DNA from: Escherichia coli
Lineage (GTDB): Bacteria > Pseudomonadota > Gammaproteobacteria > Enterobacterales > Enterobacteriaceae
Length of the DNA stretch: 64,000 bases
Assembly: GCF_046105845.1 (NCBI RefSeq)
Contig: NZ_CP151004.1
Reading direction: 5' to 3' (one strand)
Part shown: one piece after another, positions 1 through 64,000 of the stretch
Layout of the letters: each line of letters opens with the position of its first letter
Position numbering within the stretch: position 1 is the stretch's first letter
The notes under the pieces: generated by a model
What the model was told of the DNA's origin: nothing
Databases searched by the model: none
Seen by the model: the letters and a program-made list of their open reading frames with translations, nothing else
Position numbers and translations under genes: made by a program

Positions 1-95
1 CAAAATACAGCCAACAACCGCTGGTGAAATATATCGGCCAGCCGGTCGTCAACATTGTCGAACTCAATCTGGCGCTGGATAAGCTTGATGAATAA
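1..95 (+). CDS. kdpC: K+-transporting ATPase subunit KdpC, C-terminal fragment (5' end outside window)
   Basis: Frame-3 translation ...[22 protein letters not shown], stop TAA 93-95 overlapping kdpD start; matches remembered KdpC C-terminus and kdp operon context. Confidence 0.7.
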
Positions 96-2772
96 CGAAC
101 CCTTACGTCCCGATCCCGATCGTCTGCTGGAACAAACTGCCGCGCCGCATCGGGGGAAGCTGAAAGTTTTCTTCGGTGCCTGTGCGGGCGTCGGGAAGAC
201 CTGGGCGATGCTGGCAGAGGCCCAGCGACTGCGGGCGCAAGGGCTGGATATTGTGGTTGGCGTGGTTGAAACCCACGGGCGGAAAGATACCGCCGCAATG
301 CTGGAAGGGCTGGCTGTTCTGCCGCCCAAACGCCAGGCGTACCGTGGGCGGCACATCAGCGAGTTTGATCTCGATGCCGCCCTCGCCCGCCGTCCGGCGC
401 TGATCTTAATGGACGAACTGGCGCACAGTAATGCGCCAGGTTCTCGTCATCCTAAACGCTGGCAGGACATCGAAGAGCTGCTGGAAGCGGGCATTGATGT
501 TTTCACAACCGTCAACGTTCAGCATCTGGAAAGTCTGAATGATGTGGTCAGCGGCGTCACCGGAATTCAGGTACGGGAAACCGTGCCCGATCCTTTTTTC
601 GATGCCGCCGACGACGTGGTGCTGGTGGACTTGCCCCCGGACGATCTGCGCCAGCGGCTGAAAGAAGGCAAAGTCTATATTGCCGGGCAGGCGGAGCGCG
701 CCATTGAACATTTTTTTCGCAAAGGCAATCTGATCGCCCTGCGCGAACTGGCACTGCGCCGTACTGCCGATCGCGTAGATGAGCAAATGCGCGCCTGGCG
801 GGGGCATCCTGGCGAAGAGAAAGTGTGGCACACGCGCGACGCGATCCTTTTATGCATCGGGCATAACACCGGCAGTGAGAAACTGGTCCGCGCGGCGGCG
901 CGGCTGGCGTCGAGGCTGGGTAGCGTCTGGCACGCGGTGTATGTTGAAACCCCTGCCCTGCATCGCTTACCGGAGAAAAAACGTCGGGCAATTCTCAGCG
1001 CCTTACGTCTGGCGCAGGAGCTGGGCGCGGAGACGGCAACACTTTCTGATCCAGCGGAAGAGAAAGCGGTAGTGCGTTATGCCCGTGAACATAATCTCGG
1101 CAAGATTATTCTCGGTCGCCCGGCCTCACGCCGCTGGTGGCGTCGGGAAACGTTTGCTGACCGACTGGCGCGCATCGCCCCCGATCTCGATCAGGTGCTG
1201 GTCGCGCTTGATGAACCACCCGCCCGCACGATTAACAACGCGCCGGATAGCCGCTCTTTTAAAGACAAGTGGCGGGTACAGATTCAGGGATGCGTGGTTG
1301 CCGCCGCGTTATGCGCCGTTATCACCTTAATTGCCATGCAGTGGCTGATGGCGTTTGATGCCGCCAACCTGGTGATGCTGTATCTACTTGGCGTGGTGGT
1401 GGTGGCGCTATTTTATGGACGCTGGCCTTCGGTGGTTGCTACCGTCATTAATGTGGTGAGTTTCGATCTCTTTTTTATCGCCCCACGCGGCACGCTCGCC
1501 GTCTCTGATGTGCAATATCTGCTGACCTTCGCGGTGATGTTAACCGTCGGGCTGGTGATCGGGAACCTTACTGCTGGCGTGCGTTATCAGGCGCGGGTAG
1601 CCCGTTACCGCGAGCAACGCACACGGCACTTATATGAAATGTCGAAAGCACTGGCGGTGGGCCGCAGTCCGCAGGACATCGCCGCCACCAGCGAACAATT
1701 TATTGCCTCCACGTTTCATGCCCGCAGCCAGGTGTTGCTGCCTGATGACAACGGTAAATTGCAGCCGTTAACACATCCGCAAGGAATGACGCCGTGGGAC
1801 GATGCCATCGCGCAGTGGGGTTTTGATAAAGGCCTGCCTGCGGGTGCGGGCACCGACACGTTACCCGGCGTGCCGTACCAGATTTTGCCGTTAAAAAGCG
1901 GTGAGAAAACCTACGGACTGGTGGTGGTGGAGCCGGGGAATCTGCGCCAGTTGATGATCCCGGAACAGCAGCGCCTGCTGGAGACGTTTACGCTGTTAGT
2001 CGCCAATGCCCTTGAGCGGCTGACGCTAACCGCCAGCGAAGAACAGGCGCGGATGGCAAGCGAACGTGAACAGATCCGCAACGCCCTGCTGGCGGCGCTT
2101 TCGCATGATTTACGCACTCCGCTTACGGTGCTGTTCGGTCAGGCAGAAATCTTAACGCTCGATCTGGCGAGCGAAGGATCGCCCCACGCCCGCCAGGCCA
2201 GCGAGATTCGTCAGCATGTGCTGAACACGACCCGACTGGTGAATAATCTACTGGATATGGCGCGAATTCAGTCCGGCGGCTTTAATTTGAAGAAAGAGTG
2301 GTTAACGCTGGAAGAAGTGGTCGGCAGCGCGCTGCAAATGCTGGAACCGGGTTTATCGTCGCCTATCAATCTTTCTCTGCCAGAACCGCTGACCTTAATC
2401 CGCGTTGACGGGCCACTGTTTGAACGGGTGCTGATTAATCTGCTGGAGAACGCGGTGAAATACGCGGGTGCACAGGCCGAAATTGGTATCAATGCCCACG
2501 TTGAGTGCGAAAATCTAGAACTGGATGTCTGGGATAACGGCCCCGGTCTTCCACCAGGCCAGGAGCAGACGATATTTGATAAGTTTGCTCGCGGGAATAA
2601 AGAGTCGGCGGTACCGGGTGTAGGGCTTGGGTTGGCAATTTGTCGGGCGATAGTGGATGTACACGGCGGCACCATTACCGCATTCAACCGACCGGAAGGT
2701 GGTGCCTGTTTTCGTGTTACACTTCCCCAGCAAACAGCCCCTGAACTTGAAGAATTTCATGAGGATATGTGA
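88..2772 (+). CDS. kdpD: Sensor histidine kinase KdpD (894 aa)
   Basis: ORF 55..2772; internal ATG at 88 gives [16 protein letters not shown]..., Walker-type GACAGVGKT, 4 TM segments, HDLRTP H-box and C-terminal HATPase motifs. Confidence 0.95.
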
Positions 2773-3446
2773 CAAACGTTCTGATTGTTGAAGATGAACA
2801 GGCTATTCGTCGCTTTCTGCGCACGGCGCTGGAGGGCGATGGGATGCGCGTCTTTGAGGCCGAAACGCTGCAACGCGGCTTGCTGGAAGCGGCAACCCGT
2901 AAGCCAGATTTGATTATTCTCGATCTCGGCCTGCCCGATGGTGATGGGATTGAGTTTATCCGCGACCTGCGCCAGTGGAGCGCGGTGCCGGTGATTGTGC
3001 TTTCCGCACGTAGCGAAGAGAGCGACAAAATCGCCGCGCTGGATGCCGGAGCGGATGATTACCTGAGTAAGCCATTTGGTATTGGCGAATTGCAGGCCCG
3101 TCTGCGCGTCGCTTTACGCCGCCACTCCGCCACCACCGCGCCCGATCCGCTGGTGAAATTTTCCGATGTTACCGTCGATTTAGCGGCTCGTGTGATCCAT
3201 CGCGGTGAGGAAGAGGTGCATCTCACACCAATTGAGTTTCGCCTGCTGGCGGTGCTGCTCAACAATGCCGGAAAAGTGCTCACCCAGCGCCAGCTCCTTA
3301 ACCAGGTGTGGGGACCAAACGCGGTCGAACACAGTCATTATTTGCGTATTTATATGGGGCATCTGCGACAAAAACTGGAGCAAGATCCCGCCCGCCCCCG
3401 CCACTTCATTACTGAAACCGGTATTGGGTATCGGTTTATGCTTTAG
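2769..3446 (+). CDS. kdpE: Response regulator KdpE (225 aa), GTG start overlapping kdpD stop
   Basis: [20 protein letters not shown]..., receiver domain plus OmpR-type winged helix; GTG at 2769 within ATGTGA junction. Confidence 0.95.
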   Translation: MTNVLIVEDEQAIRRFLRTALEGDGMRVFEAETLQRGLLEAATRKPDLIILDLGLPDGDGIEFIRDLRQWSAVPVIVLSARSEESDKIAALDAGADDYLSKPFGIGELQARLRVALRRHSATTAPDPLVKFSDVTVDLAARVIHRGEEEVHLTPIEFRLLAVLLNNAGKVLTQRQLLNQVWGPNAVEHSHYLRIYMGHLRQKLEQDPARPRHFITETGIGYRFML

Positions 3447-3454
3447 GCGGTTAA

Positions 3455-3560
3455 ATGCTGGATCCGGCATGAACGCCTTATCCGGCCTACAAAATAGCGC
3501 AAATTCAATATATTGCACCATCTTCCCAGGCCTGATAAGCGTAGCGCATCAGGCAGTCAT
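3455..3560. repeat. REP-type palindromic units in kdpE-pgm spacer
   Basis: ggatccggcatgaacgccttatccggcctac and caggcctgataagcgtagcgcatcaggc, typical REP consensus-like imperfect palindromes. Confidence 0.5.
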
Positions 3561-3564
3561 AAGT

Positions 3565-3596
3565 AAAAAAGGGCGATCTTCCGACCGCCCTTTTTC
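3565..3596. terminator. Bidirectional rho-independent terminator shared by convergent kdpE and pgm
   Basis: aaaaaa-GGGCG-atcttccgac-CGCCC-ttttt: GC stem flanked by A-run and T-run. Confidence 0.55.
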
Positions 3597-3609
3597 TTAT
3601 TAAATGTGT

Positions 3610-5250
3610 TTACGCGTTTTTCAGAACTTCGCTAACAATCTCAACCGCTTCTTTCTCAATCTGCTTGCGATGTTCTTCCCCGAGGAAGCTTTCGCAATAA
3701 ATCTTGTACGCGTCTTCCGTGCCTGACGGACGCGCGGCGAACCAGCCGTTGTCAGTCATCACTTTCAGACCGCCAATAGAAGCACCGTTGCCCGGAGCAG
3801 CAGTCAGGCGTGCGGTGATCGGGTCACCTGCCAGGGTGCTGGCGCTCACCATTTCCGGAGACAGCTTAGACAGCGCCGCTTTTTGTGCGGAAGTCGCAGC
3901 TGCCTGCAAACGGTTGTAGCTCGGCGCACCAAAGCGTTTTGCCAGTTCGTTGTAGTGTTCCTGCGGGTTCTTACCGGTGACAGCGGTGATTTCCGCCGCC
4001 AGCAGACACATGATGATGCCGTCTTTGTCGGTGGACCACGGCGTGCCGTCGAAACGCAGGAAGGAAGCCCCTGCGCTCTCTTCGCCGCCAAAGCCGAAGC
4101 TGCCGTCGAACAGACCATCAACAAACCATTTGAAACCTACCGGGACTTCTACCAGCTTACGGCCCAAATCATTGACCACACGGTCGATCATCGCAGAAGA
4201 AACCAGCGTTTTACCGACAGCAACATCTTTGCCCCACTGCGGACGATGCTGGAACAGGTAGTTGATCGCCACCGCCAGGTAGTGGTTCGGATTCATCAAA
4301 CCTGCCGGAGTGACGATACCGTGACGGTCATAATCCGGGTCGTTAGCAAACGCCAGATCGAACTTATCACGCAGTGCCAGCAGGCCCGCCATCGCACACT
4401 CGGAGGAGCAGTCCATACGGATCGCGCCGTCTTTATCGAGGTGCATAAAGCGGAAGGTTTGATCGACCTGATCGTTAACGATGGTCAGGTTGAGGTTGTA
4501 ATACTCGCCAATGCGCTTCCAGTATTCGATACCGGAACCACCCAGCGGATCAACGCCCAGCGTCAGGCCCGCTTTCTGAATCGCCGCCATATCAACGATA
4601 TCGGCCAGCCCTTCCACAAACGGCTGCACCAGATCCTGCTCTTTCACATGACCGGATGCCATCGCTTCGTCGAGGGAGATACGCTTCACGCCTTTCAGGC
4701 CATCAGCCATCAGTGCGTTGGCCCTGTCTTCCACCACTTTAGTGACGTTGGTATCAGCCGGGCCACCATTTGGCGGATTGTACTTGATACCACCATCTTC
4801 CGGCGGGTTATGAGACGGTGTGATCACGATACCGTCTGCCAGCGGGCCACCTTTTTTATTGTGAACCAGGATGGCATTGGAAACGGCAGGCGTCGGGGTG
4901 AAGCCATTGTTTTCCTGCACAATGACATCAACGCCATTCGCTGCCAGCACTTCCAGTACGGAAATGAACGCAGGCTCGGACAGGGCGTGAGTATCTTTAC
5001 CCACATAGCAAGGGCCAGTGATGCCGTTTTTCGCACGTTCTTCAGCAATTGCCTGAGCGATCGCCAGAATGTGCGGCTCGTTAAAGCTGTGGCGCGCTGC
5101 ACTGCCACGGTGACCGGAAGTACCGAATTTCACCGCGTGCTCCGCATTCCCTGCTTCTGGTTTCAGTACATAATATTGCGCCGTCAGTTGGGCGACGTTA
5201 ATCAAATCACTCTGTTGTGCAGGTTGGCCTGCACGATTGTGGATTGCCAT
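3610..5250 (-). CDS. pgm: Phosphoglucomutase (546 aa)
   Basis: ORF 3610..5301; internal ATG at 5250 gives [22 protein letters not shown]...; TSGHRGS-type phosphoserine loop. Confidence 0.95.
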
Positions 5251-5275
5251 TGCTTTGTCCTTTGTCTGCAACGTT

Positions 5276-5821
5276 TTAGATAGTTCCGCAAACCTTCTCA
5301 ATCAATTCCGCCGGGAATTGCATCGACTGCATGATGTGTTCGATCATGCTGCATTTACGGCCGGTGTTGGTGTTGGTGATCACCCAATACGGCGTGCCAG
5401 GCACATGTTTCGGCTTGGTCTGATTACCATTTTTCAGCAGCGTTTGTTCATCTGCCGCAAAGTAAACGCGTGTACGACCGTGCAACGATTCCGTTGCTTC
5501 GGCAAACGCCTGGGCGTCAAGAGAATATAGTGTAGACAACAGCAGCATAAAGCGATTGACCGCTCGCTTTTGCTCTGCGTATTCATCCGAAAGCAGAAGT
5601 TCACGCATTGCGCGAACCTTGTCTTTAATCGTTTTGACCGGCTTCGCTTCGACGATAGCAGGTGACGCAACGCGAACCTCTTTCGTCACCGGAGCAGCAG
5701 GCTGTGATGCGGCGGAAAATTTCAACATACGCCGTAAAATGTCGGATGCGCTCTCGCCGATATGCTTAGTGTGGCTGGCAATATAGCTGTAGAGTTCATC
5801 ATCAACTTCAATCGTTTTCAT
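5276..5821 (-). CDS. seqA: Replication initiation negative modulator SeqA (181 aa)
   Basis: ORF 5276..5899; internal ATG at 5821 gives [35 protein letters not shown]... Confidence 0.95.
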
Positions 5822-6005
5822 CTTAATCCAGTGCAGTGTCTTAGCTGAATACAAGTCGCCAGGAGTATATGAATAAATCCCGGCAGCGGATAGCGTCAAG
5901 CCTGGCTTGCAGAAAAACTCGGATTAAACCTTATTTGTTGCAGCCCTGTGGCACAATGGTCAACATAATACCCTAACCCGACAACGCGAAAAAAAGAACT
6001 TTGCC

Positions 6006-6770
6006 ATGAAATTGAATATCCGCGCGCAAACTGCACAAAACCAGCACAATAATTCTCCCATCGTTCTTGTCCATGGTCTGTTTGGTAGCCTAGACAACCT
6101 TGGCGTACTGGCTCGCGATCTGGTAAACGATCACAATATCATCCAGGTTGATATGCGTAACCACGGTCTTTCACCGAGAGATCCGGTAATGAATTACCCG
6201 GCGATGGCCCAGGATCTTGTTGATACCCTGGATGCACTGCAGATCGACAAAGCAACATTTATCGGTCACTCCATGGGCGGTAAAGCGGTAATGGCACTTA
6301 CTGCACTGGCCCCCGATCGGATTGACAAGCTGGTGGCAATTGATATTGCTCCGGTCGATTATCACGTTCGCCGGCATGATGAGATTTTCGCGGCCATCAA
6401 CGCAGTCAGTGAATCGGACGCACAAACTCGCCAGCAAGCAGCGGCAATAATGCGCCAGCATCTTAATGAAGAAGGGGTGATTCAGTTTCTGCTGAAATCT
6501 TTTGTTGACGGGGAGTGGCGCTTTAACGTGCCGGTATTGTGGGATCAGTATCCGCATATTGTGGGTTGGGAGAAAATCCCGGCATGGGATCACCCTGCCC
6601 TGTTTATCCCTGGCGGCAATTCTCCGTATGTTAGCGAGCAGTACCGCGATGATTTACTGGCACAATTTCCACAGGCACGGGCGCATGTGATTGCAGGCGC
6701 GGGTCACTGGGTCCATGCTGAAAAACCGGATGCGGTATTACGCGCTATCCGTCGCTATCTCAATGATTAA
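6006..6770 (+). CDS. ybfF: Alpha/beta-hydrolase esterase YbfF (254 aa)
   Basis: ORF MKLNIRAQTAQNQHNNSPIVLVHGLFGS..., GHSMGG nucleophile elbow. Confidence 0.9.
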   Translation: MKLNIRAQTAQNQHNNSPIVLVHGLFGSLDNLGVLARDLVNDHNIIQVDMRNHGLSPRDPVMNYPAMAQDLVDTLDALQIDKATFIGHSMGGKAVMALTALAPDRIDKLVAIDIAPVDYHVRRHDEIFAAINAVSESDAQTRQQAAAIMRQHLNEEGVIQFLLKSFVDGEWRFNVPVLWDQYPHIVGWEKIPAWDHPALFIPGGNSPYVSEQYRDDLLAQFPQARAHVIAGAGHWVHAEKPDAVLRAIRRYLND

Positions 6771-6909
6771 CGCAACTGATTAAAAACCCAGCGTCCGCGT
6801 CGCTTTCCGCGCGTGGGCGTTGGCGTGACTCATCGCGCTGATGTATTATGGCGCGCTATCCATCCGGGCAGAGGCCTGGCTGATTGTTTCCCCCGAAGTC
6901 ACCAAGATC

Positions 6910-7203
6910 ATGGCCAAAGAACAAACGGACCGTACGACATTAGATCTGTTCGCGCACGAGCGTCGACCGGGACGACCGAAAACTAATCCGCTTTCGCGCG
7001 ATGAACAGCTGCGTATTAATAAACGCAACCAGCTAAAACGCGACAAAGTACGTGGCCTTAAGCGTGTCGAACTGAAGCTGAACGCGGAAGCTGTCGAGGC
7101 GCTGAACGAGCTGGCGGAATCGCGCAATATGAGCCGTAGCGAACTGATCGAAGAGATGTTAATGCAGCAACTGGCGGCGCTGCGTAGTCAGGGCATCGTT
7201 TAA
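6910..7203 (+). CDS. ybfE: LexA-regulated small protein YbfE (97 aa)
   Basis: ORF 6841..7203; internal ATG at 6910 gives [28 protein letters not shown]... Confidence 0.85.
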
Positions 7204-7342
7204 ATTTCCACTTTCATGTAGCACAGTGTGCAGTCCTGCTCGTTTGCTGATTCCGCAAGACTGCCTGTTCTGCTATGATTGCCTTTATCCGTGGGCAATT
7301 TTCCACCCCCATTTCAATAAGTTTCAAGAGGTTACTTCACTC

Positions 7343-7873
7343 ATGGCTATCACTGGCATCTTTTTCGGCAGCGACACCGGTAATACCGAAAATATCGCAA
7401 AAATGATTCAAAAACAGCTTGGTAAAGACGTTGCCGATGTCCATGACATTGCAAAAAGCAGCAAAGAAGATCTGGAAGCTTATGACATTCTGCTGCTGGG
7501 CATCCCAACCTGGTATTACGGCGAAGCGCAGTGTGACTGGGATGACTTCTTCCCGACTCTCGAAGAGATTGATTTCAATGGCAAACTGGTTGCGCTGTTT
7601 GGTTGTGGTGACCAGGAAGATTACGCTGAATACTTCTGCGACGCATTGGGCACCATCCGCGACATCATTGAACCGCGCGGTGCAACCATTGTTGGTCACT
7701 GGCCAACTGCGGGCTATCATTTCGAAGCATCAAAAGGTCTGGCAGATGACGACCACTTTGTCGGTCTGGCTATCGACGAAGACCGTCAGCCGGAACTGAC
7801 CGCTGAACGTGTAGAAAAATGGGTTAAACAGATTTCTGAAGAGTTGCATCTCGACGAAATTCTCAATGCCTGA
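7343..7873 (+). CDS. fldA: Flavodoxin 1 (176 aa)
   Basis: ORF 7226..7873; internal ATG at 7343 gives [27 protein letters not shown]..., flavodoxin FMN-binding signature. Confidence 0.95.
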
Positions 7874-8078
7874 TGTGATGCGGCGTAGACTCATGTCTAC
7901 GCCGTATTAATAGATAATGCCAATCAAAATAATTGCTACAAATTTGTAACTTTTGCTGTTGTACCTGTACAATGTCCCGGTGTTCAAGTGGCCTTGCCGT
8001 TGTAAATGTAAGCAGTGCCACGTTTTTATTAACAATATTTGCCAGGGACTTGTGGTTTTCATTTAGGCGTGGCAATTC

Positions 8079-8097
8079 TATAATGATACGCATTATC
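8079..8097 (+). promoter_or_regulatory. Fur box (autoregulatory operator) overlapping the uof start
   Basis: tATAATGATAcGCATTATC, near match to 19-bp Fur consensus GATAATGATAATCATTATC. Confidence 0.7.
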
Positions 8098-8169
8098 TCA
8101 AGAGCAAATTCTGTCACTTCTCCTAATGAAGTGAACCGCTTAGTAACAGGACAGATTCCGCATGACTGA
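8083..8169 (+). CDS. uof: uof leader peptide upstream of fur (28 aa), translationally coupled
   Basis: MIRIISRANSVTSPNEVNRLVTGQIPHD; stop TGA 8167-8169 overlaps fur ATG at 8162. Confidence 0.8.
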   Translation: MIRIISRANSVTSPNEVNRLVTGQIPHD

Positions 8170-8608
8170 TAACAATACCGCCCTAAAGAAAGCTGGCCTG
8201 AAAGTAACACTTCCTCGCTTGAAAATCCTGGAAGTTCTTCAGGAGCCGGACAACCATCACGTCAGTGCGGAAGATTTATACAAACGTCTGATCGATATGG
8301 GTGAAGAAATTGGTCTGGCTACGGTATATCGCGTACTGAACCAGTTTGACGACGCTGGTATCGTCACCCGCCACAATTTTGAAGGCGGTAAATCCGTATT
8401 TGAACTGACACAGCAACATCACCACGATCACCTGATCTGCCTCGACTGCGGCAAGGTTATCGAATTTAGTGATGATTCCATCGAAGCGCGTCAGCGTGAA
8501 ATTGCCGCAAAACATGGCATTCGCCTGACTAACCACAGTCTCTATCTTTACGGTCACTGTGCCGAAGGCGATTGCCGCGAAGATGAGCACGCGCACGAAG
8601 GCAAATAA
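8162..8608 (+). CDS. fur: Ferric uptake regulator Fur (148 aa)
   Basis: ORF MTDNNTALKKAGLKVTLPRLKILEVLQEPDNHHVSAEDLYKRL... with HHHDH and CxxC metal sites. Confidence 0.97.
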   Translation: MTDNNTALKKAGLKVTLPRLKILEVLQEPDNHHVSAEDLYKRLIDMGEEIGLATVYRVLNQFDDAGIVTRHNFEGGKSVFELTQQHHHDHLICLDCGKVIEFSDDSIEARQREIAAKHGIRLTNHSLYLYGHCAEGDCREDEHAHEGK

Positions 8609-8623
8609 GCCAGCCGGAACGAG

Positions 8624-8651
8624 AAAAGCCAACCTGCGGGTTGGCTTTTTT
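8624..8651. terminator. Rho-independent terminator between convergent fur and chiQ
   Basis: aaaaGCCAACCtgcGGGTTGGCtttttt. Confidence 0.6.
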
Positions 8652-8691
8652 ATACACGGGAAATAAGAAAAGCGAGAGTTACAGCTCTCAC

Positions 8692-9018
8692 TTATTTGTT
8701 ATTACTGCGAATTTCCTGCCAGACCTTATCACAGTCGGCTTTTACCGCCTGATCATTTCCGGTTTGCGTTGCGCGCAGACACTGCTGATAATCCAGTACG
8801 CGTACACTTTCCTGATCGGCAAACTGCTGATGTTGTTTCTCTTTCTTCAGCACGTTTAACACGCTCTGGCAGGCTTCAATTTTTTCTGGCGAACCTTGCG
8901 CGGTGTTAATACAGGCGCTGTATGCCTCTTTCAGACGACTGTCTTCCTGTGGCGCGGTTGATTGCGCACAAGCTACCAGCCCCGATGCAATCATGGCGAT
9001 GAGAATCAGTTTTTTCAT
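8692..9018 (-). CDS. chiQ: Lipoprotein ChiQ (YbfN), 108 aa
   Basis: ORF MKKLILIAMIASGLVAC..., lipobox LVAC, downstream of chiP on same strand. Confidence 0.85.
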   Translation of the reverse strand: MKKLILIAMIASGLVACAQSTAPQEDSRLKEAYSACINTAQGSPEKIEACQSVLNVLKKEKQHQQFADQESVRVLDYQQCLRATQTGNDQAVKADCDKVWQEIRSNNK

Positions 9019-9067
9019 AGCAAATTCCTCAAACGTGCGGCAGGCACAAAACCTGCCGCGTCAGGCA

Positions 9068-10474
9068 TCAGAAGATGGTGAATGGTGCGATTACCATAAA
9101 TTTCACGTCACGCTCATCCTGGAAGATGTTGCCGTAACCACCGCCCCAGCTTGGGATGTCGGAGTGGTTGTCGTATTCGGTGAAGTGCAGTTTGAACATC
9201 GTGCCTTTGGCACGACCGTCCTGAATGGTGTAGACCGCATCCAGGCTGTAGGCAGACTCTTCAATAGTCCGGTTTTTGTCGTAGTACGCATCCGGATTGC
9301 TCTGCCAGGTCGCAGGTTTAGCATCCCATGCGTAAACGTAGGAAGCGCCGATGGCGAAGCCTGGAAGATTCCAGTTTTTCAGGTCATACATCGCACCGAA
9401 GAAGACCGCTTTTTCGCCGTTGGCGTTGAAGTCAGAACGGTTATCCCACCAGATATCCAGGCGACCGTTCGAGGAAGCGTAGGTTGGAGTCATACGTTGC
9501 AGGAAATATCCCTGCTGACCGTCGGCTTTAACCCAGGTGCCTTCCAGACGCAAATCCACTACATCAGCCGCCCGGTAACCAAAGGTCAACGCTTGCAGCC
9601 AGGCAGTGCCGTCGTAAAGGTCGTTGACGCTGCGATCGTCAACTTTATCGCGCGTACCATAGAACTGGTAGCTGGTGGTTAACGGGCTACCGGCGATATC
9701 AAATTTGTAGCTGGCTTTGGCAAAATATTGATCGATATACCCTTCTGCCTGACCAAATGCCGCTTCCAGTACAAAGTTATTTTTGAAGTCGTACTTCGCA
9801 CCAATAGAATGCAGATAATCAACTTTGGTGGTTTTATCGTTCTGATAAAACTCATCCATTTCCAGATGCCACGGTGCTTTGTATTCGTTGGTCCACATGT
9901 AGGAGAAACTCAACGCACCCGCATCGCCGTAATCAAAATTCGCCCCGGCTTCCGCACCCTGATAAGTACCCGGCATAAAGCTCCAGTGCGGCGCTAACAG
10001 CGTTTGACCAGTTGGCTGAATGTAACCTGCCCTCGCCCACACCGGACCGTATTTAAATTTGGCCGCTGCTTTATACAGGCTTATACCGCTTTTGTCGCCG
10101 GACCAGTCTTCGTCATAGGCTTTATTGCTTTTTGAAAACGCGATTTCGTTCGGGTGAGAGCTGTCACCGTTTTCCGCCATTTCAATCGCCGTAAACGCAG
10201 CAATATCAAGGCCGAACATATCAGCAGCATAACCAGACTGAAAATCGAGGTTGGCGTTCCAGGTGGAGTGAGAAAGGTTGGTTTTGTATTTGTCGCCGTC
10301 GGTAACATCTTTACGGTCGCGTTCACGCTGCCAGTAATAGATACCGCCGGTTAAGGTTGAATCGTCGATGAATCCTTCGGCGCGAGCCTCCGGCATTGCC
10401 ATAAAGCCCGACATTGCTGTAACACCGGCGATAGCCAGCGCCAGCGTACTACGTTTGCCACTAAACGTACGCAT
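9068..10474 (-). CDS. chiP: Chitoporin ChiP (YbfM), OprD-family outer-membrane porin, 468 aa
   Basis: [35 protein letters not shown]... signal peptide, C-terminal aromatic residue (PFTIF). Confidence 0.9.
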
Positions 10475-10801
10475 GGGTTAATCCTCTTTGACGTATAAAT
10501 TGCTGCACCAAAGGTGAACAGCGAAAAAAATAAAAATTAAAAAAGTAGCGTTGAGAAAAGTCTCGCTGACTACAGGAACAGACTATTTTTCGCGACGCGA
10601 ATTATCAATCTCTTTCTGTAACCAGAATGTAAGAACATGAGCAACCGCACATATTTTGATGATTTTTGTTACAAGGCTTAAGTTTGCTGTTGAAAGGCTT
10701 GCAGAAGAATAAAAGCGTGAAATTCCAGCAAGATGAAAGCGGTTACATTTTATTTAATTATGGCTTGTGATTTTAAATTTGTTTTATGGATAAATTGCGA
10801 A

Positions 10802-10826
10802 GCGGAATTAATTCGCGAAGAAAAGC
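10802..10826. promoter_or_regulatory. Candidate NagC operator upstream of chiP
   Basis: gcgGAATTAATTCGCGAAgaaaagc resembles the nagE operator TTAATTCGTATCGCAAATTAA in this window; chiP is reported to be NagC-repressed. Confidence 0.3.
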
Positions 10827-10831
10827 AGAAA

Positions 10832-10860
10832 AAAACGCCGCAGAGCGCGGCGTTTTGGAT
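10832..10860 (-). terminator. Rho-independent terminator downstream of glnS
   Basis: aaaaaaACGCCGCagaGCGCGGCGTttt; on minus strand the stem is followed by a T-run. Confidence 0.6.
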
Positions 10861-10875
10861 TGTTTGCATGTTTCA

Positions 10876-10912
10876 TGCCGGATGCGGCGTAAACGCCTCA
10901 CCCGGCCTGGTA
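10876..10912. repeat. REP element
   Basis: atGCCGGATGCGGCGTAAACGCCTCACCCGGCCTgg, REP-like. Confidence 0.5.
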
Positions 10913-10922
10913 GAACTTAAAA

Positions 10923-12587
10923 TTACTCGCCTACTTTCGCCCAGGTATCACGCAGCCCAACGGTGCGGTTAAATACCGGTTTTTCCGCCGTAGAATGGCG
11001 GCTGTCGAGGCAGAAATAACCTTCACGCTCAAACTGGAATGCTTTACCCGCTACCGCGTCTTTCAGAGACGGTTCAGCAAAGCCCTGTTTGATCACCAGC
11101 GATTCCGGGTTAATCACCGACAGGAAATCATCCGCAGCACCTGGGTTCGGCACGCTGAACAGACGATCGTACAGGCGGATTTCAACCGGCAGCGCATGTG
11201 CCGCGCTCACCCAGTGGATAACACCTTTCACTTTACGACCATCTGCCGGATCTTTGCTTAAGGTGTCGGCGTCATAAGTACAGAAGATGGTGGTGATATT
11301 GCCTTCGGCATCTTTCTCCACGCGTTCAGCCTTAATGACGTAAGCATTACGCAGACGCACTTCTTTACCCAGCACCAGACGTTTGTACTGCTTGTTAGCT
11401 TCTTCGCGGAAATCGGCGCGATCGATCCAAATCTCACCGCTAAACGGCACCTGACGGCTCCCCATTTCCGGTTTGTTCGGATGGTTCGGCATGGTGACCA
11501 TTTCGCCTTCGCCATGGTAGTTTTCGATAACCAGTTTCACCGGATCGATAACCGCCATTGCGCGCGGCGCATTTTCGTTGAGATCTTCACGGATGCAGGA
11601 TTCCAGTGACGCCATCTCAATGGTGTTGTCCTGCTTGGTCACGCCGATGCGTTTGCAGAACTCACGAATAGAAGCCGCAGTGTAACCACGACGACGCAGA
11701 CCGGAAATGGTCGGCATACGCGGGTCATCCCAGCCTTCAACGTGCTTGTCGGTCACCAGCAGGTTCAGCTTACGCTTGGACATCACGGTGTATTCCAGAT
11801 TCAGGCGCGAGAATTCGTACTGGCGCGGGTGAACAGGAATGGTGATGTTGTCCAGTACCCAGTCGTACAGACGACGGTTGTCCTGGAACTCAAGCGTACA
11901 CAGAGAGTGCGTAATACCTTCCAGCGCATCGCTGATGCAATGGGTGAAGTCGTACATCGGGTAGATGCACCACTTGTTGCCAGTCTGGTGGTGTTCAGCA
12001 AATTTAATGCGGTACAGCACCGGATCGCGCATTACGATAAATGGCGACGCCATGTCGATTTTCGCACGCAGGCAGGCTTTACCTTCTTCAAAACCACCGG
12101 TACGCATTTTTTCGAACAGCGCCAGGTTCTCTTCAACGCTGCGGTCGCGGTACGGGCTGTTTTTACCCGGCTGCGTCAGGGTGCCGCGGTATTCGCGGAT
12201 CTGTTCCGGTGTCAGTTCATCAACGTACGCCAGGCCTTTATTGATCAGTTCGATCGCATAGGCGTGGAGCTGATCAAAATAATCGGAGGAGTAACGGACG
12301 TTACCAGACCAGTGAAAACCTAACCACTCAACGTCGTTTTTGATCGACTCAACATACTCGATATCTTCTTTTACCGGGTTAGTGTCGTCGAAACGCAGGT
12401 TGCACTGGCCTTTATAGTCCTGGGCGATCCCGAAGTTCAGGCAGATAGATTTCGCATGGCCAATATGCAGATAGCCATTCGGCTCCGGCGGGAAACGGGT
12501 GTGTACTGTGGTGTGCTTACCACTGGCCAGATCTTCATCGATGATCTGACGAATAAAGTTAGTCGGGCGGGCTTCTGCCTCACTCAT
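10923..12587 (-). CDS. glnS: Glutaminyl-tRNA synthetase (554 aa)
   Basis: [50 protein letters not shown]..., HIGH and VMSKR class I motifs. Confidence 0.97.
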
Positions 12588-12750
12588 CGTGGATTCCTCA
12601 AAGCGTAAACAACGTATAACGGCGTATGATCTTATAAGCGGGACAGGCTGACAACTGTTAGTTAGTGAAAATCGAAAATCTCACTGAGATTATGGGGATG
12701 ATTGATGAAAAAAAAAGCGGCAGAGAAGATCTCCACCGCTTGTCATTGTT

Positions 12751-12780
12751 GGATGCGACGCTCAAGCGTCGCATCAGGCA
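12751..12780. repeat. REP-like palindrome in glnS-nagE spacer
   Basis: GGATGCGACGCtcaaGCGTCGCATCaggca. Confidence 0.4.
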
Positions 12781-12789
12781 TAAAGAAGA

Positions 12790-14736
12790 TTACTTTTTGA
12801 TTTCATACAGCGGCGTTTGACCCGCCACGACATGGCCCTGAGCTTTAATGATCAAGCCACTGAAATCGTCGATATTGCTGCAAACCACCGGGCTAATCAT
12901 CGAGCGGGCGTTAGCGTTCAGGTAATCCAGATCCATTTCCAGAATCGGTTGCCCTGCGCTTACCTGCGCGCCCTCTTCCACCAGACGTTTAAAGCCTTTA
13001 CCTTCCAGCGCTACGGTGTCGATACCCATATGGACGACGATCTCCGCGCCTTTTTCGGTTTCCAGGCAGAACGCGTGGTTGGTATTGAAGATTTTCACGA
13101 TTGTCCCTGCGGCTGGTGATACGACGATTTTATCTGTCGGTTTCACCGCCACACCGTCACCCACCGCTTTGCTGGCGAATGCTTCGTCAGGAACCTGATT
13201 CAGTGCCACAACATCACCGGTAATCGGCGATACCAGCTCCGCGATAGACACCGCGTTTGGTACAGCCTGCGGTTTTGCTACAGGAGCGGCAGTTGCCGGA
13301 GTTGCTTCAGCTGACGCAGCGGCTACCGGACCACGGGCAACAACTTTCTTCATTGCATCGCCAATGGATTCCGCTTTCGCGCCAACAATCACCTGAATAG
13401 TCTGTTTGTTCAGTTTCACTACCCCAGAAGCACCCAGCCGTTTACACATCGCATCGTTGACGCGAGCCGAGTCAACCACGGTCAGGCGCAGACGAGTAAT
13501 ACAGGCGTCAATTGCTTTCAGGTTGTCAGTACCGCCAACCGCAGCAATATAGTTGGTCGCCAGTTGAGTCAGACCTTCTTCCGTGTTGCTGTTGGCTTCT
13601 TCAGTAACGATCTCGTCTTCTTTATCTTCACGGCCCGGCGTTTTCAGGTTGAACATACGGATAACCAAACTGAACACCACGAAGTAGATAGCGAAGAAGA
13701 CAACACCCATCACCAGCAGCATCCAGACGTTCTGGCTGGCGGCCGGCAGGTTATACATCAACGCGTAGTCGATAGCCCCCGCAGAGAAGGAGAAGCCCGC
13801 GTGGATACCCAGCAGCGTTGCCACAAACAGGCTGATACCGGTCAGCAGTGCGTGCAGGAGGTACAGCAGCGGCGCAAGGAACATGAACAGGAATTCCAGC
13901 GGCTCAGTCACACCGGTCAGGAACGCAGTAACAGCAACAGAAAGCAGCATACCGCCAACCATCGGACGACGCTCTTTCGGTGCTGCAAAGTACATCGCCA
14001 GCGCCGCACCCGGCAGACCGAACATCATGATCGGGAAGAAGCCGGACATGAACATCCCCGCGGTGCCGTCACCGGCATAGAAGCGGTTAATGTCGCCGTG
14101 GAAAACCGTACCCGCCGCGTTGGTGAATTCACCAATCTGGAACCAGGCGATGGTGTTCAGTACCTGATGCAGACCGGTTGGGATCAGCAGACGGTTGATG
14201 AAACCAAAGATACCGGAACCCAGCGCGCCCGCAGAAACGATCCACTCGCCGCCTGCATGGATAGCGTGCTGTACCGGCGGCCAGACGTAACCAAAAATGG
14301 CCGCCAGCACCAGGCAGAAGAAGCCGGTGGCAATCGGCACAAAGCGTTTGCCGCCGAAGAAGCTCAGGAAGTCAGGCAGTTTAATATCGGACCAACGGTT
14401 ATAGGCTGCGCCACCAACCAGACCGGTAATGATACCCGCCAGTACACCCATGTTAATTTCTGGGTTGATGGTCACCATCGCTTTGGTTAACACAAAGTAA
14501 CCTACCGCACCCGCCAGCGCCGCCGCACCCGCGCTGTCTTTCGACCAGCTGGATGCCACACCGATGGCGAAGATTAATGCGAGGTTATCAAAAATCGCAC
14601 CGCCCGCCTGGGCAATAAACGCAACGTTAAGTAAATCTGGCTGACCGAATCGCAGCAACAGCGCCGCCACCGGCAGCACCGCGATAGGGAGCTGTAACGC
14701 CCTACCGAGTCGCTGGAAAAAACCTAAAATATTCAT
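12790..14736 (-). CDS. nagE: PTS N-acetylglucosamine-specific EIICBA component (648 aa)
   Basis: ORF MNILGFFQRLGRALQLPIAVLPVAALLLRFGQ..., EIIC membrane domain followed by EIIB (CITRLR) and EIIA domains. Confidence 0.95.
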   Translation of the reverse strand: MNILGFFQRLGRALQLPIAVLPVAALLLRFGQPDLLNVAFIAQAGGAIFDNLALIFAIGVASSWSKDSAGAAALAGAVGYFVLTKAMVTINPEINMGVLAGIITGLVGGAAYNRWSDIKLPDFLSFFGGKRFVPIATGFFCLVLAAIFGYVWPPVQHAIHAGGEWIVSAGALGSGIFGFINRLLIPTGLHQVLNTIAWFQIGEFTNAAGTVFHGDINRFYAGDGTAGMFMSGFFPIMMFGLPGAALAMYFAAPKERRPMVGGMLLSVAVTAFLTGVTEPLEFLFMFLAPLLYLLHALLTGISLFVATLLGIHAGFSFSAGAIDYALMYNLPAASQNVWMLLVMGVVFFAIYFVVFSLVIRMFNLKTPGREDKEDEIVTEEANSNTEEGLTQLATNYIAAVGGTDNLKAIDACITRLRLTVVDSARVNDAMCKRLGASGVVKLNKQTIQVIVGAKAESIGDAMKKVVARGPVAAASAEATPATAAPVAKPQAVPNAVSIAELVSPITGDVVALNQVPDEAFASKAVGDGVAVKPTDKIVVSPAAGTIVKIFNTNHAFCLETEKGAEIVVHMGIDTVALEGKGFKRLVEEGAQVSAGQPILEMDLDYLNANARSMISPVVCSNIDDFSGLIIKAQGHVVAGQTPLYEIKK

Positions 14737-14860
14737 CTTATTCCCCCTACGAGAACCCTATTTGGCTCGTTTAAAGCCGTATTTTTATTTTGCTGCAAAT
14801 TGTACTGCCGATGTTCTGTAATCAGATTGTTAGATCATCTGCTACAGAGTGTGTGAAAAT

Positions 14861-14881
14861 TTAATTCGTATCGCAAATTAA
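14861..14881. promoter_or_regulatory. NagC operator in divergent nagE-nagB control region
   Basis: TTAATTCGTATCGCAAATTAA, near-perfect palindrome. Confidence 0.55.
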
Positions 14882-14893
14882 AAGCGTGTCTTT

Positions 14894-14909
14894 TGTGAGT
14901 TTTGTCACC
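14894..14909. promoter_or_regulatory. CRP (CAP) binding site in nagE-nagB control region
   Basis: TGTGAgttttgTCACc, TGTGA-N6-TCAC core. Confidence 0.6.
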
Positions 14910-15068
14910 AAATATCGTTATCATCACTCCCTTTTACTGGCTAAACCAGAAAACTTATTTTATCATTCAAAAAATCAGGTCGGATTGACGCCTGTCTGCG
15001 CAAATCCAGGTTACGCTTAAAGATGCCTAATCCGCCAACGGCTTACATTTTACTTATTGAGGTGAATA

Positions 15069-17077
<2,009 letters not shown>

Positions 17078-17085
17078 GAGAAAGT

Positions 17086-18306
17086 ATGACACCAGGCGGA
17101 CAAGCTCAGATAGGTAATGTTGATCTCGTAAAACAGCTTAACAGCGCGGCGGTTTATCGCCTGATTGACCAGTATGGGCCAATCTCGCGGATTCAGATTG
17201 CCGAGCAAAGCCAGCTTGCCCCCGCCAGCGTAACCAAAATTACGCGTCAGCTTATCGAACGCGGGCTGATTAAAGAAGTTGATCAGCAGGCCTCCACCGG
17301 GGGCCGCCGCGCTATCTCTATCGTCACCGAAACCCGCAATTTCCACGCAATCGGCGTACGGCTTGGTCGTCACGACGCCACCATCACCCTGTTTGATCTC
17401 AGCAGCAAAGTGCTGGCAGAAGAACATTACCCGTTGCCGGAACGTACCCAGCAGACGCTGGAACATGCCCTGCTGAATGCCATTGCTCAGTTTATTGATA
17501 GCTACCAGCGCAAGCTGCGCGAGCTGATCGCCATTTCCGTGATCCTGCCAGGGCTTGTTGACCCGGACAGCGGCAAAATTCATTACATGCCGCATATTCA
17601 GGTAGAAAACTGGGGGCTGGTAGAAGCACTGGAAGAACGTTTTAAAGTGACCTGTTTCGTCGGCCACGATATCCGTAGTCTGGCGCTGGCAGAGCACTAC
17701 TTCGGTGCAAGTCAGGATTGCGAAGACTCCATTTTAGTGCGTGTCCATCGCGGGACCGGGGCAGGGATTATCTCTAACGGGCGCATTTTTATTGGCCGCA
17801 ACGGTAACGTCGGTGAAATTGGCCATATTCAGGTCGAACCGCTGGGTGAACGCTGCCACTGCGGCAACTTTGGCTGCCTGGAAACTATTGCTGCCAACGC
17901 TGCTATTGAACAACGGGTGTTGAATCTGTTAAAGCAGGGCTACCAGAGCCGCGTGCCGCTGGACGACTGCACCATAAAAACTATCTGCAAAGCTGCGAAC
18001 AAAGGCGATAGCCTGGCGTCGGAAGTGATTGAGTATGTCGGTCGTCATCTGGGCAAAACCATCGCCATTGCGATCAACTTATTTAATCCGCAAAAAATTG
18101 TTATTGCCGGTGAAATCACCGAAGCCGATAAAGTGCTGCTCCCTGCTATTGAAAGCTGCATTAATACCCAGGCGCTGAAGGCGTTTCGCACTAATCTTCC
18201 GGTGGTACGTTCTGAGCTGGATCACCGCTCGGCAATCGGCGCTTTTGCGCTGGTAAAACGCGCCATGCTCAACGGTATTTTGCTCCAGCATTTGCTGGAA
18301 AATTAA
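17086..18306 (+). CDS. nagC: Transcriptional regulator NagC (ROK family, 406 aa)
   Basis: ORF MTPGGQAQIGNVDLVKQLNSAAVYRLIDQYGPISRIQIAEQSQL..., HTH plus ROK sugar-kinase-like fold with CxCGxxGC zinc motif. Confidence 0.95.
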   Translation: MTPGGQAQIGNVDLVKQLNSAAVYRLIDQYGPISRIQIAEQSQLAPASVTKITRQLIERGLIKEVDQQASTGGRRAISIVTETRNFHAIGVRLGRHDATITLFDLSSKVLAEEHYPLPERTQQTLEHALLNAIAQFIDSYQRKLRELIAISVILPGLVDPDSGKIHYMPHIQVENWGLVEALEERFKVTCFVGHDIRSLALAEHYFGASQDCEDSILVRVHRGTGAGIISNGRIFIGRNGNVGEIGHIQVEPLGERCHCGNFGCLETIAANAAIEQRVLNLLKQGYQSRVPLDDCTIKTICKAANKGDSLASEVIEYVGRHLGKTIAIAINLFNPQKIVIAGEITEADKVLLPAIESCINTQALKAFRTNLPVVRSELDHRSAIGAFALVKRAMLNGILLQHLLEN

Positions 18307-18353
18307 TGTGCTTTTATAGTGGCGCTTATTGTTGTCAATATTCTGGGTAGTCC

Positions 18354-19106
18354 ATGACCATTAAAAATGTAATTTGCGATATCGACGGCGTGCTGATGCA
18401 CGATAACGTCGCCGTACCGGGCGCAGCGGAATTTTTGCACGGGATTATGGATAAAGGCCTGCCGCTGGTGTTGCTGACCAACTATCCTTCGCAGACCGGG
18501 CAAGATCTGGCGAATCGCTTTGCCACTGCGGGTGTCGATGTGCCGGACAGCGTGTTTTATACCTCCGCGATGGCAACCGCCGATTTCCTGCGTCGCCAGG
18601 AAGGCAAGAAAGCATATGTGGTGGGCGAAGGCGCACTGATTCATGAACTGTACAAAGCCGGTTTCACTATTACCGATGTGAACCCTGATTTTGTGATTGT
18701 TGGCGAAACGCGTTCCTACAACTGGGACATGATGCATAAAGCAGCCTATTTCGTCGCTAACGGTGCACGCTTTATCGCCACCAACCCGGACACCCACGGG
18801 CGCGGTTTTTATCCGGCCTGTGGCGCGCTATGCGCGGGGATCGAAAAAATCTCCGGACGTAAACCGTTCTATGTTGGTAAGCCGAGTCCGTGGATCATCC
18901 GCGCAGCATTAAACAAAATGCAGGCGCATTCGGAAGAAACGGTGATTGTTGGCGATAACCTGCGTACCGATATTCTGGCGGGCTTCCAGGCCGGTCTGGA
19001 GACGATTCTGGTACTCTCCGGTGTTTCGTCGCTCGACGATATCGACAGTATGCCATTCCGCCCCAGCTGGATTTACCCATCGGTCGCCGAAATCGACGTT
19101 ATCTGA
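18354..19106 (+). CDS. nagD: HAD-family UMP phosphatase NagD/UmpH (250 aa)
   Basis: ORF MTIKNVICDIDGVLMHDNVAVPGAAEFLHGIMDKGLPLVLLTN..., DxDG HAD motif. Confidence 0.93.
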   Translation: MTIKNVICDIDGVLMHDNVAVPGAAEFLHGIMDKGLPLVLLTNYPSQTGQDLANRFATAGVDVPDSVFYTSAMATADFLRRQEGKKAYVVGEGALIHELYKAGFTITDVNPDFVIVGETRSYNWDMMHKAAYFVANGARFIATNPDTHGRGFYPACGALCAGIEKISGRKPFYVGKPSPWIIRAALNKMQAHSEETVIVGDNLRTDILAGFQAGLETILVLSGVSSLDDIDSMPFRPSWIYPSVAEIDVI

Positions 19107-19362
19107 ATAGCAACCACGCCTCAGGGCGTGGTTTCTTATTTTTACCCATCACTAAAATTCGCCCATTTAATAAAACCCGCCCAAAATTATCGATTCATCA
19201 ATAAATACACCTCTACACCCTACCCTTTTTCATTAATCAGCAATCACCATTACGTTTTTTATTTACCCCCTGCCAAATCGCTTGCGCACAGTGCTGCTTT
19301 GCGGCATTTTTTTAAACAAGCAAACACAACAAGCAACAAATACCAGGTTAACGGAGAAGGTT

Positions 19363-21027
19363 ATGTGTTCAATTTTTGGCGTATTCGATATCAAAACAGA
19401 CGCAGTTGAGCTGCGCAAGAAAGCACTCGAGCTGTCACGCCTGATGCGTCATCGTGGCCCGGACTGGTCCGGTATTTATGCCAGCGATAACGCCATTCTC
19501 GCCCACGAACGTCTTTCCATTGTTGACGTTAACGCGGGGGCGCAACCTCTCTACAACCAACAAAAAACTCATGTGCTGGCAGTAAACGGTGAAATCTACA
19601 ACCACCAGGCATTGCGCGCTGAATATGGCGATCGTTACCAGTTCCAGACCGGGTCTGACTGTGAAGTGATCCTCGCGCTGTATCAGGAAAAAGGGCCGGA
19701 ATTTCTCGACGATTTGCAGGGCATGTTCGCTTTTGCCCTGTACGACAGCGAAAAAGATGCGTATCTGATTGGTCGCGACCATCTGGGGATCATCCCACTG
19801 TATATGGGCTATGACGAACATGGTCAGCTGTATGTGGCCTCAGAAATGAAAGCCCTGGTGCCGGTATGCCGCACGATTAAAGAGTTCCCGGCGGGGAGCT
19901 ATTTGTGGAGCCAGGACGGCGAAATCCGTTCTTATTATCATCGCGACTGGTTCGACTACGATGCGGTGAAAGATAACGTAACCGACAAAAACGAGCTGCG
20001 TCAGGCACTGGAAGATTCCGTTAAAAGCCATCTGATGTCTGATGTGCCTTACGGTGTGCTGCTATCTGGTGGCCTGGATTCCTCAATCATTTCCGCGATC
20101 ACCAAGAAATACGCCGCCCGTCGCGTGGAAGATCAGGAACGCTCTGAAGCCTGGTGGCCGCAATTACACTCCTTTGCTGTAGGTCTGCCGGGTTCACCGG
20201 ATCTGAAAGCAGCCCAGGAAGTGGCAAACCATCTGGGCACGGTGCATCACGAAATTCACTTCACTGTACAGGAAGGTCTGGATGCCATCCGCGACGTGAT
20301 TTACCACATCGAAACCTATGATGTGACCACTATTCGCGCTTCAACACCGATGTATTTAATGTCGCGTAAGATCAAAGCGATGGGCATTAAAATGGTGCTG
20401 TCCGGTGAAGGTTCTGATGAAGTGTTTGGCGGTTATCTTTACTTCCACAAAGCACCGAATGCCAAAGAACTGCATGAAGAGACGGTGCGTAAACTGCTGG
20501 CCCTGCATATGTATGACTGCGCGCGTGCCAACAAAGCGATGTCAGCCTGGGGCGTGGAAGCACGCGTTCCGTTCCTCGACAAAAAATTCCTTGATGTGGC
20601 GATGCGCATTAACCCACAGGATAAAATGTGCGGTAACGGCAAAATGGAAAAACACATCCTGCGTGAATGTTTTGAAGCGTATCTGCCTGCAAGCGTGGCC
20701 TGGCGGCAGAAAGAGCAGTTCTCCGATGGCGTCGGTTACAGTTGGATCGATACCCTGAAAGAAGTGGCGGCGCAGCAGGTTTCTGATCAACAGCTGGAAA
20801 CTGCCCGCTTCCGCTTCCCGTACAACACGCCGACGTCCAAAGAAGCGTATCTGTACCGGGAGATCTTTGAAGAACTGTTCCCGCTTCCGAGCGCCGCTGA
20901 GTGCGTGCCGGGCGGCCCTTCCGTCGCGTGTTCTTCCGCTAAAGCGATCGAGTGGGATGAAGCGTTCAAAAAAATGGACGATCCATCTGGTCGTGCGGTT
21001 GGTGTTCACCAGTCGGCGTATAAGTAA
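19363..21027 (+). CDS. asnB: Asparagine synthetase B, glutamine-hydrolysing (554 aa)
   Basis: ORF 19282..21027; internal ATG 19363 gives MCSIFGVFDIKTDAVELRKKALELSRLMRHRGPDWSG..., N-terminal Cys nucleophile. Confidence 0.95.
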   Translation: MCSIFGVFDIKTDAVELRKKALELSRLMRHRGPDWSGIYASDNAILAHERLSIVDVNAGAQPLYNQQKTHVLAVNGEIYNHQALRAEYGDRYQFQTGSDCEVILALYQEKGPEFLDDLQGMFAFALYDSEKDAYLIGRDHLGIIPLYMGYDEHGQLYVASEMKALVPVCRTIKEFPAGSYLWSQDGEIRSYYHRDWFDYDAVKDNVTDKNELRQALEDSVKSHLMSDVPYGVLLSGGLDSSIISAITKKYAARRVEDQERSEAWWPQLHSFAVGLPGSPDLKAAQEVANHLGTVHHEIHFTVQEGLDAIRDVIYHIETYDVTTIRASTPMYLMSRKIKAMGIKMVLSGEGSDEVFGGYLYFHKAPNAKELHEETVRKLLALHMYDCARANKAMSAWGVEARVPFLDKKFLDVAMRINPQDKMCGNGKMEKHILRECFEAYLPASVAWRQKEQFSDGVGYSWIDTLKEVAAQQVSDQQLETARFRFPYNTPTSKEAYLYREIFEELFPLPSAAECVPGGPSVACSSAKAIEWDEAFKKMDDPSGRAVGVHQSAYK

Positions 21028-21040
21028 GAAATGCGGTACT

Positions 21041-21066
21041 GCCCCGGAGAAATCCGGGGCTGTTTT
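21041..21066 (+). terminator. Rho-independent terminator of asnB
   Basis: GCCCCGGAgaaaTCCGGGGCtgtttt. Confidence 0.6.
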
Positions 21067-21338
21067 AGTTATTGAGCTGCTTGTTGATTCTGATACGCAG
21101 TGAGGAAATGTTCCGGATTTGCTACATCGCTGTTTGACAACTCATCACTGTAGGCCAGTATTTCATAGATTAATTTCCCACCACTATTGTTGAATTCCGA
21201 ATTTCATCCTGTATGACAAAAGAATGGCTGTAGGGTGGGGAAAAAACACAAAGTAAACAATAATTGACGAATATAGCGCCACGCTGTTCGCAACCTAACC
21301 AAACAGTCACTTTCGAGCAATTTTCCTTGAAAAAGAGG

Positions 21339-21367
21339 TTGACGCTGCAAGGCTCTATACGCATAAT
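21339..21367 (+). promoter_or_regulatory. Sigma70 promoter of the tRNA operon (stringent-type)
   Basis: TTGACG (-35), 17-bp spacer, CATAAT (-10), followed by GC-rich discriminator gcgcccc. Confidence 0.5.
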
Positions 21368-21407
21368 GCGCCCCGCAACGCCGATAAGGTATCGCGAAAA
21401 AAAAGAT

Positions 21408-21484
21408 GGCTACGTAGCTCAGTTGGTTAGAGCACATCACTCATAATGATGGGGTCACAGGTTCGAATCCCGTCGTAGCCACCA
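21408..21484 (+). tRNA. metT: tRNA-Met (CAU), elongator
   Basis: GGCTACGTAGCTCAGTTGGTTAGAGC...CTCATAA anticodon loop...GTAGCCACCA; cloverleaf, encoded CCA. Confidence 0.9.
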
Positions 21485-21492
21485 TCTTTTTT

Positions 21493-21577
21493 GCGGGAGT
21501 GGCGAAATTGGTAGACGCACCAGATTTAGGTTCTGGCGCCGCAAGGTGTGCGAGTTCAAGTCTCGCCTCCCGCACCA
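21493..21577 (+). tRNA. leuW: tRNA-Leu (UAG), long variable arm
   Basis: GCGGGAGTGGCGAAATTGGTAGACGCACCAGATTTAGGTTCTGG...CGCACCA; anticodon TAG. Confidence 0.9.
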
Positions 21578-21600
21578 TTCACCAGAAAGCGTTGTACGGA

Positions 21601-21675
21601 TGGGGTATCGCCAAGCGGTAAGGCACCGGTTTTTGATACCGGCATTCCCTGGTTCGAATCCAGGTACCCCAGCCA
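21601..21675 (+). tRNA. glnU: tRNA-Gln (UUG)
   Basis: TGGGGTATCGCCAAGCGGTAAGGCACCGGTTTTTGATACCGG...CCCCAGCCA; anticodon TTG. Confidence 0.9.
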
Positions 21676-21709
21676 TCTTCTTCGAGTAAGCGGTTCACCG
21701 CCCGGTTAT

Positions 21710-21784
21710 TGGGGTATCGCCAAGCGGTAAGGCACCGGTTTTTGATACCGGCATTCCCTGGTTCGAATCCAGGTACCCCAGCCA
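21710..21784 (+). tRNA. glnW: tRNA-Gln (UUG), second copy
   Basis: Identical sequence to the copy at 21601. Confidence 0.9.
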
Positions 21785-21799
21785 TCGAAGAAACAATCT

Positions 21800-21876
21800 G
21801 GCTACGTAGCTCAGTTGGTTAGAGCACATCACTCATAATGATGGGGTCACAGGTTCGAATCCCGTCGTAGCCACCA
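21800..21876 (+). tRNA. metU: tRNA-Met (CAU), elongator, second copy
   Basis: Identical sequence to the copy at 21408. Confidence 0.9.
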
Positions 21877-21924
21877 AATTCTGAATGTGTCGAATAAGTT
21901 CGGCAAATTCACAAACCAATTTGT

Positions 21925-21999
21925 TGGGGTATCGCCAAGCGGTAAGGCACCGGATTCTGATTCCGGCATTCCGAGGTTCGAATCCTCGTACCCCAGCCA
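21925..21999 (+). tRNA. glnV: tRNA-Gln (CUG)
   Basis: TGGGGTATCGCCAAGCGGTAAGGCACCGGATTCTGATTCCGG...; anticodon CTG. Confidence 0.9.
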
Positions 22000-22036
22000 A
22001 TTTATTCAAGACGCTTACCTTGTAAGTGCACCCAGT

Positions 22037-22111
22037 TGGGGTATCGCCAAGCGGTAAGGCACCGGATTCTGATTCCGGCATTCCGAGGTTCGAATCCTCG
22101 TACCCCAGCCA
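22037..22111 (+). tRNA. glnX: tRNA-Gln (CUG), second copy
   Basis: Identical sequence to the copy at 21925. Confidence 0.9.
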
Positions 22112-22114
22112 CAT

Positions 22115-22147
22115 TAAAAAAGCTCGCTTCGGCGAGCTTTTTGCTTT
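22115..22147 (+). terminator. Rho-independent terminator of the tRNA operon
   Basis: aaaaaAGCTCGCttcgGCGAGCTttttgctttt. Confidence 0.7.
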
Positions 22148-22159
22148 TCTGCGTATATT

Positions 22160-22262
22160 CAATGTCGAATGCGATGTTGACACGTCTTATCCTTCAAAGT
22201 CGGATGCGACGCTGACGCGTCTTATCCGACCTACAGTTGGCACGCATCCGGCAATGTTGTAA
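22160..22262. repeat. REP-type palindromic units between tRNA operon and ubiF
   Basis: gtcggatgcgacgctgacgcgtcttatccgacctac and ggcacgcatccggcaatg. Confidence 0.5.
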
Positions 22263-22264
22263 GG

Positions 22265-23440
22265 CTACAACCCTAACGCATATTTCAGCGCCTGACGTTT
22301 CAACACGCCAGCACGCTCCGCCGCCATCAAACCAAGATTACGCACAAAACGCAGCGGCGGCAGATTATTACTGAATCCGGCATAAAACAGATCCATACCG
22401 CTCTGCATAATGAAGTTATCCGCCATGCGCCGCATCTGGTAACGCTTGAGGACAGGATAACTGGCCCACGCTTCGCCGTAGCTGCGGGCATTCACCAGAA
22501 CGTCAATCAGGGCATCGACATCACGATAACCAAGATTCACCCCCTGCCCCGCCAGCGGATGGATGGTATGCGCGGCATCGCCCACCAGCGCAAGCCCTGG
22601 CTGCACATACTGCAACGCATGGCGACGCGTCAGCGGAAACGCACCAGCGGCAAGCGGTGTCACGTAACCCAGACGCGACGGGAAATGCTTCGCGATTTCC
22701 GCCTGGAGCTGTGCCATATTCATATTCTGCAACTGGCGAATGCGCGCCGGAGAGTCATACCACACCAGCGATGCCCAGTTATCAAACAACGGCAGAAACG
22801 CACGCGGTCCGTCCGGGGTAAATTGCTGCCAGGTGCTATCGCCGGGATCGTTCTCGCACTGTACGCTAATCAACATACACGACTGTGCATACTGCCAGGC
22901 ATGAACGCCAATTCCCGCCATCTGCCGCACCTGCGAATTTGCGCCGTCGGCACCAATCACCAGCTTCGCGCGGATCGTTTCTCCACCCTTCAGTTCCAGC
23001 TCCTGAAGATCATCATGGCGATGCAGCGCAATCAGCGAGCCTGGCACACGTAACGTTACTTTTGGATGCGCTTCCAGCGCCTGCCACAGCGCCTGTTGCA
23101 GGACGGTGTTTTCCACCATATAGCCAAGCAGCGGCAGCTTAAGTTCAGCGGCGTCAAACACCACATGCGCCGTTTCCCACTCCCACGTTTCCAGTCTGCG
23201 GTAAGGATGGCAACGCATAGCCTGTACTGCATCCCAGACCCCTAACCCTTTAAGCAATGATACCGAAGCCGCACTAATCGCCGAGATCCGCACGTCCGGC
23301 TGGCTGTCAGCGACAAACGGTGCAGGTTGGGCATGTTCGATCACCATTACCGAAAATCCGTGCTGAGCCAGTCCCAGCGCCAGTGCGCCGCCGACCATTC
23401 CTCCGCCGACAATGGCAATTTCCGTTGGTTGATTTGTCAT
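22265..23440 (-). CDS. ubiF: Ubiquinone biosynthesis FAD-dependent hydroxylase UbiF (391 aa)
   Basis: ORF 22265..23446; ATG at 23440 gives MTNQPTEIAIVGGGMVGGALALGL..., GxGxxG FAD motif. Confidence 0.93.
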   Translation of the reverse strand: MTNQPTEIAIVGGGMVGGALALGLAQHGFSVMVIEHAQPAPFVADSQPDVRISAISAASVSLLKGLGVWDAVQAMRCHPYRRLETWEWETAHVVFDAAELKLPLLGYMVENTVLQQALWQALEAHPKVTLRVPGSLIALHRHDDLQELELKGGETIRAKLVIGADGANSQVRQMAGIGVHAWQYAQSCMLISVQCENDPGDSTWQQFTPDGPRAFLPLFDNWASLVWYDSPARIRQLQNMNMAQLQAEIAKHFPSRLGYVTPLAAGAFPLTRRHALQYVQPGLALVGDAAHTIHPLAGQGVNLGYRDVDALIDVLVNARSYGEAWASYPVLKRYQMRRMADNFIMQSGMDLFYAGFSNNLPPLRFVRNLGLMAAERAGVLKRQALKYALGL

Positions 23441-23585
23441 GGTCAATCATCCTGTTAGCAATATGCTTTAAGTTTACAGGATTTTTACCCCCAAGGGCTG
23501 ATAACGCTCATACTGGTCACAACGGCAGCAAAGCATTACACTATGCGCCCTGCATTCCTGGCTACTATTTCGCAAGAGCAAGTCG

Positions 23586-25010
23586 ATGACCAAAAAACTC
23601 CATATTAAAACCTGGGGCTGTCAGATGAACGAGTACGATTCATCGAAGATGGCCGATCTGCTGGATGCCACCCACGGCTATCAACTGACCGACGTGGCGG
23701 AAGAAGCGGATGTGCTGCTGCTGAACACCTGCTCAATCCGCGAGAAGGCTCAGGAAAAAGTCTTCCATCAGTTGGGTCGCTGGAAACTGTTAAAAGAGAA
23801 GAATCCAGACCTGATTATCGGTGTCGGCGGCTGCGTGGCATCGCAGGAAGGCGAGCACATTCGCCAGCGCGCCCACTATGTCGATATTATTTTTGGGCCG
23901 CAAACGCTGCACCGCCTGCCGGAGATGATCAACTCCGTGCGCGGCGACCGCAGCCCGGTTGTAGATATCAGCTTCCCGGAAATCGAGAAGTTTGACCGTC
24001 TGCCGGAACCGCGCGCCGAAGGGCCGACCGCGTTTGTCTCCATCATGGAAGGCTGCAATAAATATTGCACCTACTGCGTGGTACCTTACACCCGTGGTGA
24101 AGAGGTAAGCCGTCCGTCCGACGATATTCTGTTTGAGATTGCCCAGCTTGCGGCTCAGGGCGTGCGTGAAGTCAACCTGCTCGGTCAGAACGTGAACGCC
24201 TGGCGTGGTGAAAACTACGACGGCACCACCGGAACGTTTGCCGATCTGCTGCGTCTGGTTGCGGCGATCGACGGGATCGATCGTATTCGCTTTACCACCA
24301 GCCATCCGATCGAATTCACCGACGATATCATCGAAGTGTACCGCGACACGCCGGAGCTGGTGAGCTTCCTGCACCTGCCGGTACAGAGCGGTTCCGATCG
24401 CATTCTGAACCTGATGGGCCGTACTCATACGGCGCTGGAGTATAAAGCGATCATCCGTAAACTGCGTGCGGCGCGTCCGGATATTCAGATCAGTTCTGAC
24501 TTCATTGTTGGCTTCCCTGGCGAAACCACCGAAGACTTCGAGAAAACGATGAAGCTGATTGCCGACGTCAATTTCGACATGAGCTACAGCTTTATCTTCT
24601 CTGCACGTCCGGGTACACCAGCCGCCGATATGGTTGATGATGTTCCGGAAGAAGAGAAGAAGCAGCGTCTGTATATTCTGCAAGAACGTATCAATCAGCA
24701 AGCGATGGCATGGAGCCGCCGGATGCTCGGCACCACCCAGCGTATTCTGGTAGAAGGGACTTCGCGTAAGAGCATCATGGAGCTTTCCGGGCGTACCGAA
24801 AATAACCGCGTGGTCAACTTCGAGGGCACACCGGATATGATCGGTAAATTCGTCGATGTAGAAATTACCGACGTCTACCCGAACTCTCTGCGCGGTAAAG
24901 TGGTGCGTACTGAAGATGAAATGGGGCTGCGCGTGGCAGAAACACCAGAATCGGTCATTGCCCGTACCCGCAAAGAAAACGACCTTGGCGTGGGTTATTA
25001 TCAGCCGTAA
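23586..25010 (+). CDS. miaB: tRNA-i6A37 methylthiotransferase MiaB (474 aa)
   Basis: [29 protein letters not shown]..., radical-SAM CxxxCxxC (CNKYCTYC), TRAM domain. Confidence 0.95.
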
Positions 25011-25014
25011 TTCT

Positions 25015-25046
25015 CAGGCCCGCCGTTCCGGTGGGCCTTGTTTTTT
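25015..25046 (+). terminator. Stem-loop with T-run downstream of miaB (possible intra-operon attenuator)
   Basis: aGGCCCgccgttccggtGGGCCttgtttttt. Confidence 0.4.
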
Positions 25047-25162
25047 CTCTCTTTATCCCCATCTTTATCGCAATGCTTGCGCCTTTTTCCTGTGGCGTGA
25101 ATAATTTCCTTATAGGCCGGTGAATGTTCAGCTTCCGGCGGCATACAGATAAGAGGAACGGT

Positions 25163-26203
25163 TTGAACATAGACACTCGCGAAATCACCCTGGAGCCAGC
25201 AGACAACGCGCGTCTGTTGAGCCTGTGCGGCCCGTTTGATGACAACATCAAACAACTCGAACGCCGTCTCGGCATCGAAATCAATCGCCGCGATAACCAC
25301 TTTAAACTGACCGGCCGTCCGATTTGCGTCACCGCTGCGGCAGACATTCTGCGTAGCCTGTATGTCGATACTGCCCCGATGCGCGGTCAGATTCAGGATA
25401 TTGAACCGGAACAGATCCACCTTGCGATTAAAGAAGCGCGGGTACTGGAGCAAAGCGCGGAGAGCGTGCCGGAGTACGGCAAAGCGGTCAATATCAAAAC
25501 CAAACGCGGCGTAATCAAGCCGCGCACGCCAAACCAGGCGCAGTACATCGCCAATATTCTCGACCATGACATTACCTTCGGCGTTGGCCCGGCGGGTACG
25601 GGTAAAACCTACCTGGCAGTGGCTGCAGCAGTTGATGCCCTGGAGCGTCAGGAAATTCGCCGTATTCTGCTGACTCGTCCGGCGGTAGAAGCCGGTGAGA
25701 AACTGGGCTTCCTGCCTGGCGATTTAAGCCAGAAAGTAGATCCGTATCTGCGCCCGCTGTACGACGCGCTGTTTGAAATGCTGGGCTTTGAGAAAGTCGA
25801 GAAACTGATTGAGCGCAACGTTATTGAAGTCGCGCCGCTGGCCTATATGCGTGGCCGTACGCTGAACGACGCGTTTATCATTCTCGATGAAAGCCAGAAC
25901 ACCACCATCGAACAGATGAAGATGTTCCTGACCCGTATCGGTTTTAACTCAAAAGCGGTTATCACCGGCGACGTCACGCAGATCGACCTGCCGCGTAATA
26001 CTAAATCAGGCTTACGTCATGCCATCGAAGTGCTGGCTGACGTCGAAGAGATCAGCTTTAACTTCTTCCACAGCGAAGACGTGGTTCGTCACCCGGTGGT
26101 GGCGCGTATCGTTAACGCTTATGAAGCCTGGGAAGAAGCAGAACAAAAACGTAAAGCGGCGCTGGCAGCAGAACGCAAGCGCGAAGAACAGGAACAAAAA
26201 TGA
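25163..26203 (+). CDS. ybeZ: PhoH-like ATPase YbeZ (346 aa), probable TTG start
   Basis: ORF 25124..26203; TTG at 25163 preceded by AAGAGGA gives (M)[18 protein letters not shown]...; Walker A GPAGTGKT. Confidence 0.9.
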
Positions 26204-26667
26204 GTCAGGTGATCCTCGATTTACAACTGGCATGTGAAGATAATTCCGGGTTACCGGAAGAGAGCCAGTTTCAAACATGGCTGAATGCAGTGATCCCGCA
26301 GTTTCAGGAAGAGTCGGAAGTGACTATTCGCGTGGTCGATACCGCCGAAAGCCACAGTCTGAATCTGACCTATCGCGGTAAGGATAAGCCGACCAACGTG
26401 CTCTCCTTCCCGTTTGAAGTGCCGCCTGGCATGGAAATGTCGCTACTGGGCGATCTGGTTATCTGCCGTCAGGTGGTTGAGAAGGAAGCACAGGAGCAAG
26501 GCAAACCACTGGAGGCGCACTGGGCGCATATGGTGGTGCACGGCAGTCTGCATTTGTTAGGTTACGATCACATCGAAGATGACGAAGCAGAAGAAATGGA
26601 AGCCATCGAAACAGAGATTATGCTTGCTCTGGGCTATGAGGATCCGTACATTGCCGAGAAAGAATAA
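26200..26667 (+). CDS. ybeY: Endoribonuclease YbeY, rRNA maturation factor (155 aa)
   Basis: [27 protein letters not shown]..., HGxLHLxGYDH zinc motif. Confidence 0.95.
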
Positions 26668-26756
26668 TTTGCCAGGCATTTGACTGGCAGACGTCCCCGC
26701 CGTTGGTGATTAACGACGGCGTTTTGATTAACTAACATGAGAACCCATACGACGCC

Positions 26757-27635
26757 ATGAGCGACGACAATTCACACAGTAGTGACACGATAAGCAACAA
26801 GAAGGGATTTTTCTCCCTGTTACTCAGCCAACTTTTCCACGGTGAACCGAAAAACCGTGACGAACTGCTGGCGCTGATCCGTGATTCCGGGCAGAACGAC
26901 CTTATCGACGAAGATACGCGCGATATGCTCGAAGGGGTGATGGACATCGCAGACCAACGCGTCCGCGACATCATGATCCCCCGCTCCCAGATGATTACCC
27001 TGAAACGCAACCAGACGCTGGACGAATGCCTTGATGTCATCATCGAGTCCGCCCACTCACGTTTCCCGGTGATTAGCGAAGACAAAGATCACATTGAAGG
27101 GATTCTGATGGCGAAAGACTTGCTGCCGTTTATGCGCAGCGATGCTGAAGCCTTCAGCATGGACAAAGTGTTACGTCAGGCAGTTGTCGTTCCTGAAAGT
27201 AAGCGCGTAGACCGGATGCTGAAAGAGTTTCGCTCTCAGCGTTACCACATGGCGATCGTCATTGACGAATTCGGTGGGGTTTCCGGTCTGGTGACCATTG
27301 AAGACATCCTGGAACTGATTGTTGGTGAGATTGAAGACGAGTATGACGAAGAAGATGATATCGACTTCCGTCAGCTGAGTCGTCATACCTGGACCGTGCG
27401 CGCACTGGCTTCCATTGAAGACTTCAACGAGGCGTTCGGCACCCACTTTAGCGATGAAGAGGTCGACACTATCGGTGGTCTGGTGATGCAGGCATTTGGG
27501 CATCTTCCGGCGCGTGGTGAAACCATCGACATCGACGGTTACCAGTTCAAAGTGGCGATGGCCGACAGTCGGCGTATTATTCAGGTTCATGTCAAAATTC
27601 CGGATGACTCACCCCAGCCAAAGCTGGATGAATAA
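26757..27635 (+). CDS. corC: CorC/YbeX CBS-domain Mg/Co efflux-associated protein (292 aa)
   Basis: [41 protein letters not shown]..., CBS pair plus CorC_HlyC domain. Confidence 0.93.
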
Positions 27636-27659
27636 AACCGAAACTGGATAGATAACTAC

Positions 27660-29201
27660 ATGGCTTTTGCCTCATTAATTGAACGCCAGCGCATTCGCCT
27701 GCTGCTGGCGTTATTATTCGGTGCCTGCGGAACGCTGGCCTTCTCTCCTTACGATGTCTGGCCTGCGGCGATTATTTCGCTGATGGGGCTTCAGGCGCTG
27801 ACCTTTAACCGCCGTCCACTCCAGTCTGCCGCTATTGGCTTTTGCTGGGGATTTGGCCTCTTTGGCAGCGGTATTAACTGGGTCTATGTCAGCATCGCGA
27901 CTTTTGGCGGAATGCCTGGCCCGGTTAACATCTTCCTGGTGGTGCTGCTGGCGGCGTATTTGTCGCTGTATACCGGACTGTTTGCTGGCGTGCTGTCGCG
28001 CCTGTGGCCGAAAACCACCTGGCTGCGCGTGGCGATTGCCGCCCCTGCTCTCTGGCAAGTGACCGAGTTTCTGCGCGGTTGGGTGCTGACTGGTTTCCCG
28101 TGGTTACAGTTCGGCTATAGCCAGATTGATGGCCCGTTAAAAGGGCTGGCACCAATAATGGGCGTGGAAGCCATTAACTTCCTGCTAATGATGGTTAGCG
28201 GCCTGCTGGCACTGGCGTTGGTCAAACGCAACTGGCGTCCGCTGGCGGTGGCCGTCGTGCTGTTCGCCCTTCCCTTCCCGCTGCGTTACATCCAGTGGTT
28301 TACCCCGCAACCGGAGAAAACCATTCAGGTTTCGATGGTTCAGGGCGATATTCCGCAATCACTGAAATGGGACGGAGACCAGCTTCTTAATACGCTGAAG
28401 ATTTACTACAACGCAACGGCACCGCTGATGGGCAAATCATCGTTGATTATCTGGCCGGAGTCGGCGATAACCGATCTGGAAATTAATCAGCAACCGTTCC
28501 TCAAAGCACTGGACGGTGAGTTGCGCGATAAAGGTAGCTCGCTGGTAACCGGGATTGTTGACGCGCGTCTCAATAAGCAGAACCGCTACGATACTTACAA
28601 CACCATCATCACGCTGGGGAAAGGTGCGCCGTACAGCTACGAATCAGCCGATCGCTATAACAAAAACCATCTGGTGCCGTTTGGCGAGTTTGTCCCGCTG
28701 GAGTCGATTCTGCGTCCGTTAGCGCCGTTCTTTGATCTGCCGATGTCGTCGTTCAGCCGTGGGCCATATATCCAGCCACCGCTGTCGGTAAACGGTATTG
28801 AGCTTACTGCGGCTATTTGCTACGAGATCATTCTCGGCGAGCAAGTGCGTGATAACTTCCGCCCGGATACCGATTATCTGCTGACTATCTCCAACGATGC
28901 ATGGTTTGGTAAGTCTATTGGTCCATGGCAGCACTTCCAGATGGCGCGAATGCGTGCGCTGGAGTTGGCGCGCCCGCTACTGCGTAGCACCAACAACGGC
29001 ATTACGGCGGTGATTGGTCCGCAGGGTGAGATTCAGGCGATGATCCCGCAATTCACCCGCGAGGTGTTAACCACTAACGTGACGCCGACTACCGGACTTA
29101 CACCGTACGCACGTACCGGCAACTGGCCTCTGTGGGTGCTGACGGCACTGTTTGGTTTTGCTGCTGTGCTGATGAGTCTGCGTCAGCGACGTAAACGTTG
29201 A
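27660..29201 (+). CDS. lnt: Apolipoprotein N-acyltransferase Lnt (about 512 aa)
   Basis: [37 protein letters not shown]..., multi-TM N-terminus, CN-hydrolase domain. Confidence 0.95.
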
Positions 29202-29214
29202 GGTGAATGATGCG

Positions 29215-29249
29215 CTGGCCTGCAAAATTGCATCATTTTTGCAGGCCAG
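29215..29249. repeat. Perfect 13-bp inverted repeat just downstream of lnt
   Basis: CTGGCCTGCAAAA-ttgcatca-TTTTGCAGGCCAG; no U-tract on either strand. Confidence 0.6.
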
Positions 29250-29304
29250 ATAAACCGTTAACACCGCATCCGGTATCAACAAAACATACTTTCTCATTAA
29301 GCGG

Positions 29305-29332
29305 TGGGGCGTGATTATCATGCCCCTTTTTT
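29305..29332 (+). terminator. Rho-independent terminator (plus-strand orientation) abutting the stop of the minus-strand rhomboid gene
   Basis: GGGGCgtgattatcatGCCCCtttttt. Confidence 0.55.
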
Positions 29333-29333
29333 C

Positions 29334-31211
29334 TTACGGTTCAGGGATACAAGCCACATTGCCATATTGGGGATGACGAATAATTGCCTGCGGATCAAGC
29401 GAGCGCGTCCTGTCCAGTTGGATTAACCCGTTCTTCGCCATAACAAATATTTTTCTACCATCCGCTGAAAAACGAAGGTGATTAACGTAGCTGGCAGGAT
29501 AAACGCCAATAATCTGCCCGGCATTAATATTGAGCTGGATGACATAACCTTGCAGGCCATATGACACCAACGCTAAATATTGACCGTCCGGGCTAATACC
29601 CTCAACGGAATAAACGCTCCTGCTACACCATTGCGTCATAATACTGGCTTGTTGATCCTCAGCTCTTATACGTGAAATCCCCTGGCTATCGGCAAAAATA
29701 ATCTCTCCATTTTTTGGTCGGAATCCCATCGCAGAAACGACACCACGCGCATCACCTGCGGGAAAGTCTTCTTTCTGATGCGTGATGGTATTGATGCGTA
29801 CAATGTCACCTCTGACCATACCGGGTATCAACAATGTTTTTTCATCCGGGGAAAGTGCCATAACCCAGGCACCAGGTTTATTACTCGTCCCCGTCCCGTC
29901 GTATTTCTCCAGCGGGATATCCGCCACATGCTGATAAGTCACCAGATCAATGGCTGACACACTATTACTGGTGCGATTCATCACCCAAGCTTTTGTGCCA
30001 TCACGCGAGAGGATAAGACTGTCAGGATGTGCACCGGTGGTAATCGACTGAATAATCTCCCCCGTCGCCACGTTAATGACCGATAACGCATTCGCTTCAA
30101 ATGAAGTCGCATAAAGCAACGTTTCATCCGGGCTTAGCGCCAGCGATCTGACGCCCTGATCTTTACAGCCACCACAATGTTTGACTGACTTTTCTTTCGC
30201 TATGGGGGCTGTAAAGGTATGCAGGATTTTCTTTTGTCCGAGGTCGAAAACAACAATGCTGTTGGTGTTTTCAATTGCGGCATACAACGTATTACCATCC
30301 CGACTGATCGCCATATCATGGATATCGGAAATCTCAGCGAGCAAATCACCACTGGCCTGTTCACGACTTACCGGAGCGGATAATGTTTCCCTGAGGGCGT
30401 TGCGTTCCTCCGCTAACTGCTGCTTTTTTTGCCGTCGCTCTTGTTCAATCTCCTGTGGATAAAACTCTTCACGCAGGCTTTGCCTGACTTGTAAAACTGA
30501 CTCACCCATCTGCTGCTGCGCAAGCCAGATAGCCCCGGTCAGAAGAAGACTACCCGCAACAATAATCCCGCCTTCCGTAACAAGCCGGTTTTGCCCATAT
30601 AAACGCGCACTCAGCCCCCCCATCGCGCCACCCGCAATCAGGCCGCCAATGTGGCAAGCGTTATCTATTCCTGTTTGCCGGGCACCGTACAACAGTGTCA
30701 GCGCCACCATACCCAGCAGAGGAAATACTCGCCGCTGGTTTTTATGGTGTGTGCCCGCACCTGAAGCAAGCTGTGTTGCTATCGCAGCGCCAGCTATTCC
30801 CATAATCGCCCCGGATGCCCCAACGCTGATGACTATCTGCTCACTTTCGCGTAACGCATAACAGGCACTGATTAGCCCACCAAAGACGCCGGAGAATAAC
30901 CAGATAATCAGAAGTCGCCATTTCCCCAGTATCCGCTCCGCCACTGCCCCCACCACCAGAAGTGCAAACATATTCATCAGCAAATGGGGAAAACTACTGT
31001 GCAGAAAGACACTGCTCAATAAGCGCCAGGATTCGCCCGACAACGTGAGAGAAGTAACGTTAGCACCGAGATGGATGAGTGCGGATTGATCGACTTCTTC
31101 ATAACTCATCCATTGTGCGAGGTAACAAAATATCCCAACACAGAGCGCAAAAAGGATAAGGGTTATTGCGGGTAATTGAACATTTAACGGCTTAACCGAA
31201 GATGCAGACAT
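29334..31211 (-). CDS. Rhomboid-family intramembrane serine protease (7 TM) fused via a charged linker to a C-terminal YVTN/YncE-like beta-propeller (625 aa); not a gene I recognise from E. coli K-12
   Basis: Single 625-codon ORF. N-terminal residues 1-235: rhomboid motifs WR (62-63), HxxxN (H76, N80), GASG with catalytic Ser133, ACHIGG with His187, plus seventh hydrophobic helix 216-232. Residues 240-285 charged (EEFYPQEIEQERRQKKQQLAEERNALRE). Residues 286-625: about seven repeats of [LI]S[PR]DG..[LI]...N......[IV]D-type beta-strand blades. Confidence 0.85.
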   Translation of the reverse strand: MSASSVKPLNVQLPAITLILFALCVGIFCYLAQWMSYEEVDQSALIHLGANVTSLTLSGESWRLLSSVFLHSSFPHLLMNMFALLVVGAVAERILGKWRLLIIWLFSGVFGGLISACYALRESEQIVISVGASGAIMGIAGAAIATQLASGAGTHHKNQRRVFPLLGMVALTLLYGARQTGIDNACHIGGLIAGGAMGGLSARLYGQNRLVTEGGIIVAGSLLLTGAIWLAQQQMGESVLQVRQSLREEFYPQEIEQERRQKKQQLAEERNALRETLSAPVSREQASGDLLAEISDIHDMAISRDGNTLYAAIENTNSIVVFDLGQKKILHTFTAPIAKEKSVKHCGGCKDQGVRSLALSPDETLLYATSFEANALSVINVATGEIIQSITTGAHPDSLILSRDGTKAWVMNRTSNSVSAIDLVTYQHVADIPLEKYDGTGTSNKPGAWVMALSPDEKTLLIPGMVRGDIVRINTITHQKEDFPAGDARGVVSAMGFRPKNGEIIFADSQGISRIRAEDQQASIMTQWCSRSVYSVEGISPDGQYLALVSYGLQGYVIQLNINAGQIIGVYPASYVNHLRFSADGRKIFVMAKNGLIQLDRTRSLDPQAIIRHPQYGNVACIPEP

Positions 31212-31368
31212 AAGGTGTTTCTTCCTTGAAAAGACAGGTAAAAAGCATTTTTCCCGTGTGCAGTTATCATCCCGGCAAACGTCCCATGCCGAAAAGATAA
31301 CTCTGTCCGAAATATGACTTTTTCAGCCTAAAATTACAATCGTAATTAATTCATCCCTAAGTATTTTT

Positions 31369-31384
31369 TGGCATGTAAGTTGCT
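31369..31384 (+). promoter_or_regulatory. Candidate sigma54 (-24/-12) promoter directed toward gltI
   Basis: TGGCATgtaagTTGCT: GG and GC elements at the consensus spacing of TGGCACG-N4-TTGCA. Confidence 0.4.
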
Positions 31385-31451
31385 TTATTTACTGTGTAAG
31401 CAATGAAATCAGCCGCGACGCAACCGGGTTGCACCACCACAAATCAGCGGT

Positions 31452-31468
31452 AGCACCAAAAAGGTGCA
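31452..31468. promoter_or_regulatory. Candidate NtrC (GlnG) enhancer site in the rhomboid-gltI divergent region
   Basis: aGCACCAaaaaGGTGCA matches TGCACCA-N3-TGGTGCA at 15 of 17 positions; further GCACC/GGTGC half-sites at 31430-31436 and 31491-31496. Confidence 0.45.
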
Positions 31469-31665
31469 GTTTAAGAATTTTGCTTCGGAATGGTGCGGCG
31501 CAACTCGCAAAAACAAACAATAAAACAGCAATATCTTTACATTTAGCCAAACTAAATGTTACCTAACAGGCACAACACTGCACAATAAAGTTGCAGACGA
31601 TAACAACACAAACACTCACAACGGGTATCCATGCGTTCTTAACGCAGAAGATAAAGGAGTTGGAT

Positions 31666-32574
31666 ATGCAATTACGTAAACCTGCCACAGCAATCCTGGC
31701 CCTGGCGCTTTCCGCAGGACTGGCACAGGCAGATGACGCCGCCCCGGCAGCGGGCAGTACGCTGGACAAAATCGCCAAAAACGGTGTGATTGTCGTCGGT
31801 CACCGTGAATCTTCAGTACCTTTCTCTTATTACGACAATCAGCAAAAAGTGGTGGGTTACTCGCAGGATTACTCCAACGCCATTGTTGAAGCAGTGAAAA
31901 AGAAACTCAACAAACCAGACTTGCAGGTGAAACTGATTCCGATCACCTCACAAAACCGTATTCCACTGCTGCAAAACGGCACTTTCGATTTTGAATGTGG
32001 TTCTACCACCAACAACGTCGAACGCCAAAAACAGGCGGCTTTCTCTGACACTATTTTCGTGGTCGGTACGCGCCTGTTGACCAAAAAGGGTGGCGATATC
32101 AAAGATTTCGCCGATCTGAAAGGCAAAGCCGTAGTCGTCACTTCCGGCACTACCTCTGAAGTTTTGCTCAACAAACTGAATGAAGAGCAAAAAATGAATA
32201 TGCGAATTATCAGCGCCAAAGATCACGGTGACTCTTTCCGCACCCTGGAAAGCGGTCGTGCCGTTGCCTTTATGATGGATGATGCTCTGCTGGCTGGTGA
32301 ACGTGCGAAAGCGAAGAAACCAGACAACTGGGAAATCGTCGGCAAGCCGCAGTCTCAGGAAGCCTACGGTTGTATGTTGCGTAAAGACGATCCGCAGTTC
32401 AAAAAGCTGATGGATGACACTATCGCTCAGGTGCAGACCTCCGGTGAAGCGGAAAAATGGTTTGATAAATGGTTCAAAAATCCCATTCCGCCGAAAAACC
32501 TGAACATGAATTTCGAACTGTCGGACGAAATGAAAGCACTGTTCAAAGAACCGAATGACAAAGCACTGAACTAA
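31666..32574 (+). CDS. gltI: Glutamate/aspartate ABC transporter periplasmic binding protein GltI (302 aa)
   Basis: ORF 31591..32574; ATG 31666 preceded by AAGGAG gives MQLRKPATAILALALSAGLAQA... signal peptide. Confidence 0.95.
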   Translation: MQLRKPATAILALALSAGLAQADDAAPAAGSTLDKIAKNGVIVVGHRESSVPFSYYDNQQKVVGYSQDYSNAIVEAVKKKLNKPDLQVKLIPITSQNRIPLLQNGTFDFECGSTTNNVERQKQAAFSDTIFVVGTRLLTKKGGDIKDFADLKGKAVVVTSGTTSEVLLNKLNEEQKMNMRIISAKDHGDSFRTLESGRAVAFMMDDALLAGERAKAKKPDNWEIVGKPQSQEAYGCMLRKDDPQFKKLMDDTIAQVQTSGEAEKWFDKWFKNPIPPKNLNMNFELSDEMKALFKEPNDKALN

Positions 32575-32577
32575 TTA

Positions 32578-32731
32578 CAAGAACCAGGGGCGGAAATTCC
32601 AGCCCTCTCGATTGTTACGTAGCACGGACAGACTATACGCCTGATGGTCGTTCCCCATCGGGCCTGAAAACCGCAATACGCTGGGTAACAATCTTCGAGG
32701 GTAGCAGTTAACGCTGCTACCCTCTTTTTTC
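32578..32731 (+). ncRNA. sroC: SroC sRNA (GcvB sponge) processed from the gltI-gltJ spacer
   Basis: Conserved gltI-gltJ intergenic region ending in terminator GGGTAGCAGttaacGCTGCTACCCtctttttt; position matches the known SroC locus. Confidence 0.6.
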
Positions 32732-32743
32732 TGGAGTAGATTT

Positions 32744-33484
32744 ATGTCTATAGACTGGAACTGGGGTATTTTTTTACAACAAGCCCCGTTCGGCAACACC
32801 ACCTATCTTGGTTGGATCTGGAGTGGTTTTCAGGTCACGATCGCTTTGTCGATCTGCGCCTGGATTATCGCTTTCCTCGTCGGTTCATTTTTCGGCATTT
32901 TACGTACCGTTCCAAACCGTTTTCTCTCCGGTCTGGGTACGTTGTATGTCGAACTGTTCCGCAACGTGCCGTTGATTGTGCAATTCTTTACCTGGTATCT
33001 GGTGATCCCGGAGCTGCTGCCGGAGAAAATCGGCATGTGGTTTAAGGCCGAGCTGGATCCCAATATTCAGTTTTTCCTTTCATCCATGCTCTGCCTGGGG
33101 CTGTTTACCGCCGCCCGTGTTTGCGAACAGGTACGCGCCGCGATCCAGTCGCTGCCGCGTGGGCAGAAGAATGCCGCGCTGGCGATGGGTCTGACGCTGC
33201 CGCAGGCTTACCGCTATGTACTGTTGCCTAATGCTTATCGCGTTATCGTCCCGCCGATGACCTCCGAGATGATGAACCTGGTGAAAAACTCCGCCATCGC
33301 CTCGACCATCGGTCTGGTGGATATGGCGGCGCAGGCGGGTAAATTGCTCGACTACTCGGCCCACGCCTGGGAGTCGTTTACCGCCATCACGCTGGCGTAT
33401 GTGTTGATTAACGCGGTTATCATGCTGGTAATGACGCTGGTTGAACGTAAAGTTCGCCTGCCCGGCAACATGGGGGGCAAATAA
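32744..33484 (+). CDS. gltJ: Glutamate/aspartate ABC transporter permease GltJ (246 aa)
   Basis: [35 protein letters not shown]..., polar amino-acid permease family. Confidence 0.95.
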
Positions 33485-34158
33485 TGTACGAGTTTGACTG
33501 GAGTTCCATTGTCCCTTCCCTGCCATATCTGCTCGACGGGCTGGTGATCACCCTGAAAATCACCGTCACGGCAGTCGTGATTGGTATTTTGTGGGGCACC
33601 ATGCTGGCGGTGATGCGCTTGTCCAGCTTTGCGCCCGTAGCGTGGTTTGCCAAAGCCTACGTTAACGTATTCCGCTCGATTCCTTTAGTTATGGTTTTGC
33701 TGTGGTTTTACCTGATTGTGCCGGGTTTTCTGCAAAACGTGCTGGGATTATCGCCAAAAAATGATATCCGTTTAATTTCGGCGATGGTGGCGTTTTCGAT
33801 GTTTGAAGCGGCCTACTATTCAGAGATTATCCGCGCCGGTATTCAAAGTATTTCTCGTGGTCAGTCGAGCGCCGCGCTGGCGTTGGGGATGACTCACTGG
33901 CAGTCGATGAAACTGATTATTCTGCCGCAGGCGTTCCGCGCGATGGTGCCGCTGCTGCTCACTCAGGGCATCGTACTGTTCCAGGATACCTCACTGGTGT
34001 ATGTGTTATCTCTGGCCGATTTCTTCCGTACCGCCTCAACCATTGGTGAGCGTGATGGTACGCAGGTTGAGATGATCCTGTTTGCCGGATTTGTTTATTT
34101 CGTTATTAGCCTTAGCGCATCGTTGTTGGTCAGCTACTTGAAAAGAAGGACAGCATAA
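33484..34158 (+). CDS. gltK: Glutamate/aspartate ABC transporter permease GltK (224 aa)
   Basis: [31 protein letters not shown]...; start overlaps gltJ stop (TAATG). Confidence 0.95.
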
Positions 34159-34883
34159 TGATTACCCTGAAAAATGTTTCAAAATGGTATGGTCACTTTC
34201 AGGTGCTGACCGACTGCTCAACCGAAGTGAAAAAAGGCGAAGTGGTGGTGGTTTGCGGCCCGTCTGGTTCCGGCAAATCAACGCTGATTAAAACCGTCAA
34301 CGGCCTCGAACCGGTGCAGCAAGGTGAAATCACCGTCGATGGCATCGTGGTTAACGACAAGAAAACCGATCTGGCAAAGCTGCGTTCCCGCGTCGGGATG
34401 GTGTTCCAGCATTTCGAGTTGTTCCCCCATTTGTCGATTATTGAAAACCTGACCCTGGCGCAGGTGAAAGTGCTTAAACGCGATAAAGCACCCGCTCGTG
34501 AAAAAGCATTGAAATTGCTGGAGCGCGTCGGGCTTTCCGCACATGCCAATAAGTTTCCGGCGCAGCTTTCCGGCGGTCAGCAGCAGCGTGTGGCGATCGC
34601 TCGCGCATTGTGCATGGATCCTATCGCGATGCTGTTCGACGAACCGACATCGGCGCTGGATCCGGAGATGATCAACGAAGTGCTGGACGTGATGGTGGAA
34701 CTGGCGAACGAAGGAATGACCATGATGGTGGTGACCCACGAAATGGGCTTTGCCCGTAAAGTGGCGAATCGGGTGATCTTTATGGACGAGGGTAAAATTG
34801 TCGAAGACTCGCCGAAAGACGCTTTCTTCGATGATCCGAAATCGGACCGCGCAAAAGACTTCCTCGCGAAAATCCTGCATTAA
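34158..34883 (+). CDS. gltL: Glutamate/aspartate ABC transporter ATP-binding protein GltL (241 aa)
   Basis: [45 protein letters not shown]..., Walker A, LSGGQQQR signature. Confidence 0.95.
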
Positions 34884-35000
34884 TCACTCTGGCGCGCATA
34901 CCCAATTGCGCGCCATCTCACGCTTTATCGTTTCGCCCCTCGTATCTGTTACATCCTGGCGTTACCCTTGTCGCAAAGAAGCACACAACAAGGAGCAACA

Positions 35001-35936
35001 ATGGCACTGCCAATTCTGTTAGATTGCGACCCAGGTCATGACGACGCTATCGCAATAGTTCTCGCCCTCGCCTCACCAGAGCTTGATGTCAAAGCAATTA
35101 CGTCTTCCGCCGGAAACCAGACACCAGAAAAAACCTTACGCAATGTTCTGCGTATGCTGACCTTGCTTAATCGCACCGATATTCCGGTAGCAGGCGGCGC
35201 GGTAAAACCGTTAATGCGTGAGTTGATTATCGCGGACAATGTGCACGGCGAAAGCGGTCTCGACGGCCCGGCATTACCGGAACCGACGTTCGCACCGCAA
35301 AACTGTACGGCGGTAGAGCTGATGGCGAAAACACTACGTGAAAGTGCGGAACCTGTCACGATTGTTTCTACCGGACCGCAAACTAACGTTGCCTTGCTGC
35401 TCAATAGCCACCCGGAACTGCATAGCAAAATTGCCCGTATCGTGATTATGGGCGGTGCAATGGGGCTTGGTAACTGGACGCCTGCGGCTGAATTTAATAT
35501 TTACGTTGACCCGGAAGCGGCAGAAATTGTCTTCCAGTCAGGGATCCCGGTGGTGATGGCCGGTCTGGATGTTACTCACAAAGCACAAATTCACGTTGAG
35601 GACACCGAGCGTTTCCGCGCCATTGGCAACCCTGTTTCAACCATTGTTGCCGAACTGCTGGATTTCTTCCTCGAATATCATAAAGACGAAAAATGGGGCT
35701 TTGTCGGCGCACCGCTGCATGACCCATGCACCATCGCCTGGCTGTTAAAACCGGAGTTGTTTACCACTGTTGAGCGCTGGGTTGGCGTGGAAACACAAGG
35801 GAAATATACCCAGGGTATGACGGTTGTTGATTATTATTATCTGACCGGCAATAAACCGAATGCTACTGTAATGGTCGATGTTGATCGTCAGGGCTTTGTT
35901 GATTTACTGGCTGATCGTCTGAAATTTTACGCTTAA
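35001..35936 (+). CDS. rihA: Pyrimidine-specific ribonucleoside hydrolase RihA (311 aa)
   Basis: ORF 34968..35936; ATG 35001 gives [22 protein letters not shown]..., DxDxxxDD nucleoside hydrolase motif. Confidence 0.95.
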
Positions 35937-35942
35937 TCACTC

Positions 35943-35967
35943 GCCGGATGACATCACGCCATCCGGC
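35943..35967. repeat. Short REP-like hairpin in the 44-bp rihA-ybeL spacer
   Basis: GCCGGATGacatcacgcCATCCGGC. Confidence 0.4.
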
Positions 35968-35980
35968 ACCACTCATTTCA

Positions 35981-36463
35981 TTAAGGCTCGAACGGGCGTC
36001 TCTGGAACTGGTCATGACCACATTTCGGGCATAGCGTCAGCACTTCCGGTGTATAGATCGGGAGATGGAAATGACATTTCTCGCAGACCAGATTTCCCAG
36101 CCCTACCACTTCTCCGCTGTGATAAACCCCGTGATGATTGAGGTCCTGGAAAACTTCGCGCCATTCAAGCTGCGTTTTATCGGTGATGTCTGCCAGCTCC
36201 TGCCACAAGCTTTCTTTAATCACCCGCATAAAGACGCTGTCAGACTCTTCTTTCAGGCTCTCTTCATAGCTCATGGCGAACTCTTCCAGGTCACGTCTGA
36301 CAGCTCGCGTCAGCTCATCGACTTCGGTTCGCGTTAACTCCCCTGTTTTTATTACGCGCTCGCGCGCCTGTTCCACCAGTGCGTCGATATCACGTTCGCC
36401 ATTGCGCAGGCGTTCGCTCAGTGACGCGACCAGTTCACGGTAATATTGAGCAACCTTGTTCAT
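35981..36463 (-). CDS. ybeL: DUF1451 zinc-ribbon protein YbeL (160 aa)
   Basis: ORF MNKVAQYYRELVASLSERLRNGERDIDALVEQ..., C-terminal CxxC...CPxCG. Confidence 0.9.
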   Translation of the reverse strand: MNKVAQYYRELVASLSERLRNGERDIDALVEQARERVIKTGELTRTEVDELTRAVRRDLEEFAMSYEESLKEESDSVFMRVIKESLWQELADITDKTQLEWREVFQDLNHHGVYHSGEVVGLGNLVCEKCHFHLPIYTPEVLTLCPKCGHDQFQRRPFEP

Positions 36464-36698
36464 CGTTTCATCTCCCGGGTCGTTAACTGACTATAATAAT
36501 AGACGTTCTTTGTTCCTTGCTTTGCTAATACGCCCACAAACTCTGTAAATTAATGTATGAATAATCCGAGCATCATTTCAACGTCGAGTGCGCGAAAGGC
36601 TGTTTTGACGCGGACGTTTGGGCTATGCTATGCGGATCTGAAAAACCACCTCAAACGCTACTTTTGTAGCCGTAATGAAAACAGGACCACTGGCTGCC

Positions 36699-39281
36699 AT
36701 GCAAGAGCAATACCGCCCGGAAGAGATAGAATCCAAAGTACAGCTTCATTGGGATGAGAAGCGCACATTTGAAGTAACCGAAGACGAGAGCAAAGAGAAG
36801 TATTACTGCCTGTCTATGCTTCCCTATCCTTCTGGTCGACTACACATGGGCCACGTACGTAACTACACCATCGGTGACGTGATCGCCCGCTACCAGCGTA
36901 TGCTGGGCAAAAACGTCCTGCAGCCGATCGGCTGGGACGCGTTTGGTCTGCCTGCGGAAGGCGCGGCGGTGAAAAACAACACCGCACCGGCACCGTGGAC
37001 GTACGACAACATCGCGTACATGAAAAACCAGCTCAAAATGCTGGGCTTTGGTTATGACTGGAGCCGCGAGCTGGCAACCTGTACACCGGAATACTACCGT
37101 TGGGAACAGAAATTCTTCACCGAGCTGTATAAAAAAGGCCTGGTATATAAGAAGACTTCTGCAGTCAACTGGTGCCCGAACGACCAGACCGTACTGGCGA
37201 ACGAACAAGTTATCGACGGCTGCTGCTGGCGCTGCGATACCAAAGTTGAGCGTAAAGAGATCCCGCAATGGTTTATCAAAATCACTGCTTACGCTGACGA
37301 GCTGCTCAACGATCTGGATAAACTGGATCACTGGCCAGACACCGTTAAAACCATGCAGCGTAACTGGATTGGTCGTTCCGAAGGCGTAGAAATCACTTTC
37401 AACGTTAACGACTATGACAACACGCTGACCGTTTACACTACCCGTCCGGACACCTTTATGGGTTGTACCTACCTGGCGGTAGCGGCAGGTCATCCGCTGG
37501 CACAGAAAGCGGCGGAAAATAATCCTGAACTGGCCGCCTTTATTGACGAATGCCGTAACACCAAAGTTGCCGAAGCTGAAATGGCGACGATGGAGAAAAA
37601 AGGCGTCGATACTGGCTTTAAAGCGGTTCACCCATTAACGGGCGAAGAAATTCCCGTTTGGGCAGCAAACTTCGTATTGATGGAATACGGCACGGGCGCA
37701 GTTATGGCGGTTCCGGGCCACGACCAGCGCGACTACGAGTTTGCCTCTAAATACGGCCTGAATATCAAACCGGTTATCCTGGCAGCTGACGGCTCTGAGC
37801 CAGATCTTTCTCAGCAAGCCCTGACTGAAAAAGGCGTGCTGTTCAACTCTGGCGAGTTCAACGGTCTTGACCATGAAGCGGCCTTCAACGCTATCGCCGA
37901 TAAACTGACTGCGATGGGCGTTGGCGAGCGTAAAGTGAACTACCGCCTGCGCGACTGGGGTGTTTCCCGTCAACGTTACTGGGGCGCGCCGATTCCGATG
38001 GTGACGCTGGAAGACGGTACCGTAATGCCGACCCCGGACGACCAGCTGCCGGTGATCCTGCCGGAAGATGTGGTGATGGACGGCATTACCAGCCCGATTA
38101 AAGCAGATCCGGAGTGGGCAAAAACTACCGTTAACGGTATGCCAGCGCTGCGTGAAACCGACACTTTCGACACCTTTATGGAGTCCTCCTGGTACTATGC
38201 GCGCTACACTTGCCCGGAGTACAAAGAAGGTATGCTGGATTCCAAAGCGGCTAACTACTGGCTGCCGGTGGATATCTACATTGGTGGTATCGAACACGCC
38301 ATTATGCACCTGCTCTACTTCCGCTTCTTCCACAAACTGATGCGTGATGCAGGCATGGTGAACTCTGACGAACCAGCGAAACAGTTGCTGTGTCAGGGTA
38401 TGGTGCTGGCAGATGCCTTCTACTATGTTGGCGAAAACGGCGAACGTAACTGGGTTTCCCCGGTTGATGCTATCGTTGAACGTGACGAGAAAGGCCGTAT
38501 CGTGAAAGCGAAAGATGCGGCAGGCCATGAACTGGTTTATACCGGCATGAGCAAAATGTCCAAGTCGAAGAACAACGGTATCGACCCGCAGGTGATGGTT
38601 GAACGTTACGGCGCGGACACCGTTCGTCTGTTTATGATGTTTGCTTCTCCGGCTGATATGACTCTCGAATGGCAGGAATCCGGCGTGGAAGGGGCTAACC
38701 GCTTCCTGAAACGTGTCTGGAAACTGGTTTACGAGCACACAGCGAAAGGTGATGTTGCGGCACTGAACGTTGATGCGCTGACTGAAGATCAGAAAGCGCT
38801 GCGTCGCGATGTGCATAAAACGATCGCTAAAGTGACCGATGATATCGGCCGTCGTCAGACCTTCAACACCGCAATTGCGGCGATTATGGAGCTGATGAAC
38901 AAACTGGCGAAAGCACCGACCGATGGCGAGCAGGACCGCGCCCTGATGCAGGAAGCGCTGCTGGCGGTAGTCCGTATGCTTAACCCGTTCACCCCGCACA
39001 TCTGCTTCACGCTGTGGCAGGAACTGAAAGGCGAAGGCGATATCGACAACGCACCGTGGCCGGTTGCTGACGAAAAAGCGATGGTGGAAGACTCCACGCT
39101 GGTCGTGGTGCAGGTTAACGGTAAAGTCCGTGCAAAAATCACCGTTCCGGTGGACGCAACGGAAGAACAGGTTCGCGAACGTGCTGGCCAGGAACATCTG
39201 GTAGCAAAATATCTTGATGGCGTTACCGTGCGTAAAGTGATTTACGTACCCGGTAAACTCCTCAATCTGGTCGTTGGCTAA
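36699..39281 (+). CDS. leuS: Leucyl-tRNA synthetase (860 aa)
   Basis: ORF 36675..39281; ATG 36699 gives [56 protein letters not shown]..., HMGH and KMSKS motifs. Confidence 0.97.
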
Positions 39282-39295
39282 GCGCGGGAGGAAGC

Positions 39296-39877
39296 GTGCG
39301 ATATCTGGCAACATTGTTGTTATCTCTGGCGGTGTTAATCACCGCCGGGTGTGGCTGGCATCTGCGTGATACCACGCAGGTTCCTTCCACTATGAAGGTC
39401 ATGATCCTGGACTCAGGCGATCCGAACGGGCCATTAAGCCGTGCGGTGCGTAACCAGTTACGTCTGAATGGTGTCGAGTTGCTTGATAAAGAAACCACGC
39501 GTAAGGACGTTCCATCCCTGCGTTTGGGTAAAGTGAGCATCGCGAAAGATACCGCATCGGTATTCCGTAACGGTCAAACAGCAGAGTATCAGATGATCAT
39601 GACGGTCAATGCGACCGTGTTGATCCCCGGCCGTGACATCTACCCGATTAGCGCCAAAGTCTTCCGTTCGTTCTTCGATAACCCGCAAATGGCGTTAGCG
39701 AAAGATAACGAACAAGACATGATCGTAAAAGAGATGTACGACCGTGCTGCCGAACAGCTGATTCGTAAGCTGCCAAGCATCCGTGCTGCGGATATTCGTT
39801 CCGACGAAGAACAGACGTCGACCACAACGGATACTCCGGCAACGCCTGCACGCGTCTCTACCACGCTGGGTAACTGA
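39296..39877 (+). CDS. lptE: LPS assembly lipoprotein LptE (193 aa), GTG start
   Basis: [26 protein letters not shown]..., lipobox ITAGC; immediately downstream of leuS. Confidence 0.93.
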
Positions 39878-40908
39878 TGATTCGGTTGTACCCGGAACAA
39901 CTCCGCGCGCAGCTCAATGAAGGGCTGCGCGCGGCGTATCTTTTACTTGGTAACGATCCTCTGTTATTGCAGGAAAGCCAGGACGCTATTCGTCAGGTAG
40001 CTACGGTACAAGGATTCGAAGAACACCACACTTTTTCCATTGATCCCAACACTGACTGGAATGCGATCTTTTCGTTATGCCAGGCCATGAGTCTGTTTGC
40101 CAGTCGACAAACGCTATTGCTGTTGTTACCAGAAAACGGACCGAATGCGGCGATCAATGAACAACTTCTCACACTCACCGGACTTCTGCATGACGACCTG
40201 CTGTTGATCGTCCGCGGTAATAAATTAAGCAAAGCGCAAGAAAATGCCGCCTGGTTTACTGCTCTTGCGAATCGCAGCGTGCAGGTGACCTGTCAGACAC
40301 CGGAGCAGGCTCAGCTTCCCCGCTGGGTTGCTGCGCGCGCAAAACAGCTCAACTTAGAACTGGATGACGCGGCGAATCAGGTGCTCTGCTACTGTTATGA
40401 AGGTAACCTGCTGGCGCTGGCTCAGGCACTGGAGCGTTTATCGCTACTCTGGCCAGACGGCAAACTGACATTACCTCGCGTTGAACAGGCGGTGAATGAT
40501 GCCGCGCATTTCACCCCTTTTCATTGGGTTGATGCTTTGTTGATGGGAAAAAGTAAGCGCGCGTTGCATATTCTTCAGCAACTGCGTCTGGAAGGCAGCG
40601 AACCGGTTATTTTGTTGCGCACATTACAACGTGAACTGTTGTTACTGGTTAACCTGAAACGCCAGTCTGCCCATACGCCACTGCGTGCGTTGTTTGATAA
40701 GCATCGGGTATGGCAGAACCGCCGGGGCATGCTGGGCGAGGCGTTAAATCGCTTAAGCCAGCCGCAGTTACGTCAGGCCGTGCAACTCCTGACACGAACG
40801 GAACTCACCCTCAAACAAGATTACGGTCAGTCAGTGTGGGCAGAGCTGGAAGGGTTATCTCTTCTGTTATGCCATAAACCCCTGGCGGACGTATTTATCG
40901 ACGGTTGA
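39877..40908 (+). CDS. holA: DNA polymerase III delta subunit HolA (343 aa)
   Basis: [43 protein letters not shown]... Confidence 0.95.
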
Positions 40909-40909
40909 T

Positions 40910-41551
40910 ATGAAATCTTTACAGGCTCTGTTTGGTGGCACCTTTGATCCGGTGCACTATGGTCATCTTAAACCCGTGGAAACGCTGGCGAATTTGATTG
41001 GTCTGACGCGGGTCACAATCATCCCTAATAATGTTCCTCCGCATCGTCCCCAGCCGGAAGCGAACAGCGTACAGCGTAAACACATGCTTGAACTGGCGAT
41101 TGCCGACAAGCCATTATTTACTCTTGATGAACGCGAGCTAAAGCGCAATGCCCCCTCTTACACTGCGCAAACACTGAAAGAGTGGCGGCAGGAACAAGGG
41201 CCGGACGTGCCGCTGGCGTTTATTATTGGTCAGGATTCACTGCTGACCTTTCCGACCTGGTACGAATACGAAACGATACTCGACAATGCACATTTGATCG
41301 TCTGTCGGCGTCCAGGTTACCCACTTGAAATGGCGCAACCGCAATACCAGCAATGGCTGGAAGATCATTTGACACATAACCCGGAAGATCTTCACCTTCA
41401 GCCTGCCGGTAAAATTTATCTGGCTGAAACGCCGTGGTTTAACATCTCCGCGACCATCATCCGCGAACGTTTGCAAAACGGTGAATCGTGTGAGGATTTA
41501 TTGCCGGAACCGGTACTGACTTACATTAACCAACAAGGCTTGTATCGCTGA
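40910..41551 (+). CDS. nadD: Nicotinate-nucleotide adenylyltransferase NadD (213 aa)
   Basis: [35 protein letters not shown]..., GGxFxPxHxGH motif. Confidence 0.95.
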
Positions 41552-41574
41552 TACCTGTCGTTACGGAGGGCATG

Positions 41575-42186
41575 ATGCGACTGTGGTTAATTCGTCATGG
41601 TGAAACGCAAGCGAATATCGATGGTCTTTACAGCGGTCATGCGCCCACCCCCCTGACTGCGCGCGGTATTGAGCAAGCGCAAAATCTGCATACGCTGCTA
41701 CATGGTGTTTCCTTTGACCTGGTTTTATGCAGTGAACTGGAACGGGCACAGCATACCGCGCGACGGGTTCTCAGTGACCGCCAGCTCCCCGTGCAAATCA
41801 TCCCTGAACTCAACGAAATGTTTTTTGGCGACTGGGAGATGCGACATCATCGCGACCTCATGCAAGAAGATGCCGAAAACTATAGCGCGTGGTGCAATGA
41901 CTGGCAGCATGCTATCCCCACGAACGGTGAAGGATTTCAGGCATTTTCACAACGTGTGGAACGGTTTATCGCAAGGCTTAGTGAATTTCAGCACTATCAG
42001 AATATTTTAGTCGTCAGCCATCAGGGTGTACTGAGTCTGTTAATCGCCCGTTTAATTGGTATGCCTGCCGAAGCTATGTGGCATTTTCGCGTTGACCAGG
42101 GGTGTTGGAGCGCCATTGATATCAACCAAAAATTCGCGACGCTACGCGTCCTCAATAGCCGTGCCATCGGGGTCGAGAATGCATGA
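41575..42186 (+). CDS. cobC: Alpha-ribazole phosphatase / phosphoglycerate-mutase family protein CobC (203 aa)
   Basis: ORF 41572..42186, MRLWLIRHGETQANIDGLYSGH..., RHG histidine phosphatase motif. Confidence 0.9.
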   Translation: MRLWLIRHGETQANIDGLYSGHAPTPLTARGIEQAQNLHTLLHGVSFDLVLCSELERAQHTARRVLSDRQLPVQIIPELNEMFFGDWEMRHHRDLMQEDAENYSAWCNDWQHAIPTNGEGFQAFSQRVERFIARLSEFQHYQNILVVSHQGVLSLLIARLIGMPAEAMWHFRVDQGCWSAIDINQKFATLRVLNSRAIGVENA

Positions 42187-42427
42187 CTTTTCTGTTTTTT
42201 TACGGGTAAGCCGCAACGACCATTGACAGCCCTGGGCAGGCTGATATTCTCCGCAGCCAGACTTTTTTCGCCAGACACGACTTTGTAGAAATTGTTTTAC
42301 AAAAATGGCGATGCAATCTGCGGCGCGGGGTGGGATGATAGCCCACTTTCGAAAGCCGATTCGGCGACAATTGTCCCGAAATCGCCTCTGGTTCAGGTAT
42401 ACTGACAGACCATTTTTATCTATTTGA

Positions 42428-42763
<336 letters not shown>

Positions 42764-42766
42764 TGC

Positions 42767-43234
42767 GTGAAGCTGCAACTTGTCGCCGTGGGAACGAAAA
42801 TGCCGGACTGGGTACAAACTGGTTTTACCGAGTACCTGCGTCGTTTTCCGAAAGATATGCCCTTCGAGCTGATTGAAATTCCGGCCGGAAAACGCGGCAA
42901 GAATGCGGACATCAAGCGCATACTCGACAAAGAGGGTGAGCAGATGTTGGCGGCCGCAGGCAAAAACCGCATTGTCACCCTCGATATTCCAGGCAAGCCC
43001 TGGGATACGCCGCAGTTAGCCGCTGAGCTGGAACGCTGGAAGCTGGATGGTCGCGACGTCAGTCTACTGATTGGCGGGCCTGAAGGGTTGTCGCCTGCCT
43101 GTAAAGCGGCGGCTGAGCAGAGCTGGTCGCTGTCGGCGCTTACCCTCCCCCATCCGCTGGTTCGCGTGCTGGTCGCAGAGAGTCTGTACCGGGCGTGGAG
43201 CATCACCACCAACCATCCTTATCACCGTGAGTGA
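42767..43234 (+). CDS. rlmH: 23S rRNA m3Psi1915 methyltransferase RlmH (155 aa), GTG start
   Basis: [48 protein letters not shown]... Confidence 0.93.
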
Positions 43235-43264
43235 TAAGGGAGCTTTGAGTAGAAAACGCAGCGG

Positions 43265-45166
43265 ATGAAACTACAGAACTCTTTTCGCGACTATACGGCA
43301 GAGTCCGCGCTGTTTGTGCGCCGGGCGCTGGTCGCCTTTTTGGGGATTTTGCTGCTGACCGGCGTGCTTATCGCCAACCTGTATAATCTGCAAATTGTTC
43401 GCTTTACCGATTACCAGACCCGCTCTAATGAAAACCGCATTAAGCTGGTGCCTATCGCGCCCAGCCGCGGCATTATCTACGACCGTAACGGTATCCCTCT
43501 GGCCCTCAACCGCACTATCTACCAGATAGAAATGATGCCGGAGAAAGTCGATAACGTGCAGCAAACGCTGGACGCTTTGCGCAGCGTGGTAGATCTGACC
43601 GATGACGATATTGCTGCATTCCGAAAAGAGCGCGCACGTTCACACCGTTTCACCTCTATTCCGGTGAAAACTAACCTGACCGAAGTACAAGTAGCTCGCT
43701 TTGCCGTCAATCAGTACCGTTTTCCGGGTGTTGAAGTTAAAGGCTATAAACGTCGTTACTATCCTTACGGTTCGGCGTTGACCCACGTCATCGGCTATGT
43801 GTCGAAAATCAACGATAAAGACGTCGAACGCCTGAATAATGACGGCAAACTGGCCAACTATGCGGCAACGCATGATATAGGTAAGCTGGGCATTGAGCGT
43901 TACTATGAAGACGTGCTGCACGGTCAGACTGGTTATGAAGAGGTTGAAGTTAACAACCGTGGGCGTGTTATCCGCCAGTTAAAAGAAGTACCACCGCAAG
44001 CCGGACACGATATTTACCTGACGCTGGATCTCAAACTCCAGCAATATATTGAAACGCTGCTGGCGGGTAGCCGCGCAGCGGTGGTAGTCACCGATCCGCG
44101 TACAGGTGGGGTGCTGGCGCTGGTTTCCACGCCTAGTTATGACCCAAACCTATTTGTTGACGGTATCTCCAGCAAAGATTATTCCGCCTTGCTGAACGAC
44201 CCGAATACACCGCTGGTGAACCGCGCCACACAGGGGGTTTATCCTCCCGCGTCTACAGTTAAACCCTATGTGGCGGTTTCGGCATTGAGCGCCGGAGTGA
44301 TCACGCGCAATACGACGCTGTTTGACCCAGGCTGGTGGCAACTGCCAGGTTCGGAAAAACGTTATCGTGACTGGAAAAAATGGGGCCACGGGCGTCTGAA
44401 TGTCACAAGGTCGCTGGAAGAATCTGCGGATACCTTCTTCTATCAGGTGGCCTACGATATGGGAATCGATCGCCTCTCCGAATGGATGGGTAAATTCGGT
44501 TATGGTCATTACACCGGTATCGACCTGGCGGAAGAACGTTCCGGCAACATGCCTACCCGCGAATGGAAACAGAAACGCTTTAAAAAACCGTGGTATCAGG
44601 GTGACACCATTCCGGTTGGTATCGGTCAGGGTTACTGGACAGCGACCCCAATCCAGATGAGTAAGGCACTGATGATCCTGATTAATGACGGTATCGTGAA
44701 GGTTCCGCATTTGCTGATGAGCACCGCCGAAGACGGCAAACAGGTGCCATGGGTACAACCGCATGAACCGCCCGTCGGCGATATTCATTCCGGTTACTGG
44801 GAGCTGGCAAAAGACGGTATGTACGGTGTTGCTAACCGCCCTAACGGTACGGCGCATAAATACTTTGCCAGCGCACCGTACAAAATTGCGGCGAAATCTG
44901 GTACAGCTCAGGTCTTCGGTCTGAAAGCGAACGAAACCTATAATGCGCACAAAATTGCCGAGCGTTTACGTGACCACAAACTGATGACCGCCTTTGCGCC
45001 ATACAACAATCCGCAAGTCGCTGTCGCCATGATTCTGGAGAACGGCGGTGCGGGTCCGGCGGTTGGTACGCTGATGCGCCAGATCCTCGACCACATTATG
45101 CTGGGTGATAACAACACCGATCTGCCTGCGGAAAATCCAGCGGTTGCCGCAGCGGAGGACCATTAA
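43265..45166 (+). CDS. mrdA: Penicillin-binding protein 2 (633 aa)
   Basis: [36 protein letters not shown]..., STVK, SGN and KSGT transpeptidase motifs. Confidence 0.97.
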
Positions 45167-45168
45167 TC

Positions 45169-46281
45169 ATGACGGATAATCCGAATAAAAAAACATTCTG
45201 GGATAAAGTCCATCTCGATCCCACAATGCTGCTGATCTTACTGGCATTGCTGGTTTACAGCGCCCTGGTTATCTGGAGCGCCAGCGGTCAGGATATTGGC
45301 ATGATGGAGCGTAAAATCGGCCAAATCGCGATGGGCCTGGTCATCATGGTGGTGATGGCGCAAATTCCTCCACGCGTTTATGAAGGCTGGGCCCCCTATC
45401 TCTATATCATCTGTATTATTTTGCTGGTGGCGGTAGATGCTTTTGGTGCCATCTCTAAAGGCGCTCAACGCTGGCTGGACCTCGGTATTGTTCGTTTTCA
45501 GCCGTCGGAAATTGCCAAAATAGCCGTGCCACTGATGGTTGCGCGCTTTATCAACCGCGACGTTTGCCCGCCATCGTTGAAGAACACTGGCATCGCGCTG
45601 GTGCTGATATTTATGCCCACGCTGCTGGTGGCTGCACAGCCTGACCTGGGAACATCAATCCTCGTTGCGCTTTCCGGTCTGTTTGTACTGTTCCTCTCTG
45701 GCCTTAGCTGGCGTCTGATTGGCGTCGCAGTAGTGCTGGTGGCGGCGTTCATTCCTATTCTGTGGTTCTTCCTGATGCATGATTACCAGCGCCAGCGCGT
45801 AATGATGCTCCTGGACCCGGAATCAGACCCACTCGGCGCGGGCTATCATATTATTCAGTCTAAAATTGCTATTGGCTCCGGCGGATTACGCGGCAAAGGC
45901 TGGCTGCACGGTACTCAGTCACAGCTTGAATTTCTCCCCGAACGCCATACCGACTTTATCTTCGCGGTACTGGCGGAAGAGCTGGGATTAGTGGGCATTT
46001 TGATTCTGCTCGCTCTTTACATTCTGCTAATCATGCGCGGGCTGTGGATAGCCGCCAGAGCGCAAACCACCTTTGGTCGCGTCATGGCTGGCGGCTTAAT
46101 GCTGATATTATTCGTTTATGTCTTCGTAAATATTGGTATGGTAAGCGGTATTCTGCCGGTTGTAGGGGTTCCGCTCCCACTGGTCAGTTATGGAGGATCG
46201 GCGCTAATTGTGCTGATGGCTGGGTTCGGGATTGTAATGTCAATCCACACCCACAGGAAAATGTTGTCGAAAAGCGTGTAA
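45169..46281 (+). CDS. mrdB: Peptidoglycan glycosyltransferase RodA (SEDS family, 370 aa)
   Basis: [45 protein letters not shown]... Confidence 0.97.
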
Positions 46282-46291
46282 GAGGTGCGCA

Positions 46292-47380
46292 ATGCGTAAG
46301 CAGTGGCTCGGGATCTGCATCGCGGCAGGAATGCTCGCGGCATGTACAAGCGATGATGGTCAGCAACAGACGGTAAGTGTACCGCAGCCTGCGGTATGTA
46401 ACGGCCCCATAGTTGAAATTAGCGGGGCGGACCCGCGTTTCGAACCACTGAACGCGACGGCAAATCAGGATTACCAGCGCGACGGTAAAAGCTACAAAAT
46501 CGTGCAGGATCCGTCTCGATTTAGCCAGGCGGGACTGGCGGCAATCTATGATGCCGAACCCGGCAGTAACCTGACGGCCTCTGGCGAAGCTTTCGATCCG
46601 ACACAGCTGACGGCGGCCCATCCGACGCTTCCGATCCCCAGCTACGCCAGAATCACTAACCTGGCTAACGGGCGAATGATCGTGGTGCGCATTAATGATC
46701 GCGGTCCTTACGGCAACGACCGCGTTATTTCGCTTTCTCGCGCGGCAGCTGACCGTCTTAACACGTCAAACAACACCAAAGTTCGTATCGATCCGATTAT
46801 TGTCGCCCAGGATGGTTCGCTTTCTGGTCCTGGTATGGCTTGTACCACAGTTGCCAAACAGACTTACGCCCTGCCTGCACCTCCCGATTTAAGCGGTGGC
46901 GCGGGAACAAGTTCAGTGTCTGGCCCGCAGGGTGACATTCTTCCGGTCAGTAATTCGACGCTAAAAAGCGAAGATCCGACCGGCGCGCCGGTAACCAGCA
47001 GCGGTTTCCTCGGTGCACCAACGACGTTAGCGCCTGGTGTGCTGGAAGGCAGCGAACCAACACCTGCGCCACAGCCCGTTGTTACAGCCCCCTCGACAAC
47101 GCCTGCAACCTCGCCTGCAATGGTGACACCGCAAGCCGCCTCACAAAGCGCCAGCGGCAACTTTATGGTGCAAGTCGGGGCCGTTAGCGATCAGGCTCGT
47201 GCGCAACAGTACCAACAGCAACTAGGACAGAAGTTCGGCGTCCCCGGTCGCGTAACTCAAAATGGCGCGGTCTGGCGGATCCAGCTTGGCCCATTCGCCA
47301 GCAAAGCCGAAGCCAGTACCTTGCAGCAACGTTTGCAAACCGAAGCCCAATTACAGTCATTTATTACCACCGCGCAGTAG
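46292..47380 (+). CDS. rlpA: Septal lytic transglycosylase-like lipoprotein RlpA (362 aa)
   Basis: ORF MRKQWLGICIAAGMLAACTSDD..., lipobox LAAC, DPBB domain, C-terminal SPOR domain. Confidence 0.95.
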   Translation: MRKQWLGICIAAGMLAACTSDDGQQQTVSVPQPAVCNGPIVEISGADPRFEPLNATANQDYQRDGKSYKIVQDPSRFSQAGLAAIYDAEPGSNLTASGEAFDPTQLTAAHPTLPIPSYARITNLANGRMIVVRINDRGPYGNDRVISLSRAAADRLNTSNNTKVRIDPIIVAQDGSLSGPGMACTTVAKQTYALPAPPDLSGGAGTSSVSGPQGDILPVSNSTLKSEDPTGAPVTSSGFLGAPTTLAPGVLEGSEPTPAPQPVVTAPSTTPATSPAMVTPQAASQSASGNFMVQVGAVSDQARAQQYQQQLGQKFGVPGRVTQNGAVWRIQLGPFASKAEASTLQQRLQTEAQLQSFITTAQ

Positions 47381-47519
47381 CGTAAAGCAGGCATCTGATG
47401 TGTCAATTTCTGTAAATGACGTTAACAAAGTCACGCGGAAAGTCAGATGCCTGCCGGTAGTGCATTTGCTATAGTAGGGCACTTTTTTTAATTCCATCAC
47501 GGATGTCGTAGTTCAGACC

Positions 47520-48731
47520 ATGAATACCATTTTTTCCGCTCGTATCATGAAGCGCCTGGCGCTCACCACGGCTCTTTGCACAGCCTTTATCTCTGCTGCA
47601 CATGCCGATGACCTGAATATCAAAACTATGATCCCGGGTGTACCGCAGATCGATGCGGAGTCCTACATCCTGATTGACTATAACTCCGGCAAAGTGCTCG
47701 CCGAACAGAACGCAGATGTCCGCCGCGATCCTGCCAGCCTGACCAAAATGATGACCAGTTACGTTATCGGCCAGGCAATGAAAGCCGGTAAATTTAAAGA
47801 AACTGATTTAGTCACCATCGGCAACGACGCATGGGCTACCGGTAACCCAGTGTTTAAAGGTTCTTCGCTGATGTTCCTCAAACCGGGCATGCAGGTTCCG
47901 GTTTCTCAGCTGATCCGCGGTATTAACCTGCAATCGGGTAACGATGCTTGCGTCGCCATGGCCGATTTTGCCGCTGGTAGCCAGGACGCTTTTGTTGGCT
48001 TGATGAACAGCTACGTTAACGCCCTGGGCCTGAAAAATACCCACTTCCAGACGGTACATGGTCTGGATGCTGATGGTCAGTACAGCTCCGCGCGAGATAT
48101 GGCGCTGATCGGCCAGGCGTTGATCCGTGACGTACCAAATGAATACTCGATCTATAAAGAAAAAGAATTTACGTTTAACGGTATTCGCCAGCTGAACCGT
48201 AACGGTCTGTTATGGGATAACAGCCTGAATGTCGACGGCATCAAAACCGGACACACTGACAAAGCAGGTTACAACCTTGTTGCTTCTGCGACTGAAGGCC
48301 AGATGCGCTTGATCTCTGCGGTGATGGGCGGACGTACTTTTAAAGGCCGTGAAGCCGAAAGTAAAAAACTGCTAACCTGGGGCTTCCGTTTCTTCGAAAC
48401 CGTTAACCCACTGAAAGTAGGTAAAGAGTTCGCCTCTGAACCGGTTTGGTTTGGTGATTCTGATCGCGCTTCGTTAGGTGTTGATAAAGACGTGTACCTG
48501 ACCATTCCGCGTGGCCGCATGAAAGATCTGAAAGCCAGCTATGTGCTGAACAGCAGTGAATTGCATGCGCCGCTGCAAAAGAATCAGGTCGTCGGTACTA
48601 TCAACTTCCAGCTTGATGGCAAAACGATCGAACAACGCCCGCTGGTTGTGCTGCAAGAAATCCCGGAAGGCAACTTCTTCGGCAAAATCATTGATTACAT
48701 TAAATTAATGTTCCATCACTGGTTTGGTTAA
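47520..48731 (+). CDS. dacA: D-alanyl-D-alanine carboxypeptidase PBP5 (403 aa)
   Basis: [63 protein letters not shown]..., SLTK, SGN and KTG motifs. Confidence 0.97.
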
Positions 48732-48840
48732 AAATCGAACACTTGAAAGTGTAATTTCCGCCCCCATATACTAAGCATCAGTAAAAAACTCCCGCCTTCT
48801 GGCGGGAGTTGCTATTTAATTACGTTACGCCGGAGCTGAC

Positions 48841-49104
48841 ATGAAAACCAAACTTAACGAACTGCTTGAATTCCCTACTCCTTTTACTTACAAAGTTATG
48901 GGGCAGGCGTTACCTGAGCTGGTTGATCAGGTGGTTGAAGTGGTACAGCGCCATGCGCCAGGTGACTACACCCCAACGGTAAAACCAAGCAGCAAAGGCA
49001 ACTACCACTCGGTATCTATCACTATCAACGCTACTCATATCGAGCAGGTTGAAACACTGTATGAAGAACTGGGCAAAATCGATATTGTCCGCATGGTTCT
49101 GTAA
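48841..49104 (+). CDS. ybeD: UPF0250 protein YbeD (87 aa)
   Basis: [46 protein letters not shown]... Confidence 0.93.
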
Positions 49105-49204
49105 CTCGCTTCTCCGTTACCCGGCTCCTGGTCGGGTAACTCCCCTCTCCTCGCTGTGATATACTTTTCCCCCACTTTTACTCATTCTCCACGGAGATGC
49201 CGTT

Positions 49205-49846
49205 TTGTATCAGGATAAAATTCTTGTCCGCCAGCTCGGTCTTCAGCCTTACGAGCCAATCTCCCAGGCTATGCATGAATTCACCGATACCCGCGATGAT
49301 AGTACCCTTGATGAAATCTGGCTGGTCGAGCACTATCCGGTATTCACCCAAGGGCAGGCAGGAAAGGCGGAGCACATTTTAATGCCGGGTGATATTCCGG
49401 TGATTCAGAGCGATCGCGGTGGGCAGGTGACTTATCACGGGCCGGGGCAACAGGTGATGTATGTGTTGCTTAACCTGAAACGCCGTAAACTCGGTGTGCG
49501 TGAACTGGTGACCTTGCTTGAGCAAACAGTGGTGAATACCCTGGCTGAACTGGGTATAGAAGCGCATCCTCGGGCTGACGCGCCTGGTGTCTATGTCGGG
49601 GAAAAGAAAATTTGCTCACTGGGTTTACGTATTCGACGCGGTTGTTCATTCCACGGTCTGGCATTAAACGTCAATATGGATCTTTCACCATTTTTACGTA
49701 TTAATCCTTGTGGGTATGCCGGAATGGAAATGGCTAAAATATCACAATGGAAACCCGAAGCGACGACTAATAATATTGCACCACGTTTACTGGAAAATAT
49801 TTTAGCGCTACTAAACAATCCTGACTTCGAATATATTACCGCTTAA
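49205..49846 (+). CDS. lipB: Octanoyltransferase LipB (213 aa), TTG start
   Basis: ORF (M)[53 protein letters not shown]... Confidence 0.95.
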
Positions 49847-50105
49847 TTCCATACATCAATGGCCCAATTTACACTGGGTCATTACTCATAATACCTGCTA
49901 ATGCTTTACATCTCCTTCGCGTTTGTATATTTTCTTTATCACTTGCAGAAATGCGATGCTACGCCTTGCTCCGTAACTCACCCCATTGATTAACTTATTG
50001 AAATAGTTGATTGTGGTGAGCAAAAGCGTTCCGTTCCAATTAGACATAAGATTATTGTAATTTTTTTAAATATTATTTTTCCATGAATAAAATTGGAGTA
50101 AGTGC

Positions 50106-51059
50106 GTGGATAGTAATAATCAAATTGAAACCTGTTTAAGCAGAAAGTCGTCAGAAGGTAAACCACAAATATTTACAACCTTACGAAATATTGATCTTAA
50201 CCTTCTGACTATTTTTGAAGCTGTATATGTACATAAAGGGATCGTTAATGCAGCGAAAGTGCTTAATCTGACACCCTCGGCAATCAGTCAGTCTATTCAG
50301 AAACTGCGCGTTATATTCCCTGACCCATTGTTTATTCGCAAAGGCCAGGGTGTCACTCCTACCGCATTTGCGATGCATCTACATGAGTATATCAGTCAGG
50401 GCCTTGAGTCCATTCTTGGCGCGCTGGATATCGAAGGAAGCTATGATAAGCAACGAACGATAACTATTGCGACCACCCCCTCAGTCGGAGCCCTGGTCCT
50501 TCCTGTCATCTATCGGGCGATTAAAACTCACTATCCGCAGCTTTTACTGCGCAACCCGCCCATCAGCGACGCGGAAAACCAACTCAGTCAGTTTCAAACC
50601 GATCTCATCATCGATAACATGTTTTGCACCAATCGTACGGTGCAACATCATGTTCTGTTCACCGACAATATGGTGTTAATTTGCCGTGAGGGAAATCCAC
50701 TACTCTCTTTAGAAGATGACAGAGGGACTATCGACAACGCTGCGCATATACTCCTGTTACCGGAAGGGCAAAATTTCAGCGGTCTGCGGCAGAGAGTTCA
50801 AGAGATGTTTCCGGACCGGCAAATCAGTTTCACCAGCTACAACATTTTGACAATCGCTGCACTGGTTGCCAACAGTGACATGTTAGCGATTATTCCCAGC
50901 CGTTTTTATAACCTGTTTAGCCGTTGTTGGCCGCTGGAAAAACTGCCTTTTCCGTCCTTAAATGAGGAGCAAATAGATTTCTCTATCCACTACAACAAAT
51001 TCAGCCTGCGTGATCCCATCCTGCACGGGGTAATAGATGTTATCCGTAATGCATTTTGA
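50106..51059 (+). CDS. ybeF: LysR-family transcriptional regulator YbeF (317 aa)
   Basis: ORF MDSNNQIETCLSRKSSEGKPQIFTTLRNIDLNLLTIFEAVYVHKGIVNAAKVLNLTPSAISQSIQKLR..., LysR HTH. Confidence 0.9.
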   Translation: MDSNNQIETCLSRKSSEGKPQIFTTLRNIDLNLLTIFEAVYVHKGIVNAAKVLNLTPSAISQSIQKLRVIFPDPLFIRKGQGVTPTAFAMHLHEYISQGLESILGALDIEGSYDKQRTITIATTPSVGALVLPVIYRAIKTHYPQLLLRNPPISDAENQLSQFQTDLIIDNMFCTNRTVQHHVLFTDNMVLICREGNPLLSLEDDRGTIDNAAHILLLPEGQNFSGLRQRVQEMFPDRQISFTSYNILTIAALVANSDMLAIIPSRFYNLFSRCWPLEKLPFPSLNEEQIDFSIHYNKFSLRDPILHGVIDVIRNAF

Positions 51060-51267
51060 AAAAGTATTGTTACAGCCAGATCACAGCGAAGAACGAAAAA
51101 ATGGCACAATCCAACAACAATTTTACATTTTCGCGACCGCTTTGGCTGCTTTCAGGTCCGTTTCAATGATATACTGCCAGTCGTTAATTCAAAAATAGTT
51201 GATAATTACAACAATCTATTGAATTGAAACGCTTTCCTTCGTAATTCGCAACTGGAACACGCACGCT

Positions 51268-52233
51268 ATGAGTAAACCCATTGTGATGGAACGCGGTGTT
51301 AAATACCGCGATGCCGATAAGATGGCCCTTATCCCGGTTAAAAACGTGGCAACAGAGCGCGAAGCCCTGCTGCGCAAGCCGGAATGGATGAAAATCAAGC
51401 TTCCAGCGGACTCTACACGTATCCAGGGCATCAAAGCCGCAATGCGCAAAAATGGCCTGCATTCTGTCTGCGAGGAAGCCTCCTGCCCTAACCTGGCGGA
51501 ATGCTTCAACCACGGCACAGCAACGTTTATGATCCTCGGCGCTATTTGTACCCGCCGTTGTCCGTTCTGTGACGTTGCCCATGGTCGCCCGGTAGCTCCG
51601 GATGCCAATGAACCAGTGAAACTGGCGCAGACCATTGCCGATATGGCGCTGCGTTATGTGGTTATCACCTCCGTTGACCGTGATGACCTGCGCGATGGCG
51701 GTGCCCAGCACTTTGCGGATTGCATTACTGCCATTCGGGAAAAAAGCCCGCAAATCAAAATTGAAACTCTGGTGCCGGATTTCCGCGGTCGTATGGATCG
51801 TGCTCTGGATATTCTGACCGCCACACCACCAGATGTGTTCAACCATAACCTGGAAAACGTACCGCGTATTTACCGTCAGGTACGGCCTGGTGCAGATTAC
51901 AACTGGTCGCTGAAGCTGCTGGAACGCTTTAAAGAAGCGCATCCGGAAATCCCGACCAAGTCTGGTCTGATGGTGGGTCTGGGTGAAACCAATGAAGAAA
52001 TTATTGAGGTAATGCGCGACCTGCGCCGTCATGGTGTGACGATGTTAACGCTGGGGCAATATTTGCAGCCAAGCCGCCATCACCTGCCGGTTCAACGTTA
52101 CGTTAGCCCGGATGAGTTCGACGAAATGAAAGCCGAAGCGCTGGCGATGGGCTTTACCCATGCTGCATGCGGTCCGTTTGTCCGCTCGTCTTACCACGCC
52201 GATTTGCAGGCGAAAGGGATGGAAGTTAAGTAA
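51268..52233 (+). CDS. lipA: Lipoyl synthase LipA (321 aa)
   Basis: [29 protein letters not shown]..., radical-SAM CxxxCxxC (CTRRCPFC) plus auxiliary cluster cysteines. Confidence 0.97.
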
Positions 52234-52264
52234 TCCTGTAATAATTGCTTACATCTGTCTGATA

Positions 52265-52294
52265 AAAAACCCGCTTTTTGAAGCGGGTTTTTTG
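52265..52294. terminator. Bidirectional rho-independent terminator shared by convergent lipA and tatE
   Basis: aaaaaaCCCGCTttttgAAGCGGGtttttt. Confidence 0.7.
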
Positions 52295-52333
52295 TATCGA
52301 ACAAGATATTGAGGGAGCGTCCTGCTCGCCACG

Positions 52334-52537
52334 TCACTCTTTATGAGAGAGCTTTTCAGCCTGAAGATCAACGTCTGCGCCTTTTTTCGCCGCAGCATCG
52401 TCATCATTCATCGCCTTCTTGAACCCTTTAATGGCCGCTCCAAGGTCTCCGCCCAGCGTACGTAACTTCTTAGTCCCAAACAGCAGAACGACCAGCGCCG
52501 CAACTACCAGCAGTTTGGTAATACTAATCTCACCCAT
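52334..52537 (-). CDS. tatE: Sec-independent translocase component TatE (67 aa)
   Basis: [50 protein letters not shown]... Confidence 0.95.
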
Positions 52538-52665
52538 AGATACCTTCTTGACATATAACCGGCAACAGAACGCGCCTTAAAAACCAGAGAATATTAACGG
52601 TCATTCGACGCGCGCACACAATAGCAATCTGTAACAAGGTGAATCAAGCGCCGAGTAAAAAAACA

Positions 52666-53454
52666 TCATAATAATTGCGGCGGCGCAAAGCGACGGTTGT
52701 TTAAGACGGGCAGTTGCGCGCGCACCTGACGCACACGTTCGGGCGTCACTTCCGCCATAATGAGTGCAGGCATTTCTGACGCTGCCGCAATGGTGACGCC
52801 AAAGGGATCTATAATCCGGCTTTGCCCGATATTTTTGTTCCCGCACTCCCCCGCCGCCACCATATAACAGGTGGTATCCAGCGCACGAGCGGCAAGCAAC
52901 GTTGACCAGTGATGCTCTTTGAGCGGCCCACGAACCCAGGCGGCAGGAAGTACCAGGATTTCAGCTCCCTGTAATGCCTGTGCCAGCGCCAGCTCTGGAA
53001 AGCGTAAGTCATAACAGGTCATCAGACCGACCTTCATCCCTTCCACCTCCAGTAACGGAGCTATTTCATTACCAGCATCAACATGGCGTGATTCCTGAAT
53101 GGCAAATGCATCATAGAGATGCAGTTTGGCATAACGGGCGACGATGTTTCCTGCCTGAAGTGCCACCAGCATATTCCATGCGCGCCCCGGCGTTGAAGGA
53201 ACATGAATCGTCAGAATTGTCGTCATCATGTTACGTTTACTTTCTCGCCGTAAACGTCCGAGGAATTTGCCTTCCAGCAGCTGCGCTGATTTAACCGATA
53301 GATCTGCATCATGATCATCACGCGCCAACAATGCTTCCGGCAGGACAAACAGCGAAACGTCGTTTTCCGCCGCCTGCGCCATCAACGAGGCACAAATCTC
53401 AGCGTTCTTTTCCCACACAGATGTAACAGCAAACTGTCCTGCGGCAACCAGCAT
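52666..53454 (-). CDS. ybeM: Carbon-nitrogen hydrolase (nitrilase superfamily) YbeM-like protein, apparently intact (262 aa; alternative GTG start at 53460)
   Basis: ORF ...[47 protein letters not shown]...; E-K-C triad context (MTCYD); AGGAGG 7 nt upstream of ATG 53454. Confidence 0.8.
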
Positions 53455-53549
53455 TGCCACCTCCTCCTGTCAGAGTCGTAAAATTCGCCAACGGCGATTA
53501 TTCGGCGTTACACTTATCACTCATACAAATCAAATAGCAGGATTTTGCA

Positions 53550-53933
53550 GTGTTACAACTTCTTTTAGCAGTTTTTATTGGCGGTGGTACGGGAAGCGTG
53601 GCGAGATGGCTGTTAAGTATGCGATTTAACCCGCTGCATCAAGCGATTCCGTTGGGGACGCTGGCTGCAAACCTGATTGGGGCATTCATCATAGGAATGG
53701 GATTCGCCTGGTTTAGCAGGATGACGAACATTGATCCAGTGTGGAAAGTATTAATCACCACCGGATTTTGTGGCGGTCTAACAACCTTCTCAACATTTTC
53801 GGCAGAAGTGGTGTTTTTGTTACAAGAGGGCCGCTTTGGCTGGGCGTTACTGAACGTTTTCGTCAACCTTTTGGGGTCTTTTGCTATGACCGCACTGGCT
53901 TTCTGGCTGTTTTCCGCCTCAACCGCACACTAA
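53550..53933 (+). CDS. crcB: Fluoride channel Fluc/CrcB (127 aa)
   Basis: [58 protein letters not shown]..., TTFSTF motif. Confidence 0.95.
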
Positions 53934-53938
53934 AGACC

Positions 53939-53967
53939 AAAAAAAACCCGCTGATTAAGCGGGTTTT
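53939..53967. terminator. Bidirectional rho-independent terminator shared by convergent crcB and cspE
   Basis: aaaaaaaaCCCGCTgattaAGCGGGtttt. Confidence 0.7.
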
Positions 53968-53986
53968 GAATTCTTGCTGACGTATC

Positions 53987-54196
53987 TTACAGAGCGATTA
54001 CGTTTGCAGCAGAAGGGCCTTTGGCACCGTTAGTGATTTCGAACTCTACGCGCTGACCTTCAGCAAGAGTTTTAAAACCATTAGTCTGGATTGCAGAGAA
54101 GTGTACGAACACGTCTTTGCTGCCGTCTTCCGGAGTAATGAAACCGAATCCTTTGGACTCATTAAACCACTTAACGTTACCTTTAATCTTAGACAT
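53987..54196 (-). CDS. cspE: Cold-shock-family protein CspE (69 aa)
   Basis: ORF 53987..54280; internal ATG 54196 gives [69 protein letters not shown]. Confidence 0.97.
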
Positions 54197-54370
54197 CAAA
54201 ATTACCTTTACATGAAAAATAGACACAAATGCTGTGTCGGTTACCAGTACACCAATTGTGGTACGCTTTGTCCAGTGCAACTTTACTAAAAAGTGATAAA
54301 AGTCGCGTTATTTTTGATGTTAATTATTTTACCCATTGATTTTAAAGAGTTTACTAAAATTTCATTTGTC

Positions 54371-54931
54371 TCAAAACTGAAAGCGCATCCAGGCAAAGTA
54401 CACATTGCCATTGTTATAGGTACCCGGAATGTAGGTCATCTGAAAAGTCACTGGACCATAACCCACAGAGGCCAATGGCAGTAGAACCGGGAGAGGGATG
54501 TAATTCCAGTTATCGCGTGCCGTTACGCCAGCGGTGAATCCCAGTCCTAAATGAAAATTTTCATCTGCCAGCGGTCGCCAGGTACTTTCCCATCCGTATC
54601 CGGCAATCGGTTCCCATTTGTTCCACGAGTCCTTAAATGCCATGGCATACAGGCCATGCCAGTTTCCTTTTTCATCCCAACGCGACTGACCAAAACCGCC
54701 ACCCCACGGTCGCTCGTTATAGCGATCGGTTTTTTCTTTGTCGTAAGCGAAACGAGCATGCCAGGTGATGGCAGGAATATATAAATCATAATGTTCAGGC
54801 TGTTGCCAGGTTTGTGTAATATTTTCTCCAAACGTTGTCATCCACTCATCTGCGTTAGCAAAAACTTTACCAACGCTGATTAACTGAATAAAAACAAAGG
54901 AAAAGATAGCGACATATTTACTCACGTTCAT
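54371..54931 (-). CDS. pagP: Lipid A palmitoyltransferase PagP (186 aa)
   Basis: ORF 54371..54955; ATG 54931 gives [64 protein letters not shown]... Confidence 0.95.
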
Positions 54932-55415
54932 TTGTGACCATAAAACATTTATCAAAAATCTACTACTAGCATAGCAAAGCTACAATTAACATAACCTTAA
55001 TAGCCCCAACATAAAGAATAATCTGAATAGCTGCTCTATTTATTTCCGCTTGTTTAAGTTAAATATTTCCGCGCATCGATTAAAGATGATGCGTCGTTTT
55101 CTGCGATGGGAATAGTCAAAAAAGAAAAACCAAGTCTTTTTTGATGACAAAATGCAACCAAGAAAAAATTACTTTATTTTTAATAAGATACAAAAAATTC
55201 CTTAACGAAAAATATATTATATATCGTCAACCCATGATCATGGTAGATTATTTTTTGAGCGCACACCCGCGGCTAACACCATTGCAATTAACAAATTTGC
55301 ATCAATCCACCATCAATTTACACACATTATTATGTGATAATTGCCAACCGCTAAATATGCGTTTTGTTATCTATGTATAAAAACAGCAACTTCAATGTCT
55401 TAATGGCAGTTTTTC

Positions 55416-55429
55416 TTGATTTTAATCAG
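55416..55429. promoter_or_regulatory. Candidate FNR site upstream of dcuC
   Basis: TTGATtttaATCAg, close to TTGAT-N4-ATCAA, about 95 bp upstream of the dcuC ATG. Confidence 0.35.
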
Positions 55430-55519
55430 CATTCACCGCCAATTTATTGGGCATATTTTTTTCCTTAAGCTTTAGGAATTTTTTATTATTTACTTTGGGG
55501 CCTGGAGACAGGAAAAATT

Positions 55520-56905
55520 ATGCTGACATTCATTGAACTCCTTATTGGGGTTGTGGTTATTGTGGGTGTAGCTCGCTACATCATTAAAGGGTATTCCGCC
55601 ACTGGCGTGTTATTTGTCGGTGGCCTGTTATTGCTGATTATCAGTGCCATTATGGGGCACAAAGTGTTACCGTCCAGCCAGGCTTCAACAGGCTACAGCG
55701 CCACGGATATCGTTGAATACGTTAAAATATTGCTAATGAGCCGCGGCGGCGACCTCGGCATGATGATTATGATGCTGTGTGGCTTTGCCGCTTACATGAC
55801 CCATATCGGCGCGAATGATATGGTGGTCAAGCTGGCGTCAAAACCATTGCAGTATATTAACTCCCCTTACCTGCTGATGATTGCCGCCTATTTTGTCGCC
55901 TGTCTGATGTCTCTGGCCGTCTCTTCCGCGACCGGTCTGGGTGTTTTGCTGATGGCAACCCTGTTTCCGGTGATGGTAAACGTTGGTATCAGCCGTGGTG
56001 CAGCTGCTGCTATTTGTGCCTCCCCGGCGGCGATTATTCTCGCACCGACTTCAGGGGATGTGGTGCTGGCGGCGCAGGCTTCCGAAATGTCGCTGATTGA
56101 CTTCGCCTTCAAAACGACGCTGCCTATCTCAATTGCTGCAATTATCGGCATGGCGATCGCCCACTTCTTCTGGCAACGTTATCTGGATAAAAAAGAGCAC
56201 ATCTCTCATGAAATGTTAGATGTCAGTGAAATCACCACCACTGCTCCTGCGTTTTATGCCATTTTGCCGTTCACGCCGATCATCGGAGTGCTGATTTTTG
56301 ACGGCAAATGGGGTCCGCAATTACACATCATCACTATTCTGGTGATTTGTATGCTGATTGCCTCCATTCTGGAGTTCATCCGCAGCTTTAATACCCAGAA
56401 AGTTTTCTCTGGTCTGGAAGTGGCTTATCGCGGGATGGCAGATGCGTTTGCTAACGTGGTGATGCTGCTGGTTGCCGCTGGGGTATTCGCTCAGGGGCTT
56501 AGCACCATCGGCTTTATTCAAAGTCTGATTTCTATCGCCACCTCGTTTGGTTCGGCGAGTATCATCCTGATGCTGGTATTAGTGATCCTGACAATGCTGG
56601 CGGCAGTCACGACCGGTTCAGGCAATGCGCCGTTTTATGCGTTTGTTGAAATGATCCCGAAACTGGCGCACTCTTCCGGCATTAACCCGGCGTATTTGAC
56701 TATCCCAATGCTGCAGGCGTCAAACCTCGGTCGTACCCTGTCACCCGTTTCTGGCGTAGTCGTTGCGGTTGCCGGGATGGCGAAAATCTCACCATTTGAA
56801 GTCGTAAAACGCACCTCGGTGCCGGTGCTTGTTGGTTTGGTGATTGTTATCGTTGCTACAGAGCTGATGGTGCCAGGAACGGCAGCCGCGGTCACAGGCA
56901 AGTAA
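55520..56905 (+). CDS. dcuC: Anaerobic C4-dicarboxylate transporter DcuC (461 aa)
   Basis: ORF MLTFIELLIGVVVIVGVARYIIKGYSATGVLFVGGLLLLIISAIMGHKVL..., polytopic membrane protein. Confidence 0.95.
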   Translation: MLTFIELLIGVVVIVGVARYIIKGYSATGVLFVGGLLLLIISAIMGHKVLPSSQASTGYSATDIVEYVKILLMSRGGDLGMMIMMLCGFAAYMTHIGANDMVVKLASKPLQYINSPYLLMIAAYFVACLMSLAVSSATGLGVLLMATLFPVMVNVGISRGAAAAICASPAAIILAPTSGDVVLAAQASEMSLIDFAFKTTLPISIAAIIGMAIAHFFWQRYLDKKEHISHEMLDVSEITTTAPAFYAILPFTPIIGVLIFDGKWGPQLHIITILVICMLIASILEFIRSFNTQKVFSGLEVAYRGMADAFANVVMLLVAAGVFAQGLSTIGFIQSLISIATSFGSASIILMLVLVILTMLAAVTTGSGNAPFYAFVEMIPKLAHSSGINPAYLTIPMLQASNLGRTLSPVSGVVVAVAGMAKISPFEVVKRTSVPVLVGLVIVIVATELMVPGTAAAVTGK

Positions 56906-56945
56906 ATAGTCATGCCGGAGGCAAGTTTCCTCCGGCTTTATCATG

Positions 56946-57626
56946 TCACCCACTGTGGTATATGCGTTGCGGTCTGCCAACTTTGCCGTGAACAATTTCA
57001 GCAATAATCAGATGGCGGCTGGCGCAATATTCAAGATAACGTCTGGCAGTGGTGCGGCTGATAGTCAGTGCCTGCGCCACCGTTTCTGCCGTATGTTGCA
57101 CACCAGGCTCTTTAAACAGTTTTCGCACTGCGTTTAGCGTCAAGGGGTCAATGCCGGTCGGCAGTTCGTCTTTGGGTTCACCGCGAGCATAGGCATTAAA
57201 CATCTCATCAATTTGCTTCTGGCTGGCGCTATCAATACTTTCCAGCATATGTTTACGCTGGCGGAAACGGGTTAGCGTTTGCCCCAGCCGTTCATAGGCA
57301 ATTGGCTTAATGAGATAATCAAATACACCACAACGTACGGCTTCAGACACCGTTTCCATATCGCTGGCTGCAGTGGTAAACACCACGTCGCCGGGATAAT
57401 GCGTCTGCACCAGTTCATGCAGTAAATTAATCCCTCTACCGTCAGGAAGATAGTTATCGAGCAAGATTAGCCCCGGCTTAAAACGCTCGATCATCATTCG
57501 GGCCTGCGCCAGGTTTCCCGCCAGTAATATCTGACTGAATCCGGGAATGTGACGAATATATTCCGCATGCATCTCTGCCAGCGGCGTTTCGTCCTCAACG
57601 ATCAATAGGGTTAATGGAGCTGTCAT
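56946..57626 (-). CDS. dpiA: Response regulator DpiA (CitB), 226 aa
   Basis: ORF MTAPLTLLIVEDETPLAEMHAEYIRHIPGFSQILLAGNLAQARMMIERFKPGLILLDNYLPDGRGI... Confidence 0.95.
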   Translation of the reverse strand: MTAPLTLLIVEDETPLAEMHAEYIRHIPGFSQILLAGNLAQARMMIERFKPGLILLDNYLPDGRGINLLHELVQTHYPGDVVFTTAASDMETVSEAVRCGVFDYLIKPIAYERLGQTLTRFRQRKHMLESIDSASQKQIDEMFNAYARGEPKDELPTGIDPLTLNAVRKLFKEPGVQHTAETVAQALTISRTTARRYLEYCASRHLIIAEIVHGKVGRPQRIYHSG

Positions 57627-59253
57627 TAGGTTTCACTTTCGGAATATAGATTGAAAATAAGGTACCGCAGGGCTCATTATCTTCGAGAGTGATAACACCA
57701 CCGCAGCGCGTTACGTAGCTGGCAATCAAGTACAACCCAATGCCATGTTCGCCGGGCTCGTCAGCACGCGTACTGACACCCTGCTCAAATATTTTGTCTC
57801 GTAGAGACTCTGGAACGCCGCAGCCCTGATCGGCGACTTCAATCACCACATCATCGCCTTCATCGCTGAGGAATAATTCAACGATCTTGTTTCCTTCATC
57901 GCTACGTAGGCTGGCTTCGAAGGCGTTATCAAGTAAATTGCCCACAATGGCTGCAAACTCGGTGCTGTCCAGTCCTGGCGGCAGTTGCGAAAGCTGACTT
58001 CCGGGGACGATGACCATTTTTAGCCCCAGTTCGCGGGCGCGCTGCACTTTACCAAAAAGCAGCCCCGCCACCTGGCGATCGGCAAACGCCTCGCGCAGGC
58101 TATCAATAAGCTGTTGCTGGGCCTGAGACTCCCCCTGCACCATCGCCAACACGCGATCATACTCTTTCATCTGCAACAGACCATTGAGCGTCGACATCCA
58201 ATTGAGATGCTCGTGTCGCAATGTGCGCAGGCTCTCGACGTATTGTTTAATTTGCGTCAGTTGCGCATTGAGGGTGGATATTTCGTCTTTACTACGAAAG
58301 CTGATAATGGCCCCCAGCAAATCATCACCAGAACGAATAGCTTCCCGGTTGGCAATAACGCTCAGACCGTTAAAGTTCGCCACCACATCCTGACGTTTTT
58401 CATCAATCTGTTCGGTAAAGAAATCGGCGGGCCTGACCACTTCAGCAATGGGTTTACCCAACCATTGCCGTCCGGGGGAGCTCAGCCCCAGCATCTTTCT
58501 TGCGTTACGATTGATGGCGGTAATGTAACCATGCGGATCCACCGCAATGAGCCCTTCATAAACCGAACTAAACAGCGCCTCTTGCTGACGGACCACGCGT
58601 GCGATTTGCTTTGGCTCCATGCCCATCATCTGCCGACGGATATGCGCGGCCAGGAACCACGATAGCAACATCAGAATCCCTAACAGCACGACAAACACGC
58701 CAGCCATCGGTAATAAAAACTCAGCCCGCCAGCTATCGATTTTACTCACCAGGTAGCCAATCGACACCACGCCGATGACTTTTCCATCGTCATCAAAGAT
58801 TGGCGTTTTGGCACGCATCGCCATGCCAATTGACCCTTTCCCGGTGATGAAGTAGCTCTCCCCTTTCTCCAGCGCGCCCGGTTTGGTGAACTGCATAGGA
58901 TAACCAATTTTCTCCGGATTAGGATGGTAAAGACGAATCGAGTGGCGATCGCCAATCACCACATAATCGAAATCAGTATCTCTTTGTAATTTATCAGCGA
59001 TGGTCGCCAGCCTCTTGTAGTCACGCGTTTTCACTGCGCTGATGATACTGTCATTAGAAGCAATAATTTTTGCCTGATTCATTGCCATGTCGCGCACATG
59101 AAGCGTTAAATAGTCCTCAAAACTGGCCGTAAAATATTGCGCCAGGGCTGCAATGACAAATATTGAGAACACCAGAATCAGCAAAAAGATACGCAGCGGA
59201 AATGCCAGTCTTTGGAAAAATGCAAACTGTTTATTCTCGTTAAGCTGCAACAT
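57595..59253 (-). CDS. dpiB: Citrate-sensing histidine kinase DpiB (CitA), about 552 aa
   Basis: ORF 57595..59313; internal ATG 59253 gives MLQLNENKQFAFFQRLAFPLRIFLLILVFSIFVIAALAQYF...; periplasmic PAS domain, HATPase; 3' end overlaps dpiA by 32 nt. Confidence 0.93.
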   Translation of the reverse strand: MLQLNENKQFAFFQRLAFPLRIFLLILVFSIFVIAALAQYFTASFEDYLTLHVRDMAMNQAKIIASNDSIISAVKTRDYKRLATIADKLQRDTDFDYVVIGDRHSIRLYHPNPEKIGYPMQFTKPGALEKGESYFITGKGSIGMAMRAKTPIFDDDGKVIGVVSIGYLVSKIDSWRAEFLLPMAGVFVVLLGILMLLSWFLAAHIRRQMMGMEPKQIARVVRQQEALFSSVYEGLIAVDPHGYITAINRNARKMLGLSSPGRQWLGKPIAEVVRPADFFTEQIDEKRQDVVANFNGLSVIANREAIRSGDDLLGAIISFRSKDEISTLNAQLTQIKQYVESLRTLRHEHLNWMSTLNGLLQMKEYDRVLAMVQGESQAQQQLIDSLREAFADRQVAGLLFGKVQRARELGLKMVIVPGSQLSQLPPGLDSTEFAAIVGNLLDNAFEASLRSDEGNKIVELFLSDEGDDVVIEVADQGCGVPESLRDKIFEQGVSTRADEPGEHGIGLYLIASYVTRCGGVITLEDNEPCGTLFSIYIPKVKPNDSSINPIDR

Positions 59254-59632
59254 TGTTTTCCTTGCGGGTTGTCCCGAGCCTCTTTGACGAATGTAATTAA
59301 AATGTTGAATCAAAATACATAGATATTAAATATAATCGTGGCAAATTTTATTCATTAAATCAATTAAATCACTTAAACCTGCGGGTCATTTCGTAATTAC
59401 ATTAATTAAAAAACTTAAAACCATTAAATAAATAAAAAACCACTAACTCTATGTGAAATAAATCAAAATTTCACGCTGCAATACTCCTTAGGATGTATAG
59501 CGAAAGGAGAAAAAGATATACCTCGATCGCCCCCCTTTCTCCCAAGTGAAAATAAAAGGTTATCAGTTTGCAACATCGAACAACATTCGTTGCAAATCGA
59601 TAACAACATGCACCTTCAGGATACTATTTATT

Positions 59633-60691
59633 ATGTTCGGCAATGATATTTTCACCCGTGTAAAACGTTCAGAAAATAAAAAAATGGCGGAAATTGCCCA
59701 ATTCCTGCATGAAAATGATTTGAGCGTTGACACCACAGTCGAAGTATTTATTACCGTAACCCGCGATGAAAAGCTTATCGCGTGCGGTGGAATTGCCGGA
59801 AATATTATTAAATGCGTTGCTATCAGTGAATCCGTTCGCGGTGAAGGACTGGCGCTGACATTAGCCACCGAGCTAATTAACCTCGCCTATGAGCGGCACA
59901 GCACGCATCTGTTTATTTATACCAAAACCGAATACGAGGCGCTGTTCCGCCAGTGCGGTTTTTCCACGCTGACCAGCGTACCCGGCTTGATGGTGCTGAT
60001 GGAAAACAGCGCCACGCGACTGAAACGCTATGCCGAATCGCTGAAAAAATTTCGTCATCCAGGGAACAAGATTGGCTGCATTGTGATGAACGCCAATCCC
60101 TTTACGAATGGTCACCGTTATCTGATTCAACAGGCTGCAGCACAGTGCGACTGGTTGCATCTGTTTTTAGTTAAAGAAGATTCTTCACGCTTTCCCTATG
60201 AAGACCGGCTGGATCTGGTGTTAAAAGGCACCGCCGATATTCCACGCCTGACTGTGCATCGCGGCTCCGAATACATCATCTCCCGCGCTACGTTCCCTTG
60301 CTACTTCATTAAAGAACAGAGCGTCATTAACCATTGTTACACCGAAATTGATCTGAAGATTTTCCGTCAGTACCTCGCTCCCACGCTGGGTGTAACTCAC
60401 CGCTTTGTCGGTACTGAACCCTTTTGTCGCGTTACCGCCCAGTACAACCAGGATATGCGCTACTGGCTGGAAACGCCGACTATCTCCGCACCGCCCATCG
60501 AACTGGTTGAAATTGAGCGGCTGCGTTACCAGGAGATGCCGATATCCGCTTCCCGGGTACGTCAACTGCTGGCGAAAAACGATCTCACGGCTATCGCGCC
60601 GCTGGTCCCTGCAGTCACGCTGCATTATTTGCAGAACCTGCTTGAGCACTCCCGCCAGGACGCGGCAGCTCGTCAAAAGACCCCCGCATGA
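59633..60691 (+). CDS. citC: [Citrate (pro-3S)-lyase] ligase CitC (352 aa)
   Basis: ORF 59546..60691; ATG 59633 gives MFGNDIFTRVKRSENKKMAEIAQFLHENDLSVDTTVEVFITVTRDEKLIACGG... Confidence 0.93.
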   Translation: MFGNDIFTRVKRSENKKMAEIAQFLHENDLSVDTTVEVFITVTRDEKLIACGGIAGNIIKCVAISESVRGEGLALTLATELINLAYERHSTHLFIYTKTEYEALFRQCGFSTLTSVPGLMVLMENSATRLKRYAESLKKFRHPGNKIGCIVMNANPFTNGHRYLIQQAAAQCDWLHLFLVKEDSSRFPYEDRLDLVLKGTADIPRLTVHRGSEYIISRATFPCYFIKEQSVINHCYTEIDLKIFRQYLAPTLGVTHRFVGTEPFCRVTAQYNQDMRYWLETPTISAPPIELVEIERLRYQEMPISASRVRQLLAKNDLTAIAPLVPAVTLHYLQNLLEHSRQDAAARQKTPA

Positions 60692-60705
60692 GAAACAGGT
60701 GAAAA

Positions 60706-61002
60706 ATGAAAATAAACCAGCCCGCCGTTGCAGGCACCCTTGAGTCTGGGGATGTGATGATACGCATCGCCCCACTCGATACGCAGGATATCGACCTGCA
60801 AATCAACAGCAGCGTTGAGAAACAGTTTGGCGATGCCATTCGCACCACCATTCTGGACGTTCTCGCCCGCTACAACGTGCGCGGCGTACAGCTGAATGTC
60901 GATGACAAAGGCGCACTGGACTGCATTTTACGTGCACGACTGGAAGCCCTGCTGGCACGCGCCAGCGGTATCCCGGCTCTGCCATGGGAGGATTGCCAAT
61001 GA
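60706..61002 (+). CDS. citD: Citrate lyase acyl carrier protein (gamma subunit) CitD (98 aa)
   Basis: [56 protein letters not shown]... Confidence 0.95.
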
Positions 61003-61907
61003 TTTCCGCTTCGCTGCAACAACGTAAAACTCGCACCCGCCGCAGCATGTTGTTTGTGCCTGGTGCCAATGCCGCGATGGTCAGCAACTCATTCATCTAC
61101 CCGGCTGATGCCCTGATGTTTGACCTCGAAGACTCCGTGGCATTGCGTGAAAAAGACACAGCCCGCCGCATGGTTTACCACGCGCTGCAACATCCGCTGT
61201 ATCGCGATATTGAAACCATTGTGCGTGTAAACGCGCTGGATTCCGAATGGGGTGTTAACGACCTGGAAGCCGTCGTTCGCGGTGGTGCGGACGTTGTGCG
61301 TCTGCCGAAAACCGATACCGCTCAGGATGTTCTGGATATCGAAAAAGAGATCCTGCGCATCGAAAAAGCCTGTGGTCGTGAACCCGGCAGCACCGGCCTG
61401 CTGGCAGCGATTGAATCTCCGCTGGGCATTACCCGCGCGGTGGAAATCGCTCACGCTTCCGAGCGTTTGATCGGTATCGCCCTCGGTGCAGAAGACTATG
61501 TGCGCAACCTGCGTACAGAACGCTCCCCGGAAGGAACTGAACTGCTGTTCGCACGCTGTTCCATTTTGCAGGCCGCGCGCTCTGCGGGTATTCAGGCGTT
61601 CGATACCGTCTATTCCGACGCTAATAACGAAGCCGGATTCCTGCAAGAAGCCGCCCACATCAAACAGCTGGGCTTTGACGGCAAATCGCTGATCAACCCG
61701 CGTCAGATTGATCTGCTGCACAACCTCTACGCACCGACCCAGAAAGAAGTGGATCACGCCCGCCGCGTCGTAGAAGCCGCTGAAGCCGCCGCTCGCGAAG
61801 GCCTCGGCGTGGTTTCCCTGAACGGCAAGATGGTGGACGGTCCGGTTATCGATCGCGCCCGTCTGGTGCTCTCCCGTGCAGAACTTTCCGGCATCCGCGA
61901 AGAATAA
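60999..61907 (+). CDS. citE: Citrate lyase beta subunit (citryl-ACP lyase) CitE (302 aa)
   Basis: ORF 60984..61907; ATG 60999 gives [47 protein letters not shown]... Confidence 0.95.
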
Positions 61908-61917
61908 GGCAATCAAA

Positions 61918-63450
61918 ATGACGCAGAAAATTGAACAATCTCAACGACAAGAACGGGTAGCGGCCTGGAATCGTCGCGCTGAATGCGATCTTGCCGCTTT
62001 CCAGAACTCGCCAAAGCAAACCTACCAGGCTGAAAAAGCGCGCGATCGCAAACTGTGCGCCAACCTGGAAGAAGCGATTCGTCGTTCTGGTTTACAGGAC
62101 GGCATGACGGTTTCCTTCCATCACGCTTTCCGTGGCGGTGACCTGACCGTCAATATGGTGATGGACGTCATCGCGAAGATGGGCTTTAAAAACCTGACTC
62201 TGGCCTCCAGCTCCCTGAGTGATTGCCATGCGCCGCTGGTAGAACACATTCGCCAGGGCGTGGTTACCCGCATTTATACCTCCGGCCTGCGCGGTCCGCT
62301 GGCGGAAGAGATCTCCCGTGGTCTGCTGGCGGAACCGGTGCAAATCCACTCTCACGGCGGACGTGTGCATCTGGTACAGAGCGGCGAACTGAATATCGAC
62401 GTGGCTTTCCTCGGCGTCCCGTCCTGTGATGAATTCGGTAATGCCAACGGCTACACTGGTAAAGCCTGCTGCGGCTCCCTCGGCTATGCAATGGTTGATG
62501 CCGACAACGCGAAACAGGTTGTGATGCTCACTGAAGAACTGCTGCCTTATCCTCATAATCCGGCAAGCATTGAGCAAGATCAGGTTGATCTGATCGTCAA
62601 AGTTGATCGCGTTGGCGATGCCGCGAAAATCGGCGCTGGCGCGACCCGTATGACCACTAACCCGCGCGAACTGCTTATTGCCCGTAGCGCTGCGGATGTG
62701 ATTGTCAACTCTGGCTACTTCAAAGAAGGTTTCTCCATGCAAACCGGCACCGGTGGCGCATCGCTGGCGGTAACCCGTTTCCTGGAAGACAAAATGCGTA
62801 GCCGCGATATTCGCGCCGACTTCGCCCTCGGCGGTATTACCGCGACGATGGTTGACCTGCACGAAAAAGGTCTGATCCGCAAACTGCTGGATGTACAGAG
62901 CTTTGACAGCCACGCTGCGCAATCGCTGGCCCGTAACCCCAATCACATCGAAATCAGCGCCAACCAGTACGCTAACTGGGGTTCAAAAGGCGCATCGGTT
63001 GATCGTCTCGACGTGGTGGTACTGAGCGCGCTGGAAATTGACACCCAGTTCAACGTTAACGTGCTGACCGGCTCTGACGGCGTACTGCGTGGTGCTTCCG
63101 GTGGTCACTGCGATACCGCGATTGCCTCTGCACTTTCCATCATCGTCGCACCGCTGGTACGCGGTCGTATTCCGACTCTGGTGGATAACGTGCTGACCTG
63201 CATCACTCCGGGCTCCAGTGTCGATATTCTGGTCACCGACCACGGTATCGCAGTTAACCCGGCACGTCCGGAACTGGCAGAACGTCTGCAGGAAGCGGGG
63301 ATCAAAGTGGTTTCTATTGAGTGGCTGCGTGAACGTGCGCGTCTGCTGACCGGTGAACCACAGCCGATTGAATTCACCGACCGCGTCGTTGCCGTTGTGC
63401 GTTACCGCGATGGCTCGGTGATCGATGTTGTGCATCAGGTGAAGGAATAA
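61918..63450 (+). CDS. citF: Citrate lyase alpha subunit (citrate CoA-transferase) CitF (510 aa)
   Basis: ORF 61876..63450; ATG 61918 gives MTQKIEQSQRQERVAAWNRRAECDLAAFQNSPKQTYQAEKARDRKL... Confidence 0.95.
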   Translation: MTQKIEQSQRQERVAAWNRRAECDLAAFQNSPKQTYQAEKARDRKLCANLEEAIRRSGLQDGMTVSFHHAFRGGDLTVNMVMDVIAKMGFKNLTLASSSLSDCHAPLVEHIRQGVVTRIYTSGLRGPLAEEISRGLLAEPVQIHSHGGRVHLVQSGELNIDVAFLGVPSCDEFGNANGYTGKACCGSLGYAMVDADNAKQVVMLTEELLPYPHNPASIEQDQVDLIVKVDRVGDAAKIGAGATRMTTNPRELLIARSAADVIVNSGYFKEGFSMQTGTGGASLAVTRFLEDKMRSRDIRADFALGGITATMVDLHEKGLIRKLLDVQSFDSHAAQSLARNPNHIEISANQYANWGSKGASVDRLDVVVLSALEIDTQFNVNVLTGSDGVLRGASGGHCDTAIASALSIIVAPLVRGRIPTLVDNVLTCITPGSSVDILVTDHGIAVNPARPELAERLQEAGIKVVSIEWLRERARLLTGEPQPIEFTDRVVAVVRYRDGSVIDVVHQVKE

Positions 63451-63453
63451 GCC

Positions 63454-64000
63454 ATGCACCTGCTTCCTGAACTCGCCAGCCATCATGCGGTGTCAATTCC
63501 CGAGCTGCTCGTCAGCCGGGATGAAAGGCAAGCACGGCAACACGTCTGGCTCAAGCGCCATCCTGTTCCACTGGTCTCCTTTACCGTGGTTGCGCCTGGG
63601 CCGATTAAAGACAGCGAGGTCACACGCCGAATTTTTAATCATGGCGTGACAGCCTTGCGTGCCTTAGCCGCAAAACAGGGCTGGCAAATTCAGGAGCAGG
63701 CTGCACTGGTTTCCGCCAGCGGGCCGGAGGGCATGTTGAGCATTGCCGCCCCGGCTCGCGACCTCAAGCTCGCCACCATTGAGCTTGAACATAGTCATCC
63801 TCTCGGGCGGTTATGGGATATCGATGTCCTGACACCCGAAGGCGAAATTCTCTCCCGCCGCGACTATTCACTGCCGCCTCGCCGCTGCCTGTTGTGCGAG
63901 CAAAGCGCAGCTGTTTGCGCGCGTGGAAAAACCCATCAACTGACCGATTTACTCAACCGCATGGAGGCGCTGCTGAACGATGTCGATGCCTGCAACGTCA
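63454..64000 (+). CDS. citX: Apo-citrate lyase phosphoribosyl-dephospho-CoA transferase CitX, 3' end outside window
   Basis: ATG 63454 opens [53 protein letters not shown]... running to window end; cit operon context. Confidence 0.85.

Follow-up and report, generated by a model that had tools for sequence, protein, structure and literature searches.

In E. coli, ATG, GTG and TTG serve as start codons genome-wide at frequencies of 83, 14 and 3%, respectively (bioRxiv 10.1101/063800), and ~15% of prokaryotic gene pairs typically overlap (PMC6728339). Translational coupling at such overlaps was studied by Huber et al. (2019), who found that five of five E. coli overlapping pairs were strictly coupled (PMC6728339). 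A further described system is that of the ambiguous AUGUG and GUGUG sites (PMC9841429). There kdpE is one of 18 K-12 genes tabulated with an atGTG start, with a Shine-Dalgarno (SD) sequence GAGG, a DtoStart of 12 and predicted 'no ambiguity' (PMC9841429, Table 2), a prediction that derives from the SD spacing. A start-stop/reinitiation mechanism at AUGUGA was demonstrated in the same work on reporters, kdpE not being among the constructs.

We compared with these systems a stretch of 64,000 nucleotides of E. coli DNA, analyzed as a whole and referred to as the window. It is a chromosomal segment that extends from kdpD to citX and is the reverse complement of K-12 ~645-725 kb. All features below lie on the plus strand of the window unless stated otherwise.

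Start codons across the window

All CDSs of K-12 MG1655 (NC_000913.3) and of a PGAP annotation (NZ_AP022087.1) were mapped onto the window. The curated and automatic annotations were concordant at all 59 protein-gene starts, an agreement with some circularity in it, since curated proteins serve to train the PGAP models. The 59 CDSs start with 51 ATG, five GTG (kdpE, lptE, rlmH, ybeF and crcB) and three TTG codons (ybeZ, rsfS and lipB). An SD-like motif is found 4-8 nt upstream of each of the eight non-ATG starts (duplex energies of -4.1 to -10.3 kcal/mol). For all eight genes the ORF beginning at the GTG or TTG has the length of the K-12 protein, and the Pfam domains begin at residues 1-31. 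Initiator fMet-tRNA would read these GUG and UUG codons, each placed by its SD motif.

Published start-site experiments were carried out in K-12, whose local sequence is identical to that of the window. INRI-seq (in vitro initiation profiling) reported de novo peaks at all five GTG starts, including lptE and flc (crcB), and no signal at the three TTG starts. The 'Meydan' column in INRI-seq Table S2 was left unused, as nearly all minus-strand genes shown there have a value of zero, among them some marked Ribo-RET-positive in another paper. In the TRAINSPOTTER tables lipB was the sole non-ATG gene among the matches listed, and the supplement of the REPARATION paper yielded no matches.

The sequence-only reading had assigned GTG starts to lptE (39296) and rlmH (42767), in addition to kdpE, and TTG starts to ybeZ (25163), lipB (49205) and rsfS (42446). 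The first codons obtained by mapping were the same for these six genes, and the INRI-seq peaks agree with the GTG starts. The junctions it had described were likewise found as claimed: the kdpE GTG inside the kdpD stop by direct reading of 2767-2772, TAATG at gltJ/gltK and gltK/gltL and the 1-nt lptE/holA overlap by the junction strings, and the 32-nt dpiB/dpiA overlap by the positions of the dpiA start and the dpiB stop. Every entry of its list was thus correct, but the list was incomplete, missing two GTG starts (ybeF and crcB) and four overlaps (kdpC/kdpD, uof/fur, ybeZ/ybeY and citD/citE). Taken together, two annotations, domain boundaries and published experiments show that both the start codons as assigned and the geometry of the overlaps are correct.

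Its further claim, that the non-ATG starts correct several over-extended ORFs, holds for ybeZ, where an ATG lies upstream at 25124, but not for kdpE, lptE, rsfS, rlmH and lipB, where the GTG or TTG is the first possible start past an in-frame stop. For these five genes the realistic rival is therefore a shorter form from a downstream ATG, and the longer ATG-initiated forms proposed as counter-evidence are pertinent to ybeZ only. Naive longest-ORF calling in six frames does over-extend 20 of the 59 genes; 19 of these are mended by choosing an ATG, and ybeZ is the only one for which the correct start is a non-ATG codon.

Gene overlaps and possible translational coupling

Nine of the 43 co-directional junctions overlap, by 1, 4, 8 or 32 nt, a share that is unremarkable against the ~15% of prokaryotes, and seven more have gaps of 1-10 nt. 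At the kdpD/kdpE junction, ATGTGA (2767-2772), the last kdpD codon is ATG (2767-2769), the kdpD stop is TGA (2770-2772) and the kdpE start is GTG (2769-2771), so that the genes share 4 nt, GTGA. The kdpE ORF read from 2769 has 225 codons, and KdpE residues 1-225 are identical to the solved structures 4KNY and 6LGQ. The SD sequence GAGG (2761-2764) lies within the kdpD coding sequence, 4 nt before the GTG, with a duplex energy of -6.1 kcal/mol. The site fits the NUGUGA pattern, as the start lies inside an ATGTG pentamer followed by A. INRI-seq showed a peak at the annotated GTG, formed de novo in vitro in the absence of upstream translation, and the window site is identical to the K-12 sequence of the INRI-seq oligo. 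A ribosome ending kdpD would stop at the UGA with the kdpE GUG already beside its P site. Given the position of GAGG in kdpD, kdpE translation may come from termination-reinitiation or from fresh 30S binding. A mis-start at the out-of-frame AUG, two bases before the GUG, would yield fMet-stop only, because UGA directly follows, and could still feed reinitiation.

Four-nucleotide ATGA overlaps are found at ybeZ/ybeY (26200-26203), where ybeY gave a strong de novo INRI-seq peak, and at citD/citE (60999-61002). The overlaps of kdpC/kdpD (ATGAATAA, 88-95) and of the fur leader peptide gene uof with fur (ATGACTGA, 8162-8169) are 8 nt long. Single-nucleotide overlaps occur in TAATG at gltJ/gltK (33482-33486) and gltK/gltL (34156-34160), with no INRI-seq peak at gltK or gltL, and in TGATG at lptE/holA (39875-39879), with a zero peak at holA. 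On the minus strand, dpiB and dpiA overlap by 32 nt (57595-57626), as dpiA begins with an ATG at 57626 and the dpiB stop codon runs to 57595. The DpiA receiver domain extends from residue 8, the HATPase_c domain of DpiB ends at residue 539 of 552, and the INRI-seq peak of dpiA (citB) is absent.

Overlaps of this kind would enforce coupled, stoichiometric translation, and the sequence-only reading had described the coupling along these operons as tight. This went too far for kdpD/kdpE and ybeZ/ybeY, where coupling is not strict: in vitro, isolated fragments suffice for initiation at kdpE and ybeY, which therefore do not need their overlaps in order to be translated. The same de novo initiation would be expected if the overlaps were by-products of genome compaction and of stop and start codon drift, with downstream genes served by independent 30S binding and no functional coupling. 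Most downstream genes are indeed preceded by SD motifs, and overlap length drifts among species at lptE/holA and at holA/nadD, whose spacing is +1, -8, -1 or -4. However, gltK, gltL, holA, nadD, dpiA and citE showed zero de novo INRI-seq signal with their transcripts present in the pool, a result compatible with their needing translation of the upstream gene, although a missing peak can also reflect a weak or structured site. The overlapping state of lptE/holA (-1 or -4), if not its length, has been retained in 51 of 53 species, and the strict coupling of the pairs of Huber et al. (2019) also speaks against mere by-products, a reading that we consider rather unlikely. Translational coupling at the overlaps of the window is plausible, and overlap-enforced coupling would be most plausible at gltJKL, lptE-holA, citD-citE and dpiB-dpiA, the 32-nt overlap of the last being long for simple reinitiation.

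Non-ATG starts of individual genes

The listed non-ATG starts could in part reflect annotation convention, the true start being the upstream ATG in YbeZ or the next downstream ATG in the others (25 codons downstream in kdpE, 32 in lptE, 36 in rsfS, 11 in rlmH and 22 in lipB). The history of ybeZ lends this some credit, as the older K-12 record U00096.2 placed its start at the upstream ATG (PMC4909307). That ATG, 13 codons before the TTG, gives a 359-aa form, and the TTG (25163-25165) a 346-aa form, with the SD sequence AAGAGGA, a string also named by the sequence-only reading, at 25151-25157, 5 nt before it. The signal in tetracycline ribosome profiling (TetRP) was 79/79/45 at the TTG, whereas the formerly annotated ATG gave 0/0/0, and the new annotation is also backed by an N-terminal peptide (PMC4909307, Table S2), so the longer form is unsupported and the TTG form supported. 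For lipB, whose TTG (49205-49207) was assigned by CDS mapping and its SD motif, the formylated N-terminal peptide MYQDKILVR begins at the TTG and Ribo-RET in BL21 adds support (PMC13245402, Table S1, row 127). For ybeZ and lipB the convention argument is thus largely refuted.

Elsewhere this argument could draw on the partly circular agreement of the annotations, on the silence of the three TTG sites in INRI-seq and on the many database RsfS entries with long N-terminal extensions (e.g., P0001, 151 aa). Against it stand the INRI-seq peaks at every GTG site and the fact that use of the downstream ATGs would cost conserved domains their first 10-35 residues, or LptE its signal peptide. In KdpE, RlmH, RsfS and CrcB the domain models start within residues 1-10, so that starting at the downstream ATGs would truncate the folds. 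The lptE GTG (39296-39298) lies 14 nt past the leuS stop and is preceded by the SD sequence GGGAGGAAG (-10.3 kcal/mol). Translation from it carries a lipoprotein signal peptide (19 residues shown) and a lipobox, both needed by LptE, which supports the GTG. The lptE start is GTG in 40 of 54 species, as counted after nearest-start refinement, which replaced tblastn-extrapolated aligned starts that were noisy for lptE, nadD and mrdA; even so, only approximate counts were obtained for nadD and mrdA. The rlmH GTG (42767-42769) is located 3 nt past the rsfS stop, with the SD motif GGAG within the last rsfS codons. The Pfam SPOUT_MTase model aligns from residue 1 of its product, an INRI-seq peak is present, and the start is GTG in 92 and ATG in 24 of 117 species.

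Of the two GTG genes that the sequence-only reading had missed, ybeF starts at 50106-50108, with no other ATG, GTG or TTG from the in-frame stop to codon +40 and with an INRI-seq peak of 62-98. The second, crcB (flc), starts at 53550-53552, the Pfam CRCB domain of its product begins at residue 6 and an INRI-seq peak is present. We considered and rejected a fluoride riboswitch ahead of the crcB start, as no Rfam family reached the gathering score there; Rfam matches in the whole window were limited to seven tRNAs, sroC and, at cspE, an element of the cspA type.

The rsfS TTG (42446-42448), with the SD sequence AGGGGGAA upstream, probably is the true start, a conclusion drawn only from its annotation and conservation, the geometry of the ORF and the domain boundary. 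An in-frame TGA lies seven codons upstream, no other candidate start is found, and the Pfam RsfS domain begins at residue 10. In 112 of 117 loci the aligned start is TTG, many having a stop 2-8 codons upstream. With these results, the annotation-convention argument as a whole appears very improbable.

Adjacent synonymous positions and the rlmH GTG start vary beside the conserved rsfS TTG. The UUG and its strong, conserved SD sequence might be under purifying selection, the weak start setting or regulating the dose of RsfS relative to rlmH-mrdAB, a suggestion that we offer tentatively and regard as doubtful. More distant rsfS homologues start with ATG, and hence a conserved-UUG trait would be clade-specific. 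If the suggestion is true, the level of RsfS, the ribosome silencing factor, is tuned by its UUG start against that of the rlmH-mrdAB genes on the same transcript, and the deep conservation of this start could be a small lead to how the level of a factor blocking ribosomal subunit joining is set. An autoregulatory start of the IF3 type (the AUU of infC) was rejected for rsfS because UUG counts among the canonical alternative starts, inside the AUG/GUG/UUG set. We know of no feedback on rsfS. Polyamines were reported to have no effect on its translation (PMC10917681). When the loci were viewed by genus-level group, the TTG was found in 40 of 41 groups and never replaced by ATG, across the gammaproteobacterial orders Enterobacterales, Alteromonadales and Aeromonadales.

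Also very improbable is that the TTG starts and overlaps, by their local density, single out this region as special, for instance as a coordinated regulon of low expression: the three TTG starts among 59 genes (5.1% vs. ~3% genome-wide) include those of ybeZ and rsfS, which like the GTG-started rlmH encode ribosome-associated factors, but the genes are in separate operons, up to 24 kb apart, and regional enrichment of TTG starts was rejected by a binomial test against the genome-wide frequencies (P = 0.26 for three or more TTG; P = 0.15 for five or fewer GTG).

Comparison with described systems

The window is very probably a normal E. coli segment with standard GUG and UUG starts and ordinary gene overlaps, and the starts and overlaps listed by the sequence-only reading are routine, previously known annotation detail. 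Their main value is in quality control, as the gene model given for the window was accurate. Correct N-termini matter for the LptE signal peptide, for the receiver domains of KdpE and DpiA and for expression constructs.

In regard to the pairs of Huber et al. (2019), the window shares the -4 class (kdpD/kdpE, ybeZ/ybeY and citD/citE) and the -1 class (gltJ/gltK, gltK/gltL and lptE/holA), and as in those pairs the SD motifs fall inside the upstream gene. It differs in that kdpD/kdpE has GTGA rather than ATGA and in that the window pairs are known from their geometry; dpiB/dpiA (-32), kdpC/kdpD and uof/fur (both -8) lie outside these classes. The known uof-fur leader coupling is represented here by the same 8-nt overlap, annotated in both references. 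Unlike plain AUGUG(A) start-stop sites, the AUG-UGA at kdpE doubles as the normal terminus of kdpD, a long ORF upstream, and the site therefore joins ordinary operon coupling with start-stop geometry. Compared with the canonical alternative starts of E. coli (GUG in ~14% and UUG in ~3% of genes), the window shows the same codons, normal SD spacing and an initial Met, and its GUG- and UUG-started genes do not differ from them, their frequencies being as expected.

Start codons of the window

All coding sequences from the curated K-12 annotation and from the PGAP annotation of NZ_AP022087.1 were placed on the window by blastn. The two annotations agreed on every start position of the 59 CDSs that begin inside it, with 51 ATG, five GTG and three TTG. 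Neither the non-ATG starts nor the overlaps of the window exceed what is expected by chance; for the start codons, tested against the 83/14/3% (ATG/GTG/TTG) quoted for E. coli (bioRxiv 10.1101/063800), P(TTG≥3) was 0.26 and P(GTG≤5) 0.15. The sequence-only reading had listed GTG starts for lptE (39296) and rlmH (42767) and TTG starts for ybeZ (25163), rsfS (42446) and lipB (49205), and both mappings reproduced these positions exactly. Every entry in its list of starts and overlaps was right, yet the list lacked two GTG starts found by the same mapping, ybeF (50106) and crcB (flc; 53550), as well as four overlaps.

That reading also proposed that the listed starts correct several over-extended ORFs. 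This holds for ybeZ, the only one of these genes with an upstream in-frame ATG (25124, 13 codons 5′ of the TTG). In kdpE, lptE, rsfS, rlmH, lipB, ybeF and crcB the GTG or TTG is already the first ATG/GTG/TTG past an in-frame stop, so the alternative that truly competes is a shorter protein. The annotated form falls short of the longest six-frame ORF in 20 of the 59 genes; for 19 of these, the right start is an ATG past a spurious TTG, GTG or ATG. The interpretation was thus largely right, yet incomplete and partly mis-framed.

The longer form of ybeZ is largely refuted by published data: tetracycline-inhibited ribosome profiling (TetRP) moved the start by +39 nt to the TTG, with signals of 79/79/45 there against 0/0/0 at the former ATG, and the revised start is matched by an N-terminal peptide (PMC4909307 Table S2 row 7). 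The AAGAGGA listed by the sequence-only reading is present at 25151-25157, 5 nt ahead of the TTG. The TTG of lipB is likewise supported, by the peptide MYQDKILVR from N-terminomics and by Ribo-RET in BL21 (PMC13245402 Table S1 row 127). In-vitro initiation profiling (INRI-seq) gave peaks in at least two of five replicates at the annotated GTGs of kdpE, lptE, rlmH, ybeF and flc (crcB), and zero signal at the TTGs of ybeZ, rsfS and lipB (PMC9825163 Table S2); silence at weak de novo starts is to be expected, and it is compatible with the in vivo data for ybeZ and lipB. Among the rows of that table examined, the Meydan et al. Ribo-RET column reads zero at essentially every minus-strand gene, although several of these genes are Ribo-RET-positive in another paper; an error of coordinates or strand in the table probably accounts for the zeros.

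Protein features bear on the shorter forms. The GTG form of LptE carries a lipoprotein signal peptide, lipobox included, which would be lost if translation began at the first ATG downstream, 32 codons in. The SPOUT domain of RlmH aligned from residue 1 and the CRCB domain of CrcB from residue 6, while about 30 residues precede the LysR HTH domain of YbeF (Pfam HTH_1 from residue 31), whose gene offers no other ATG/GTG/TTG for 40 codons. In cobC, which opens with tandem in-frame ATGs (41572-41577), both references chose the second (41575).

The first 20 kb of the window were matched in 5,425 of 5,426 complete E. coli genomes (top match, 98.5% identity), and the gene order from kdpD to citX is the reverse complement of K-12 MG1655 at ~645-725 kb. 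Unlike K-12, the window lacks the ybfP...speF/potE block between kdpE and pgm (3446-3610) and the ybeQ-hscC island between ybeL and rihA (34883-36463), has a gene for a 625-aa rhomboid-family protease between lnt and gltI (29334-31211) where K-12 has IS5, and carries an intact ybeM (262 aa; 52666-53454), a pseudogene in K-12. Rfam matches comprised the sRNA sroC between gltI and gltJ (32570-32732), a cspA-type thermoregulator element across the cspE 5′ region (53939-54297) and seven clustered tRNAs for Met, Leu and Gln (21408-22108) that both reference genomes annotate; this search of the window found no fluoride riboswitch upstream of crcB.

The TTG start of rsfS

The rsfS TTG (42446-42448) is preceded by the Shine-Dalgarno motif (SD) AGGGGGAA. 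An in-frame TGA lies seven codons upstream with no candidate start between, no ATG follows until 36 codons downstream, and the RsfS Pfam domain starts at residue 10. We found no direct experimental start-site data for rsfS in the literature; one study called its UUG a 'minor start codon' and did not find a polyamine effect on its translation (PMC10917681).

A search with a degenerate DNA pattern encoding the peptide DVIVHVMQE of RsfS collected 120 loci from one-genome-per-species contigs of Enterobacterales, Alteromonadales, Aeromonadales and a few MAGs. The aligned start was TTG in 112 of 117 loci and in 40 of 41 genus groups, GTG in Shewanella and ATG in none, and many loci had an in-frame stop 2-8 codons upstream. 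Across the three orders the TTG was retained while neighbouring synonymous positions vary, and it is unusually stable outside Enterobacterales. More distant homologues (45-52% identity) started with ATG in seven of eight distinct cases (ATG in loci L125-L134, TTG in L135), and the TTG is therefore a clade-specific trait. Many database RsfS representatives carry N-terminal extensions of 40-50 residues or longer; that of the 151-aa protein P0001 reads through the E. coli-type rsfS 5′ region. Such extensions, typical of missed TTG starts, look like the result of gene callers over-extending the ORF on account of the TTG.

Elsewhere in these loci, aligned starts were GTG in 92, ATG in 24 (about ten genus groups) and TTG in one for rlmH; GTG in 40, essentially confined to Enterobacterales, and ATG in 13 for lptE; and TTG in 23, GTG in four and ATG in three for lipB. 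By these counts, the non-ATG starts are stable within Enterobacterales. Published work and the annotation of K-12 already cover all that the sequence-only reading contains; only the deeply conserved UUG of rsfS has some potential for novelty.

Overlapping and closely spaced genes

The overlaps already noticed were all present: TAATG at gltJ/gltK (33482-33486) and gltK/gltL (34156-34160), a 1-nt overlap at lptE/holA (TGATG, 39875-39879) and 32 nt at dpiB/dpiA (dpiA ATG, 57626; dpiB end, 57595). Those missed were the 8-nt overlaps of kdpC/kdpD (88-95) and uof/fur (8162-8169) and the ATGA overlaps of ybeZ/ybeY (26200-26203) and citD/citE (60999-61002). With kdpD/kdpE included, overlaps occur at nine of the 43 junctions between co-directional genes, a share of 21% (15% when all adjacent pairs are counted). 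This agrees with most prokaryotic groups, where ~15% of gene pairs show co-directional overlap (PMC6728339). Another seven junctions leave 1-10 nt between the genes, among them holA/nadD (1 nt), mrdA/mrdB (2 nt) and rsfS/rlmH (3 nt). The rlmH SD (GGAG) is encoded in the conserved last Trp-Ser/Gly codons of rsfS (CTCTGGAGTTAA; 42750-42769).

Among the same loci (L005-L124), lptE and holA overlapped in 51 of 53 species, by 1 nt in 29 and by 4 nt in 22, and were almost never apart; holA/nadD spacing varied (1-nt gap, or overlaps of 8, 1 or 4 nt), and the 3-nt rsfS/rlmH gap recurred in 77 of 114 species.

The overlap geometry and SD placement fit termination-reinitiation, and all five E. coli overlapping pairs tested by Huber et al. 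were strictly coupled (PMC6728339). De novo INRI-seq signal was zero for gltK, gltL, holA, nadD, citB (dpiA) and citE and present for kdpE and ybeY (PMC9825163), which suggests that some junctions depend on upstream translation and others are independent of it. The DpiA receiver domain begins at residue 8 and the DpiB ATPase domain stops 13 residues short of the C-terminus, so the 32-nt overlap is real; it is long for simple reinitiation.

The kdpD/kdpE junction

The GTG start of kdpE within the kdpD stop was read directly at 2767-2772 (ATGTGA) and is given by both annotations. The last sense codon of kdpD is ATG (2767-2769), followed by the stop TGA (2770-2772); the 225 codons of kdpE begin with GTG (2769-2771), for a 4-nt overlap, GTGA. 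The KdpE receiver domain aligned from residue 4, and residues 1-225 are identical to 4KNY and 6LGQ. Of 5,426 E. coli genomes, 5,415 carry the 121-nt junction at no less than 95% identity. As kdpE can initiate on an isolated fragment that includes just 30 nt ahead of the start (INRI-seq, PMC9825163), coupling to kdpD is not obligatory.

This start is already catalogued, among 18 K-12 genes in which the annotated GTG forms part of an ATGTG; the entry gives GAGG as the SD and 12 as the aligned spacing, and predicts 'no ambiguity' (PMC9841429). On reporters in that study AUGUGA acted as a start-stop, where initiation at the 5′ AUG is followed by immediate, RF2-dependent termination at UGA and reinitiation at the 3′ GUG. 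In contrast to those start-stop sites, the AUG-UGA of the window doubles as the natural end of kdpD, and classical operon coupling and the start-stop safeguard therefore coincide at kdpE.

Follow-up and report, generated by a model that had tools for sequence, protein, structure and literature searches.

A speF-less kdpE–pgm junction in Escherichia coli: a BIME and a shared predicted terminator in an inherited haplotype that most likely reflects an old loss

In Escherichia coli K-12, the convergent genes kdpE and pgm are separated by an operon for SpeF and PotE, the low-pH, ornithine-inducible ornithine decarboxylase and putrescine–ornithine antiporter. In the 64,000-nucleotide stretch of an E. 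coli genome analyzed here (contig NZ_CP151004.1 of assembly GCF_046105845.1; hereafter the window), the same two genes lie almost end to end. This raises the question of what fills the short gap between them, whether the operon is gone from the genome or only from this place, and whether its absence is an event of this strain, an older loss, or the original state of the locus.

The gap extends from 3447 to 3609 (163 bp) and is bounded by the stop of kdpE at 3446 and the stop of the convergent pgm at 3610. The flanking genes were identified with NCBIfam equivalog models. The response regulator gene kdpE (2769–3446, + strand) scored 487.6 bits against a cut-off of 325, and the phosphoglucomutase gene pgm (3610–5250, − strand) scored 1073.4 bits against a cut-off of 778. 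Farther out, kdpD (88–2772, + strand) and seqA, which lies beyond pgm on the − strand, both scored far over their cut-offs. The stop codon of kdpE is TAG (3444–3446), that of pgm reads TTA on the + strand (3610–3612), and the 1,641-bp coding sequence of pgm is equal to the one annotated in TUM14771.

The first 10 bp after the kdpE stop (3447–3456) are a spacer, GCGGTTAAAT, which forms the left boundary of the speF-less haplotype. A Y-type repetitive extragenic palindrome follows (REP 1, 3457–3490, + strand; GCTGGATCCGGCATGAACGCCTTATCCGGCCTAC), with three mismatches to the REP consensus; in a pattern search with the supplied consensus, the number of matches expected by chance at three or fewer mismatches was 0. 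A 37-bp linker (3491–3527) leads to REP 2 (3528–3556, − strand), which is of the Z type, is inverted relative to REP 1, and has as its core (3530–3554) an exact GCCTGATAAGCGTAGCGCATCAGGC. The two REPs are joined by an inverted repeat (3477–3488 and 3528–3539) with arms that are 92% complementary. The linker was kept in every allele and species that we aligned. It carries a putative IHF site, ATTCAATATATTG, at 3503–3515, with one mismatch to WATCAANNNNTTR; the background in the window is 0.12 such sites per 163 bp.

Beyond REP 2, a putative bidirectional intrinsic terminator common to kdpE (+) and pgm (−) is predicted at 3561–3600. Its hairpin (3566–3595) consists of a 13 + 13-nt stem (3566–3578 and 3583–3595, arms 92% complementary) closed by a TTCC loop, with a run of six A upstream and a run of five T downstream. 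The predicted RNA fold has an energy of −17.3 kcal/mol in the kdpE transcript (z −5.0) and −22.8 kcal/mol in the pgm transcript (z −6.8), and none of 200 shuffled sequences was as stable in either direction. A consensus terminator scan did not call this hairpin, probably because pairing between the A and T runs lengthens the stem. An Rfam scan of 3200–3900 returned no curated RNA at threshold and REP-derived families only below it, namely the REP-associated ES036/CssrF at 3491–3533 (31.7 bits, threshold 37.6) and naRNA4 (26.3 bits, threshold 59.5).

Judged from its sequence, 3447–3609 is a normal spacer between convergent genes, made up of one bacterial interspersed mosaic element (BIME) and one predicted bidirectional terminator. 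It has much in common with the BIME-1/RIP elements of E. coli: two inverted REP palindromes of about 35 nt each, both of which fold as hairpins, an IHF-like site in the linker, a wholly extragenic position between the 3′ ends of kdpE and pgm, and membership in a multi-copy family. Probes containing these REPs match a median of 10–11 places per E. coli genome, and a probe that carries the second BIME matches a median of 39. Within the 64-kb window, the gap copy alone lies within three mismatches of either REP pattern searched. The linker at 3491–3527 may be the L-type linker of the BIME-1/RIP family. The window element differs from that family in the three substitutions that separate REP 1 from the consensus used, and its IHF site is a prediction from sequence.

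How does this compare with K-12? In MG1655, the order is pgm–ybfP–ybfG′–ybfI′–potE–speF–speFL–kdpE (b0688–b0694), where ybfG and ybfI are pseudogenes and speFL is a leader, and pgm and kdpE are 5,857 bp apart. The original prediction, which set the window against the K-12 gene order (pgm, then potE and speF, then kdpE), had this order right. Its description of the window was also borne out: kdpE directly adjoins pgm across a 163-bp gap, pattern search and folding recovered the REP-like palindromes and a single bidirectional terminator (itself a prediction) in that gap, and speFL–speF–potE is absent from its usual slot. The window and K-12 share the flanking genes, their orientations, and the pgm-proximal BIME and terminator, but the window is without speFL, speF, potE, ybfI′, ybfG′, and ybfP. 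When the junctions were aligned, homology was limited to the last, pgm-proximal 160 bp of the K-12 gap (the REP pair and the terminator), at 86% identity. The end of kdpE itself also differs, with a TAG stop in the window and TGA in K-12, and with 93.3% identity over the 3′-terminal 150 bp.

A sensitive blastn search of the 163-bp gap found no remnant of speFL, speF, or potE. Consequently, a loss has to be read from the phylogenetic distribution of the operon and not from a scar. One candidate remnant was considered and rejected: GCGGTTAA, after the kdpE stop, resembles the 3′ end of potE (…CACGGTTAA). The homologous spacers of “E. coli” SCPM-O-B-8794 (hereafter L003), E. whittamii, and E. coli EcPF15 lack such a match, and the blastn result, with no other piece of the operon in the gap, is also opposed to it.

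The operon might nevertheless have been relocated within the source genome instead of being lost. The 64-kb window encodes no SpeF or PotE homologue detectable by tblastn, which counts against relocation. Among 5,426 complete E. coli genomes, a 500-bp speF probe has matches in 5,125, of which 81 match at 60–80% identity only. The one such match that was sampled (strain H255) is the speC paralogue, at 77% identity, so weak matches in speF-less genomes do not speak for a displaced operon. By this count, speF is missing from 382 of the 5,426 genomes, which leaves room for all 353 genomes found to carry a speF-less kdpE–pgm junction; the 5,044 genomes with a true speF and these 353 add up to 5,397, no more than 5,426, as is consistent with mutual exclusion of speF and the junction. 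As a proxy for the source genome, speF was appended to the junction probe, and 58 of the best 60 of the 353 junction genomes gained no match anywhere in the chromosome. TUM14771 and GN02461 gained one each, which is what relocation would predict, but these extra matches are probably cross-matches to speC. Judged from the window and from these related complete genomes, relocation is a very improbable explanation.

The 353 genomes were identified with a junction probe spanning kdpE to pgm and make up approximately 6.5% of the complete E. coli genomes. In 246 of them, ybfP lies between two BIMEs. The direct junction, as in the window, is present in approximately 107, a figure obtained by subtracting 246 from 353 and hence from the results of two different probes. 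Genomes with the direct junction include porcine O139:H1-type strains, O145:H28 strains, and the TUM14771 group; their gap is 162–163 bp, and the annotation at the junction consists of kdpE and pgm alone. We found no paper describing the kdpE–pgm junction. Hundreds of public complete genomes already carry the configuration with routine annotation, and it is an ordinary accessory-operon polymorphism.

At least four alleles occur at this locus in E. coli: a compact type (kdpE–speFL–speF–potE–56 bp–pgm, as in O157:H7 EDL933 and ST131), the K-12 type, the ybfP–BIME type, and the direct BIME type. The direct junctions of O145:H28 (RM13514, NZ_CP006027.1, 753240–753789), the O139:H1 type (CFSAN018748), and TUM14771 have the same architecture and left boundary as the window. 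They are 162–163 bp long and 96–98% identical to it, with a small number of substitutions located in the linker and terminator. The kdpE–BIME–ybfP–BIME–pgm allele of EcPF15 (NZ_CP054227.1) likewise lacks speF–potE, and after its TAG stop come a homologous spacer and a REP. Its kdpE 3′ end is 99.3% identical to that of the window. For its BIME on the pgm side, BLAST gives 97.9% identity to the window over 140 bp, and the figure for the full 163-bp gap is 93.3%. Unlike the direct junction, this allele has the lipoprotein gene ybfP and two BIMEs, which bring the kdpE–pgm distance to 810 bp. The compact allele, found in O157:H7, ST131, E. albertii, Citrobacter, and Enterobacter, has the same flanks and a pgm-proximal terminator that is 96% identical over 49 bp, but it holds a 4.2-kb operon and no REP where the window has a 114-bp BIME. 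Against the O157-type allele, the window gap is homologous from 3561 onward only, that is, over the terminator.

Since REPs are repeated, they could mislead an assembler, and a collapsed repeat could have removed the operon from the assembly. However, the same junction is found in 353 complete PGAP-annotated genomes and, within the lineage of the window, in three independent assemblies that carry its exact KdpD. An assembly artefact is thus too improbable to carry weight.

The original prediction had proposed either an ancestral state or a REP-associated deletion. A recent REP-mediated deletion, in the source genome or its immediate ancestors and starting from a K-12-like 5.9-kb arrangement, would suit the position of the BIME exactly at the junction and the retention in the window of the pgm-proximal BIME of K-12; the two direct BIMEs around ybfP in the ybfP variant show a layout from which REPs could remove a gene. 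For speF–potE, however, no undeleted allele with REPs at both ends was found; such an arrangement exists for ybfP in the EcPF15-type allele only. K-12 has no REP next to kdpE, and there are none in the 4.26-kb O157 gap or in the gaps of ST131 and E. albertii. Speculation about REP–REP recombination as the cause of the speF–potE loss is thus unsupported, as the speF-bearing alleles offer no second REP as a partner. In addition, distant E. coli lineages share an identical junction, and its orthologues in other species are 86–87% identical, which points to an old event, and the 3′ end of kdpE is not that of K-12. We judge a recent deletion of this kind to be highly unlikely. What remains of the original proposal is an old, inherited haplotype whose boundary is common to unrelated lineages; the idea of an event in the source genome does not hold up.

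REPs may have a more limited role. In the ybfP form, two direct BIMEs with nearly identical first REPs flank ybfP. Recombination between such direct repeats is the most plausible link between the ybfP form and the direct form, whichever arose first, and would plausibly explain the removal of ybfP.

The age and origin of the haplotype can be approached from its boundaries. All E. coli direct junctions that we aligned have the same left boundary, TAG-GCGGTTAAAT-GCTGGATCCGGC. They come from four genome groups told apart by strain designation, among them the porcine O139-type strains, O145:H28, and TUM14771, and from a further, independent SRA assembly that belongs to the lineage of the window. 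An identical boundary argues for one origin and against recurrent deletion. Homologous spacers (GGGAATAAAT, GGGGCTGAAT, and GGTCTGAAT) are present in L003, E. whittamii, and EcPF15, respectively. The kdpE stop codon is TAG in all speF-less alleles examined and TGA in K-12, O157, ST131, and E. albertii. E. whittamii and L003 have the same layout of spacer, both REPs, linker, and terminator, with gaps that are 85.8% and 87.1% identical, respectively, to that of the window, so the junction aligns as an orthologue in other Escherichia at 86–87% identity. From the shared boundary, the orthologous junctions, and the common TAG stop, we infer that the speF-less haplotype is old and of single origin, that it segregates in E. 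coli, and that it is common to sister Escherichia lineages. The source strain would have inherited it, with no operon deletion of its own.

Two observations bear on the identity of the genomes involved. The contig of L003 (NZ_JAATUR010000017.1) is labelled “Escherichia coli”, yet it is 94.2% identical to the window over 8.9 kb (kdpD–kdpE–pgm–seqA–ybfF). Because this is under the usual species level, L003 is likely a member of a cryptic Escherichia clade. The source lineage is itself far from the complete E. coli genomes, with a best identity of 98.5% over 23.7 kb of core genes (5300–29000; 1–9000 was also tested). Only seven public contigs (GCA_018015415.1, ERR13115083, and ERR4034258) encode an identical KdpD, and kdpE is adjacent to pgm at the places listed. 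The source strain probably belongs to a rare lineage on the margin of E. coli.

Whether the speF-less state reflects loss or primary absence depends on how the operon is distributed. We located at least 80 Enterobacterales species loci via KdpE. Among the 80 listed, speFL–speF–potE lies downstream of kdpE in 30, with pgm beyond the operon in 25 of them; kdpE lies within 1.3 kb of pgm without the operon in 41; three have other inserts and six are uninformative. The operon-bearing loci on this list include those of E. albertii, Citrobacter, Enterobacter, Kluyvera, Lelliottia, Leclercia, Cedecea, Trabulsiella, and Atlantibacter. The operon-free loci comprise all of those from Pantoea, Serratia, Dickeya, and Pectobacterium, as well as some Citrobacter, Enterobacter, and Phytobacter species. 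Between E. coli and E. albertii, identity is 87–88% for speF and 88.7% for potE, next to 90–91% for kdpD and 93% for pgm; between E. coli and Citrobacter it is approximately 80–82%. That speF and potE diverge in parallel with their flanks fits vertical descent in Enterobacteriaceae combined with repeated loss.

A piece of the operon is visible in Klebsiella indica TOUT106 (our locus L017, 10672–10849), where the gap between kdpE and pgm keeps the last ~50 nt of potE (…CTGTATGGACTGGTATCGCCGCGCTTTGAGCTGAAAAACAAACACGGTTAA). Read from the sequence of that locus, this remnant clearly marks a separate deletion of the operon, and it indicates that deletion does occur at the kdpE–pgm slot.

Against the kdpE–speFL–speF–potE–pgm arrangement that is spread across Enterobacteriaceae, the window allele is probably an old derived loss. 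In such a loss, the operon of about 4.2 kb would have been replaced by the 114-bp BIME, leaving no remnant. The step that assigns a direction to the change is weakened because E. fergusonii, E. marmotae, E. ruysiae, and Salmonella, like the E. coli representative, lie outside the 80 loci listed. Taking the gap and its history together, we consider it quite likely that the BIME and shared terminator between kdpE and pgm mark an inherited, single-origin speF-less haplotype, with old loss as the most likely source.

The main rival to an old loss is primary absence: the ancestor of Escherichia, or of E. coli and the cryptic clades, would have had kdpE adjacent to pgm, and speF would have been acquired or re-acquired later from relatives. 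The same adjacency in Erwiniaceae, Yersiniaceae, Pectobacteriaceae, E. whittamii, and the L003 lineage is in keeping with this, as are the joining scars of the K-12 allele (the ybfI′ repeat, an additional terminator, and a 42-bp segment duplicated after potE) and the finding that, within E. coli, speF is 92–94% identical while potE is 98–99% identical. However, exactly this slot is where E. albertii and at least 12 further genera have the operon, and its divergence parallels that of kdpD, kdpE, and pgm, as vertical descent predicts. The architecture of the compact O157/ST131 allele is also that of E. albertii. Primary absence is therefore an unlikely account, albeit one with more in its favor than relocation or a recent REP deletion.

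Terminator loops were considered as a further record of this history. In K-12, the copy near potE is similar to that of E. albertii, while the one near pgm has the E. coli form. This reading was set aside, as terminators vary freely between species.

The K-12 allele has peculiarities of its own. Just beyond potE, ybfI′ repeats the 3′ end of kdpE in direct orientation (142 bp, 87–89% identity; 6722–6865 versus 11057–11200 in our K-12 locus, L002), so that kdpE-3′ repeats bracket the speFL–speF–potE block. Just after potE there is also a second terminator copy together with a 42-bp copy of the sequence upstream of ybfP and at the 5′ side of REP 1 (6866–6945 versus 5340–5400 in L002). These repeats resemble the marks that unequal or illegitimate recombination of a speF-bearing haplotype with one bearing ybfG–ybfP would leave. 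The genes of the operon also differ in how much they vary. The speF of K-12 is 94.2% identical to that of O157 (EDL933) and 92.4% identical to that of ST131, with potE at 98.4–99.1% (L002, L088, and L089), and speF is 90–95% identical to K-12 in 3,095 of the 5,426 genomes. This divergence suggests either that the haplotypes at the kdpE/speFL/speF end of the locus are deep or that this end is a recombination hot spot.

One tentative possibility is that the presence/absence polymorphism of the operon predates E. coli and has been kept by selection or by exchange across species, with the K-12 allele as a secondary recombinant. The occurrence of the speF-less BIME haplotype in E. whittamii and in the cryptic lineage, alongside the speF-bearing haplotype in E. 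albertii, is the basis for this suggestion, and the 6–8% difference in speF between E. coli lineages, next to 1–2% in potE, is also in its favor. The K-12 type could then have arisen when the operon was rejoined to a speF-less haplotype bearing ybfG–ybfP, and the marks of that rejoining might be ybfI′ as a remnant of the kdpE 3′ end, the duplicated terminator, and the duplicated REP-proximal segment.

For the bacterial cell, the consequences may be modest. SpeC provides constitutive putrescine synthesis. Carriers of the junction would be without the inducible decarboxylase and antiporter only, making putrescine via the constitutive speC, and the missing route would be a minor one for acid stress and putrescine export. 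A recent pangenome study places speF among the E. coli metabolic genes that are most often pseudogenes (PMC13322260), which fits a dispensable function. Beyond strain bookkeeping, the absence has little significance. As a locus, the kdpE–pgm interval may serve as a tidy case in which an accessory operon between core genes was lost and replaced by a BIME, and in which the alternative haplotypes are maintained in more than one species. Together with the TAG/TGA stop codon linked to it, the junction could be a simple lineage marker.

K-12 is not the default state at kdpE–pgm, nor at two other places in the window. Between lnt and gltI, the window has a 2.2-kb segment (29196–31420) that is absent from K-12. 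Its open reading frame (29334–31211, − strand) encodes a 625-aa protein that combines a rhomboid protease domain at the N terminus with a beta-propeller at the C terminus. Of the 5,426 complete E. coli genomes, 3,231 have the segment, where the annotation reads rhomboid family intramembrane serine protease, and 2,195 lack it, which makes K-12 the minority state there. The IS5D of K-12 is absent from this place in the window. At 35943–35980, rihA adjoins ybeL at a distance of 36 bp with a REP-like palindrome, GCCGGATGACATCACGCCATCCGGC, between them, and the 8-kb ybeQ–ybeR–djlB–ybeT–ybeU–djlC–hscC block of K-12 is absent; the same rihA–ybeL junction is present in 962 of the 5,426 complete genomes, including E2348/69.

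Follow-up and report, generated by a model that had tools for sequence, protein, structure and literature searches.

The stretch of Escherichia coli chromosomal DNA analysed here (64,000 nt, hereafter the 64-kb window) contains the uof-fur leader with its autoregulatory Fur box. This locus is known and annotated in E. coli and is not novel. The analysis showed that the control region of E. coli fur very probably combines two known layers of regulation, which share the same DNA and act on different RNAs. We put the probability of this reading at about 0.88. It appears to be the translation of uof that matters for regulation, and not the peptide. Fur is the master iron regulator of enterobacteria. 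The Fur level is set by the uof-fur region, and the presence of this region in a window of E. coli DNA adds nothing new. All positions below are those of the window.

Gene Organization and Comparison with E. coli K-12

The flavodoxin gene fldA (7343–7873) is followed in the window by an intergenic region of 288 nt and then by fur (8162–8608, plus strand). The fur gene encodes the ferric uptake regulator of 148 aa. It was identified from its open reading frame (ORF), its RefSeq annotation, and a protein match to NCBIfam NF006999 (309 bits; cutoff 146). The leader ORF uof is located at 8083–8169 on the plus strand and comprises 28 sense codons (MIRIISRANSVTSPNEVNRLVTGQIPHD) followed by TGA. RefSeq annotates this ORF, and its peptide matched the NCBIfam equivalog NF011344 "fur leader peptide" with 81.3 bits (cutoff 71), residues 1–28 aligning to profile positions 1–28 of 28. 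The peptide had no match in Pfam. The uof ATG (8083–8085) lies 79 nt upstream of the fur ATG (8162–8164). The first-pass annotation had described a 28-codon uof ORF with its stop at TGA 8167–8169 and a fur ATG at 8162, and these coordinates are right. It had also placed the uof stop over the fur ATG, which needs correction: the stop begins 3 nt after the ATG (ATG-AC-TGA), and the 8-nt overlap (8162–8169) is between the two ORFs. The junction reads CATGACTGA at 8161–8169. Within it, ATGACTGA (8162–8169, plus strand) combines the fur start with a stop codon in each of the other two frames (A-TGA and AC-TGA). The geometry of translational coupling is present, with uof terminating within a few nucleotides of the fur start codon.

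The Shine-Dalgarno (SD) region of fur, CAGGAC (8147–8152, plus strand), is weak; it precedes the fur ATG by 9 nt and belongs to the invariant block AACAGGAC. Its anti-SD duplex was −4.0 kcal/mol, and approximately 18% of all ATGs in the window scored equally well. The SD of uof is also weak (−3.6 kcal/mol), and SD strength did not discriminate between the uof and fur starts. Codon 6 of uof, at 8098–8100 on the plus strand, is UCA (Ser; TCA in DNA).

Two further ORFs at this locus were considered mechanical and rejected. The antisense ORF of 115 aa (7863–8210, minus strand) had no Pfam or NCBIfam family match. The TTG-extended uof frame of 78 aa (7933–8169) had no Pfam match, and its sole family match was to the uof model and involved just the last 28 residues. 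This extended frame also contains an ATG at 7972, which lies upstream of the transcription start site (TSS) at 7980.

Region 7874–8200 was identical to that of K-12 MG1655 at 325 of 327 nt, and it was present at an identity of at least 95% in 5424 of 5426 complete E. coli genomes. RefSeq/PGAP annotated "uof: fur leader peptide" and fur under every match among the E. coli matches listed. The K-12 counterpart is b4637, "RyhB-regulated fur leader peptide", whose ATG is at 710725 in K-12 v3 coordinates. The two loci share the synteny ybfE-fldA-uof-fur-chiQ, the 28 codons, and both promoters. The landmarks, namely the uof ATG, the UCA at codon 6, the ATGACTGA overlap, and the Fur box, are identical to those of K-12. 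The window differs from K-12 at two positions. The C at 8122 (T in K-12) changes codon 14 of uof to Pro from Ser in K-12, and the second difference, a SNP at 8014, falls within the long leader. An exact copy of the 61-mer of the window was present in 393 of the 5424 complete E. coli genomes, which makes it a minority allele, and another E. coli has Phe at codon 14.

The proposed comparison with the K-12 fur leader therefore gave the same layout at 325/327 identity. The identification as the known uof-fur leader arrangement was borne out as well, with the RefSeq annotation, the NF011344 match, and the literature on RyhB, MiaB, and uof all in agreement. The Fur box, however, is not a component of the translational arrangement but the predicted operator of a sigma-70 promoter described below. 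The further statement that the arrangement is "fully preserved" holds for the landmarks and for the near-identity to K-12, but not for the uof peptide, which carries the Ser14Pro change.

The Fur Box on the fur Promoter

The 19-mer TATAATGATACGCATTATC at 8079–8097 (no strand assigned) agreed with 16 of the 19 positions of the Fur consensus GATAATGATAATCATTATC and is the predicted Fur-Fe2+ operator. The sequence ATAATGATACGCATTATC (8080–8097) is part of this full 19-mer. The three GATAAT-like hexamers of the box scored 5/6, 4/6, and 6/6, and the 7-1-7 model likewise gave three mismatches. With up to three mismatches allowed, TATAATGATACGCATTATC was the sole match on both strands of the whole 64-kb window. 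The chance level was taken from 100 dinucleotide-preserving shuffles of the window: 0.02 matches are expected per window, and at least one match occurred in 2 of 100 shuffles. A Fur-like match at 35823–35841 lies within a coding sequence, looks like chance, and was rejected. The near-consensus Fur box reported in the first-pass annotation is thus well founded, and its overlap with the start of uof is real, the ATG at 8083–8085 lying inside 8079–8097.

The operator overlaps the core promoter of fur. It extends from −13 to +6 relative to the TSS at 8092 and covers both the −10 hexamer TATAAT and the TSS itself, a placement typical of repressor sites. Relative to the upstream TSS at 7980, it is located at +100 to +118. 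The literature also places the Fur box over the −10 of Pfur-a, and publications describe the repression of fur transcription by Fur itself. No mention of uof or of fur autoregulation was found in a subset of Fur ChIP papers.

The Fur operator of the ryhB promoter, an established Fur target taken from K-12, likewise has three mismatches to the consensus, the same number as the fur box. Fur-repressed promoters such as that of ryhB share with fur a 19-bp operator close to GATAATGATAATCATTATC over the core promoter. The fur locus differs from them in that the regulated gene is fur itself (autoregulation). It also differs in that the operator is embedded in a longer transcription unit, approximately 100 nt from its start, and contains a start codon that is used only by the longer mRNA.

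Promoters and Transcripts

Upstream of the leader, the intrinsic terminator of fldA is located at 7880–7911 on the plus strand, with the hairpin GCGGCGTAGAC-TCAT-GTCTACGCCG at 7880–7905 followed by a tail. It was recognized from the sequence and from published Term-seq data, in which the 3′ end at K-12 position 710897 corresponds to window position 7911 and the intrinsic terminator score is 19.7. Co-transcription of ybfE-fldA-uof-fur has been reported. Read-through of the fldA terminator from the fldA and ybfE promoters gives mRNA with a complete uof.

The promoter scan identified two promoters on the plus strand. Puof (7944–7980, score 9/12) has the −35 TTGTAA at 7944–7949, an 18-nt spacer, the −10 TACAAT at 7968–7973, and a TSS at G 7980. 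This start corresponds to the TSS at 710051 (K-12 v2) in two published datasets. The transcript from 7980 contains the whole of uof and has a leader of 103 nt before the uof ATG. Pfur (8056–8092, score 10/12) has the −35 TTTTCA at 8056–8061, a 17-nt spacer, the −10 TATAAT at 8079–8084, and a TSS at A 8092. It corresponds to the TSS at 709939 (K-12 v2) in two published datasets, with a 5′UTR of 70 nt to fur. The −10 of Pfur is a perfect hexamer whose positions 5 and 6 supply the first two bases (A and T) of the uof start codon. In two papers, Pfur is located within the uof ORF and Puof upstream of it.

The TSS at 8092 coincides with the first base of uof codon 4 and lies 9 nt past the A of the uof ATG. 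Because this TSS lies 3′ of the uof ATG, the Fur-controlled transcript does not contain the uof start codon. Since the start at 8092 is separate from the start at 7980 and from read-through, the Fur box (transcription) and the uof/RyhB/MiaB control (translation) fall on different transcripts. The two layers of control thus appear to divide between transcript classes. Models with a single species of fur mRNA are incomplete in this respect, as the Fur-controlled transcript lacks the uof start. In addition, the uof ATG lies within both the −10 hexamer and the Fur box, so that chromosomal mutations of this start codon also hit the promoter and the operator.

In one dataset, the 5′-end read counts were similar, at 74 for 7980 and 52 for 8092. 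Other published 5′ ends are located at 8138, 8145, and 8155. An abundant 3′ end at 8163 was also published from Term-seq, with a poor intrinsic-terminator score and no dependence on Rho. An attenuator of the trpL type was considered and rejected, as the ORFs overlap and no terminator-like site is present between 8083 and 8162. In principle, Fur bound at +100 could also impede the long transcription unit.

Proposed Model of fur Regulation

According to Vecerek et al. (2007), as described in reviews, the translation of fur is coupled to the translation of uof, and RyhB blocks the initiation of uof translation. RyhB itself is repressed by Fur, as stated in publications. The UCA at codon 6 of uof reportedly needs tRNA-Ser(UGA) methylthiolated by MiaB, an Fe-S enzyme, and its decoding has been described as iron-responsive.

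The following model would bring these reports together with the layout of the window. At the DNA level, Fur-Fe2+ bound at 8079–8097 would repress the sigma-70 promoter of its own gene (TSS 8092). The Pfur transcript would begin at codon 4 of uof, with no initiation at the uof ATG. At the RNA level, the mRNAs from TSS 7980 and from fldA/ybfE read-through would carry the whole of uof. Ribosomes on these mRNAs would finish the 28 codons of uof at TGA 8167–8169, 3 nt past the fur ATG, and the translation of fur on the long mRNAs would depend on their passage through uof, the translational coupling being taken from the literature. At low iron, Fur would become inactive and RyhB would be made; RyhB would then pair near the uof initiation region and block the translation of uof and hence of fur. 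Separately, MiaB may fail to methylthiolate tRNA-Ser, and UCA at codon 6 would then be decoded poorly. Derepression of Pfur at low iron would yield an mRNA that is exempt from the control at uof initiation. This counts against the model, as do the weak uof SD and, as described below, the undistinguished energies of RyhB pairing and leader folding and the limited conservation of the ORF.

Candidate RyhB Pairing and Predicted RNA Structure of the Leader

Two candidate RyhB sites were predicted on the plus strand with the RyhB sequence taken from K-12. Site A (AGGCGTGGCAATTC, 8065–8078), found by local duplex prediction, lies over the weak SD region of uof, 5′ of the ATG. It is predicted to pair with RyhB nt 38–56, including G44/C45. 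Only the longer transcripts, from TSS 7980 or from fldA read-through, contain site A; the 8092 RNA lacks it. Site B (GAGCAAATTCTGTC, 8102–8115), from duplex prediction, lies in uof codons 7–11 and is predicted to pair with RyhB nt 38–47, again including G44/C45. It is carried by the long and short transcripts alike. Both candidate sites contain GCAA. As candidates, site A fits a RyhB block of uof initiation, and site B would fit a lowered level of the short fur mRNA.

The predicted energies did not single out either site. The unrestricted duplex between RyhB and the leader was −52.9 kcal/mol, against −47.2 ± 5.0 kcal/mol for shuffles, and 13% of the shuffles were as good. With the seed only, 33% of the shuffles were as good. 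Local RyhB hybrids were mid-field relative to all 40-nt windows of the 64 kb, and the energy of site A was no better than background. A published benchmark found that the RyhB-uof pairing model is not predictable in silico. The published pairing model itself is said to overlap the terminator stem of RyhB, which fits the upstream site A.

Folding of the leader gave z-scores of 0.14 for 8092–8210 and −0.42 for 7980–8210, no better than shuffles. The sole structure from RNAalifold was a weak hairpin around the fur SD, invariant and without covariation, and the only pairing that touches the fur SD is an invariant GGA/UCC of 3 bp. Sequestration of the fur ribosome-binding site by structure was thus not supported by these computations. 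Rfam had nothing in the leader and gave only sub-threshold matches elsewhere in 7700–8800.

A hairpin in the uof body (8114–8134, plus strand) was predicted in both folds. It has the 7-bp stem TCACTTC/GAAGTGA and the loop TCCTAAT, and its local segment had a z-score of −2.4. The SNP at 8122 is located in the loop. Most Enterobacteriaceae have an equivalent hairpin equally far from fur; the stem sequences differ, and four or five stem positions show changes on both sides. The published RNA ends cluster around this hairpin and at the uof/fur overlap.

Conservation of the Leader across Enterobacterales

The leader was compared with the fur loci of 80 other Enterobacterales species (81 sequences). 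The motif TATAATGA was present in 73 of the 81 sequences, giving 73 leaders, of which 66 were unique. Several blocks were near-invariant across the order: GTTTTCATTT (−35), CTATAATGA, CTATAATGAGACGCATTA (−10 and Fur box), and AACAGGACAGATTCCGCATGACTGA (fur SD, fur start, and stops in both other frames). The hexamers of the upstream promoter and the block 7927–7973 were also near-invariant in the 73 leaders. The uof body between the invariant blocks varied in sequence and length.

Translation from the ATG of TATAATGA reached the fur start in 44 of 73 leaders, 37 of them in the E. coli frame (TGA of ACTGA) and 7 in another frame (TGA of ATGA). In 24 of 73 leaders, the ORF ended 18–76 nt before fur. 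These short ORFs comprise 16 codons in Salmonella enterica subsp. arizonae, 14 in Klebsiella oxytoca and Raoultella, 13 in Atlantibacter, and 4 in Pantoea (MRRK*). The ORF from the same ATG in Salmonella and Klebsiella ends 30–39 nt before fur. In Buttiauxella and relatives (four leaders), the ORF runs in frame into fur. The seven leaders in the other frame belong to species in which indels have shifted the reading frame and the ORF nevertheless closes at ATGA.

Among the 66 unique leaders, the ATG frame was open in 44 and the +2 frame in 27, a moderate excess among sequences that are not independent. The 79-nt and 82-nt leader classes (Escherichia, Citrobacter, and Enterobacter), which differ by 3-nt indels, had an open frame in 24/24 and 8/8 leaders, respectively. 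Over uof codons 2–15 of the 79-nt class, the entropies were 0.70, 0.52, and 0.61, with no third-position excess. Codons 16–26 showed an approximately threefold third-position excess over few sites, and the same codons form the ribosome-binding region of fur. The occurrence of UCA at codon 6 was limited to Escherichia, some Citrobacter, and Pseudescherichia, with CCA at this codon in Enterobacter.

The overlap ATGACTGA was kept in 78 of 81 sequences. Codon 2 of fur (Thr) was ACT in 78/81, compared with 17% ACT at the other Thr codons of fur. This is a weak indication of selection on the uof stop, as the neighbouring synonymous sites are also conserved. Judged from these alignments, the promoters, the operator, and the fur start are strongly constrained throughout, and uof as an ORF is restricted to certain lineages. 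The lack of a third-position excess in codons 2–15, the three alleles of codon 14 within Escherichia, and the frame-shifted ORFs suggest that uof, if it matters, does so through its translation rather than its peptide. The uof mechanism of E. coli should therefore not be transferred uncritically to Salmonella or Klebsiella, the ORF being lineage-restricted.

Alternative Explanations

A northern study reported that RyhB lowers the short fur mRNA, whose promoter lies inside uof, and not the uof-fur mRNA. This result does not fit a model based purely on uof initiation. We speculate, tentatively and with less than even confidence, that promoter choice may switch fur between an mRNA without uof (TSS 8092) and an mRNA sensitive to uof, RyhB, and MiaB, that Fur at +100 may be a roadblock, and that the hairpin at 8114–8134, which both mRNAs share, may be the actual structural element. 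By extension, iron status would set how the fur mRNA is translated as well as its amount, and what the Enterobacteriaceae conserve would be the promoter/hairpin architecture rather than the uof ORF. A role of the hairpin in translation, RyhB action, or processing would agree with the abundant RNA ends, 5′ at 8138/8145 and 3′ at 8163. The northern result would also agree with RyhB acting mainly at 8102–8115, a site on both transcripts, and lowering the stability or translation of the fur mRNA directly. The sequence GAGCAA...TGTC at this site can pair with RyhB nt 38–47, including the experimentally critical G44/C45, and the other site, 8065–8078, is missing from the 8092 transcript. We nevertheless regard this as unlikely. 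The energy of site B was −14.9 kcal/mol and ranked only 6936th of 25,584 background windows, and the site belongs to the least conserved parts of the leader, its GCAA being replaced by GCAT or TCAC in other genera. The block of uof initiation by RyhB described in the reviews and the published model overlapping the RyhB terminator stem both point to the upstream site instead.

The uof ATG could also be a by-product of DNA signals, formed by the −10 TATAAT and the G of a Fur half-site, with the frame left open by chance or by lineage history. The effect of uof on Fur levels would then be small, because much of the fur mRNA starts at 8092 or downstream. The motif TATAATGA..ACGCA is kept in 73/81 sequences even where the ORF has only 4 codons (Pantoea) or 13–16 codons (Atlantibacter, Salmonella, and Klebsiella). 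The variation of the uof body in sequence and length, the lack of codon periodicity in codons 2–15, the weak uof SD, and read counts at the uof-less 5′ ends 8092, 8145, and 8155 that are comparable to or above those at 7980 are all in line with this explanation. However, published E. coli experiments, as described in reviews, reportedly showed the coupling and the regulation by RyhB and MiaB through uof. The frame is also kept open through 3-nt indels in all 24 and all 8 leaders of the Escherichia, Citrobacter, and Enterobacter classes, the last 11 uof codons show the approximately threefold third-position excess (few sites), and 78/81 sequences retain a stop in each of the two alternative frames at ATGACTGA. 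We consider a by-product improbable on balance. A function of the Uof peptide itself as a small protein is far less probable still and hardly to be expected. Uof has its own curated NCBIfam equivalog and a well-conserved C-terminal EVNRLATGQIPHD, but the conserved C-terminal codons coincide with the ribosome-binding region of fur, and the N-terminal half of uof evolves like non-coding DNA. Within Escherichia, three alleles (Ser, Pro, and Phe) occur at codon 14; other genera have the ORF in a different frame, in a truncated form, or fused to fur; and Pfam contains no matching family.

Relationship to Other Short Leader ORFs

The control of fur through the translation of uof resembles that of P. 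aeruginosa PhrS/uof-pqsR and GcvB/thrL, in which the translation of a short upstream ORF is needed for the downstream gene and an sRNA acts at the initiation region of that ORF. In contrast to the repression by RyhB, PhrS has an activating effect on its uof, achieved by opening a structure, and the systems have no sequence relationship. The attenuation leaders of the trpL, hisL, and thrL type likewise have a short ORF in the 5′ leader that responds to tRNA-dependent decoding. The uof-fur leader differs from them in that the uof and fur ORFs overlap, no terminator or antiterminator lies between them, and the output is the translation of fur instead of the termination of transcription. The gene miaB, which encodes the enzyme behind the UCA effect, is located 15 kb away in the same window.

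Leader ORF in other genera

The leader ORF that begins at the conserved TATAATG stopped 30–76 nt short of fur in the representatives of Salmonella enterica subsp. arizonae, Klebsiella oxytoca, Raoultella, Atlantibacter, and Pantoea (leaders L028, L038, L053, L048, and L070–L072, from loci with fur at position 1201). Its length was 16 codons in S. enterica subsp. arizonae, 14 in K. oxytoca and in Raoultella, 13 in Atlantibacter, and 4 in Pantoea. Because the leader ORF ends before fur in these representatives, the overlapping stop/start is not general in the family. The TGA was lost in an Enterobacter asburiae assembly (L046), in which the leader ORF continues 49 codons into fur, out of frame.

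A further arrangement was found in Buttiauxella, Dryocola, and related species (L057, L058, L060, and L063), where the ATG of TATAATG shares the reading frame of fur without an intervening stop codon. Upstream-initiated transcripts could therefore encode a Fur with an N-terminal extension of 22–23 residues.

Hairpin and codon 14 alleles in uof

A 7-bp hairpin (8114–8134; stem TCACTTC/GAAGTGA, loop TCCTAAT) is located inside the uof body and is common to the long and short fur transcripts. Most of the 53 unique Enterobacteriaceae leaders carried an equivalent hairpin at the same spacing to the fur ATG. The stem sequences differed among them, including ACTTCC/GGAAGT, TGCTCC/GGAGCG, and CGCTCA/TGAGCG, and two-sided changes were found at four or five stem positions. 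The loop contains position 8122, in uof codon 14, which is tri-allelic within Escherichia (Pro, Ser, or Phe). The codon is CCT (Pro) in the window, and the exact 61-mer was present in 393 of 5424 genomes. K-12 and E. albertii carry TCT (Ser) here, and a different E. coli has TTT (Phe).

RNA ends within the leader

Published Term-seq data showed an abundant RNA 3′ end at position 8163 (K-12 v3 coordinate 710645) under two conditions. This position is the T of the fur start codon and falls within the uof/fur overlap. In the same data the 3′ end was not Rho-dependent, and its intrinsic-terminator score was poor. The end could mark a short leader RNA, or it could stem from processing or from a protected product of decay.

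Published TSS maps place additional 5′ ends in the leader at 8108, 8138, 8145, and 8155 (K-12 v2 coordinates 709923, 709893, 709886, and 709876, respectively), and the read counts of some of them match those of the main starts. These ends may be either true starts or processing sites. The 5′ end at 8155 would leave fur with a UTR of 7 nt that lacks an SD sequence.

Upstream promoter block and second Fur-like site

The transcription of fur is reportedly acted on by OxyR and CAP. A near-invariant block (7927–7953) lies 5′ of the −35 element of the upstream promoter and overlaps it. The block contains a perfect 12-bp palindrome, TACAAATTTGTA (7937–7948), and appears to be a conserved site for a regulator. 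Directly 3′ of the fldA terminator is a further Fur-like 19-mer, GATAATGCCAATCAAAATA (7913–7931), which is weaker and matches at 14 of 19 positions. It lies 50–67 nt upstream of the TSS at 7980, and its conservation was moderate.

Other features of the window

The miaB gene (23586–25010) was found in the same window, approximately 15 kb from uof. It encodes an Fe-S tRNA methylthiotransferase, and decoding of the uof UCA codon requires the product of this enzyme. The proximity of the two genes reflects an ordinary K-12-like gene order and is probably coincidental. Strain CFSAN018748 was 100% identical to the window across the fur leader. This strain has an IS200C copy between chiP and glnS, which is absent from the corresponding region of the window (10475–10922).

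What the first reader, a model, noticed from the sequence alone, without database searches (positions are those of the whole stretch)
14861..14909. Divergent nagE / nagBACD control region with NagC operator and CRP site
A palindromic NagC operator (TTAATTCGTATCGCAAATTAA) lies 12 bp from a CRP site (TGTGA-N6-TCAC) in the 332-bp divergent spacer, matching the classical loop-forming architecture of the nag regulon. A related sequence upstream of chiP (10802-10826) fits reported NagC control of chitoporin.
Basis: partly seen in the sequence, partly recalled or inferred. Interest (0 to 1): 0.2.

Follow-up and report, generated by a model that had tools for sequence, protein, structure and literature searches.

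The report
E. coli nagE–nagB control region

Summary
The window is E. coli. A 332-bp spacer (14737-15068) separates nagE (-) from nagBACD (+). TTAATTCGTATCGCAAATTAA lies at 14861-14881 and TGTGA-N6-TCAC at 14894-14908, 12 bp apart. The first motif is the core of the published 23-bp nagE NagC operator (14860-14882).

Its centre is 94 bp from the nagE operator. Without it the nagE operator does not repress, and no loop forms.

A NagC matrix built only from operators outside this window ranks the three published sites of the window 1st to 3rd of 64,000 positions. In 17 other Enterobacterales both operators and the CRP site are present. Spacings of 30.5 and 94 bp hold in 16 of 17, while the CRP N6 spacer varies freely.

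The chiP remark is only partly right. That box is unremarkable by score, but it sits where ten of twelve relatives carry a clearer NagC-like box.

Everything central here is already known. Interest is low.

The parts
14860..14882 (.). nagE NagC operator ('BoxE'), TTTAATTCGTATCGCAAATTAAA, centre 14871. It is the weak, hybrid NagC/Mlc-type operator, with A/T at positions +/-11.
   Evidence: It is identical to the published nagE operator (PMC3098098 Table 1; located). An independent matrix gives 17.8 bits, rank 2 of 64 kb. TT at -6,-5 and AA at +5,+6 are present. It is found in 17 of 17 other Enterobacterales, always with A/T at +/-11.
14891..14912 (.). cAMP-CRP (CAP) site TTTTGTGAGTTTTGTCACCAAA. 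The core TGTGA-N6-TCAC(C) is 14894-14909 and the centre is 14901.5.
   Evidence: 9 of 10 core positions match. TGTGA and TCAC are invariant in 18 of 18 species, while the N6 spacer takes 17 different sequences. The site lies 30.5 bp from the BoxE centre in 16 of 17 relatives. nagE and nagB are known CRP targets, also recovered by genomic SELEX (PMC3105977).
14954..14976 (+). nagB NagC operator ('BoxB'), CTTATTTTATCATTCAAAAAATC, centre 14965. It is the strong operator (C at -11 and +11) and the loop partner of BoxE, 94 bp away.
   Evidence: It is identical to the published nagB operator (located). It scores 14.4 bits, rank 3 of 64 kb. It forms an almost invariant block, 14952-14976, in 18 species, with C...C at +/-11 in 18 of 18.
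14848..14876 (-). Inferred nagE promoter: -35 TTGCGA (14876-14871, inside BoxE), 17-bp spacer, -10 CACACT (14853-14848). The inferred start is near 14841. That would put CRP at about -61 and the BoxE centre at about -30.
   Evidence: This is inference from the sequence and from the conserved AGTGT block at 14848-14852. The generic promoter scan did not detect it. The transcription start was not verified here.
14938..14966 (+). Inferred nagB promoter: -35 TGGCTA (14938-14943), 17-bp spacer, -10 TATCAT (14961-14966, inside BoxB). The inferred start is near 14973. That would put CRP at about -71.5 and the BoxB centre at about -8.
   Evidence: This is inference from the sequence and from the conserved CTGGCTA and TTATCAT blocks. 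The transcription start was not verified here.
12790..14736 (-). nagE, the GlcNAc-specific PTS transporter IIABC
   Evidence: NCBIfam equivalog NF007608, 1446.8 bits
15069..19106 (+). nagBACD operon: nagB 15069-15869, nagA 15929-17077, nagC 17086-18306 (the repressor that binds the operators), nagD/umpH 18354-19106
   Evidence: NCBIfam equivalogs for NagB, NagA, NagC (NF047937, 719 bits) and the HAD-IIA hydrolase. Gene order matches the K-12 annotation.
10584..10606 (-). Documented chiP (ybfM) proximal NagC operator GATAATTCGCGTCGCGAAAAATA, centre 10595. It spans -12 to -34 relative to the chiP/ChiZ start at 10572, so it lies over the promoter.
   Evidence: Published sequence (PMC3098098 Table 1). 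It is the best NagC matrix hit in the window (21.4-21.9 bits, rank 1). It is near-invariant in 12 other species. The start position comes from the K-12 ChiZ annotation.
10807..10829 (-). Candidate distal chiP NagC box TCTGCTTTTCTTCGCGAATTAAT, centre 10818, immediately after the glnS terminator and 223 bp from the proximal operator.
   Evidence: It keeps TT at -6,-5 and AA at +5,+6 but scores only 7.1 bits, which is not significant alone. Boxes at the same position score 11-18 bits in 9 of the 12 other species and 6.7 bits in a tenth, Citrobacter werkmanii. NagC binding was not verified.

Best explanation
This is the classical control region of the divergent nagE / nagBACD operons of E. coli.

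**Components.** The repressor NagC is encoded in the same operon at 17086-18306. It binds two 23-bp quasi-palindromic operators. The weak one lies over the nagE promoter (14860-14882). The strong one lies over the nagB promoter (14954-14976). Their centres are 94 bp apart, about nine helical turns, so both sit on the same face of the DNA.

**Repression.** Cooperative binding loops out the intervening DNA and shuts both promoters.

**Induction.** GlcNAc-6-phosphate, made when GlcNAc enters through NagE, releases NagC.

**Activation.** One cAMP-CRP dimer binds inside the loop (centre 14901.5), next to the nagE operator. It activates both promoters from class-I-like distances of about -61 (nagE) and -71.5 (nagB). 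Expression therefore needs both the sugar and the absence of a better carbon source.

**chiP.** NagC also represses chiP, two genes away, through a strong operator over its promoter (10584-10606).

**Shown here:** gene identities; identity of the sites with published operator sequences; statistical rarity; conservation of the sites and their spacing.

**Taken from the literature:** NagC binding, loop dependence, CRP dependence, the inducer.

**Inferred:** the promoter hexamers, the transcription starts, and hence the -61 and -71.5 figures; the role of the distal chiP box.
For: - Genes: NCBIfam equivalogs for NagE, NagB, NagA, NagC, GlnS and ChiP. The spacer is 100% identical to many E. coli chromosomes and is present in 5424 of 5426 complete genomes.
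- Operators: both match the published sequences exactly (PMC3098098 Table 1; located).
- Matrix test: a matrix from 7 operators outside the window ranks the window's three published sites 1st, 2nd and 3rd. About 0.001 (BoxE) and 0.009 (BoxB) such hits are expected per 332-bp spacer.
- Comparison with 17 other Enterobacterales, from Escherichia albertii to Budvicia: BoxE, CRP and BoxB are always present. BoxE-to-BoxB is 94 bp and BoxE-to-CRP is 30.5 bp in 16 of 17. The CRP half-sites are invariant while N6 varies. BoxE always has A/T at +/-11 and BoxB always has C.
- Literature: TT/AA at +/-5,6 are the invariant positions. [quoted passage not shown] Two sites and looping are required at nagE-B (PMC5401889). 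nagE and nagB are CRP targets (PMC3105977). NagC represses chiP (PMC4098024).
Against: - I could not read the original footprinting papers (Plumbridge & Kolb 1991, 1993, 1998; Plumbridge 2001; Plumbridge et al. 2014). DNase-footprint limits, transcription starts and the published CAP coordinates were therefore not compared base by base.
- The operator sequences come from a secondary table.
- The generic sigma-70 scan did not find the inferred promoters.
- PMC3105977 states that several CRP-binding sites exist in this spacer. I find only one good core match.
- The training operators of the matrix were partly discovered by similarity to the nag operators, so the ranking test is not fully independent.
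- The distal chiP box is not significant by score in E. coli.
Confidence: 0.95

Rival explanations
1. The motif at 14860-14882 is a stand-alone NagC operator that, together with CRP, controls nagE without a partner. This is the architecture the reader's coordinates imply: one operator plus a CRP site.
For: It is the second-best NagC matrix hit in the window and overlaps the inferred nagE -35 element.
Against: [quoted passage not shown] Repression relies on cooperative looping with the nagB operator (PMC4288165). BoxB is present 94 bp away, and that spacing is held in 16 of 17 relatives.
Confidence: 0.03
2. The 14860-14882 site is functionally an Mlc operator, so nagE would belong to the glucose/Mlc regulon rather than the NagC regulon.
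For: It has A/T at +/-11, the mark of Mlc sites, and this is conserved in 18 of 18 species. The literature calls it a hybrid Mlc/NagC site.
Against: [quoted passage not shown] Its partner BoxB has the NagC-type C at +/-11.
Confidence: 0.03
3. The chiP-upstream stretch named by the reader (10802-10826) is a chance AT-rich resemblance in the tail of the glnS terminator, with no role in chiP control. All NagC control of chiP would then run through the proximal operator.
For: The best register (10807-10829) scores only 7.1 bits, and 9-17 such hits are expected per 64 kb. Its left half is degenerate. Its distance to the proximal operator varies among species from 162 to 236 bp.
Against: It keeps the invariant TT/AA positions. 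A box ending in CGCGAATTAAT occupies the same place, right after the glnS terminator, in 10 of 12 other species, scoring 11-18 bits in 9 of them. The published table labels the known site 'ybfM proximal', which implies a second, distal site.
Confidence: 0.35

Closest known systems
E. coli K-12 nagE-nagBACD intergenic region (NagC BoxE/BoxB loop with an internal CAP site; Plumbridge & Kolb 1991, 1993)
   Same: It is the same locus. The window's 332-bp spacer differs from K-12 MG1655 at three positions only (14773, 14883, 14922), none inside an operator or the CRP core. Both operator sequences are identical to the published ones.
   Different: Nothing of substance. 14883 (A here, C in K-12) is the base just outside the nagE operator.
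Other two-operator NagC targets (chbB, glmUS, fimB) and the single-operator target galP
   Same: The same 23-bp quasi-palindrome with TT/AA at +/-5,6. Cooperative binding to two separated sites by looping is the rule (PMC5401889).
   Different: At nagE-B the two operators each cover a divergent promoter, so a single 94-bp loop represses both. At chiP the proximal operator is strong enough (21-22 bits) that it might act alone, as at galP.
gal and lac repression loops with an internal or adjacent CRP site
   Same: Repression is by a loop between two operators in helical phase, with cAMP-CRP bound in or beside the loop.
   Different: The repressor family differs: ROK-family NagC rather than LacI/GalR. 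This comparison rests on general knowledge and was not tested here.

Membership tests
NagC/Mlc (ROK repressor) operator | 23-bp quasi-palindrome with TT at -6,-5 and AA at +5,+6 around the centre (the only invariant positions, PMC4288165) | tested here: met
   BoxE has TT at 14865-66 and AA at 14876-77. BoxB has TT at 14959-60 and AA at 14970-71. The chiP proximal operator and the candidate distal box also comply. The alternative chiP register 10789-10811 does not.
NagC/Mlc (ROK repressor) operator | Sequence identity with experimentally defined operators | tested here: met
   Exact string matches to the nagE, nagB and ybfM-proximal operators of PMC3098098 Table 1. There is no published sequence to compare for the distal chiP box.
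NagC/Mlc (ROK repressor) operator | C or G at +/-11 (marks high-affinity, NagC-specific sites) | tested here: inconclusive
   BoxB has C at both positions, so the feature is met there. BoxE has T and A, so it is not met there. This agrees with the literature description of BoxE as a weak hybrid site. The feature grades affinity rather than deciding membership.
NagC/Mlc (ROK repressor) operator | Cognate repressor gene present | tested here: met
   nagC lies at 17086-18306 (NF047937 equivalog, 719 bits against a cut-off of 650).
NagC/Mlc (ROK repressor) operator | Physical binding of NagC (footprint or gel shift) | not testable with these tools
   Literature only. The nagE-nagB region is used as the positive control for NagC EMSA and footprinting in PMC5401889. 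The primary papers are not held.
Two-operator DNA-loop repression | Two operators separated by an integral number of helical turns | tested here: met
   The centres, 14871 and 14965, are 94 bp apart, which is 9.0 turns at 10.4 bp per turn. The spacing is 94 bp in 16 of 17 other species and 93 bp in one.
Two-operator DNA-loop repression | Repression lost when either operator is removed or moved out of phase | not testable with these tools
   Stated in PMC4288165 and PMC5401889, citing Plumbridge & Kolb 1993.
cAMP-CRP class I activator site | Match to TGTGA-N6-TCACA | tested here: met
   9 of 10 core positions at 14894-14909. The half-sites are invariant and N6 is free in 18 species.
cAMP-CRP class I activator site | Centre near -61.5, -71.5, -82.5 or -92.5 from the transcription start | tested here: inconclusive
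   The centre would be at about -61 (nagE) and -71.5 (nagB) if the starts are at about 14841 and 14973. Those starts are inferred from conserved -10-like hexamers only.
cAMP-CRP class I activator site | CRP-dependent expression or CRP binding | not testable with these tools
   nagB and nagE are listed among known CRP targets recovered by genomic SELEX (PMC3105977).

The most novel reading that the evidence does not exclude
The nag control region itself holds no novelty. The least-excluded new readings are side observations.

(a) The block GGTTACGCTTA (15009-15019) in the nagB leader is largely conserved across the 18 Enterobacterales compared (the TTA at 15017-19 is invariant). It fits a -10-like TAnnnT pattern. 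It could be an undescribed second nagB promoter or leader element.

(b) chiP may be controlled by a conserved loop of roughly 160-235 bp between its promoter operator and a distal NagC box placed directly after the glnS terminator, plus a conserved CRP-like site at -71.5.

Either may already be described in papers I could not open.
Probability: 0.15. Interest if true: 0.25.

Novelty: already known. Interest (0 to 1): 0.07.

Why it matters
It matters little as a discovery. This is one of the textbook examples of repression by DNA looping combined with catabolite activation, worked out in E. coli K-12 in the early 1990s.

The check is useful mainly as calibration. It missed the stronger partner operator that makes the mechanism work, and it misplaced the principal chiP operator by about 200 bp.

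The comparison across 18 species adds a modest point. The whole geometry has been held fixed across Enterobacterales: a weak operator with A/T at +/-11, CRP 30.5 bp away, and a strong operator with C at +/-11 94 bp away.

Tried and rejected
- **Primary literature.** I tried to open Plumbridge 2001 (NAR), Plumbridge et al. 2014 (Mol Microbiol), El Qaidi & Plumbridge 2008, Plumbridge 1996 and Plumbridge 1995. None is held. Footprint limits and mapped 5' ends could therefore not be compared.
- **Full-text search for the CRP site string.** It returned only antibody-hinge sequences.
- **Generic promoter scan of the spacer.** It found only a hit overlapping the nagB start codon and none of the expected CRP-dependent promoters.
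- **Rfam scan of 8000-16000.** No family reached threshold, so it gives no known RNA family to account for the conserved nagB-leader block.
Register 10802-10824 scores -10.7 bits. Register 10790-12 scores -12.1 bits despite having TT/AA. Register 10789-10811 scores 8-9.7 bits but breaks TT/AA. All were rejected in favour of 10807-10829, which is the one aligned with the conserved box of other species.
- **Fourth-best NagC matrix hit (8645-8667).** Rejected as chance. It is built from the T-run of the fur/chiQ terminator and is not conserved.
- **A second CRP site in the nag spacer,** suggested by PMC3105977. No other core match with fewer than 3 mismatches exists.
- **Supplements of PMC7815308.** They contain no nagB or nagE transcription-start data.

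Full report
**1. What is in the sequence**

Reading 14500-15300 shows TTAATTCGTATCGCAAATTAA at 14861-14881. Twelve bases follow (AAGCGTGTCTTT, 14882-14893), then TGTGAGTTTTGTCACC at 14894-14909. The ORF list and NCBIfam equivalog models identify the surrounding genes:

| Gene | Coordinates | Strand |
|---|---|---|
| chiP | 9068-10474 | - |
| glnS | 10923-12587 | - |
| nagE | 12790-14736 | - |
| nagB | 15069-15869 | + |
| nagA | 15929-17077 | + |
| nagC | 17086-18306 | + |
| nagD/umpH | 18354-19106 | + |

The spacer is 100% identical to many E. coli chromosomes and occurs in 5424 of 5426 complete E. coli genomes. It differs from K-12 MG1655 at 14773, 14883 and 14922 only, all outside the sites discussed.

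**2. Identity of the motifs**

Table 1 of the FITBAR paper (PMC3098098) lists the known NagC operators. They were compiled from El Qaidi & Plumbridge 2008 and from J. Plumbridge.

| Published operator | Sequence | Window coordinates |
|---|---|---|
| nagE | TTTAATTTGCGATACGAATTAAA | 14860-14882 (- strand) |
| nagB | CTTATTTTATCATTCAAAAAATC | 14954-14976 (+ strand) |
| ybfM (chiP) proximal | GATAATTCGCGTCGCGAAAAATA | 10584-10606 (- strand) |

Exact string search placed them at those coordinates.

**3. Is it more than chance?**

I built a symmetrised weight matrix from the seven published operators that lie elsewhere in the genome (chbB, manX, fimB1, fimB2, glmU, ydeN1, ydeN2). Scanning the whole window ranked the three published sites first, second and third of about 64,000 positions (scores with the pseudocount).

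| Site | Score (bits) | Expected hits per 64 kb | Expected per 332-bp AT-rich spacer |
|---|---|---|---|
| chiP proximal | 21.4 | 0.001 | not calculated for this spacer |
| BoxE | 17.8 | 0.02-0.07 | 0.001 |
| BoxB | 14.4 | 0.2-0.5 | 0.009 |

The expected counts come from an exact score distribution and from first-order Markov simulations. One caveat applies: some training operators were themselves found by similarity to the nag operators, so the test is not fully independent.

The CRP core with at most one mismatch is not rare by itself, with 3 in the window against 1.7 expected. Its significance comes from position and conservation.

**4. Comparison with related genomes**

A scan of one genome per species with NagE returned 17 orthologous loci that include the upstream spacer. 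NagE identity is 76-98%, and nagB-nagE-glnS synteny is kept in every locus long enough to show glnS. They run from Escherichia albertii through Citrobacter, Enterobacter, Kluyvera, Cedecea, Serratia, Rahnella and Erwinia to Budvicia.

- In every spacer the matrix finds BoxE and BoxB, and a 9-of-10 CRP core lies between them.
- The BoxE-to-BoxB centre distance is 94 bp in 16 of 17 and 93 bp in Erwinia persicina.
- The BoxE-to-CRP distance is 30.5 bp in 16 of 17.
- TGTGA and TCAC are invariant, while the six central bases take 17 different sequences among 18 species. This is the expected signature of a protein-contact footprint.
- In the MAFFT alignment the runs of invariant columns are 14865-68 and 14874-82 (BoxE), 14894-98 and 14905-08 (CRP), 14952-63, 14970-72 and 14974-76 (BoxB), the ribosome-binding site, and one further block discussed in section 7.
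- BoxE has A or T at +/-11 in all 18 species, and BoxB has C at both positions in all 18.

**5. Mechanism**

The literature I could read states the following.

- TT/AA at +/-5,6 are the only invariant operator positions, and mutating them abolishes repression.
- High-affinity NagC sites have C/G at +/-11, whereas Mlc sites have A/T.
[quoted passage not shown] On its own it is not regulated by NagC, and it relies on cooperative binding with the strong nagB operator through a DNA loop (all of the above: PMC4288165).
- Two sites and looping are required at nagE-B (PMC5401889).
- nagE and nagB are established cAMP-CRP targets, also recovered by genomic SELEX (PMC3105977).

The geometry found here fits this account. 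Ninety-four bp is 9.0 helical turns at 10.4 bp per turn, and the spacing is held fixed across the order.

From conserved hexamers I infer two promoters.

| Promoter | -35 | -10 | Inferred start | CRP position | Operator centre |
|---|---|---|---|---|---|
| nagE (- strand) | TTGCGA, 14876-71 | CACACT, 14853-48 | about 14841 | about -61 | BoxE about -30 |
| nagB (+ strand) | TGGCTA, 14938-43 | TATCAT, 14961-66 | about 14973 | about -71.5 | BoxB about -8 |

These starts are inference. The generic promoter scan did not detect them, and the mapping papers are not held.

My recollection is that the published CAP position is -61.5 for nagE and that the operators 'overlap the promoters'. I also recall that the inducer is GlcNAc-6-phosphate, which matches the summary in PMC10634360. 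These recollections agree with the inference but are not tests.

**6. The chiP remark**

NagC repression of chiP is reported (PMC4098024, citing Plumbridge et al. 2014). The K-12 record annotates the 98-nt chiP leader as the sRNA ChiZ (PMC7815308). That places the chiP start at window 10572. The published proximal operator therefore spans -12 to -34, over the promoter. It is near-invariant in 12 other species.

- The register 10807-10829 (- strand, TCTGCTTTTCTTCGCGAATTAAT) keeps TT/AA. It scores 7.1 bits, which is unremarkable alone (9-17 such hits expected per 64 kb).
- In 10 of 12 other species a NagC-like box ending in CGCGAATTAAT sits at the same place, directly after the glnS terminator. 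It scores 11-18 bits in 9 of them and 6.7 bits in Citrobacter werkmanii. One example is ATCTATTCGCGTCGCGAATTAAT in Superficieibacter.
- The label 'ybfM proximal' in the published table also implies that a distal site exists.

Whether NagC binds the E. coli distal box remains unverified. The distal-to-proximal distance is 223 bp in E. coli and 162-236 bp elsewhere.

**7. Side observations**

- **nagB leader block.** GGTTACGCTTA (15009-15019) is largely conserved in the nagB leader across the 18 species, with the TTA at 15017-19 invariant. It fits TAnnnT (TACGCT here, TATAGT in Budvicia) but has no -35 element at the normal spacing. Rfam finds nothing there. It is unexplained and may be a second promoter.
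- **chiP upstream.** There is a conserved CRP-like TGTGC-N6-TCATG at 10636-10651, centred at -71.5 from the start, and a conserved TGTAACA at 10666-10672.
- **Fourth-best NagC hit.** The site at 8645-8667 is made from the T-run of the fur/chiQ bidirectional terminator. It is not conserved, so it is most likely chance.
- **REP difference.** K-12 carries 128 bp more of REP-like sequence than this strain in the glnS-chiP spacer.

**8. Verdict**

The finding is real and correctly named, and it is already known in detail. Its description is incomplete because the partner operator is missing. Its secondary claim about chiP points near a probable auxiliary site rather than the documented one. Novelty: already known. 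Interest: low.

Noticed in passing
window 15009-15019: GGTTACGCTTA is a block largely conserved in the nagB 5' leader across 18 Enterobacterales (TTA at 15017-19 invariant). It fits a -10-like TAnnnT pattern (TACGCT at 15012-15017; TATAGT in Budvicia) but has no -35 at normal spacing and no Rfam match. It may be a second nagB promoter or a leader element.
   Followed up: partly
window 10636-10651 (- strand): A conserved CRP-like site TGTGC-N6-TCATG lies upstream of chiP, centred 71.5 bp before the annotated chiP/ChiZ start (10572). The pattern ATATGTGC..TT..TCAT is nearly invariant in 13 species.
   Followed up: partly
window 10666-10672 (- strand): A conserved heptamer TGTAACA (TGTTACA in some species) lies about 95 bp upstream of the chiP start. 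Only this half is conserved, so it is not an obvious CRP site. Its function is unknown.
   Followed up: no
window 10584-10606: The documented, near-invariant chiP (ybfM) proximal NagC operator is the best NagC matrix hit in the whole window. It overlaps the chiP promoter (-12 to -34).
   Followed up: yes
window 8645-8667: CTTTTTTATACACGGGAAATAAG is the fourth-best NagC matrix hit (14.1 bits, C/G at +/-11). It lies in the T-run of the bidirectional terminator between fur and chiQ and is not conserved in the other species examined, so it is probably chance.
   Followed up: yes
window about 10867 (glnS-chiP spacer); L001 11759-12334: K-12 MG1655 has 128 bp more than this strain here, made of REP-like palindromic units (GCCGGATGCGGCGTGAACGCCTTATCCGGCCTAC). 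This is strain-to-strain variation in REP copy number downstream of glnS.
   Followed up: partly
window 14860/14882 and 14954/14976; loci L002-L018, L043, L059: The asymmetry between a weak nagE operator (A/T at +/-11) and a strong nagB operator (C at +/-11) is kept in 18 of 18 species. The right CRP half-site is TCACC rather than the consensus TCACA in 17 of 18.
   Followed up: yes

Follow-up and report, generated by a model that had tools for sequence, protein, structure and literature searches.

The array of seven tRNA genes at positions 21408-22111 of the window (the whole 64-kb stretch of Escherichia coli DNA that was analysed) is almost certainly the long-known metT operon, expressed as one precursor, in which the members of each duplicated pair are kept alike by purifying selection together with recombinational homogenisation. 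The metT operon is real, ordinary and already known. It was first described in 1981 and is a textbook locus, to which the suppressor alleles supE and supB belong; E. coli has no other source of elongator tRNA-Met, of tRNA-Leu(UAG) or of either tRNA-Gln species. Both the anticodons and the match to K-12 metT...glnX were checked, and neither gave evidence against the identification. The operon is essential (PMC11480407), which we relate to the fact that K-12 has all its genes for elongator tRNA-Met, tRNA-Leu(UAG) and both tRNA-Gln isoacceptors there.

In the window ARAGORN calls seven tRNA genes and no more, all on the plus strand, and it agrees with Rfam on the order Met(CAU)-Leu(UAG)-Gln(UUG)-Gln(UUG)-Met(CAU)-Gln(CUG)-Gln(CUG). 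All seven score between 57.6 and 71.1 bits with the Rfam model RF00005, whose gathering score is 29, all carry a genome-encoded 3' CCA, and all are 100% identical to named K-12 genes: metT for elongator tRNA-Met(CAU) (21408-21484, identical to K-12 b0673), leuW for tRNA-Leu(UAG) (21493-21577), glnU (21601-21675) and glnW (21710-21784) for tRNA-Gln(UUG), metU for the second elongator tRNA-Met(CAU) (21800-21876), and glnV (21925-21999) and glnX (22037-22111) for tRNA-Gln(CUG). At glnV, the supE locus, the anticodon in the window is the wild-type CTG. Direct string comparison gives no mismatch between metT and metU over 77 nt, nor between glnU and glnW or glnV and glnX over 75 nt, and exact repeats of this length (75-77 nt) cannot have arisen by chance. 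The six spacers measure 8, 23, 34, 15, 48 and 37 nt and no two are alike. The first-pass annotation had described seven genes with three exact internal duplications and differing spacers, and had named ARAGORN as a means of checking the loci and their anticodons; its coordinates, gene order and anticodons are all right, the three pairs are indeed identical, and the spacers do differ.

Elongator tRNA-Met is told from the initiator by the pairing of positions 1:72 and by the three G-C pairs at the base of the anticodon stem. In metT the acceptor strand GGCTACG pairs with CGTAGCC, so that G1-C72 is a Watson-Crick 1:72 pair, and the anticodon stem CATCA/TGATG has no run of three G-C pairs. Judged by these features, metT and metU are genes for elongator tRNA-Met and not for initiator tRNA-fMet or for tRNA-Ile2; their sequences are also identical to those of the experimentally defined elongator genes metT and metU, which are named as such in the literature (PMC6265465). 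An elongator tRNA of this kind would keep C34 free of conversion to lysidine and would be charged with Met.

Of 5426 complete E. coli genomes, 5265 contain at least 80% of the region, with asnB and ubiF flanking it, and the open reading frames of the window together with the annotation of the matching genomes place the array between these same two genes. Compared to the metT operon of K-12 MG1655, the gene order, the anticodons, the asnB and ubiF neighbours, the promoter core and the terminator are the same, the promoter core, the leader and the terminator hairpin being without a single difference. The two strains differ at four spacer sites within 21408-22111, namely the length of a T-run at 21486 and positions 21889, 21897 and 21912, which is ordinary strain-level polymorphism. 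Larger changes also occur within the species: in strain 0H23 one Gln-CUG copy is cleanly deleted along with its spacer. The assembly of strain CEA224S has a chromosome without the array. Relocation to its plasmid was ruled out, since pCEA224S has no tRNA gene, and the array is most likely missing through an artefact of assembly. Among the PLSDB records matching the array most measure from 280 kb to 5.4 Mb, which suggests that these large matches are mislabelled chromosomal sequence.

A scan of positions 21000-22500 returns a sole promoter-like site, TTGACG-17-CATAAT at 21339-21367 on the plus strand, whose hexamers match the consensus at 10 of 12 positions with a 17-bp spacing. In 44 Enterobacterales species the -35 hexamer TTGACG (21339-21344) is 99.2% conserved, the -10 hexamer CATAAT (21362-21367) 100%, and the segment 21368-21390, which comprises the discriminator GCGCCCCGC, the probable start at about 21375 and the early leader AACGCCGATAAGGT, 98.9%. 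The 17-nt spacer between the hexamers is only 65% conserved in the same species, and the DNA neighbouring the promoter elements about 65%. Immediately 5' of the -35 lies an A-tract, GAAAAAGAG (21329-21337), resembling a proximal UP-element subsite, the AAAAA core of which (21330-21334) is invariant in the 44 species; we take it to match the UP consensus AAAAAARNR and consider it a candidate element. Further upstream a block at about 21283-21306 is partly conserved. A leader hairpin, CGATA-AGG-TATCG, was considered as a conserved element and rejected, its 3' half being unconserved and its fold no better than those of shuffled sequences (z = -0.9). The metT precursor used in published in-vitro work begins at CGCAACGCCGATAAGGTA (PMC3985628), and this 5' end and the 44-species footprint together point to a start near 21375. 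The 5' leader, removed by RNase P, would then be about 33 nt long (21375-21407), and in an rnpA49 strain a metT species of about 125 nt keeps its unprocessed 5' end (PMC2241853). The promoter position proposed in the first-pass annotation is thus strongly backed by the footprint and by the 5' end of the published precursor.

The same annotation called the promoter stringent-type. This is inferred from the sequence, the discriminator being GC-rich and identical to that of tyrT, a classic GC-discriminator stable-RNA promoter under stringent control. The identity to the K-12 tyrT promoter extends over ATGCGCCCCGC, which takes in the end of the -10 together with the discriminator, and a downstream CCGATAAGG is shared in the early transcribed region at almost equal distance. 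The two promoters differ in the -35, which is TTGACG in metT and TTTACA in tyrT, and their upstream regions are unlike. A literature search for ppGpp or DksA data on the metT promoter found none.

The terminator scan places a Rho-independent terminator on the plus strand at 22117-22150, with an 11-bp stem, a UUCG loop and a U-tract, the hairpin occupying 22117-22142. The predicted fold has a free energy of -16.3 kcal/mol (z = -4.15). Most of the 44 species retain the terminator, its stem taking forms such as GCTCGC/GCGAGC, GCCCGC/GCGGGC and GGGGCGAC/GTCGCCCC, and termination of the metT operon at its terminator has been demonstrated experimentally in vivo (PMC2241853). The strong terminator noted at first reading is thus borne out by the scan, the fold, its conservation and published experiment.

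It could be asked whether these two signals bound a single unit, or whether the distal half, Met-Gln-Gln, is transcribed from a further promoter in front of metU. An arrangement of this kind can be seen in Budvicia, where a 222-nt spacer preceding a second Met-Leu-Gln unit has a copy of the promoter, TTGACG...GATAATGCGCTGCGCAA. In the window, however, only 15 nt separate glnW from metU, within the region in which the scan found a single site, and Northern blots show both the full-length transcript of seven tRNAs and an intermediate of five tRNAs running across the glnW-metU junction (PMC2241853), so that a second promoter at this place is highly improbable. The published experiments describe a single transcript processed by RNase E and RNase P (PMC2241853, PMC3985628, PMC9841416), in which the first five tRNAs are parted by RNase P and not by RNase E, the latter acting only downstream of metU (PMC2241853).

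Put together, transcription would start at about 21375 from one sigma-70 promoter (UP-like A-tract, TTGACG, 17 bp, CATAAT and GCGCCCCGC), and the heptacistronic precursor of about 770 nt would end at the intrinsic terminator at 22117-22150. According to the published experiments RNase E strips off the terminator and parts metU, glnV and glnX, and RNase P parts the first five tRNAs and generates every mature 5' end; 3' exonucleases then trim the molecules to the genome-encoded CCA.

The first-pass annotation had also taken the identity of the pairs as a sign of concerted evolution of the tRNA bodies. Pair identity in one genome alone cannot separate concerted evolution from purifying selection, so that a comparison across species was needed. 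The sample consisted of asnB-anchored loci from about 45 Enterobacterales species in which the array follows asnB. Across this sample there are 13 alleles of Met, 17 of Gln-UUG and 23 of Gln-CUG, and paralogs often share one multi-substitution allele, as in Yersinia, where both Gln-UUG copies have the same eight changes. The mean difference between paralogs within a genome is 0.62 nt for Met, 0.48 nt for Gln-UUG and 1.52 nt for Gln-CUG. Between species, copies at the same position differ by 2.23, 3.49 and 5.35 nt and copies at different positions by 2.39, 3.61 and 5.42 nt, respectively. Paralogs within a genome are therefore 3-7 times closer than orthologs, and the tRNA bodies are without positional signal, since orthologs at the same position are no nearer than copies at different positions. 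None of 10000 permutations reached the observed within-genome similarity, in a test that ignores phylogenetic relatedness. The spacers keep their positional orthology: in 65 of 85 comparisons a spacer was matched best by the one at the same position.

These data bear first on the possibility that purifying selection alone is responsible, every copy having been preserved as it was after an old duplication and none having recombined with another. The tRNA bodies are very strongly constrained, the single-copy leuW having the same sequence in 33 sampled species, and the differences from K-12 within the array are confined to spacers. For the Gln(UUG) pair of E. coli selection alone could be sufficient, because its allele is the commonest among the sampled species (27 of them). 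As an account of all three pairs it is nevertheless unlikely: the bodies do vary between species, in the numbers of alleles given above, and when they do both copies usually share the multi-site allele; the absence of positional signal and the outcome of the permutations both speak against it; and in genera with orthologous spacers the Gln-CUG alleles form a mosaic across positions, being found as (=,=), (=,B), (B,=) and (B,B).

The pairs might instead be young tandem duplicates that have not had the time to diverge, rather than old copies that have been homogenised. Recent tandem amplification does occur in this array. In Superficieibacter a 69-nt Gln-CUG spacer is present in two identical copies, as is a 41-nt Gln-UUG spacer in Serratia silvae, repeats which point to recent unequal crossovers, and copy number differs both between species (1-4 Gln-UUG genes and 1-3 Gln-CUG genes) and inside E. 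coli, where the deletion in strain 0H23 is likewise an apparent product of unequal crossing-over. In the window, however, the spacers flanking each pair member differ, and they are orthologous to the spacers at the same position in Citrobacter, Enterobacter, Pseudocitrobacter and other genera, with 62-91% identity, from which it follows that the seven-gene scaffold predates these genera. Both the glnU-glnW and the glnV-glnX spacer have homologues in the closest outgroups. Recent duplication is thus a very unlikely origin for the pairs of the window.

The comparison between species therefore upholds concerted evolution, through the cross-species distances, the permutations and the orthology of the spacers, and it supports a homogenisation that would be confined to the tRNA bodies and would act in addition to a strong purifying selection. 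In many species this homogenisation has not gone to completion. Paralogs still differ in 12 of 39 species for Met, 9 of 33 for Gln-UUG and 14 of 29 for Gln-CUG, a fraction of roughly a quarter to a half according to the family, and the Gln-CUG copies of Enterobacter differ at up to about ten sites. As to the mechanism, gene conversion, unequal crossing-over or both, taking place between the 75-77-nt repeats, may homogenise the tRNA bodies; spacers would evolve apart from the bodies, constrained to retain their hairpins. These data do not discriminate between gene conversion and repeated rounds of unequal crossover. Conversion tracts as such are beyond resolution in repeats of 75 nt. The evolution of the metT-operon tRNA genes may, reportedly, already have been treated by Withers et al. 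in 2006.

Two hairpins in the distal spacers, identified by folding and covariation on the plus strand, are conserved and covarying, and are well supported. The hairpin of the metU-glnV spacer (21882-21911), in the part of the precursor which is cut by RNase E, has a free energy of -11.1 kcal/mol (z = -3.0) and shows compensatory changes in seven of its eight pairs, with 94% of cells paired against 27-51% for slid partners. The hairpin of the glnV-glnX spacer (22012-22028) is smaller, at -6.1 kcal/mol, and has compensatory changes in six of seven pairs, with 98% of cells paired against 21-50% for slid partners. For each of the two the observed covariation score was reached by none of 500 shuffles. 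Visible in the sequence of the glnU-glnW spacer is also a small hairpin, GCGG-TTCA-CCGC (21690-21701), which is found in most Enterobacteriaceae with variant stems, for example GCGTGTAAACGC and GTGTGTAAACAC; it is absent from the minimum-free-energy fold of the isolated spacer, a fold which is itself not significant.

A candidate long-range helix may enclose glnW, with its first arm, TTCTTCGA, just after glnU (21678-21685) and its second, TCGAAGAA, just after glnW (21785-21792). When the best helix is counted at the anchored position flanking glnW, 19 of 32 species have one of 7 bp or more, in about nine versions of its sequence, whereas shuffled controls average 3.4 and never exceed 9; this count is the one positive result. 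When each species was folded separately, its spacers did not stand out significantly from shuffled ones, 8-63 of 100 shuffles being as good. The MAFFT alignment set the variable T-runs out of register; an ungapped column count is weak, the paired share of cells being 70%, with 50-65% for slid partners, and a value as high as the observed one arising in 27 of 2000 shuffles. The helix is only suggestive, and if true it would sequester both 3' trailers, those of glnU and glnW. On a tentative proposal that we hold to be rather doubtful, the spacers would be more than neutral filler and would carry a conserved layer of RNA structure, made up of the two distal hairpins, both in the half cut by RNase E, and of the candidate helix, which would set the cutting site of each nuclease and the sequence of the cuts.

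For the window the confirmation matters chiefly as the right annotation, and the operon serves as a model substrate for processing by RNase E and RNase P. The comparative part adds little beyond this: a clean case of homogenisation limited to tRNA bodies, inside a framework (spacers, promoter and terminator) that predates the enterobacterial genera under comparison. The covarying hairpins of the distal spacers are a further small addition, and neither result would come as a surprise to a specialist.

As a precursor, the metT operon can be placed beside argX-hisR-leuT-proM, glyVXY and secG-leuU. It has in common with them an intrinsic terminator that is taken off by RNase E, and A/U-rich single strands in the spacers beside structured elements. 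It differs from them in that its first five tRNAs are separated by RNase P (PMC2241853).

As a set of repeated genes, it can be compared to RNA gene families, tandem or dispersed, that evolve in concert, such as the bacterial rrn operons and tRNA gene families. The repeats of the metT operon are only 75-77 nt long and about 110-400 bp apart, and homogenisation is incomplete, with a mechanism that is here inferred from sequence, all of which sets it apart from these families. In both cases paralogs within a genome are more alike than orthologs between genomes, the functional RNA is homogenised while its flanks diverge, and copy number shifts via unequal recombination.

Exactly seven tRNA genes, all on the plus strand, were called by ARAGORN in the whole 64-kb window: metT Met(cat) at 21408-21484, leuW Leu(tag) at 21493-21577, glnU and glnW Gln(ttg) at 21601-21675 and 21710-21784, metU Met(cat) at 21800-21876, and glnV and glnX Gln(ctg) at 21925-21999 and 22037-22111. 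All seven encode the CCA end and were also found by the Rfam tRNA model RF00005 (57.6-71.1 bits; gathering score 29), in agreement with the location, order and anticodons given in the first-pass annotation. Its claim of three identical pairs separated by differing spacers also stands: direct comparison within the window showed no difference between the two Met genes (77 nt each), the two Gln(UUG) genes (75 nt each) or the two Gln(CUG) genes (75 nt each), and the six spacers of 8, 23, 34, 15, 48 and 37 nt are no two alike. Between the UUG and CUG genes, 7 of 75 positions are different. Both CAU genes are of the elongator type, with G1-C72 paired and an anticodon stem CAUCA/UGAUG lacking the initiator's three G-C pairs; metT and metU have been described as identical elongator tRNA-Met genes (PMC6265465).

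The array is the K-12 metT operon itself and hence already known, its first description being attributed in PMC4041420 to Nakajima, Ozeki and Shimura (1981). It is preceded by nagD and asnB and followed by ubiF (opposite strand) and miaB. All seven genes are 100% identical to their K-12 counterparts, the only differences from the metT 5' end to the glnX CCA being four spacer sites (21486, 21889, 21897 and 21912), and the promoter core, leader and terminator hairpin show none. At least 80% of 21200-22300 is present in 5265 of 5426 complete E. coli genomes, the matching ones annotating two tRNA-Met, one tRNA-Leu and four tRNA-Gln adjoining ubiF; one strain matches 21330-22150 at 100% identity. 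In MG1655 every copy of these four tRNA species is encoded in this one transcription unit, which is therefore essential (PMC11480407).

Variation was observed around the array. The asnB-metT intergenic region (21028-21407) measures 380 bp here and 379 bp in K-12; other E. coli strains (L001 3398-4208 and L002, two comparison loci) have about 811 bp there, with an annotated 438-nt hypothetical ORF of opposite orientation, the difference being an insertion/deletion polymorphism. REP-like sequences, e.g. GTCGGATGCGACGCTGACGCGTCTTATCCGACCTAC, lie between the terminator and the ubiF 3' end (22170-22260), the K-12 annotation carrying no repeat feature at the equivalent position, and with the flanks added to the query the median count of matching places in an E. 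coli genome rose from 5 to 7. In the 'complete' chromosome of E. coli CEA224S (L083, NZ_CP166080.1) the promoter and terminator are kept and the seven-tRNA block is gone, the gap being exactly 705 bp (equivalent to 21407-22111) with the junction ...GCGAAAAAAAAGA|CATTAAAAAAGCTCGC...; the sole plasmid of this strain has no tRNA gene. Given that K-12 cannot do without these genes and that frameshifted pseudogenes abound in the annotation of the plasmid, the likeliest explanation is an assembly artefact. The array-bearing 'plasmid' records of PLSDB (H56-H70) are mostly of 280 kb to 5.4 Mb, which suggests mislabelled chromosomal sequence; exceptions are CP043024.1 (E. coli, 28.8 kb, 93% identity) and a 117-kb plasmid of Arsenophonus nasoniae with a partial array (84% identity).

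The promoter scan returned TTGACG-17-CATAAT at 21339-21367 as the sole promoter-like site within 21000-22500. Across 44 aligned Enterobacterales species the -35 and -10 hexamers are 99.2% and 100% conserved, the segment 21368-21390, in which the discriminator GCGCCCCGC is joined by AACGCCGATAAGGT, reaches 98.9% and the A-tract at 21330-21334 is invariant, as against about 65% for the 17-nt promoter spacer and upstream DNA. This conservation strongly supports the position of the promoter proposed in the first-pass annotation, with its GC discriminator. The K-12 tyrT promoter (L088 1324-1440, minus strand) and the metT promoter both carry ATGCGCCCCGC and, a few bases further downstream, at transcript positions of about +8 to +16, the motif CCGATAAGG, for which we know of no described function. 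This early-transcribed stretch of metT is almost invariant in the 44 species, so that conservation reaches past the discriminator. By sequence, the metT promoter belongs to the GC-discriminator stable-RNA class, e.g. tyrT, and the label 'stringent-type' denotes a putative property read from this hallmark; a literature search found no ppGpp data for the metT promoter. The published in-vitro metT precursor starts at CGCAACGCCGATAAGGTA (PMC3985628), so that the 5' end of the RNA falls at about 21374-21375 and the leader is about 33 nt long. The block around GCTGTTCGCAACCTAACCAAACAG (21283-21306), some 70-90 bp upstream of the transcription start, is partly conserved and could be a site for a regulator such as FIS.

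At the other end, terminator scan and folding identified a terminator at 22117-22150 (plus strand; -16.3 kcal/mol, z = -4.15) whose 11-bp stem and UUCG loop are followed by a U-tract. It is kept in most of the 44 species with stems that differ yet stay complementary, and the strong terminator first proposed is supported. A full-length seven-tRNA transcript has been detected, in which RNase E cleaves off the terminator and frees metU, glnV and glnX from one another, the first five tRNAs being parted by RNase P (PMC2241853). RNase E cleaves downstream of metU by direct entry, requiring the single-stranded spacer and the upstream glnW tRNA (PMC3985628, PMC9841416). The array spacers are not random filler. 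Folding and covariation revealed a hairpin in the metU-glnV spacer (21882-21911, plus strand; -11.1 kcal/mol, z = -3.0), with compensatory changes at 7 of 8 pairs and 94% of cells paired (27-51% for slid partners), and covariation a second one in the glnV-glnX spacer (22012-22028, plus strand), with 6 of 7 pairs compensated and 98% of cells paired (21-50%); each observed score was reached in 0 of 500 shuffles. Both lie within the precursor half separated by RNase E, with A/U-rich single strands on their flanks, and may act as RNase E recognition elements. A candidate long-range 8-bp helix, formed by the 3' trailers that directly follow glnU (TTCTTCGA, 21678-21685) and glnW (TCGAAGAA, 21785-21792), would have all of glnW inside it. 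Enterobacteriaceae, Erwiniaceae and Edwardsiella show it in about nine sequence versions, and it fails per-species and column-based controls; with such mixed statistics it is only suggestive.

Since identity within one genome cannot tell recombination from selection, 80 species-level loci were compared, anchored on AsnB and chosen independently of tRNA sequence. The Met-Leu-Gln...Met-Gln... array lies downstream of asnB in about 45 Enterobacterales species, with 1-4 Gln(UUG) and 1-3 Gln(CUG) copies, and is absent at this position in the AsnB-anchored loci of Orbaceae, Vibrionaceae and Alteromonadales. The tRNA bodies vary among species, with 13 alleles for Met, 6 for Leu, 17 for Gln(UUG) and 23 for Gln(CUG); many of the differences are compensatory stem changes, and the same multi-site allele is often common to the paralogs of one genome: both Gln(UUG) copies show one identical set of eight changes in three Yersinia species, and both Met copies T16C, T30G, A42C and A60T in many genera. 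Mean differences within a genome, between species at the same position and between species at different positions were 0.62, 2.23 and 2.39 nt for Met, 0.48, 3.49 and 3.61 nt for Gln(UUG), and 1.52, 5.35 and 5.42 nt for Gln(CUG); the within-genome similarity was reached in 0 of 10000 permutations for each family, in a test that ignores phylogeny. Same-position distances being close to different-position ones, the tRNA bodies carry no positional (orthology) signal. Spacers, unlike tRNA bodies, do: in 65 of 85 comparisons (chance expectation 1 in 5) an E. coli spacer was matched best by its counterpart at the same position, identity to Citrobacter, Enterobacter and Pseudocitrobacter being 62-91%. 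These distances, permutations and spacer matches support the concerted evolution suggested by the first-pass annotation, and a homogenisation limited to the tRNA bodies, working inside an older scaffold, is well supported. It is incomplete, as paralogs differ in 12 of 39 (Met), 9 of 33 (Gln(UUG)) and 14 of 29 (Gln(CUG)) species.

Where the spacers of different genera are orthologous, the two Gln(CUG) positions carry the alleles (=,=) in Escherichia, (=,B) in Citrobacter werkmanii, (B,=) in Pseudocitrobacter and (B,B) in Citrobacter FP75 and "Enterobacter" Ag1. Products of unequal crossover are directly visible: two identical 69-nt spacers in Superficieibacter, two identical 41-nt spacers in Serratia silvae, and the natural E. 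coli strain 0H23 (L082; equivalent to 21925-22036), where one Gln(CUG) copy and the glnV-glnX spacer are cleanly lost to leave a single gene, as expected of recombination between identical glnV and glnX. Further rearrangements were observed. The array of Budvicia diplopodorum lacks Gln(CUG) genes and runs Met-Leu-Gln-Gln-[222 nt]-Met-Leu-Gln, and the 222-nt spacer (L064 8329-8550) holds a second promoter copy, TTGACG...GATAATGCGCTGCGCAA, indicating that the whole unit was duplicated in tandem; this is a possible model for the origin of the two-half array of E. coli. The leuW-glnU spacer of Escherichia albertii (L003 8058-8161) has a length of 104 nt, against 23 nt here; the additional 81 nt start with TGGGG, as a Gln gene does in its first five bases, and end with AAATTTGT, similar to the end of the metU-glnV spacer, which suggests a rearrangement scar.

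For the E. coli Gln(UUG) pair selection alone would suffice, since its allele is the commonest among the sampled species. For the array, these data do not distinguish gene conversion from unequal crossover; the pattern of homogenisation is the familiar one of RNA gene families.

Follow-up and report, generated by a model that had tools for sequence, protein, structure and literature searches.

A precedent for a terminator lying between genes of a co-oriented string is the rpsU-dnaG-rpoD operon, which carries an internal terminator, T1, and an internal sigma-32 promoter, Phs, and in which expression of dnaG depends on read-through of T1. Heat-shock promoters of the groE and dnaK type offer a second point of comparison, with the consensus CCCTTGAA-N13-15-CCCCATnT; in its shorter form the sigma-32 consensus reportedly reads CTTGAAA / CCCCATnT. 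The DNA analyzed here is a 64,000-nucleotide (nt) stretch of Escherichia coli (RefSeq assembly GCF_046105845.1, contig NZ_CP151004.1), referred to below as the window. A preliminary description of the window had placed a terminator-like hairpin inside a miaB-ybeZ-ybeY-corC-lnt gene string and had read it as a site of partial termination or attenuation that sets a lower expression level for the genes behind it. We arrive at a different reading, to which we assign a probability of roughly 85%: the hairpin and T-tract at 25016-25046 form an intrinsic terminator that ends miaB as a single-gene transcript, and ybeZ-ybeY-corC-lnt is promoted separately.

The miaB coding sequence occupies 23586-25010 on the plus strand (474 aa, ending in TAA at 25008-25010), as indicated by a match to NCBIfam TIGR01574 MiaB (738.9 bits), the open reading frame (ORF) list and the E. 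coli annotation. It is followed on the same strand by ybeZ (PhoH family; 25163-26203), which is the first gene of the downstream operon, and then by ybeY (26200-26667), corC/ybeX (26757-27635) and lnt (27660-29201). Family matches and the ORF list bear out all five gene names given in the preliminary description. Its statement that the genes are closely spaced applies from ybeZ onward, where ybeZ and ybeY overlap by 4 nt and corC and lnt are separated by 24 nt, but not to miaB and ybeZ, which lie 152 nt apart. Beyond lnt we noted a 9-bp hairpin followed by TTTTTT at 29306-29326 (plus strand) and an ORF on the minus strand at 29334-31211 (625 aa) with a rhomboid-protease-like N-terminal part and beta-propeller repeats. 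In MG1655 the equivalent position is taken by an IS5, and the spot beyond lnt is thus strain variable.

The width of the miaB-ybeZ gap follows from the start of ybeZ, which is a conserved TTG at 25163-25165 preceded by the Shine-Dalgarno sequence AAGAGGA at 25151-25157, in agreement with the MG1655 annotation (b0660, 346 aa). The ORF list instead begins ybeZ at an ATG at 25124 (359 aa), which we regard as an over-extension, since the TTG is conserved, follows the Shine-Dalgarno sequence and is the start annotated in MG1655. Both AGGA and GTTTGAA at the ybeZ start are invariant in an alignment of 24 intergenic regions from Enterobacteriaceae and Erwiniaceae. In every Enterobacterales locus whose alignment reaches residue 1 (about 48), TTG is the ybeZ start and comes after the conserved AAGAGGA. 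Such an invariant non-ATG start suggests that translation initiation of ybeZ may be deliberately limited or regulated. A structured 5' untranslated region (UTR) of ybeZ was considered and set aside, as 25112-25180 folds no better than its shuffles (z = -0.23).

This junction is highly uniform within the species. The 401 nt spanning it (24900-25300), with miaB and ybeZ annotated, are found at 95% identity or more (95 to 99.3%) in 5,424 of 5,426 complete E. coli genomes, and the miaB-ybeZ intergenic region differs from that of MG1655 at 2 of 152 positions. Within the hairpin, the stem pair C25021-G25033 of the window is U-G in K-12, and pairing is kept. Because the two intergenic regions are nearly identical, experimental data from K-12 can be transferred almost base for base. 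All data on the miaB 3' end and on the ybeZ transcription start sites (TSSs) given below are from K-12; window positions were obtained by coordinate conversion and checked on the sequence.

The hairpin begins 5 nt past the miaB stop codon, at 25016-25038, and has the sequence AGGCCCGCCG-TTC-CGGTGGGCCT. Its 5' arm (25016-25025) and 3' arm (25029-25038) form 10 pairs, 8 of them G-C, around a 3-nt loop (TTC, 25026-25028), and the T-tract TTGTTTTTT at 25038-25046, 8 of whose 9 bases are T, supplies the U-tract of the terminator. Its predicted folding energy of -19.7 kcal/mol (z = -5.2) was not reached by any of 200 shuffled sequences. The hairpin persists when folded in a 120-nt context, in which no competing structure appears, and it ranks first among terminator-like sites in 22000-31000. 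A strict scan of both strands of the 64-kb window (stem of at least 9 pairs, at least 7 of them G-C, and at least 6 T in 8) returned three sites, at 25016, 32697 and 39903, against a mean of 0.07 in dinucleotide shuffles. The other two, both on the plus strand, have 12 pairs followed by TTTTTT (32697-32724) and 13 pairs, 11 of them G-C, followed by a weaker tail (39903-39934). The hairpin sequence at 25016 occurs once in the window, even when 3 mismatches are allowed. Searched against Rfam at a permissive threshold, the site gave no family above threshold and no leader or riboswitch; a suhB/mmgR match over the hairpin was sub-threshold (19.5 bits versus 41; E = 0.15) and was treated as chance. 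The terminator-like hairpin reported directly after miaB is therefore confirmed by anatomy, fold and scan alike.

To this the K-12 data add an RNA 3' end. The curated Term-seq set of Adams et al. (2021, eLife; PMC7815308, supplementary file 1) contains a 3' end at NC_000913.3 693499(-), classed as "primary, miaB," and the flanking sequence given for it is the same hairpin and T-tract. With the K-12 miaB stop codon ending at 693531, this position converts to 25042 in the window, which lies within the T-tract, 4 nt past the stem. The end is curated in one of three conditions, being found in the LB OD 0.4 sheet (PMC7815308). The table of Rho termination regions from the same study (PMC7815308) includes neither miaB nor ybeZ, which lends weak support to a Rho-independent mechanism. 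No measurement of the efficiency or read-through of the miaB terminator was found in the accessible literature; the G that interrupts the T-tract at its third base means that termination could be incomplete. Canonical anatomy, covariation (below) and, for the K-12 orthologue, a 3' end inside the tract together uphold the preliminary view of this element as a terminator.

A scan of species-representative genomes with a back-translated conserved YbeZ peptide (10 residues) gave 120 gammaproteobacterial loci, or 121 with MG1655. Eighteen Enterobacteriaceae sequences, the window included, have a hairpin at the same position, 6 to 9 nt past the stop codon of miaB, and 8 of 9 stem pairs are intact in all 18. 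Compensatory double changes occur at three stem pairs (GC/AU, UA/CG and GC/AU), and 91% of the cells in the alignment are paired, compared with 17 to 57% when the 3' partner columns are slid by 1 to 3 positions. The compensatory changes indicate selection on structure and not on sequence alone. In Shimwellia, Siccibacter, Cedecea, Erwinia and two genomes labelled Enterobacter, the CTTG box is not joined to a hairpin; different hairpins are found further upstream.

The CTTG box belongs to the first of two promoters that lie between the hairpin and ybeZ. Narrow regular expressions matched the two promoters in 16 and 10 of 96 intergenic regions and missed variants such as ACCCAAAT and GAATAAT, and we therefore assessed promoter conservation from the alignment of 24 Enterobacteriaceae and Erwiniaceae intergenic regions. 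Amid divergent sequence, several blocks are invariant in 24 of 24: CTTG at 25037-25040, CC..A..T within CCCCATCT at 25057-25064, TTG.G at 25077-25081, AATA.T at 25100-25105, and the Shine-Dalgarno sequence with the TTG start. The first two blocks fall in a sigma-32-type promoter at 25037-25064 (plus strand), with a -35 element CTTGTTT (25037-25043), a 13-nt spacer and a -10 element CCCCATCT (25057-25064). The next two fall in a sigma-70/sigma-S-type promoter at 25077-25105 (plus strand), with a -35 element TTGCGC (25077-25082), a 17-nt spacer and a -10 element AATAAT (25100-25105).

Each of these promoters is matched by a mapped K-12 start. The minor TSS, U00096.2 692692(-), with 9 reads and assigned to sigma D/S/H, converts to 25072, an A located 8 nt after CCCCATCT; the major TSS, 692652(-), with 206 reads and assigned to sigma D/S, converts to 25112, an A located 7 nt after AATAAT and 40 nt beyond the minor TSS, which gives a 5' UTR of 51 nt. 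Both are placed in the unit "ybeZ;ybeY;ybeX;lnt" by Cho et al. (2014, BMC Biol; PMC3923258, supplementary file 7), whereas the miaB TSS at 694214 (35 reads) is placed in a unit consisting of miaB only (PMC3923258). With the same coordinate offset, the miaB TSS falls 7 to 8 nt after a plausible -10 box. Regarding the sigma factors, ybeZYX is cited, after Nonaka 2006, as a member of the sigma-32 regulon, and the K-12 sigma-32 ChIP-chip signal at ybeZ is 2.5; the accompanying ChIP-chip "genomic position," 692735 (window 25029), does not denote a TSS and was not treated as such. The ybeZ-miaB spacer also contains an RpoS genomic-SELEX peak, at 692668, which converts to 25096 in the window. In Salmonella, a promoter has been reported upstream of ybeZ, as has another TSS between ybeY and corC. 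In its elements, spacing, TSS distance and K-12 occupancy, 25037-25064 qualifies as a sigma-32 promoter.

Taken together, these data suggest the following sequence of events. RNA polymerase arriving from the miaB promoter would transcribe the GC-rich inverted repeat, the nascent hairpin would form at the moment when the active site holds the weak rU:dA hybrid made over the T-tract, and the miaB transcript would be released around 25042. Transcription of ybeZ-ybeY-corC-lnt would then start anew from the two promoters just downstream. Placed in this way, the terminator may also keep incoming polymerases off the two ybeZ promoters and uncouple their heat-shock control from miaB. With miaB ended and the promoters shielded, expression of the downstream operon would depend on housekeeping and heat-shock control of its own and not on miaB.

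The strongest competitor to a terminator of a monocistronic miaB is the proposal of the preliminary description, in which miaB, ybeZ, ybeY, corC and lnt form a single operon and a leaky terminator, or attenuator, passes a fixed fraction of polymerases and so sets a lower downstream expression level. We consider this unlikely. The genes are indeed co-oriented, the third base of the T-tract is G, and miaB lies directly upstream of ybeZ on one strand in 115 of the 121 gammaproteobacterial loci. The comparison across groups also gives the impression of an ancestral operon. Counting a strong hairpin as one with at least 7 bp, at least 4 of them G-C, and a T-tract in the miaB-ybeZ gap, we found it in 17 of 24 Enterobacteriaceae (gap, 95 to 244 nt), 17 of 24 other Enterobacterales (178 to 2,795 nt) and 11 of 13 Shewanellaceae (109 to 230 nt). 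The corresponding counts are 3 of 31 in Vibrionaceae (57 to 171 nt), 1 of 6 in Aeromonadales (58 to 62 nt), 0 of 3 in Morganellaceae (33 to 46 nt) and 0 of 13 in Alteromonadales (17 to 33 nt). Where the gap is short (17 to 46 nt) and holds no terminator, as in Alteromonadales and Morganellaceae, miaB and ybeZ are probably cotranscribed, and the miaB-to-lnt string looks like an old operon that was split in the lineage of the window. In Enterobacteriaceae, other Enterobacterales and Shewanella, a terminator separates the two genes. Gap length itself runs from 17 nt in Alteromonas to 668 nt in Serratia, with an outlier of 2,795 nt in Budvicia diplopodorum; inserted elements may be present in the very long gaps of these last two genera.

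Several observations weigh against attenuation within one miaB-to-lnt unit in E. coli. An attenuator would be followed by its target gene with no promoter in between, yet two TSSs served by conserved promoters, at 25072 and 25112, separate the hairpin from ybeZ. The preliminary description had itself named an independent ybeZ promoter, along with uniform transcript coverage across the hairpin, as evidence that would count against its proposal, and the two K-12 TSSs between hairpin and ybeZ (Cho 2014) point to such a promoter. The major ybeZ TSS has 206 reads compared with 35 for the miaB TSS, the miaB and ybeZ-ybeY-ybeX-lnt units are given separately (PMC3923258), ybeZYX responds to sigma-32, and the gap measures 152 nt. 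Nor did we find an alternative antiterminator fold, a leader peptide or a ligand- or protein-binding leader at the site; the sequence upstream of the hairpin is the coding region of miaB. Since ybeZ through lnt start from their own promoters behind the hairpin, it probably does not act as an attenuator inside one long operon. Partial read-through of the terminator is possible, though it is not needed to explain downstream expression. A further TSS, 693281(-), lies inside miaB (approximately window 24483; 20 reads; sigma D/S/H) and was assigned to the ybeZ unit by Cho et al. (2014; PMC3923258), an assignment that would require read-through. It looks like bookkeeping by nearest downstream gene rather than evidence; if the TSS is genuine, RNA started there would run into the miaB terminator.

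The gap between ybeY and corC (26668-26756) contains a second terminator-like hairpin, at 26698-26721 on the plus strand, with the sequence CGCCGTTGGTGATTAACGACGGCG, 8 pairs, followed by TTTTGATT. In the excerpt examined from the LB OD 0.4 sheet of Adams et al. (PMC7815308), no Term-seq 3' end stands between the lnt and miaB entries. The idea of an internal attenuator fits this hairpin better than the one after miaB.

A second alternative to termination at the hairpin is that it serves mainly to stabilize a 3' end, with transcription stopping further downstream, for example through Rho, and 3'-to-5' exonucleases trimming the RNA back to the hairpin. Transcripts terminated by Rho are reportedly trimmed back to protective stem-loops, and at 4 nt beyond the stem the mapped end is slightly short for a primary termination point. 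We nevertheless judge this account very improbable: the stem leads into a full T-tract that contains the 3' end, miaB and ybeZ are missing from the Rho-region table (PMC7815308), and the distance of only about 20 nt from the T-tract to the sigma-32 -10 box leaves little untranslated RNA for Rho loading. The last alternative, a chance inverted repeat or a REP/BIME family member with no specific role here, is effectively refuted, for although E. coli intergenic regions often contain REP-like palindromes and a REP/BIME-like insertion occupies exactly this place in Citrobacter youngae, the hairpin outfolds all 200 shuffles (z = -5.2), passes a strict scan for which 0.07 sites are expected per window, occurs in the window as a single copy, keeps its position with compensatory changes, and matches no Rfam family above threshold.

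Returning to the intrinsic terminator of miaB, one feature of its layout deserves separate mention. The last stem base (C) and the T-tract double as the sigma-32 -35 element CTTGTTT, and this fusion of terminator and -35 element is kept in 18 of 18 sequences of the Enterobacteriaceae hairpin alignment. Tract variants in Enterobacter, CTTGTAA and CTTGCAA, carry T-to-A changes that bring them closer to the sigma-32 consensus and make them poorer U-tracts. One could imagine that the fusion is a selected design and not simple compaction, with the strengths of the two elements traded off through their shared bases, or with sigma-32 holoenzyme bound at the promoter, or polymerase released at the terminator, affecting the other process; we think this unlikely. 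The conserved fusion is mildly new and makes a small descriptive addition, and any functional meaning is speculative. In Citrobacter youngae (L121:2623-2887), a REP/BIME-like insertion of roughly 90 nt (GCCCGATGACGCAACGCGTATCGGGCCTAC...GTAGGCCAGATAAGGCGC...GCCGCCATCCGGCA) lies between the miaB stop codon and the CTTG box. The insertion has taken the place of the hairpin's 5' arm, with CTTG...CCCCCATAT and both ybeZ promoters left intact.

The miaB 3' end, both ybeZ TSSs and the sigma-32 control are already known, as all of them are contained in published K-12 datasets. The importance of the present analysis is thus mostly one of correct annotation: in Escherichia, miaB-ybeZ-ybeY-corC-lnt is two transcription units, not one, and ybeZ-ybeY-corC-lnt, which are ribosome-maturation and lipoprotein genes, have housekeeping and heat-shock promoters of their own.

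How does this locus compare with described systems? With REP/BIME elements it shares a GC-rich intergenic palindrome; unlike them, it is single copy and followed by a T-tract, and to our knowledge the hairpin has no resemblance to the REP consensus. With canonical E. coli intrinsic terminators it shares the GC-rich stem, the 3-nt loop, the U-tract, the position after a stop codon, the K-12 3' end and the covariation. Every sequence-level feature of an intrinsic terminator is present, and the in vivo 3' end is present in the K-12 orthologue, which has one stem difference. Nothing essential differs, the particulars here being the G at the third position of the U-tract and the use of the tract DNA as the next -35 element. 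The downstream sigma-32 promoter resembles those of the groE and dnaK type in its arrangement (CCTTGTTT-N13-CCCCATCT), in a TSS 8 nt after the -10 element and in its sigma-32 ChIP signal, and departs from them in a weak -35 element (CTTGTTT versus CTTGAAA) that is fused to the terminator of the upstream gene. As in rpsU-dnaG-rpoD, a terminator lies between genes of a co-oriented string and a heat-shock promoter serves the distal genes. Unlike in that operon, a strong housekeeping promoter and a sigma-32 promoter come directly after the terminator, and miaB is listed as a transcription unit of its own.
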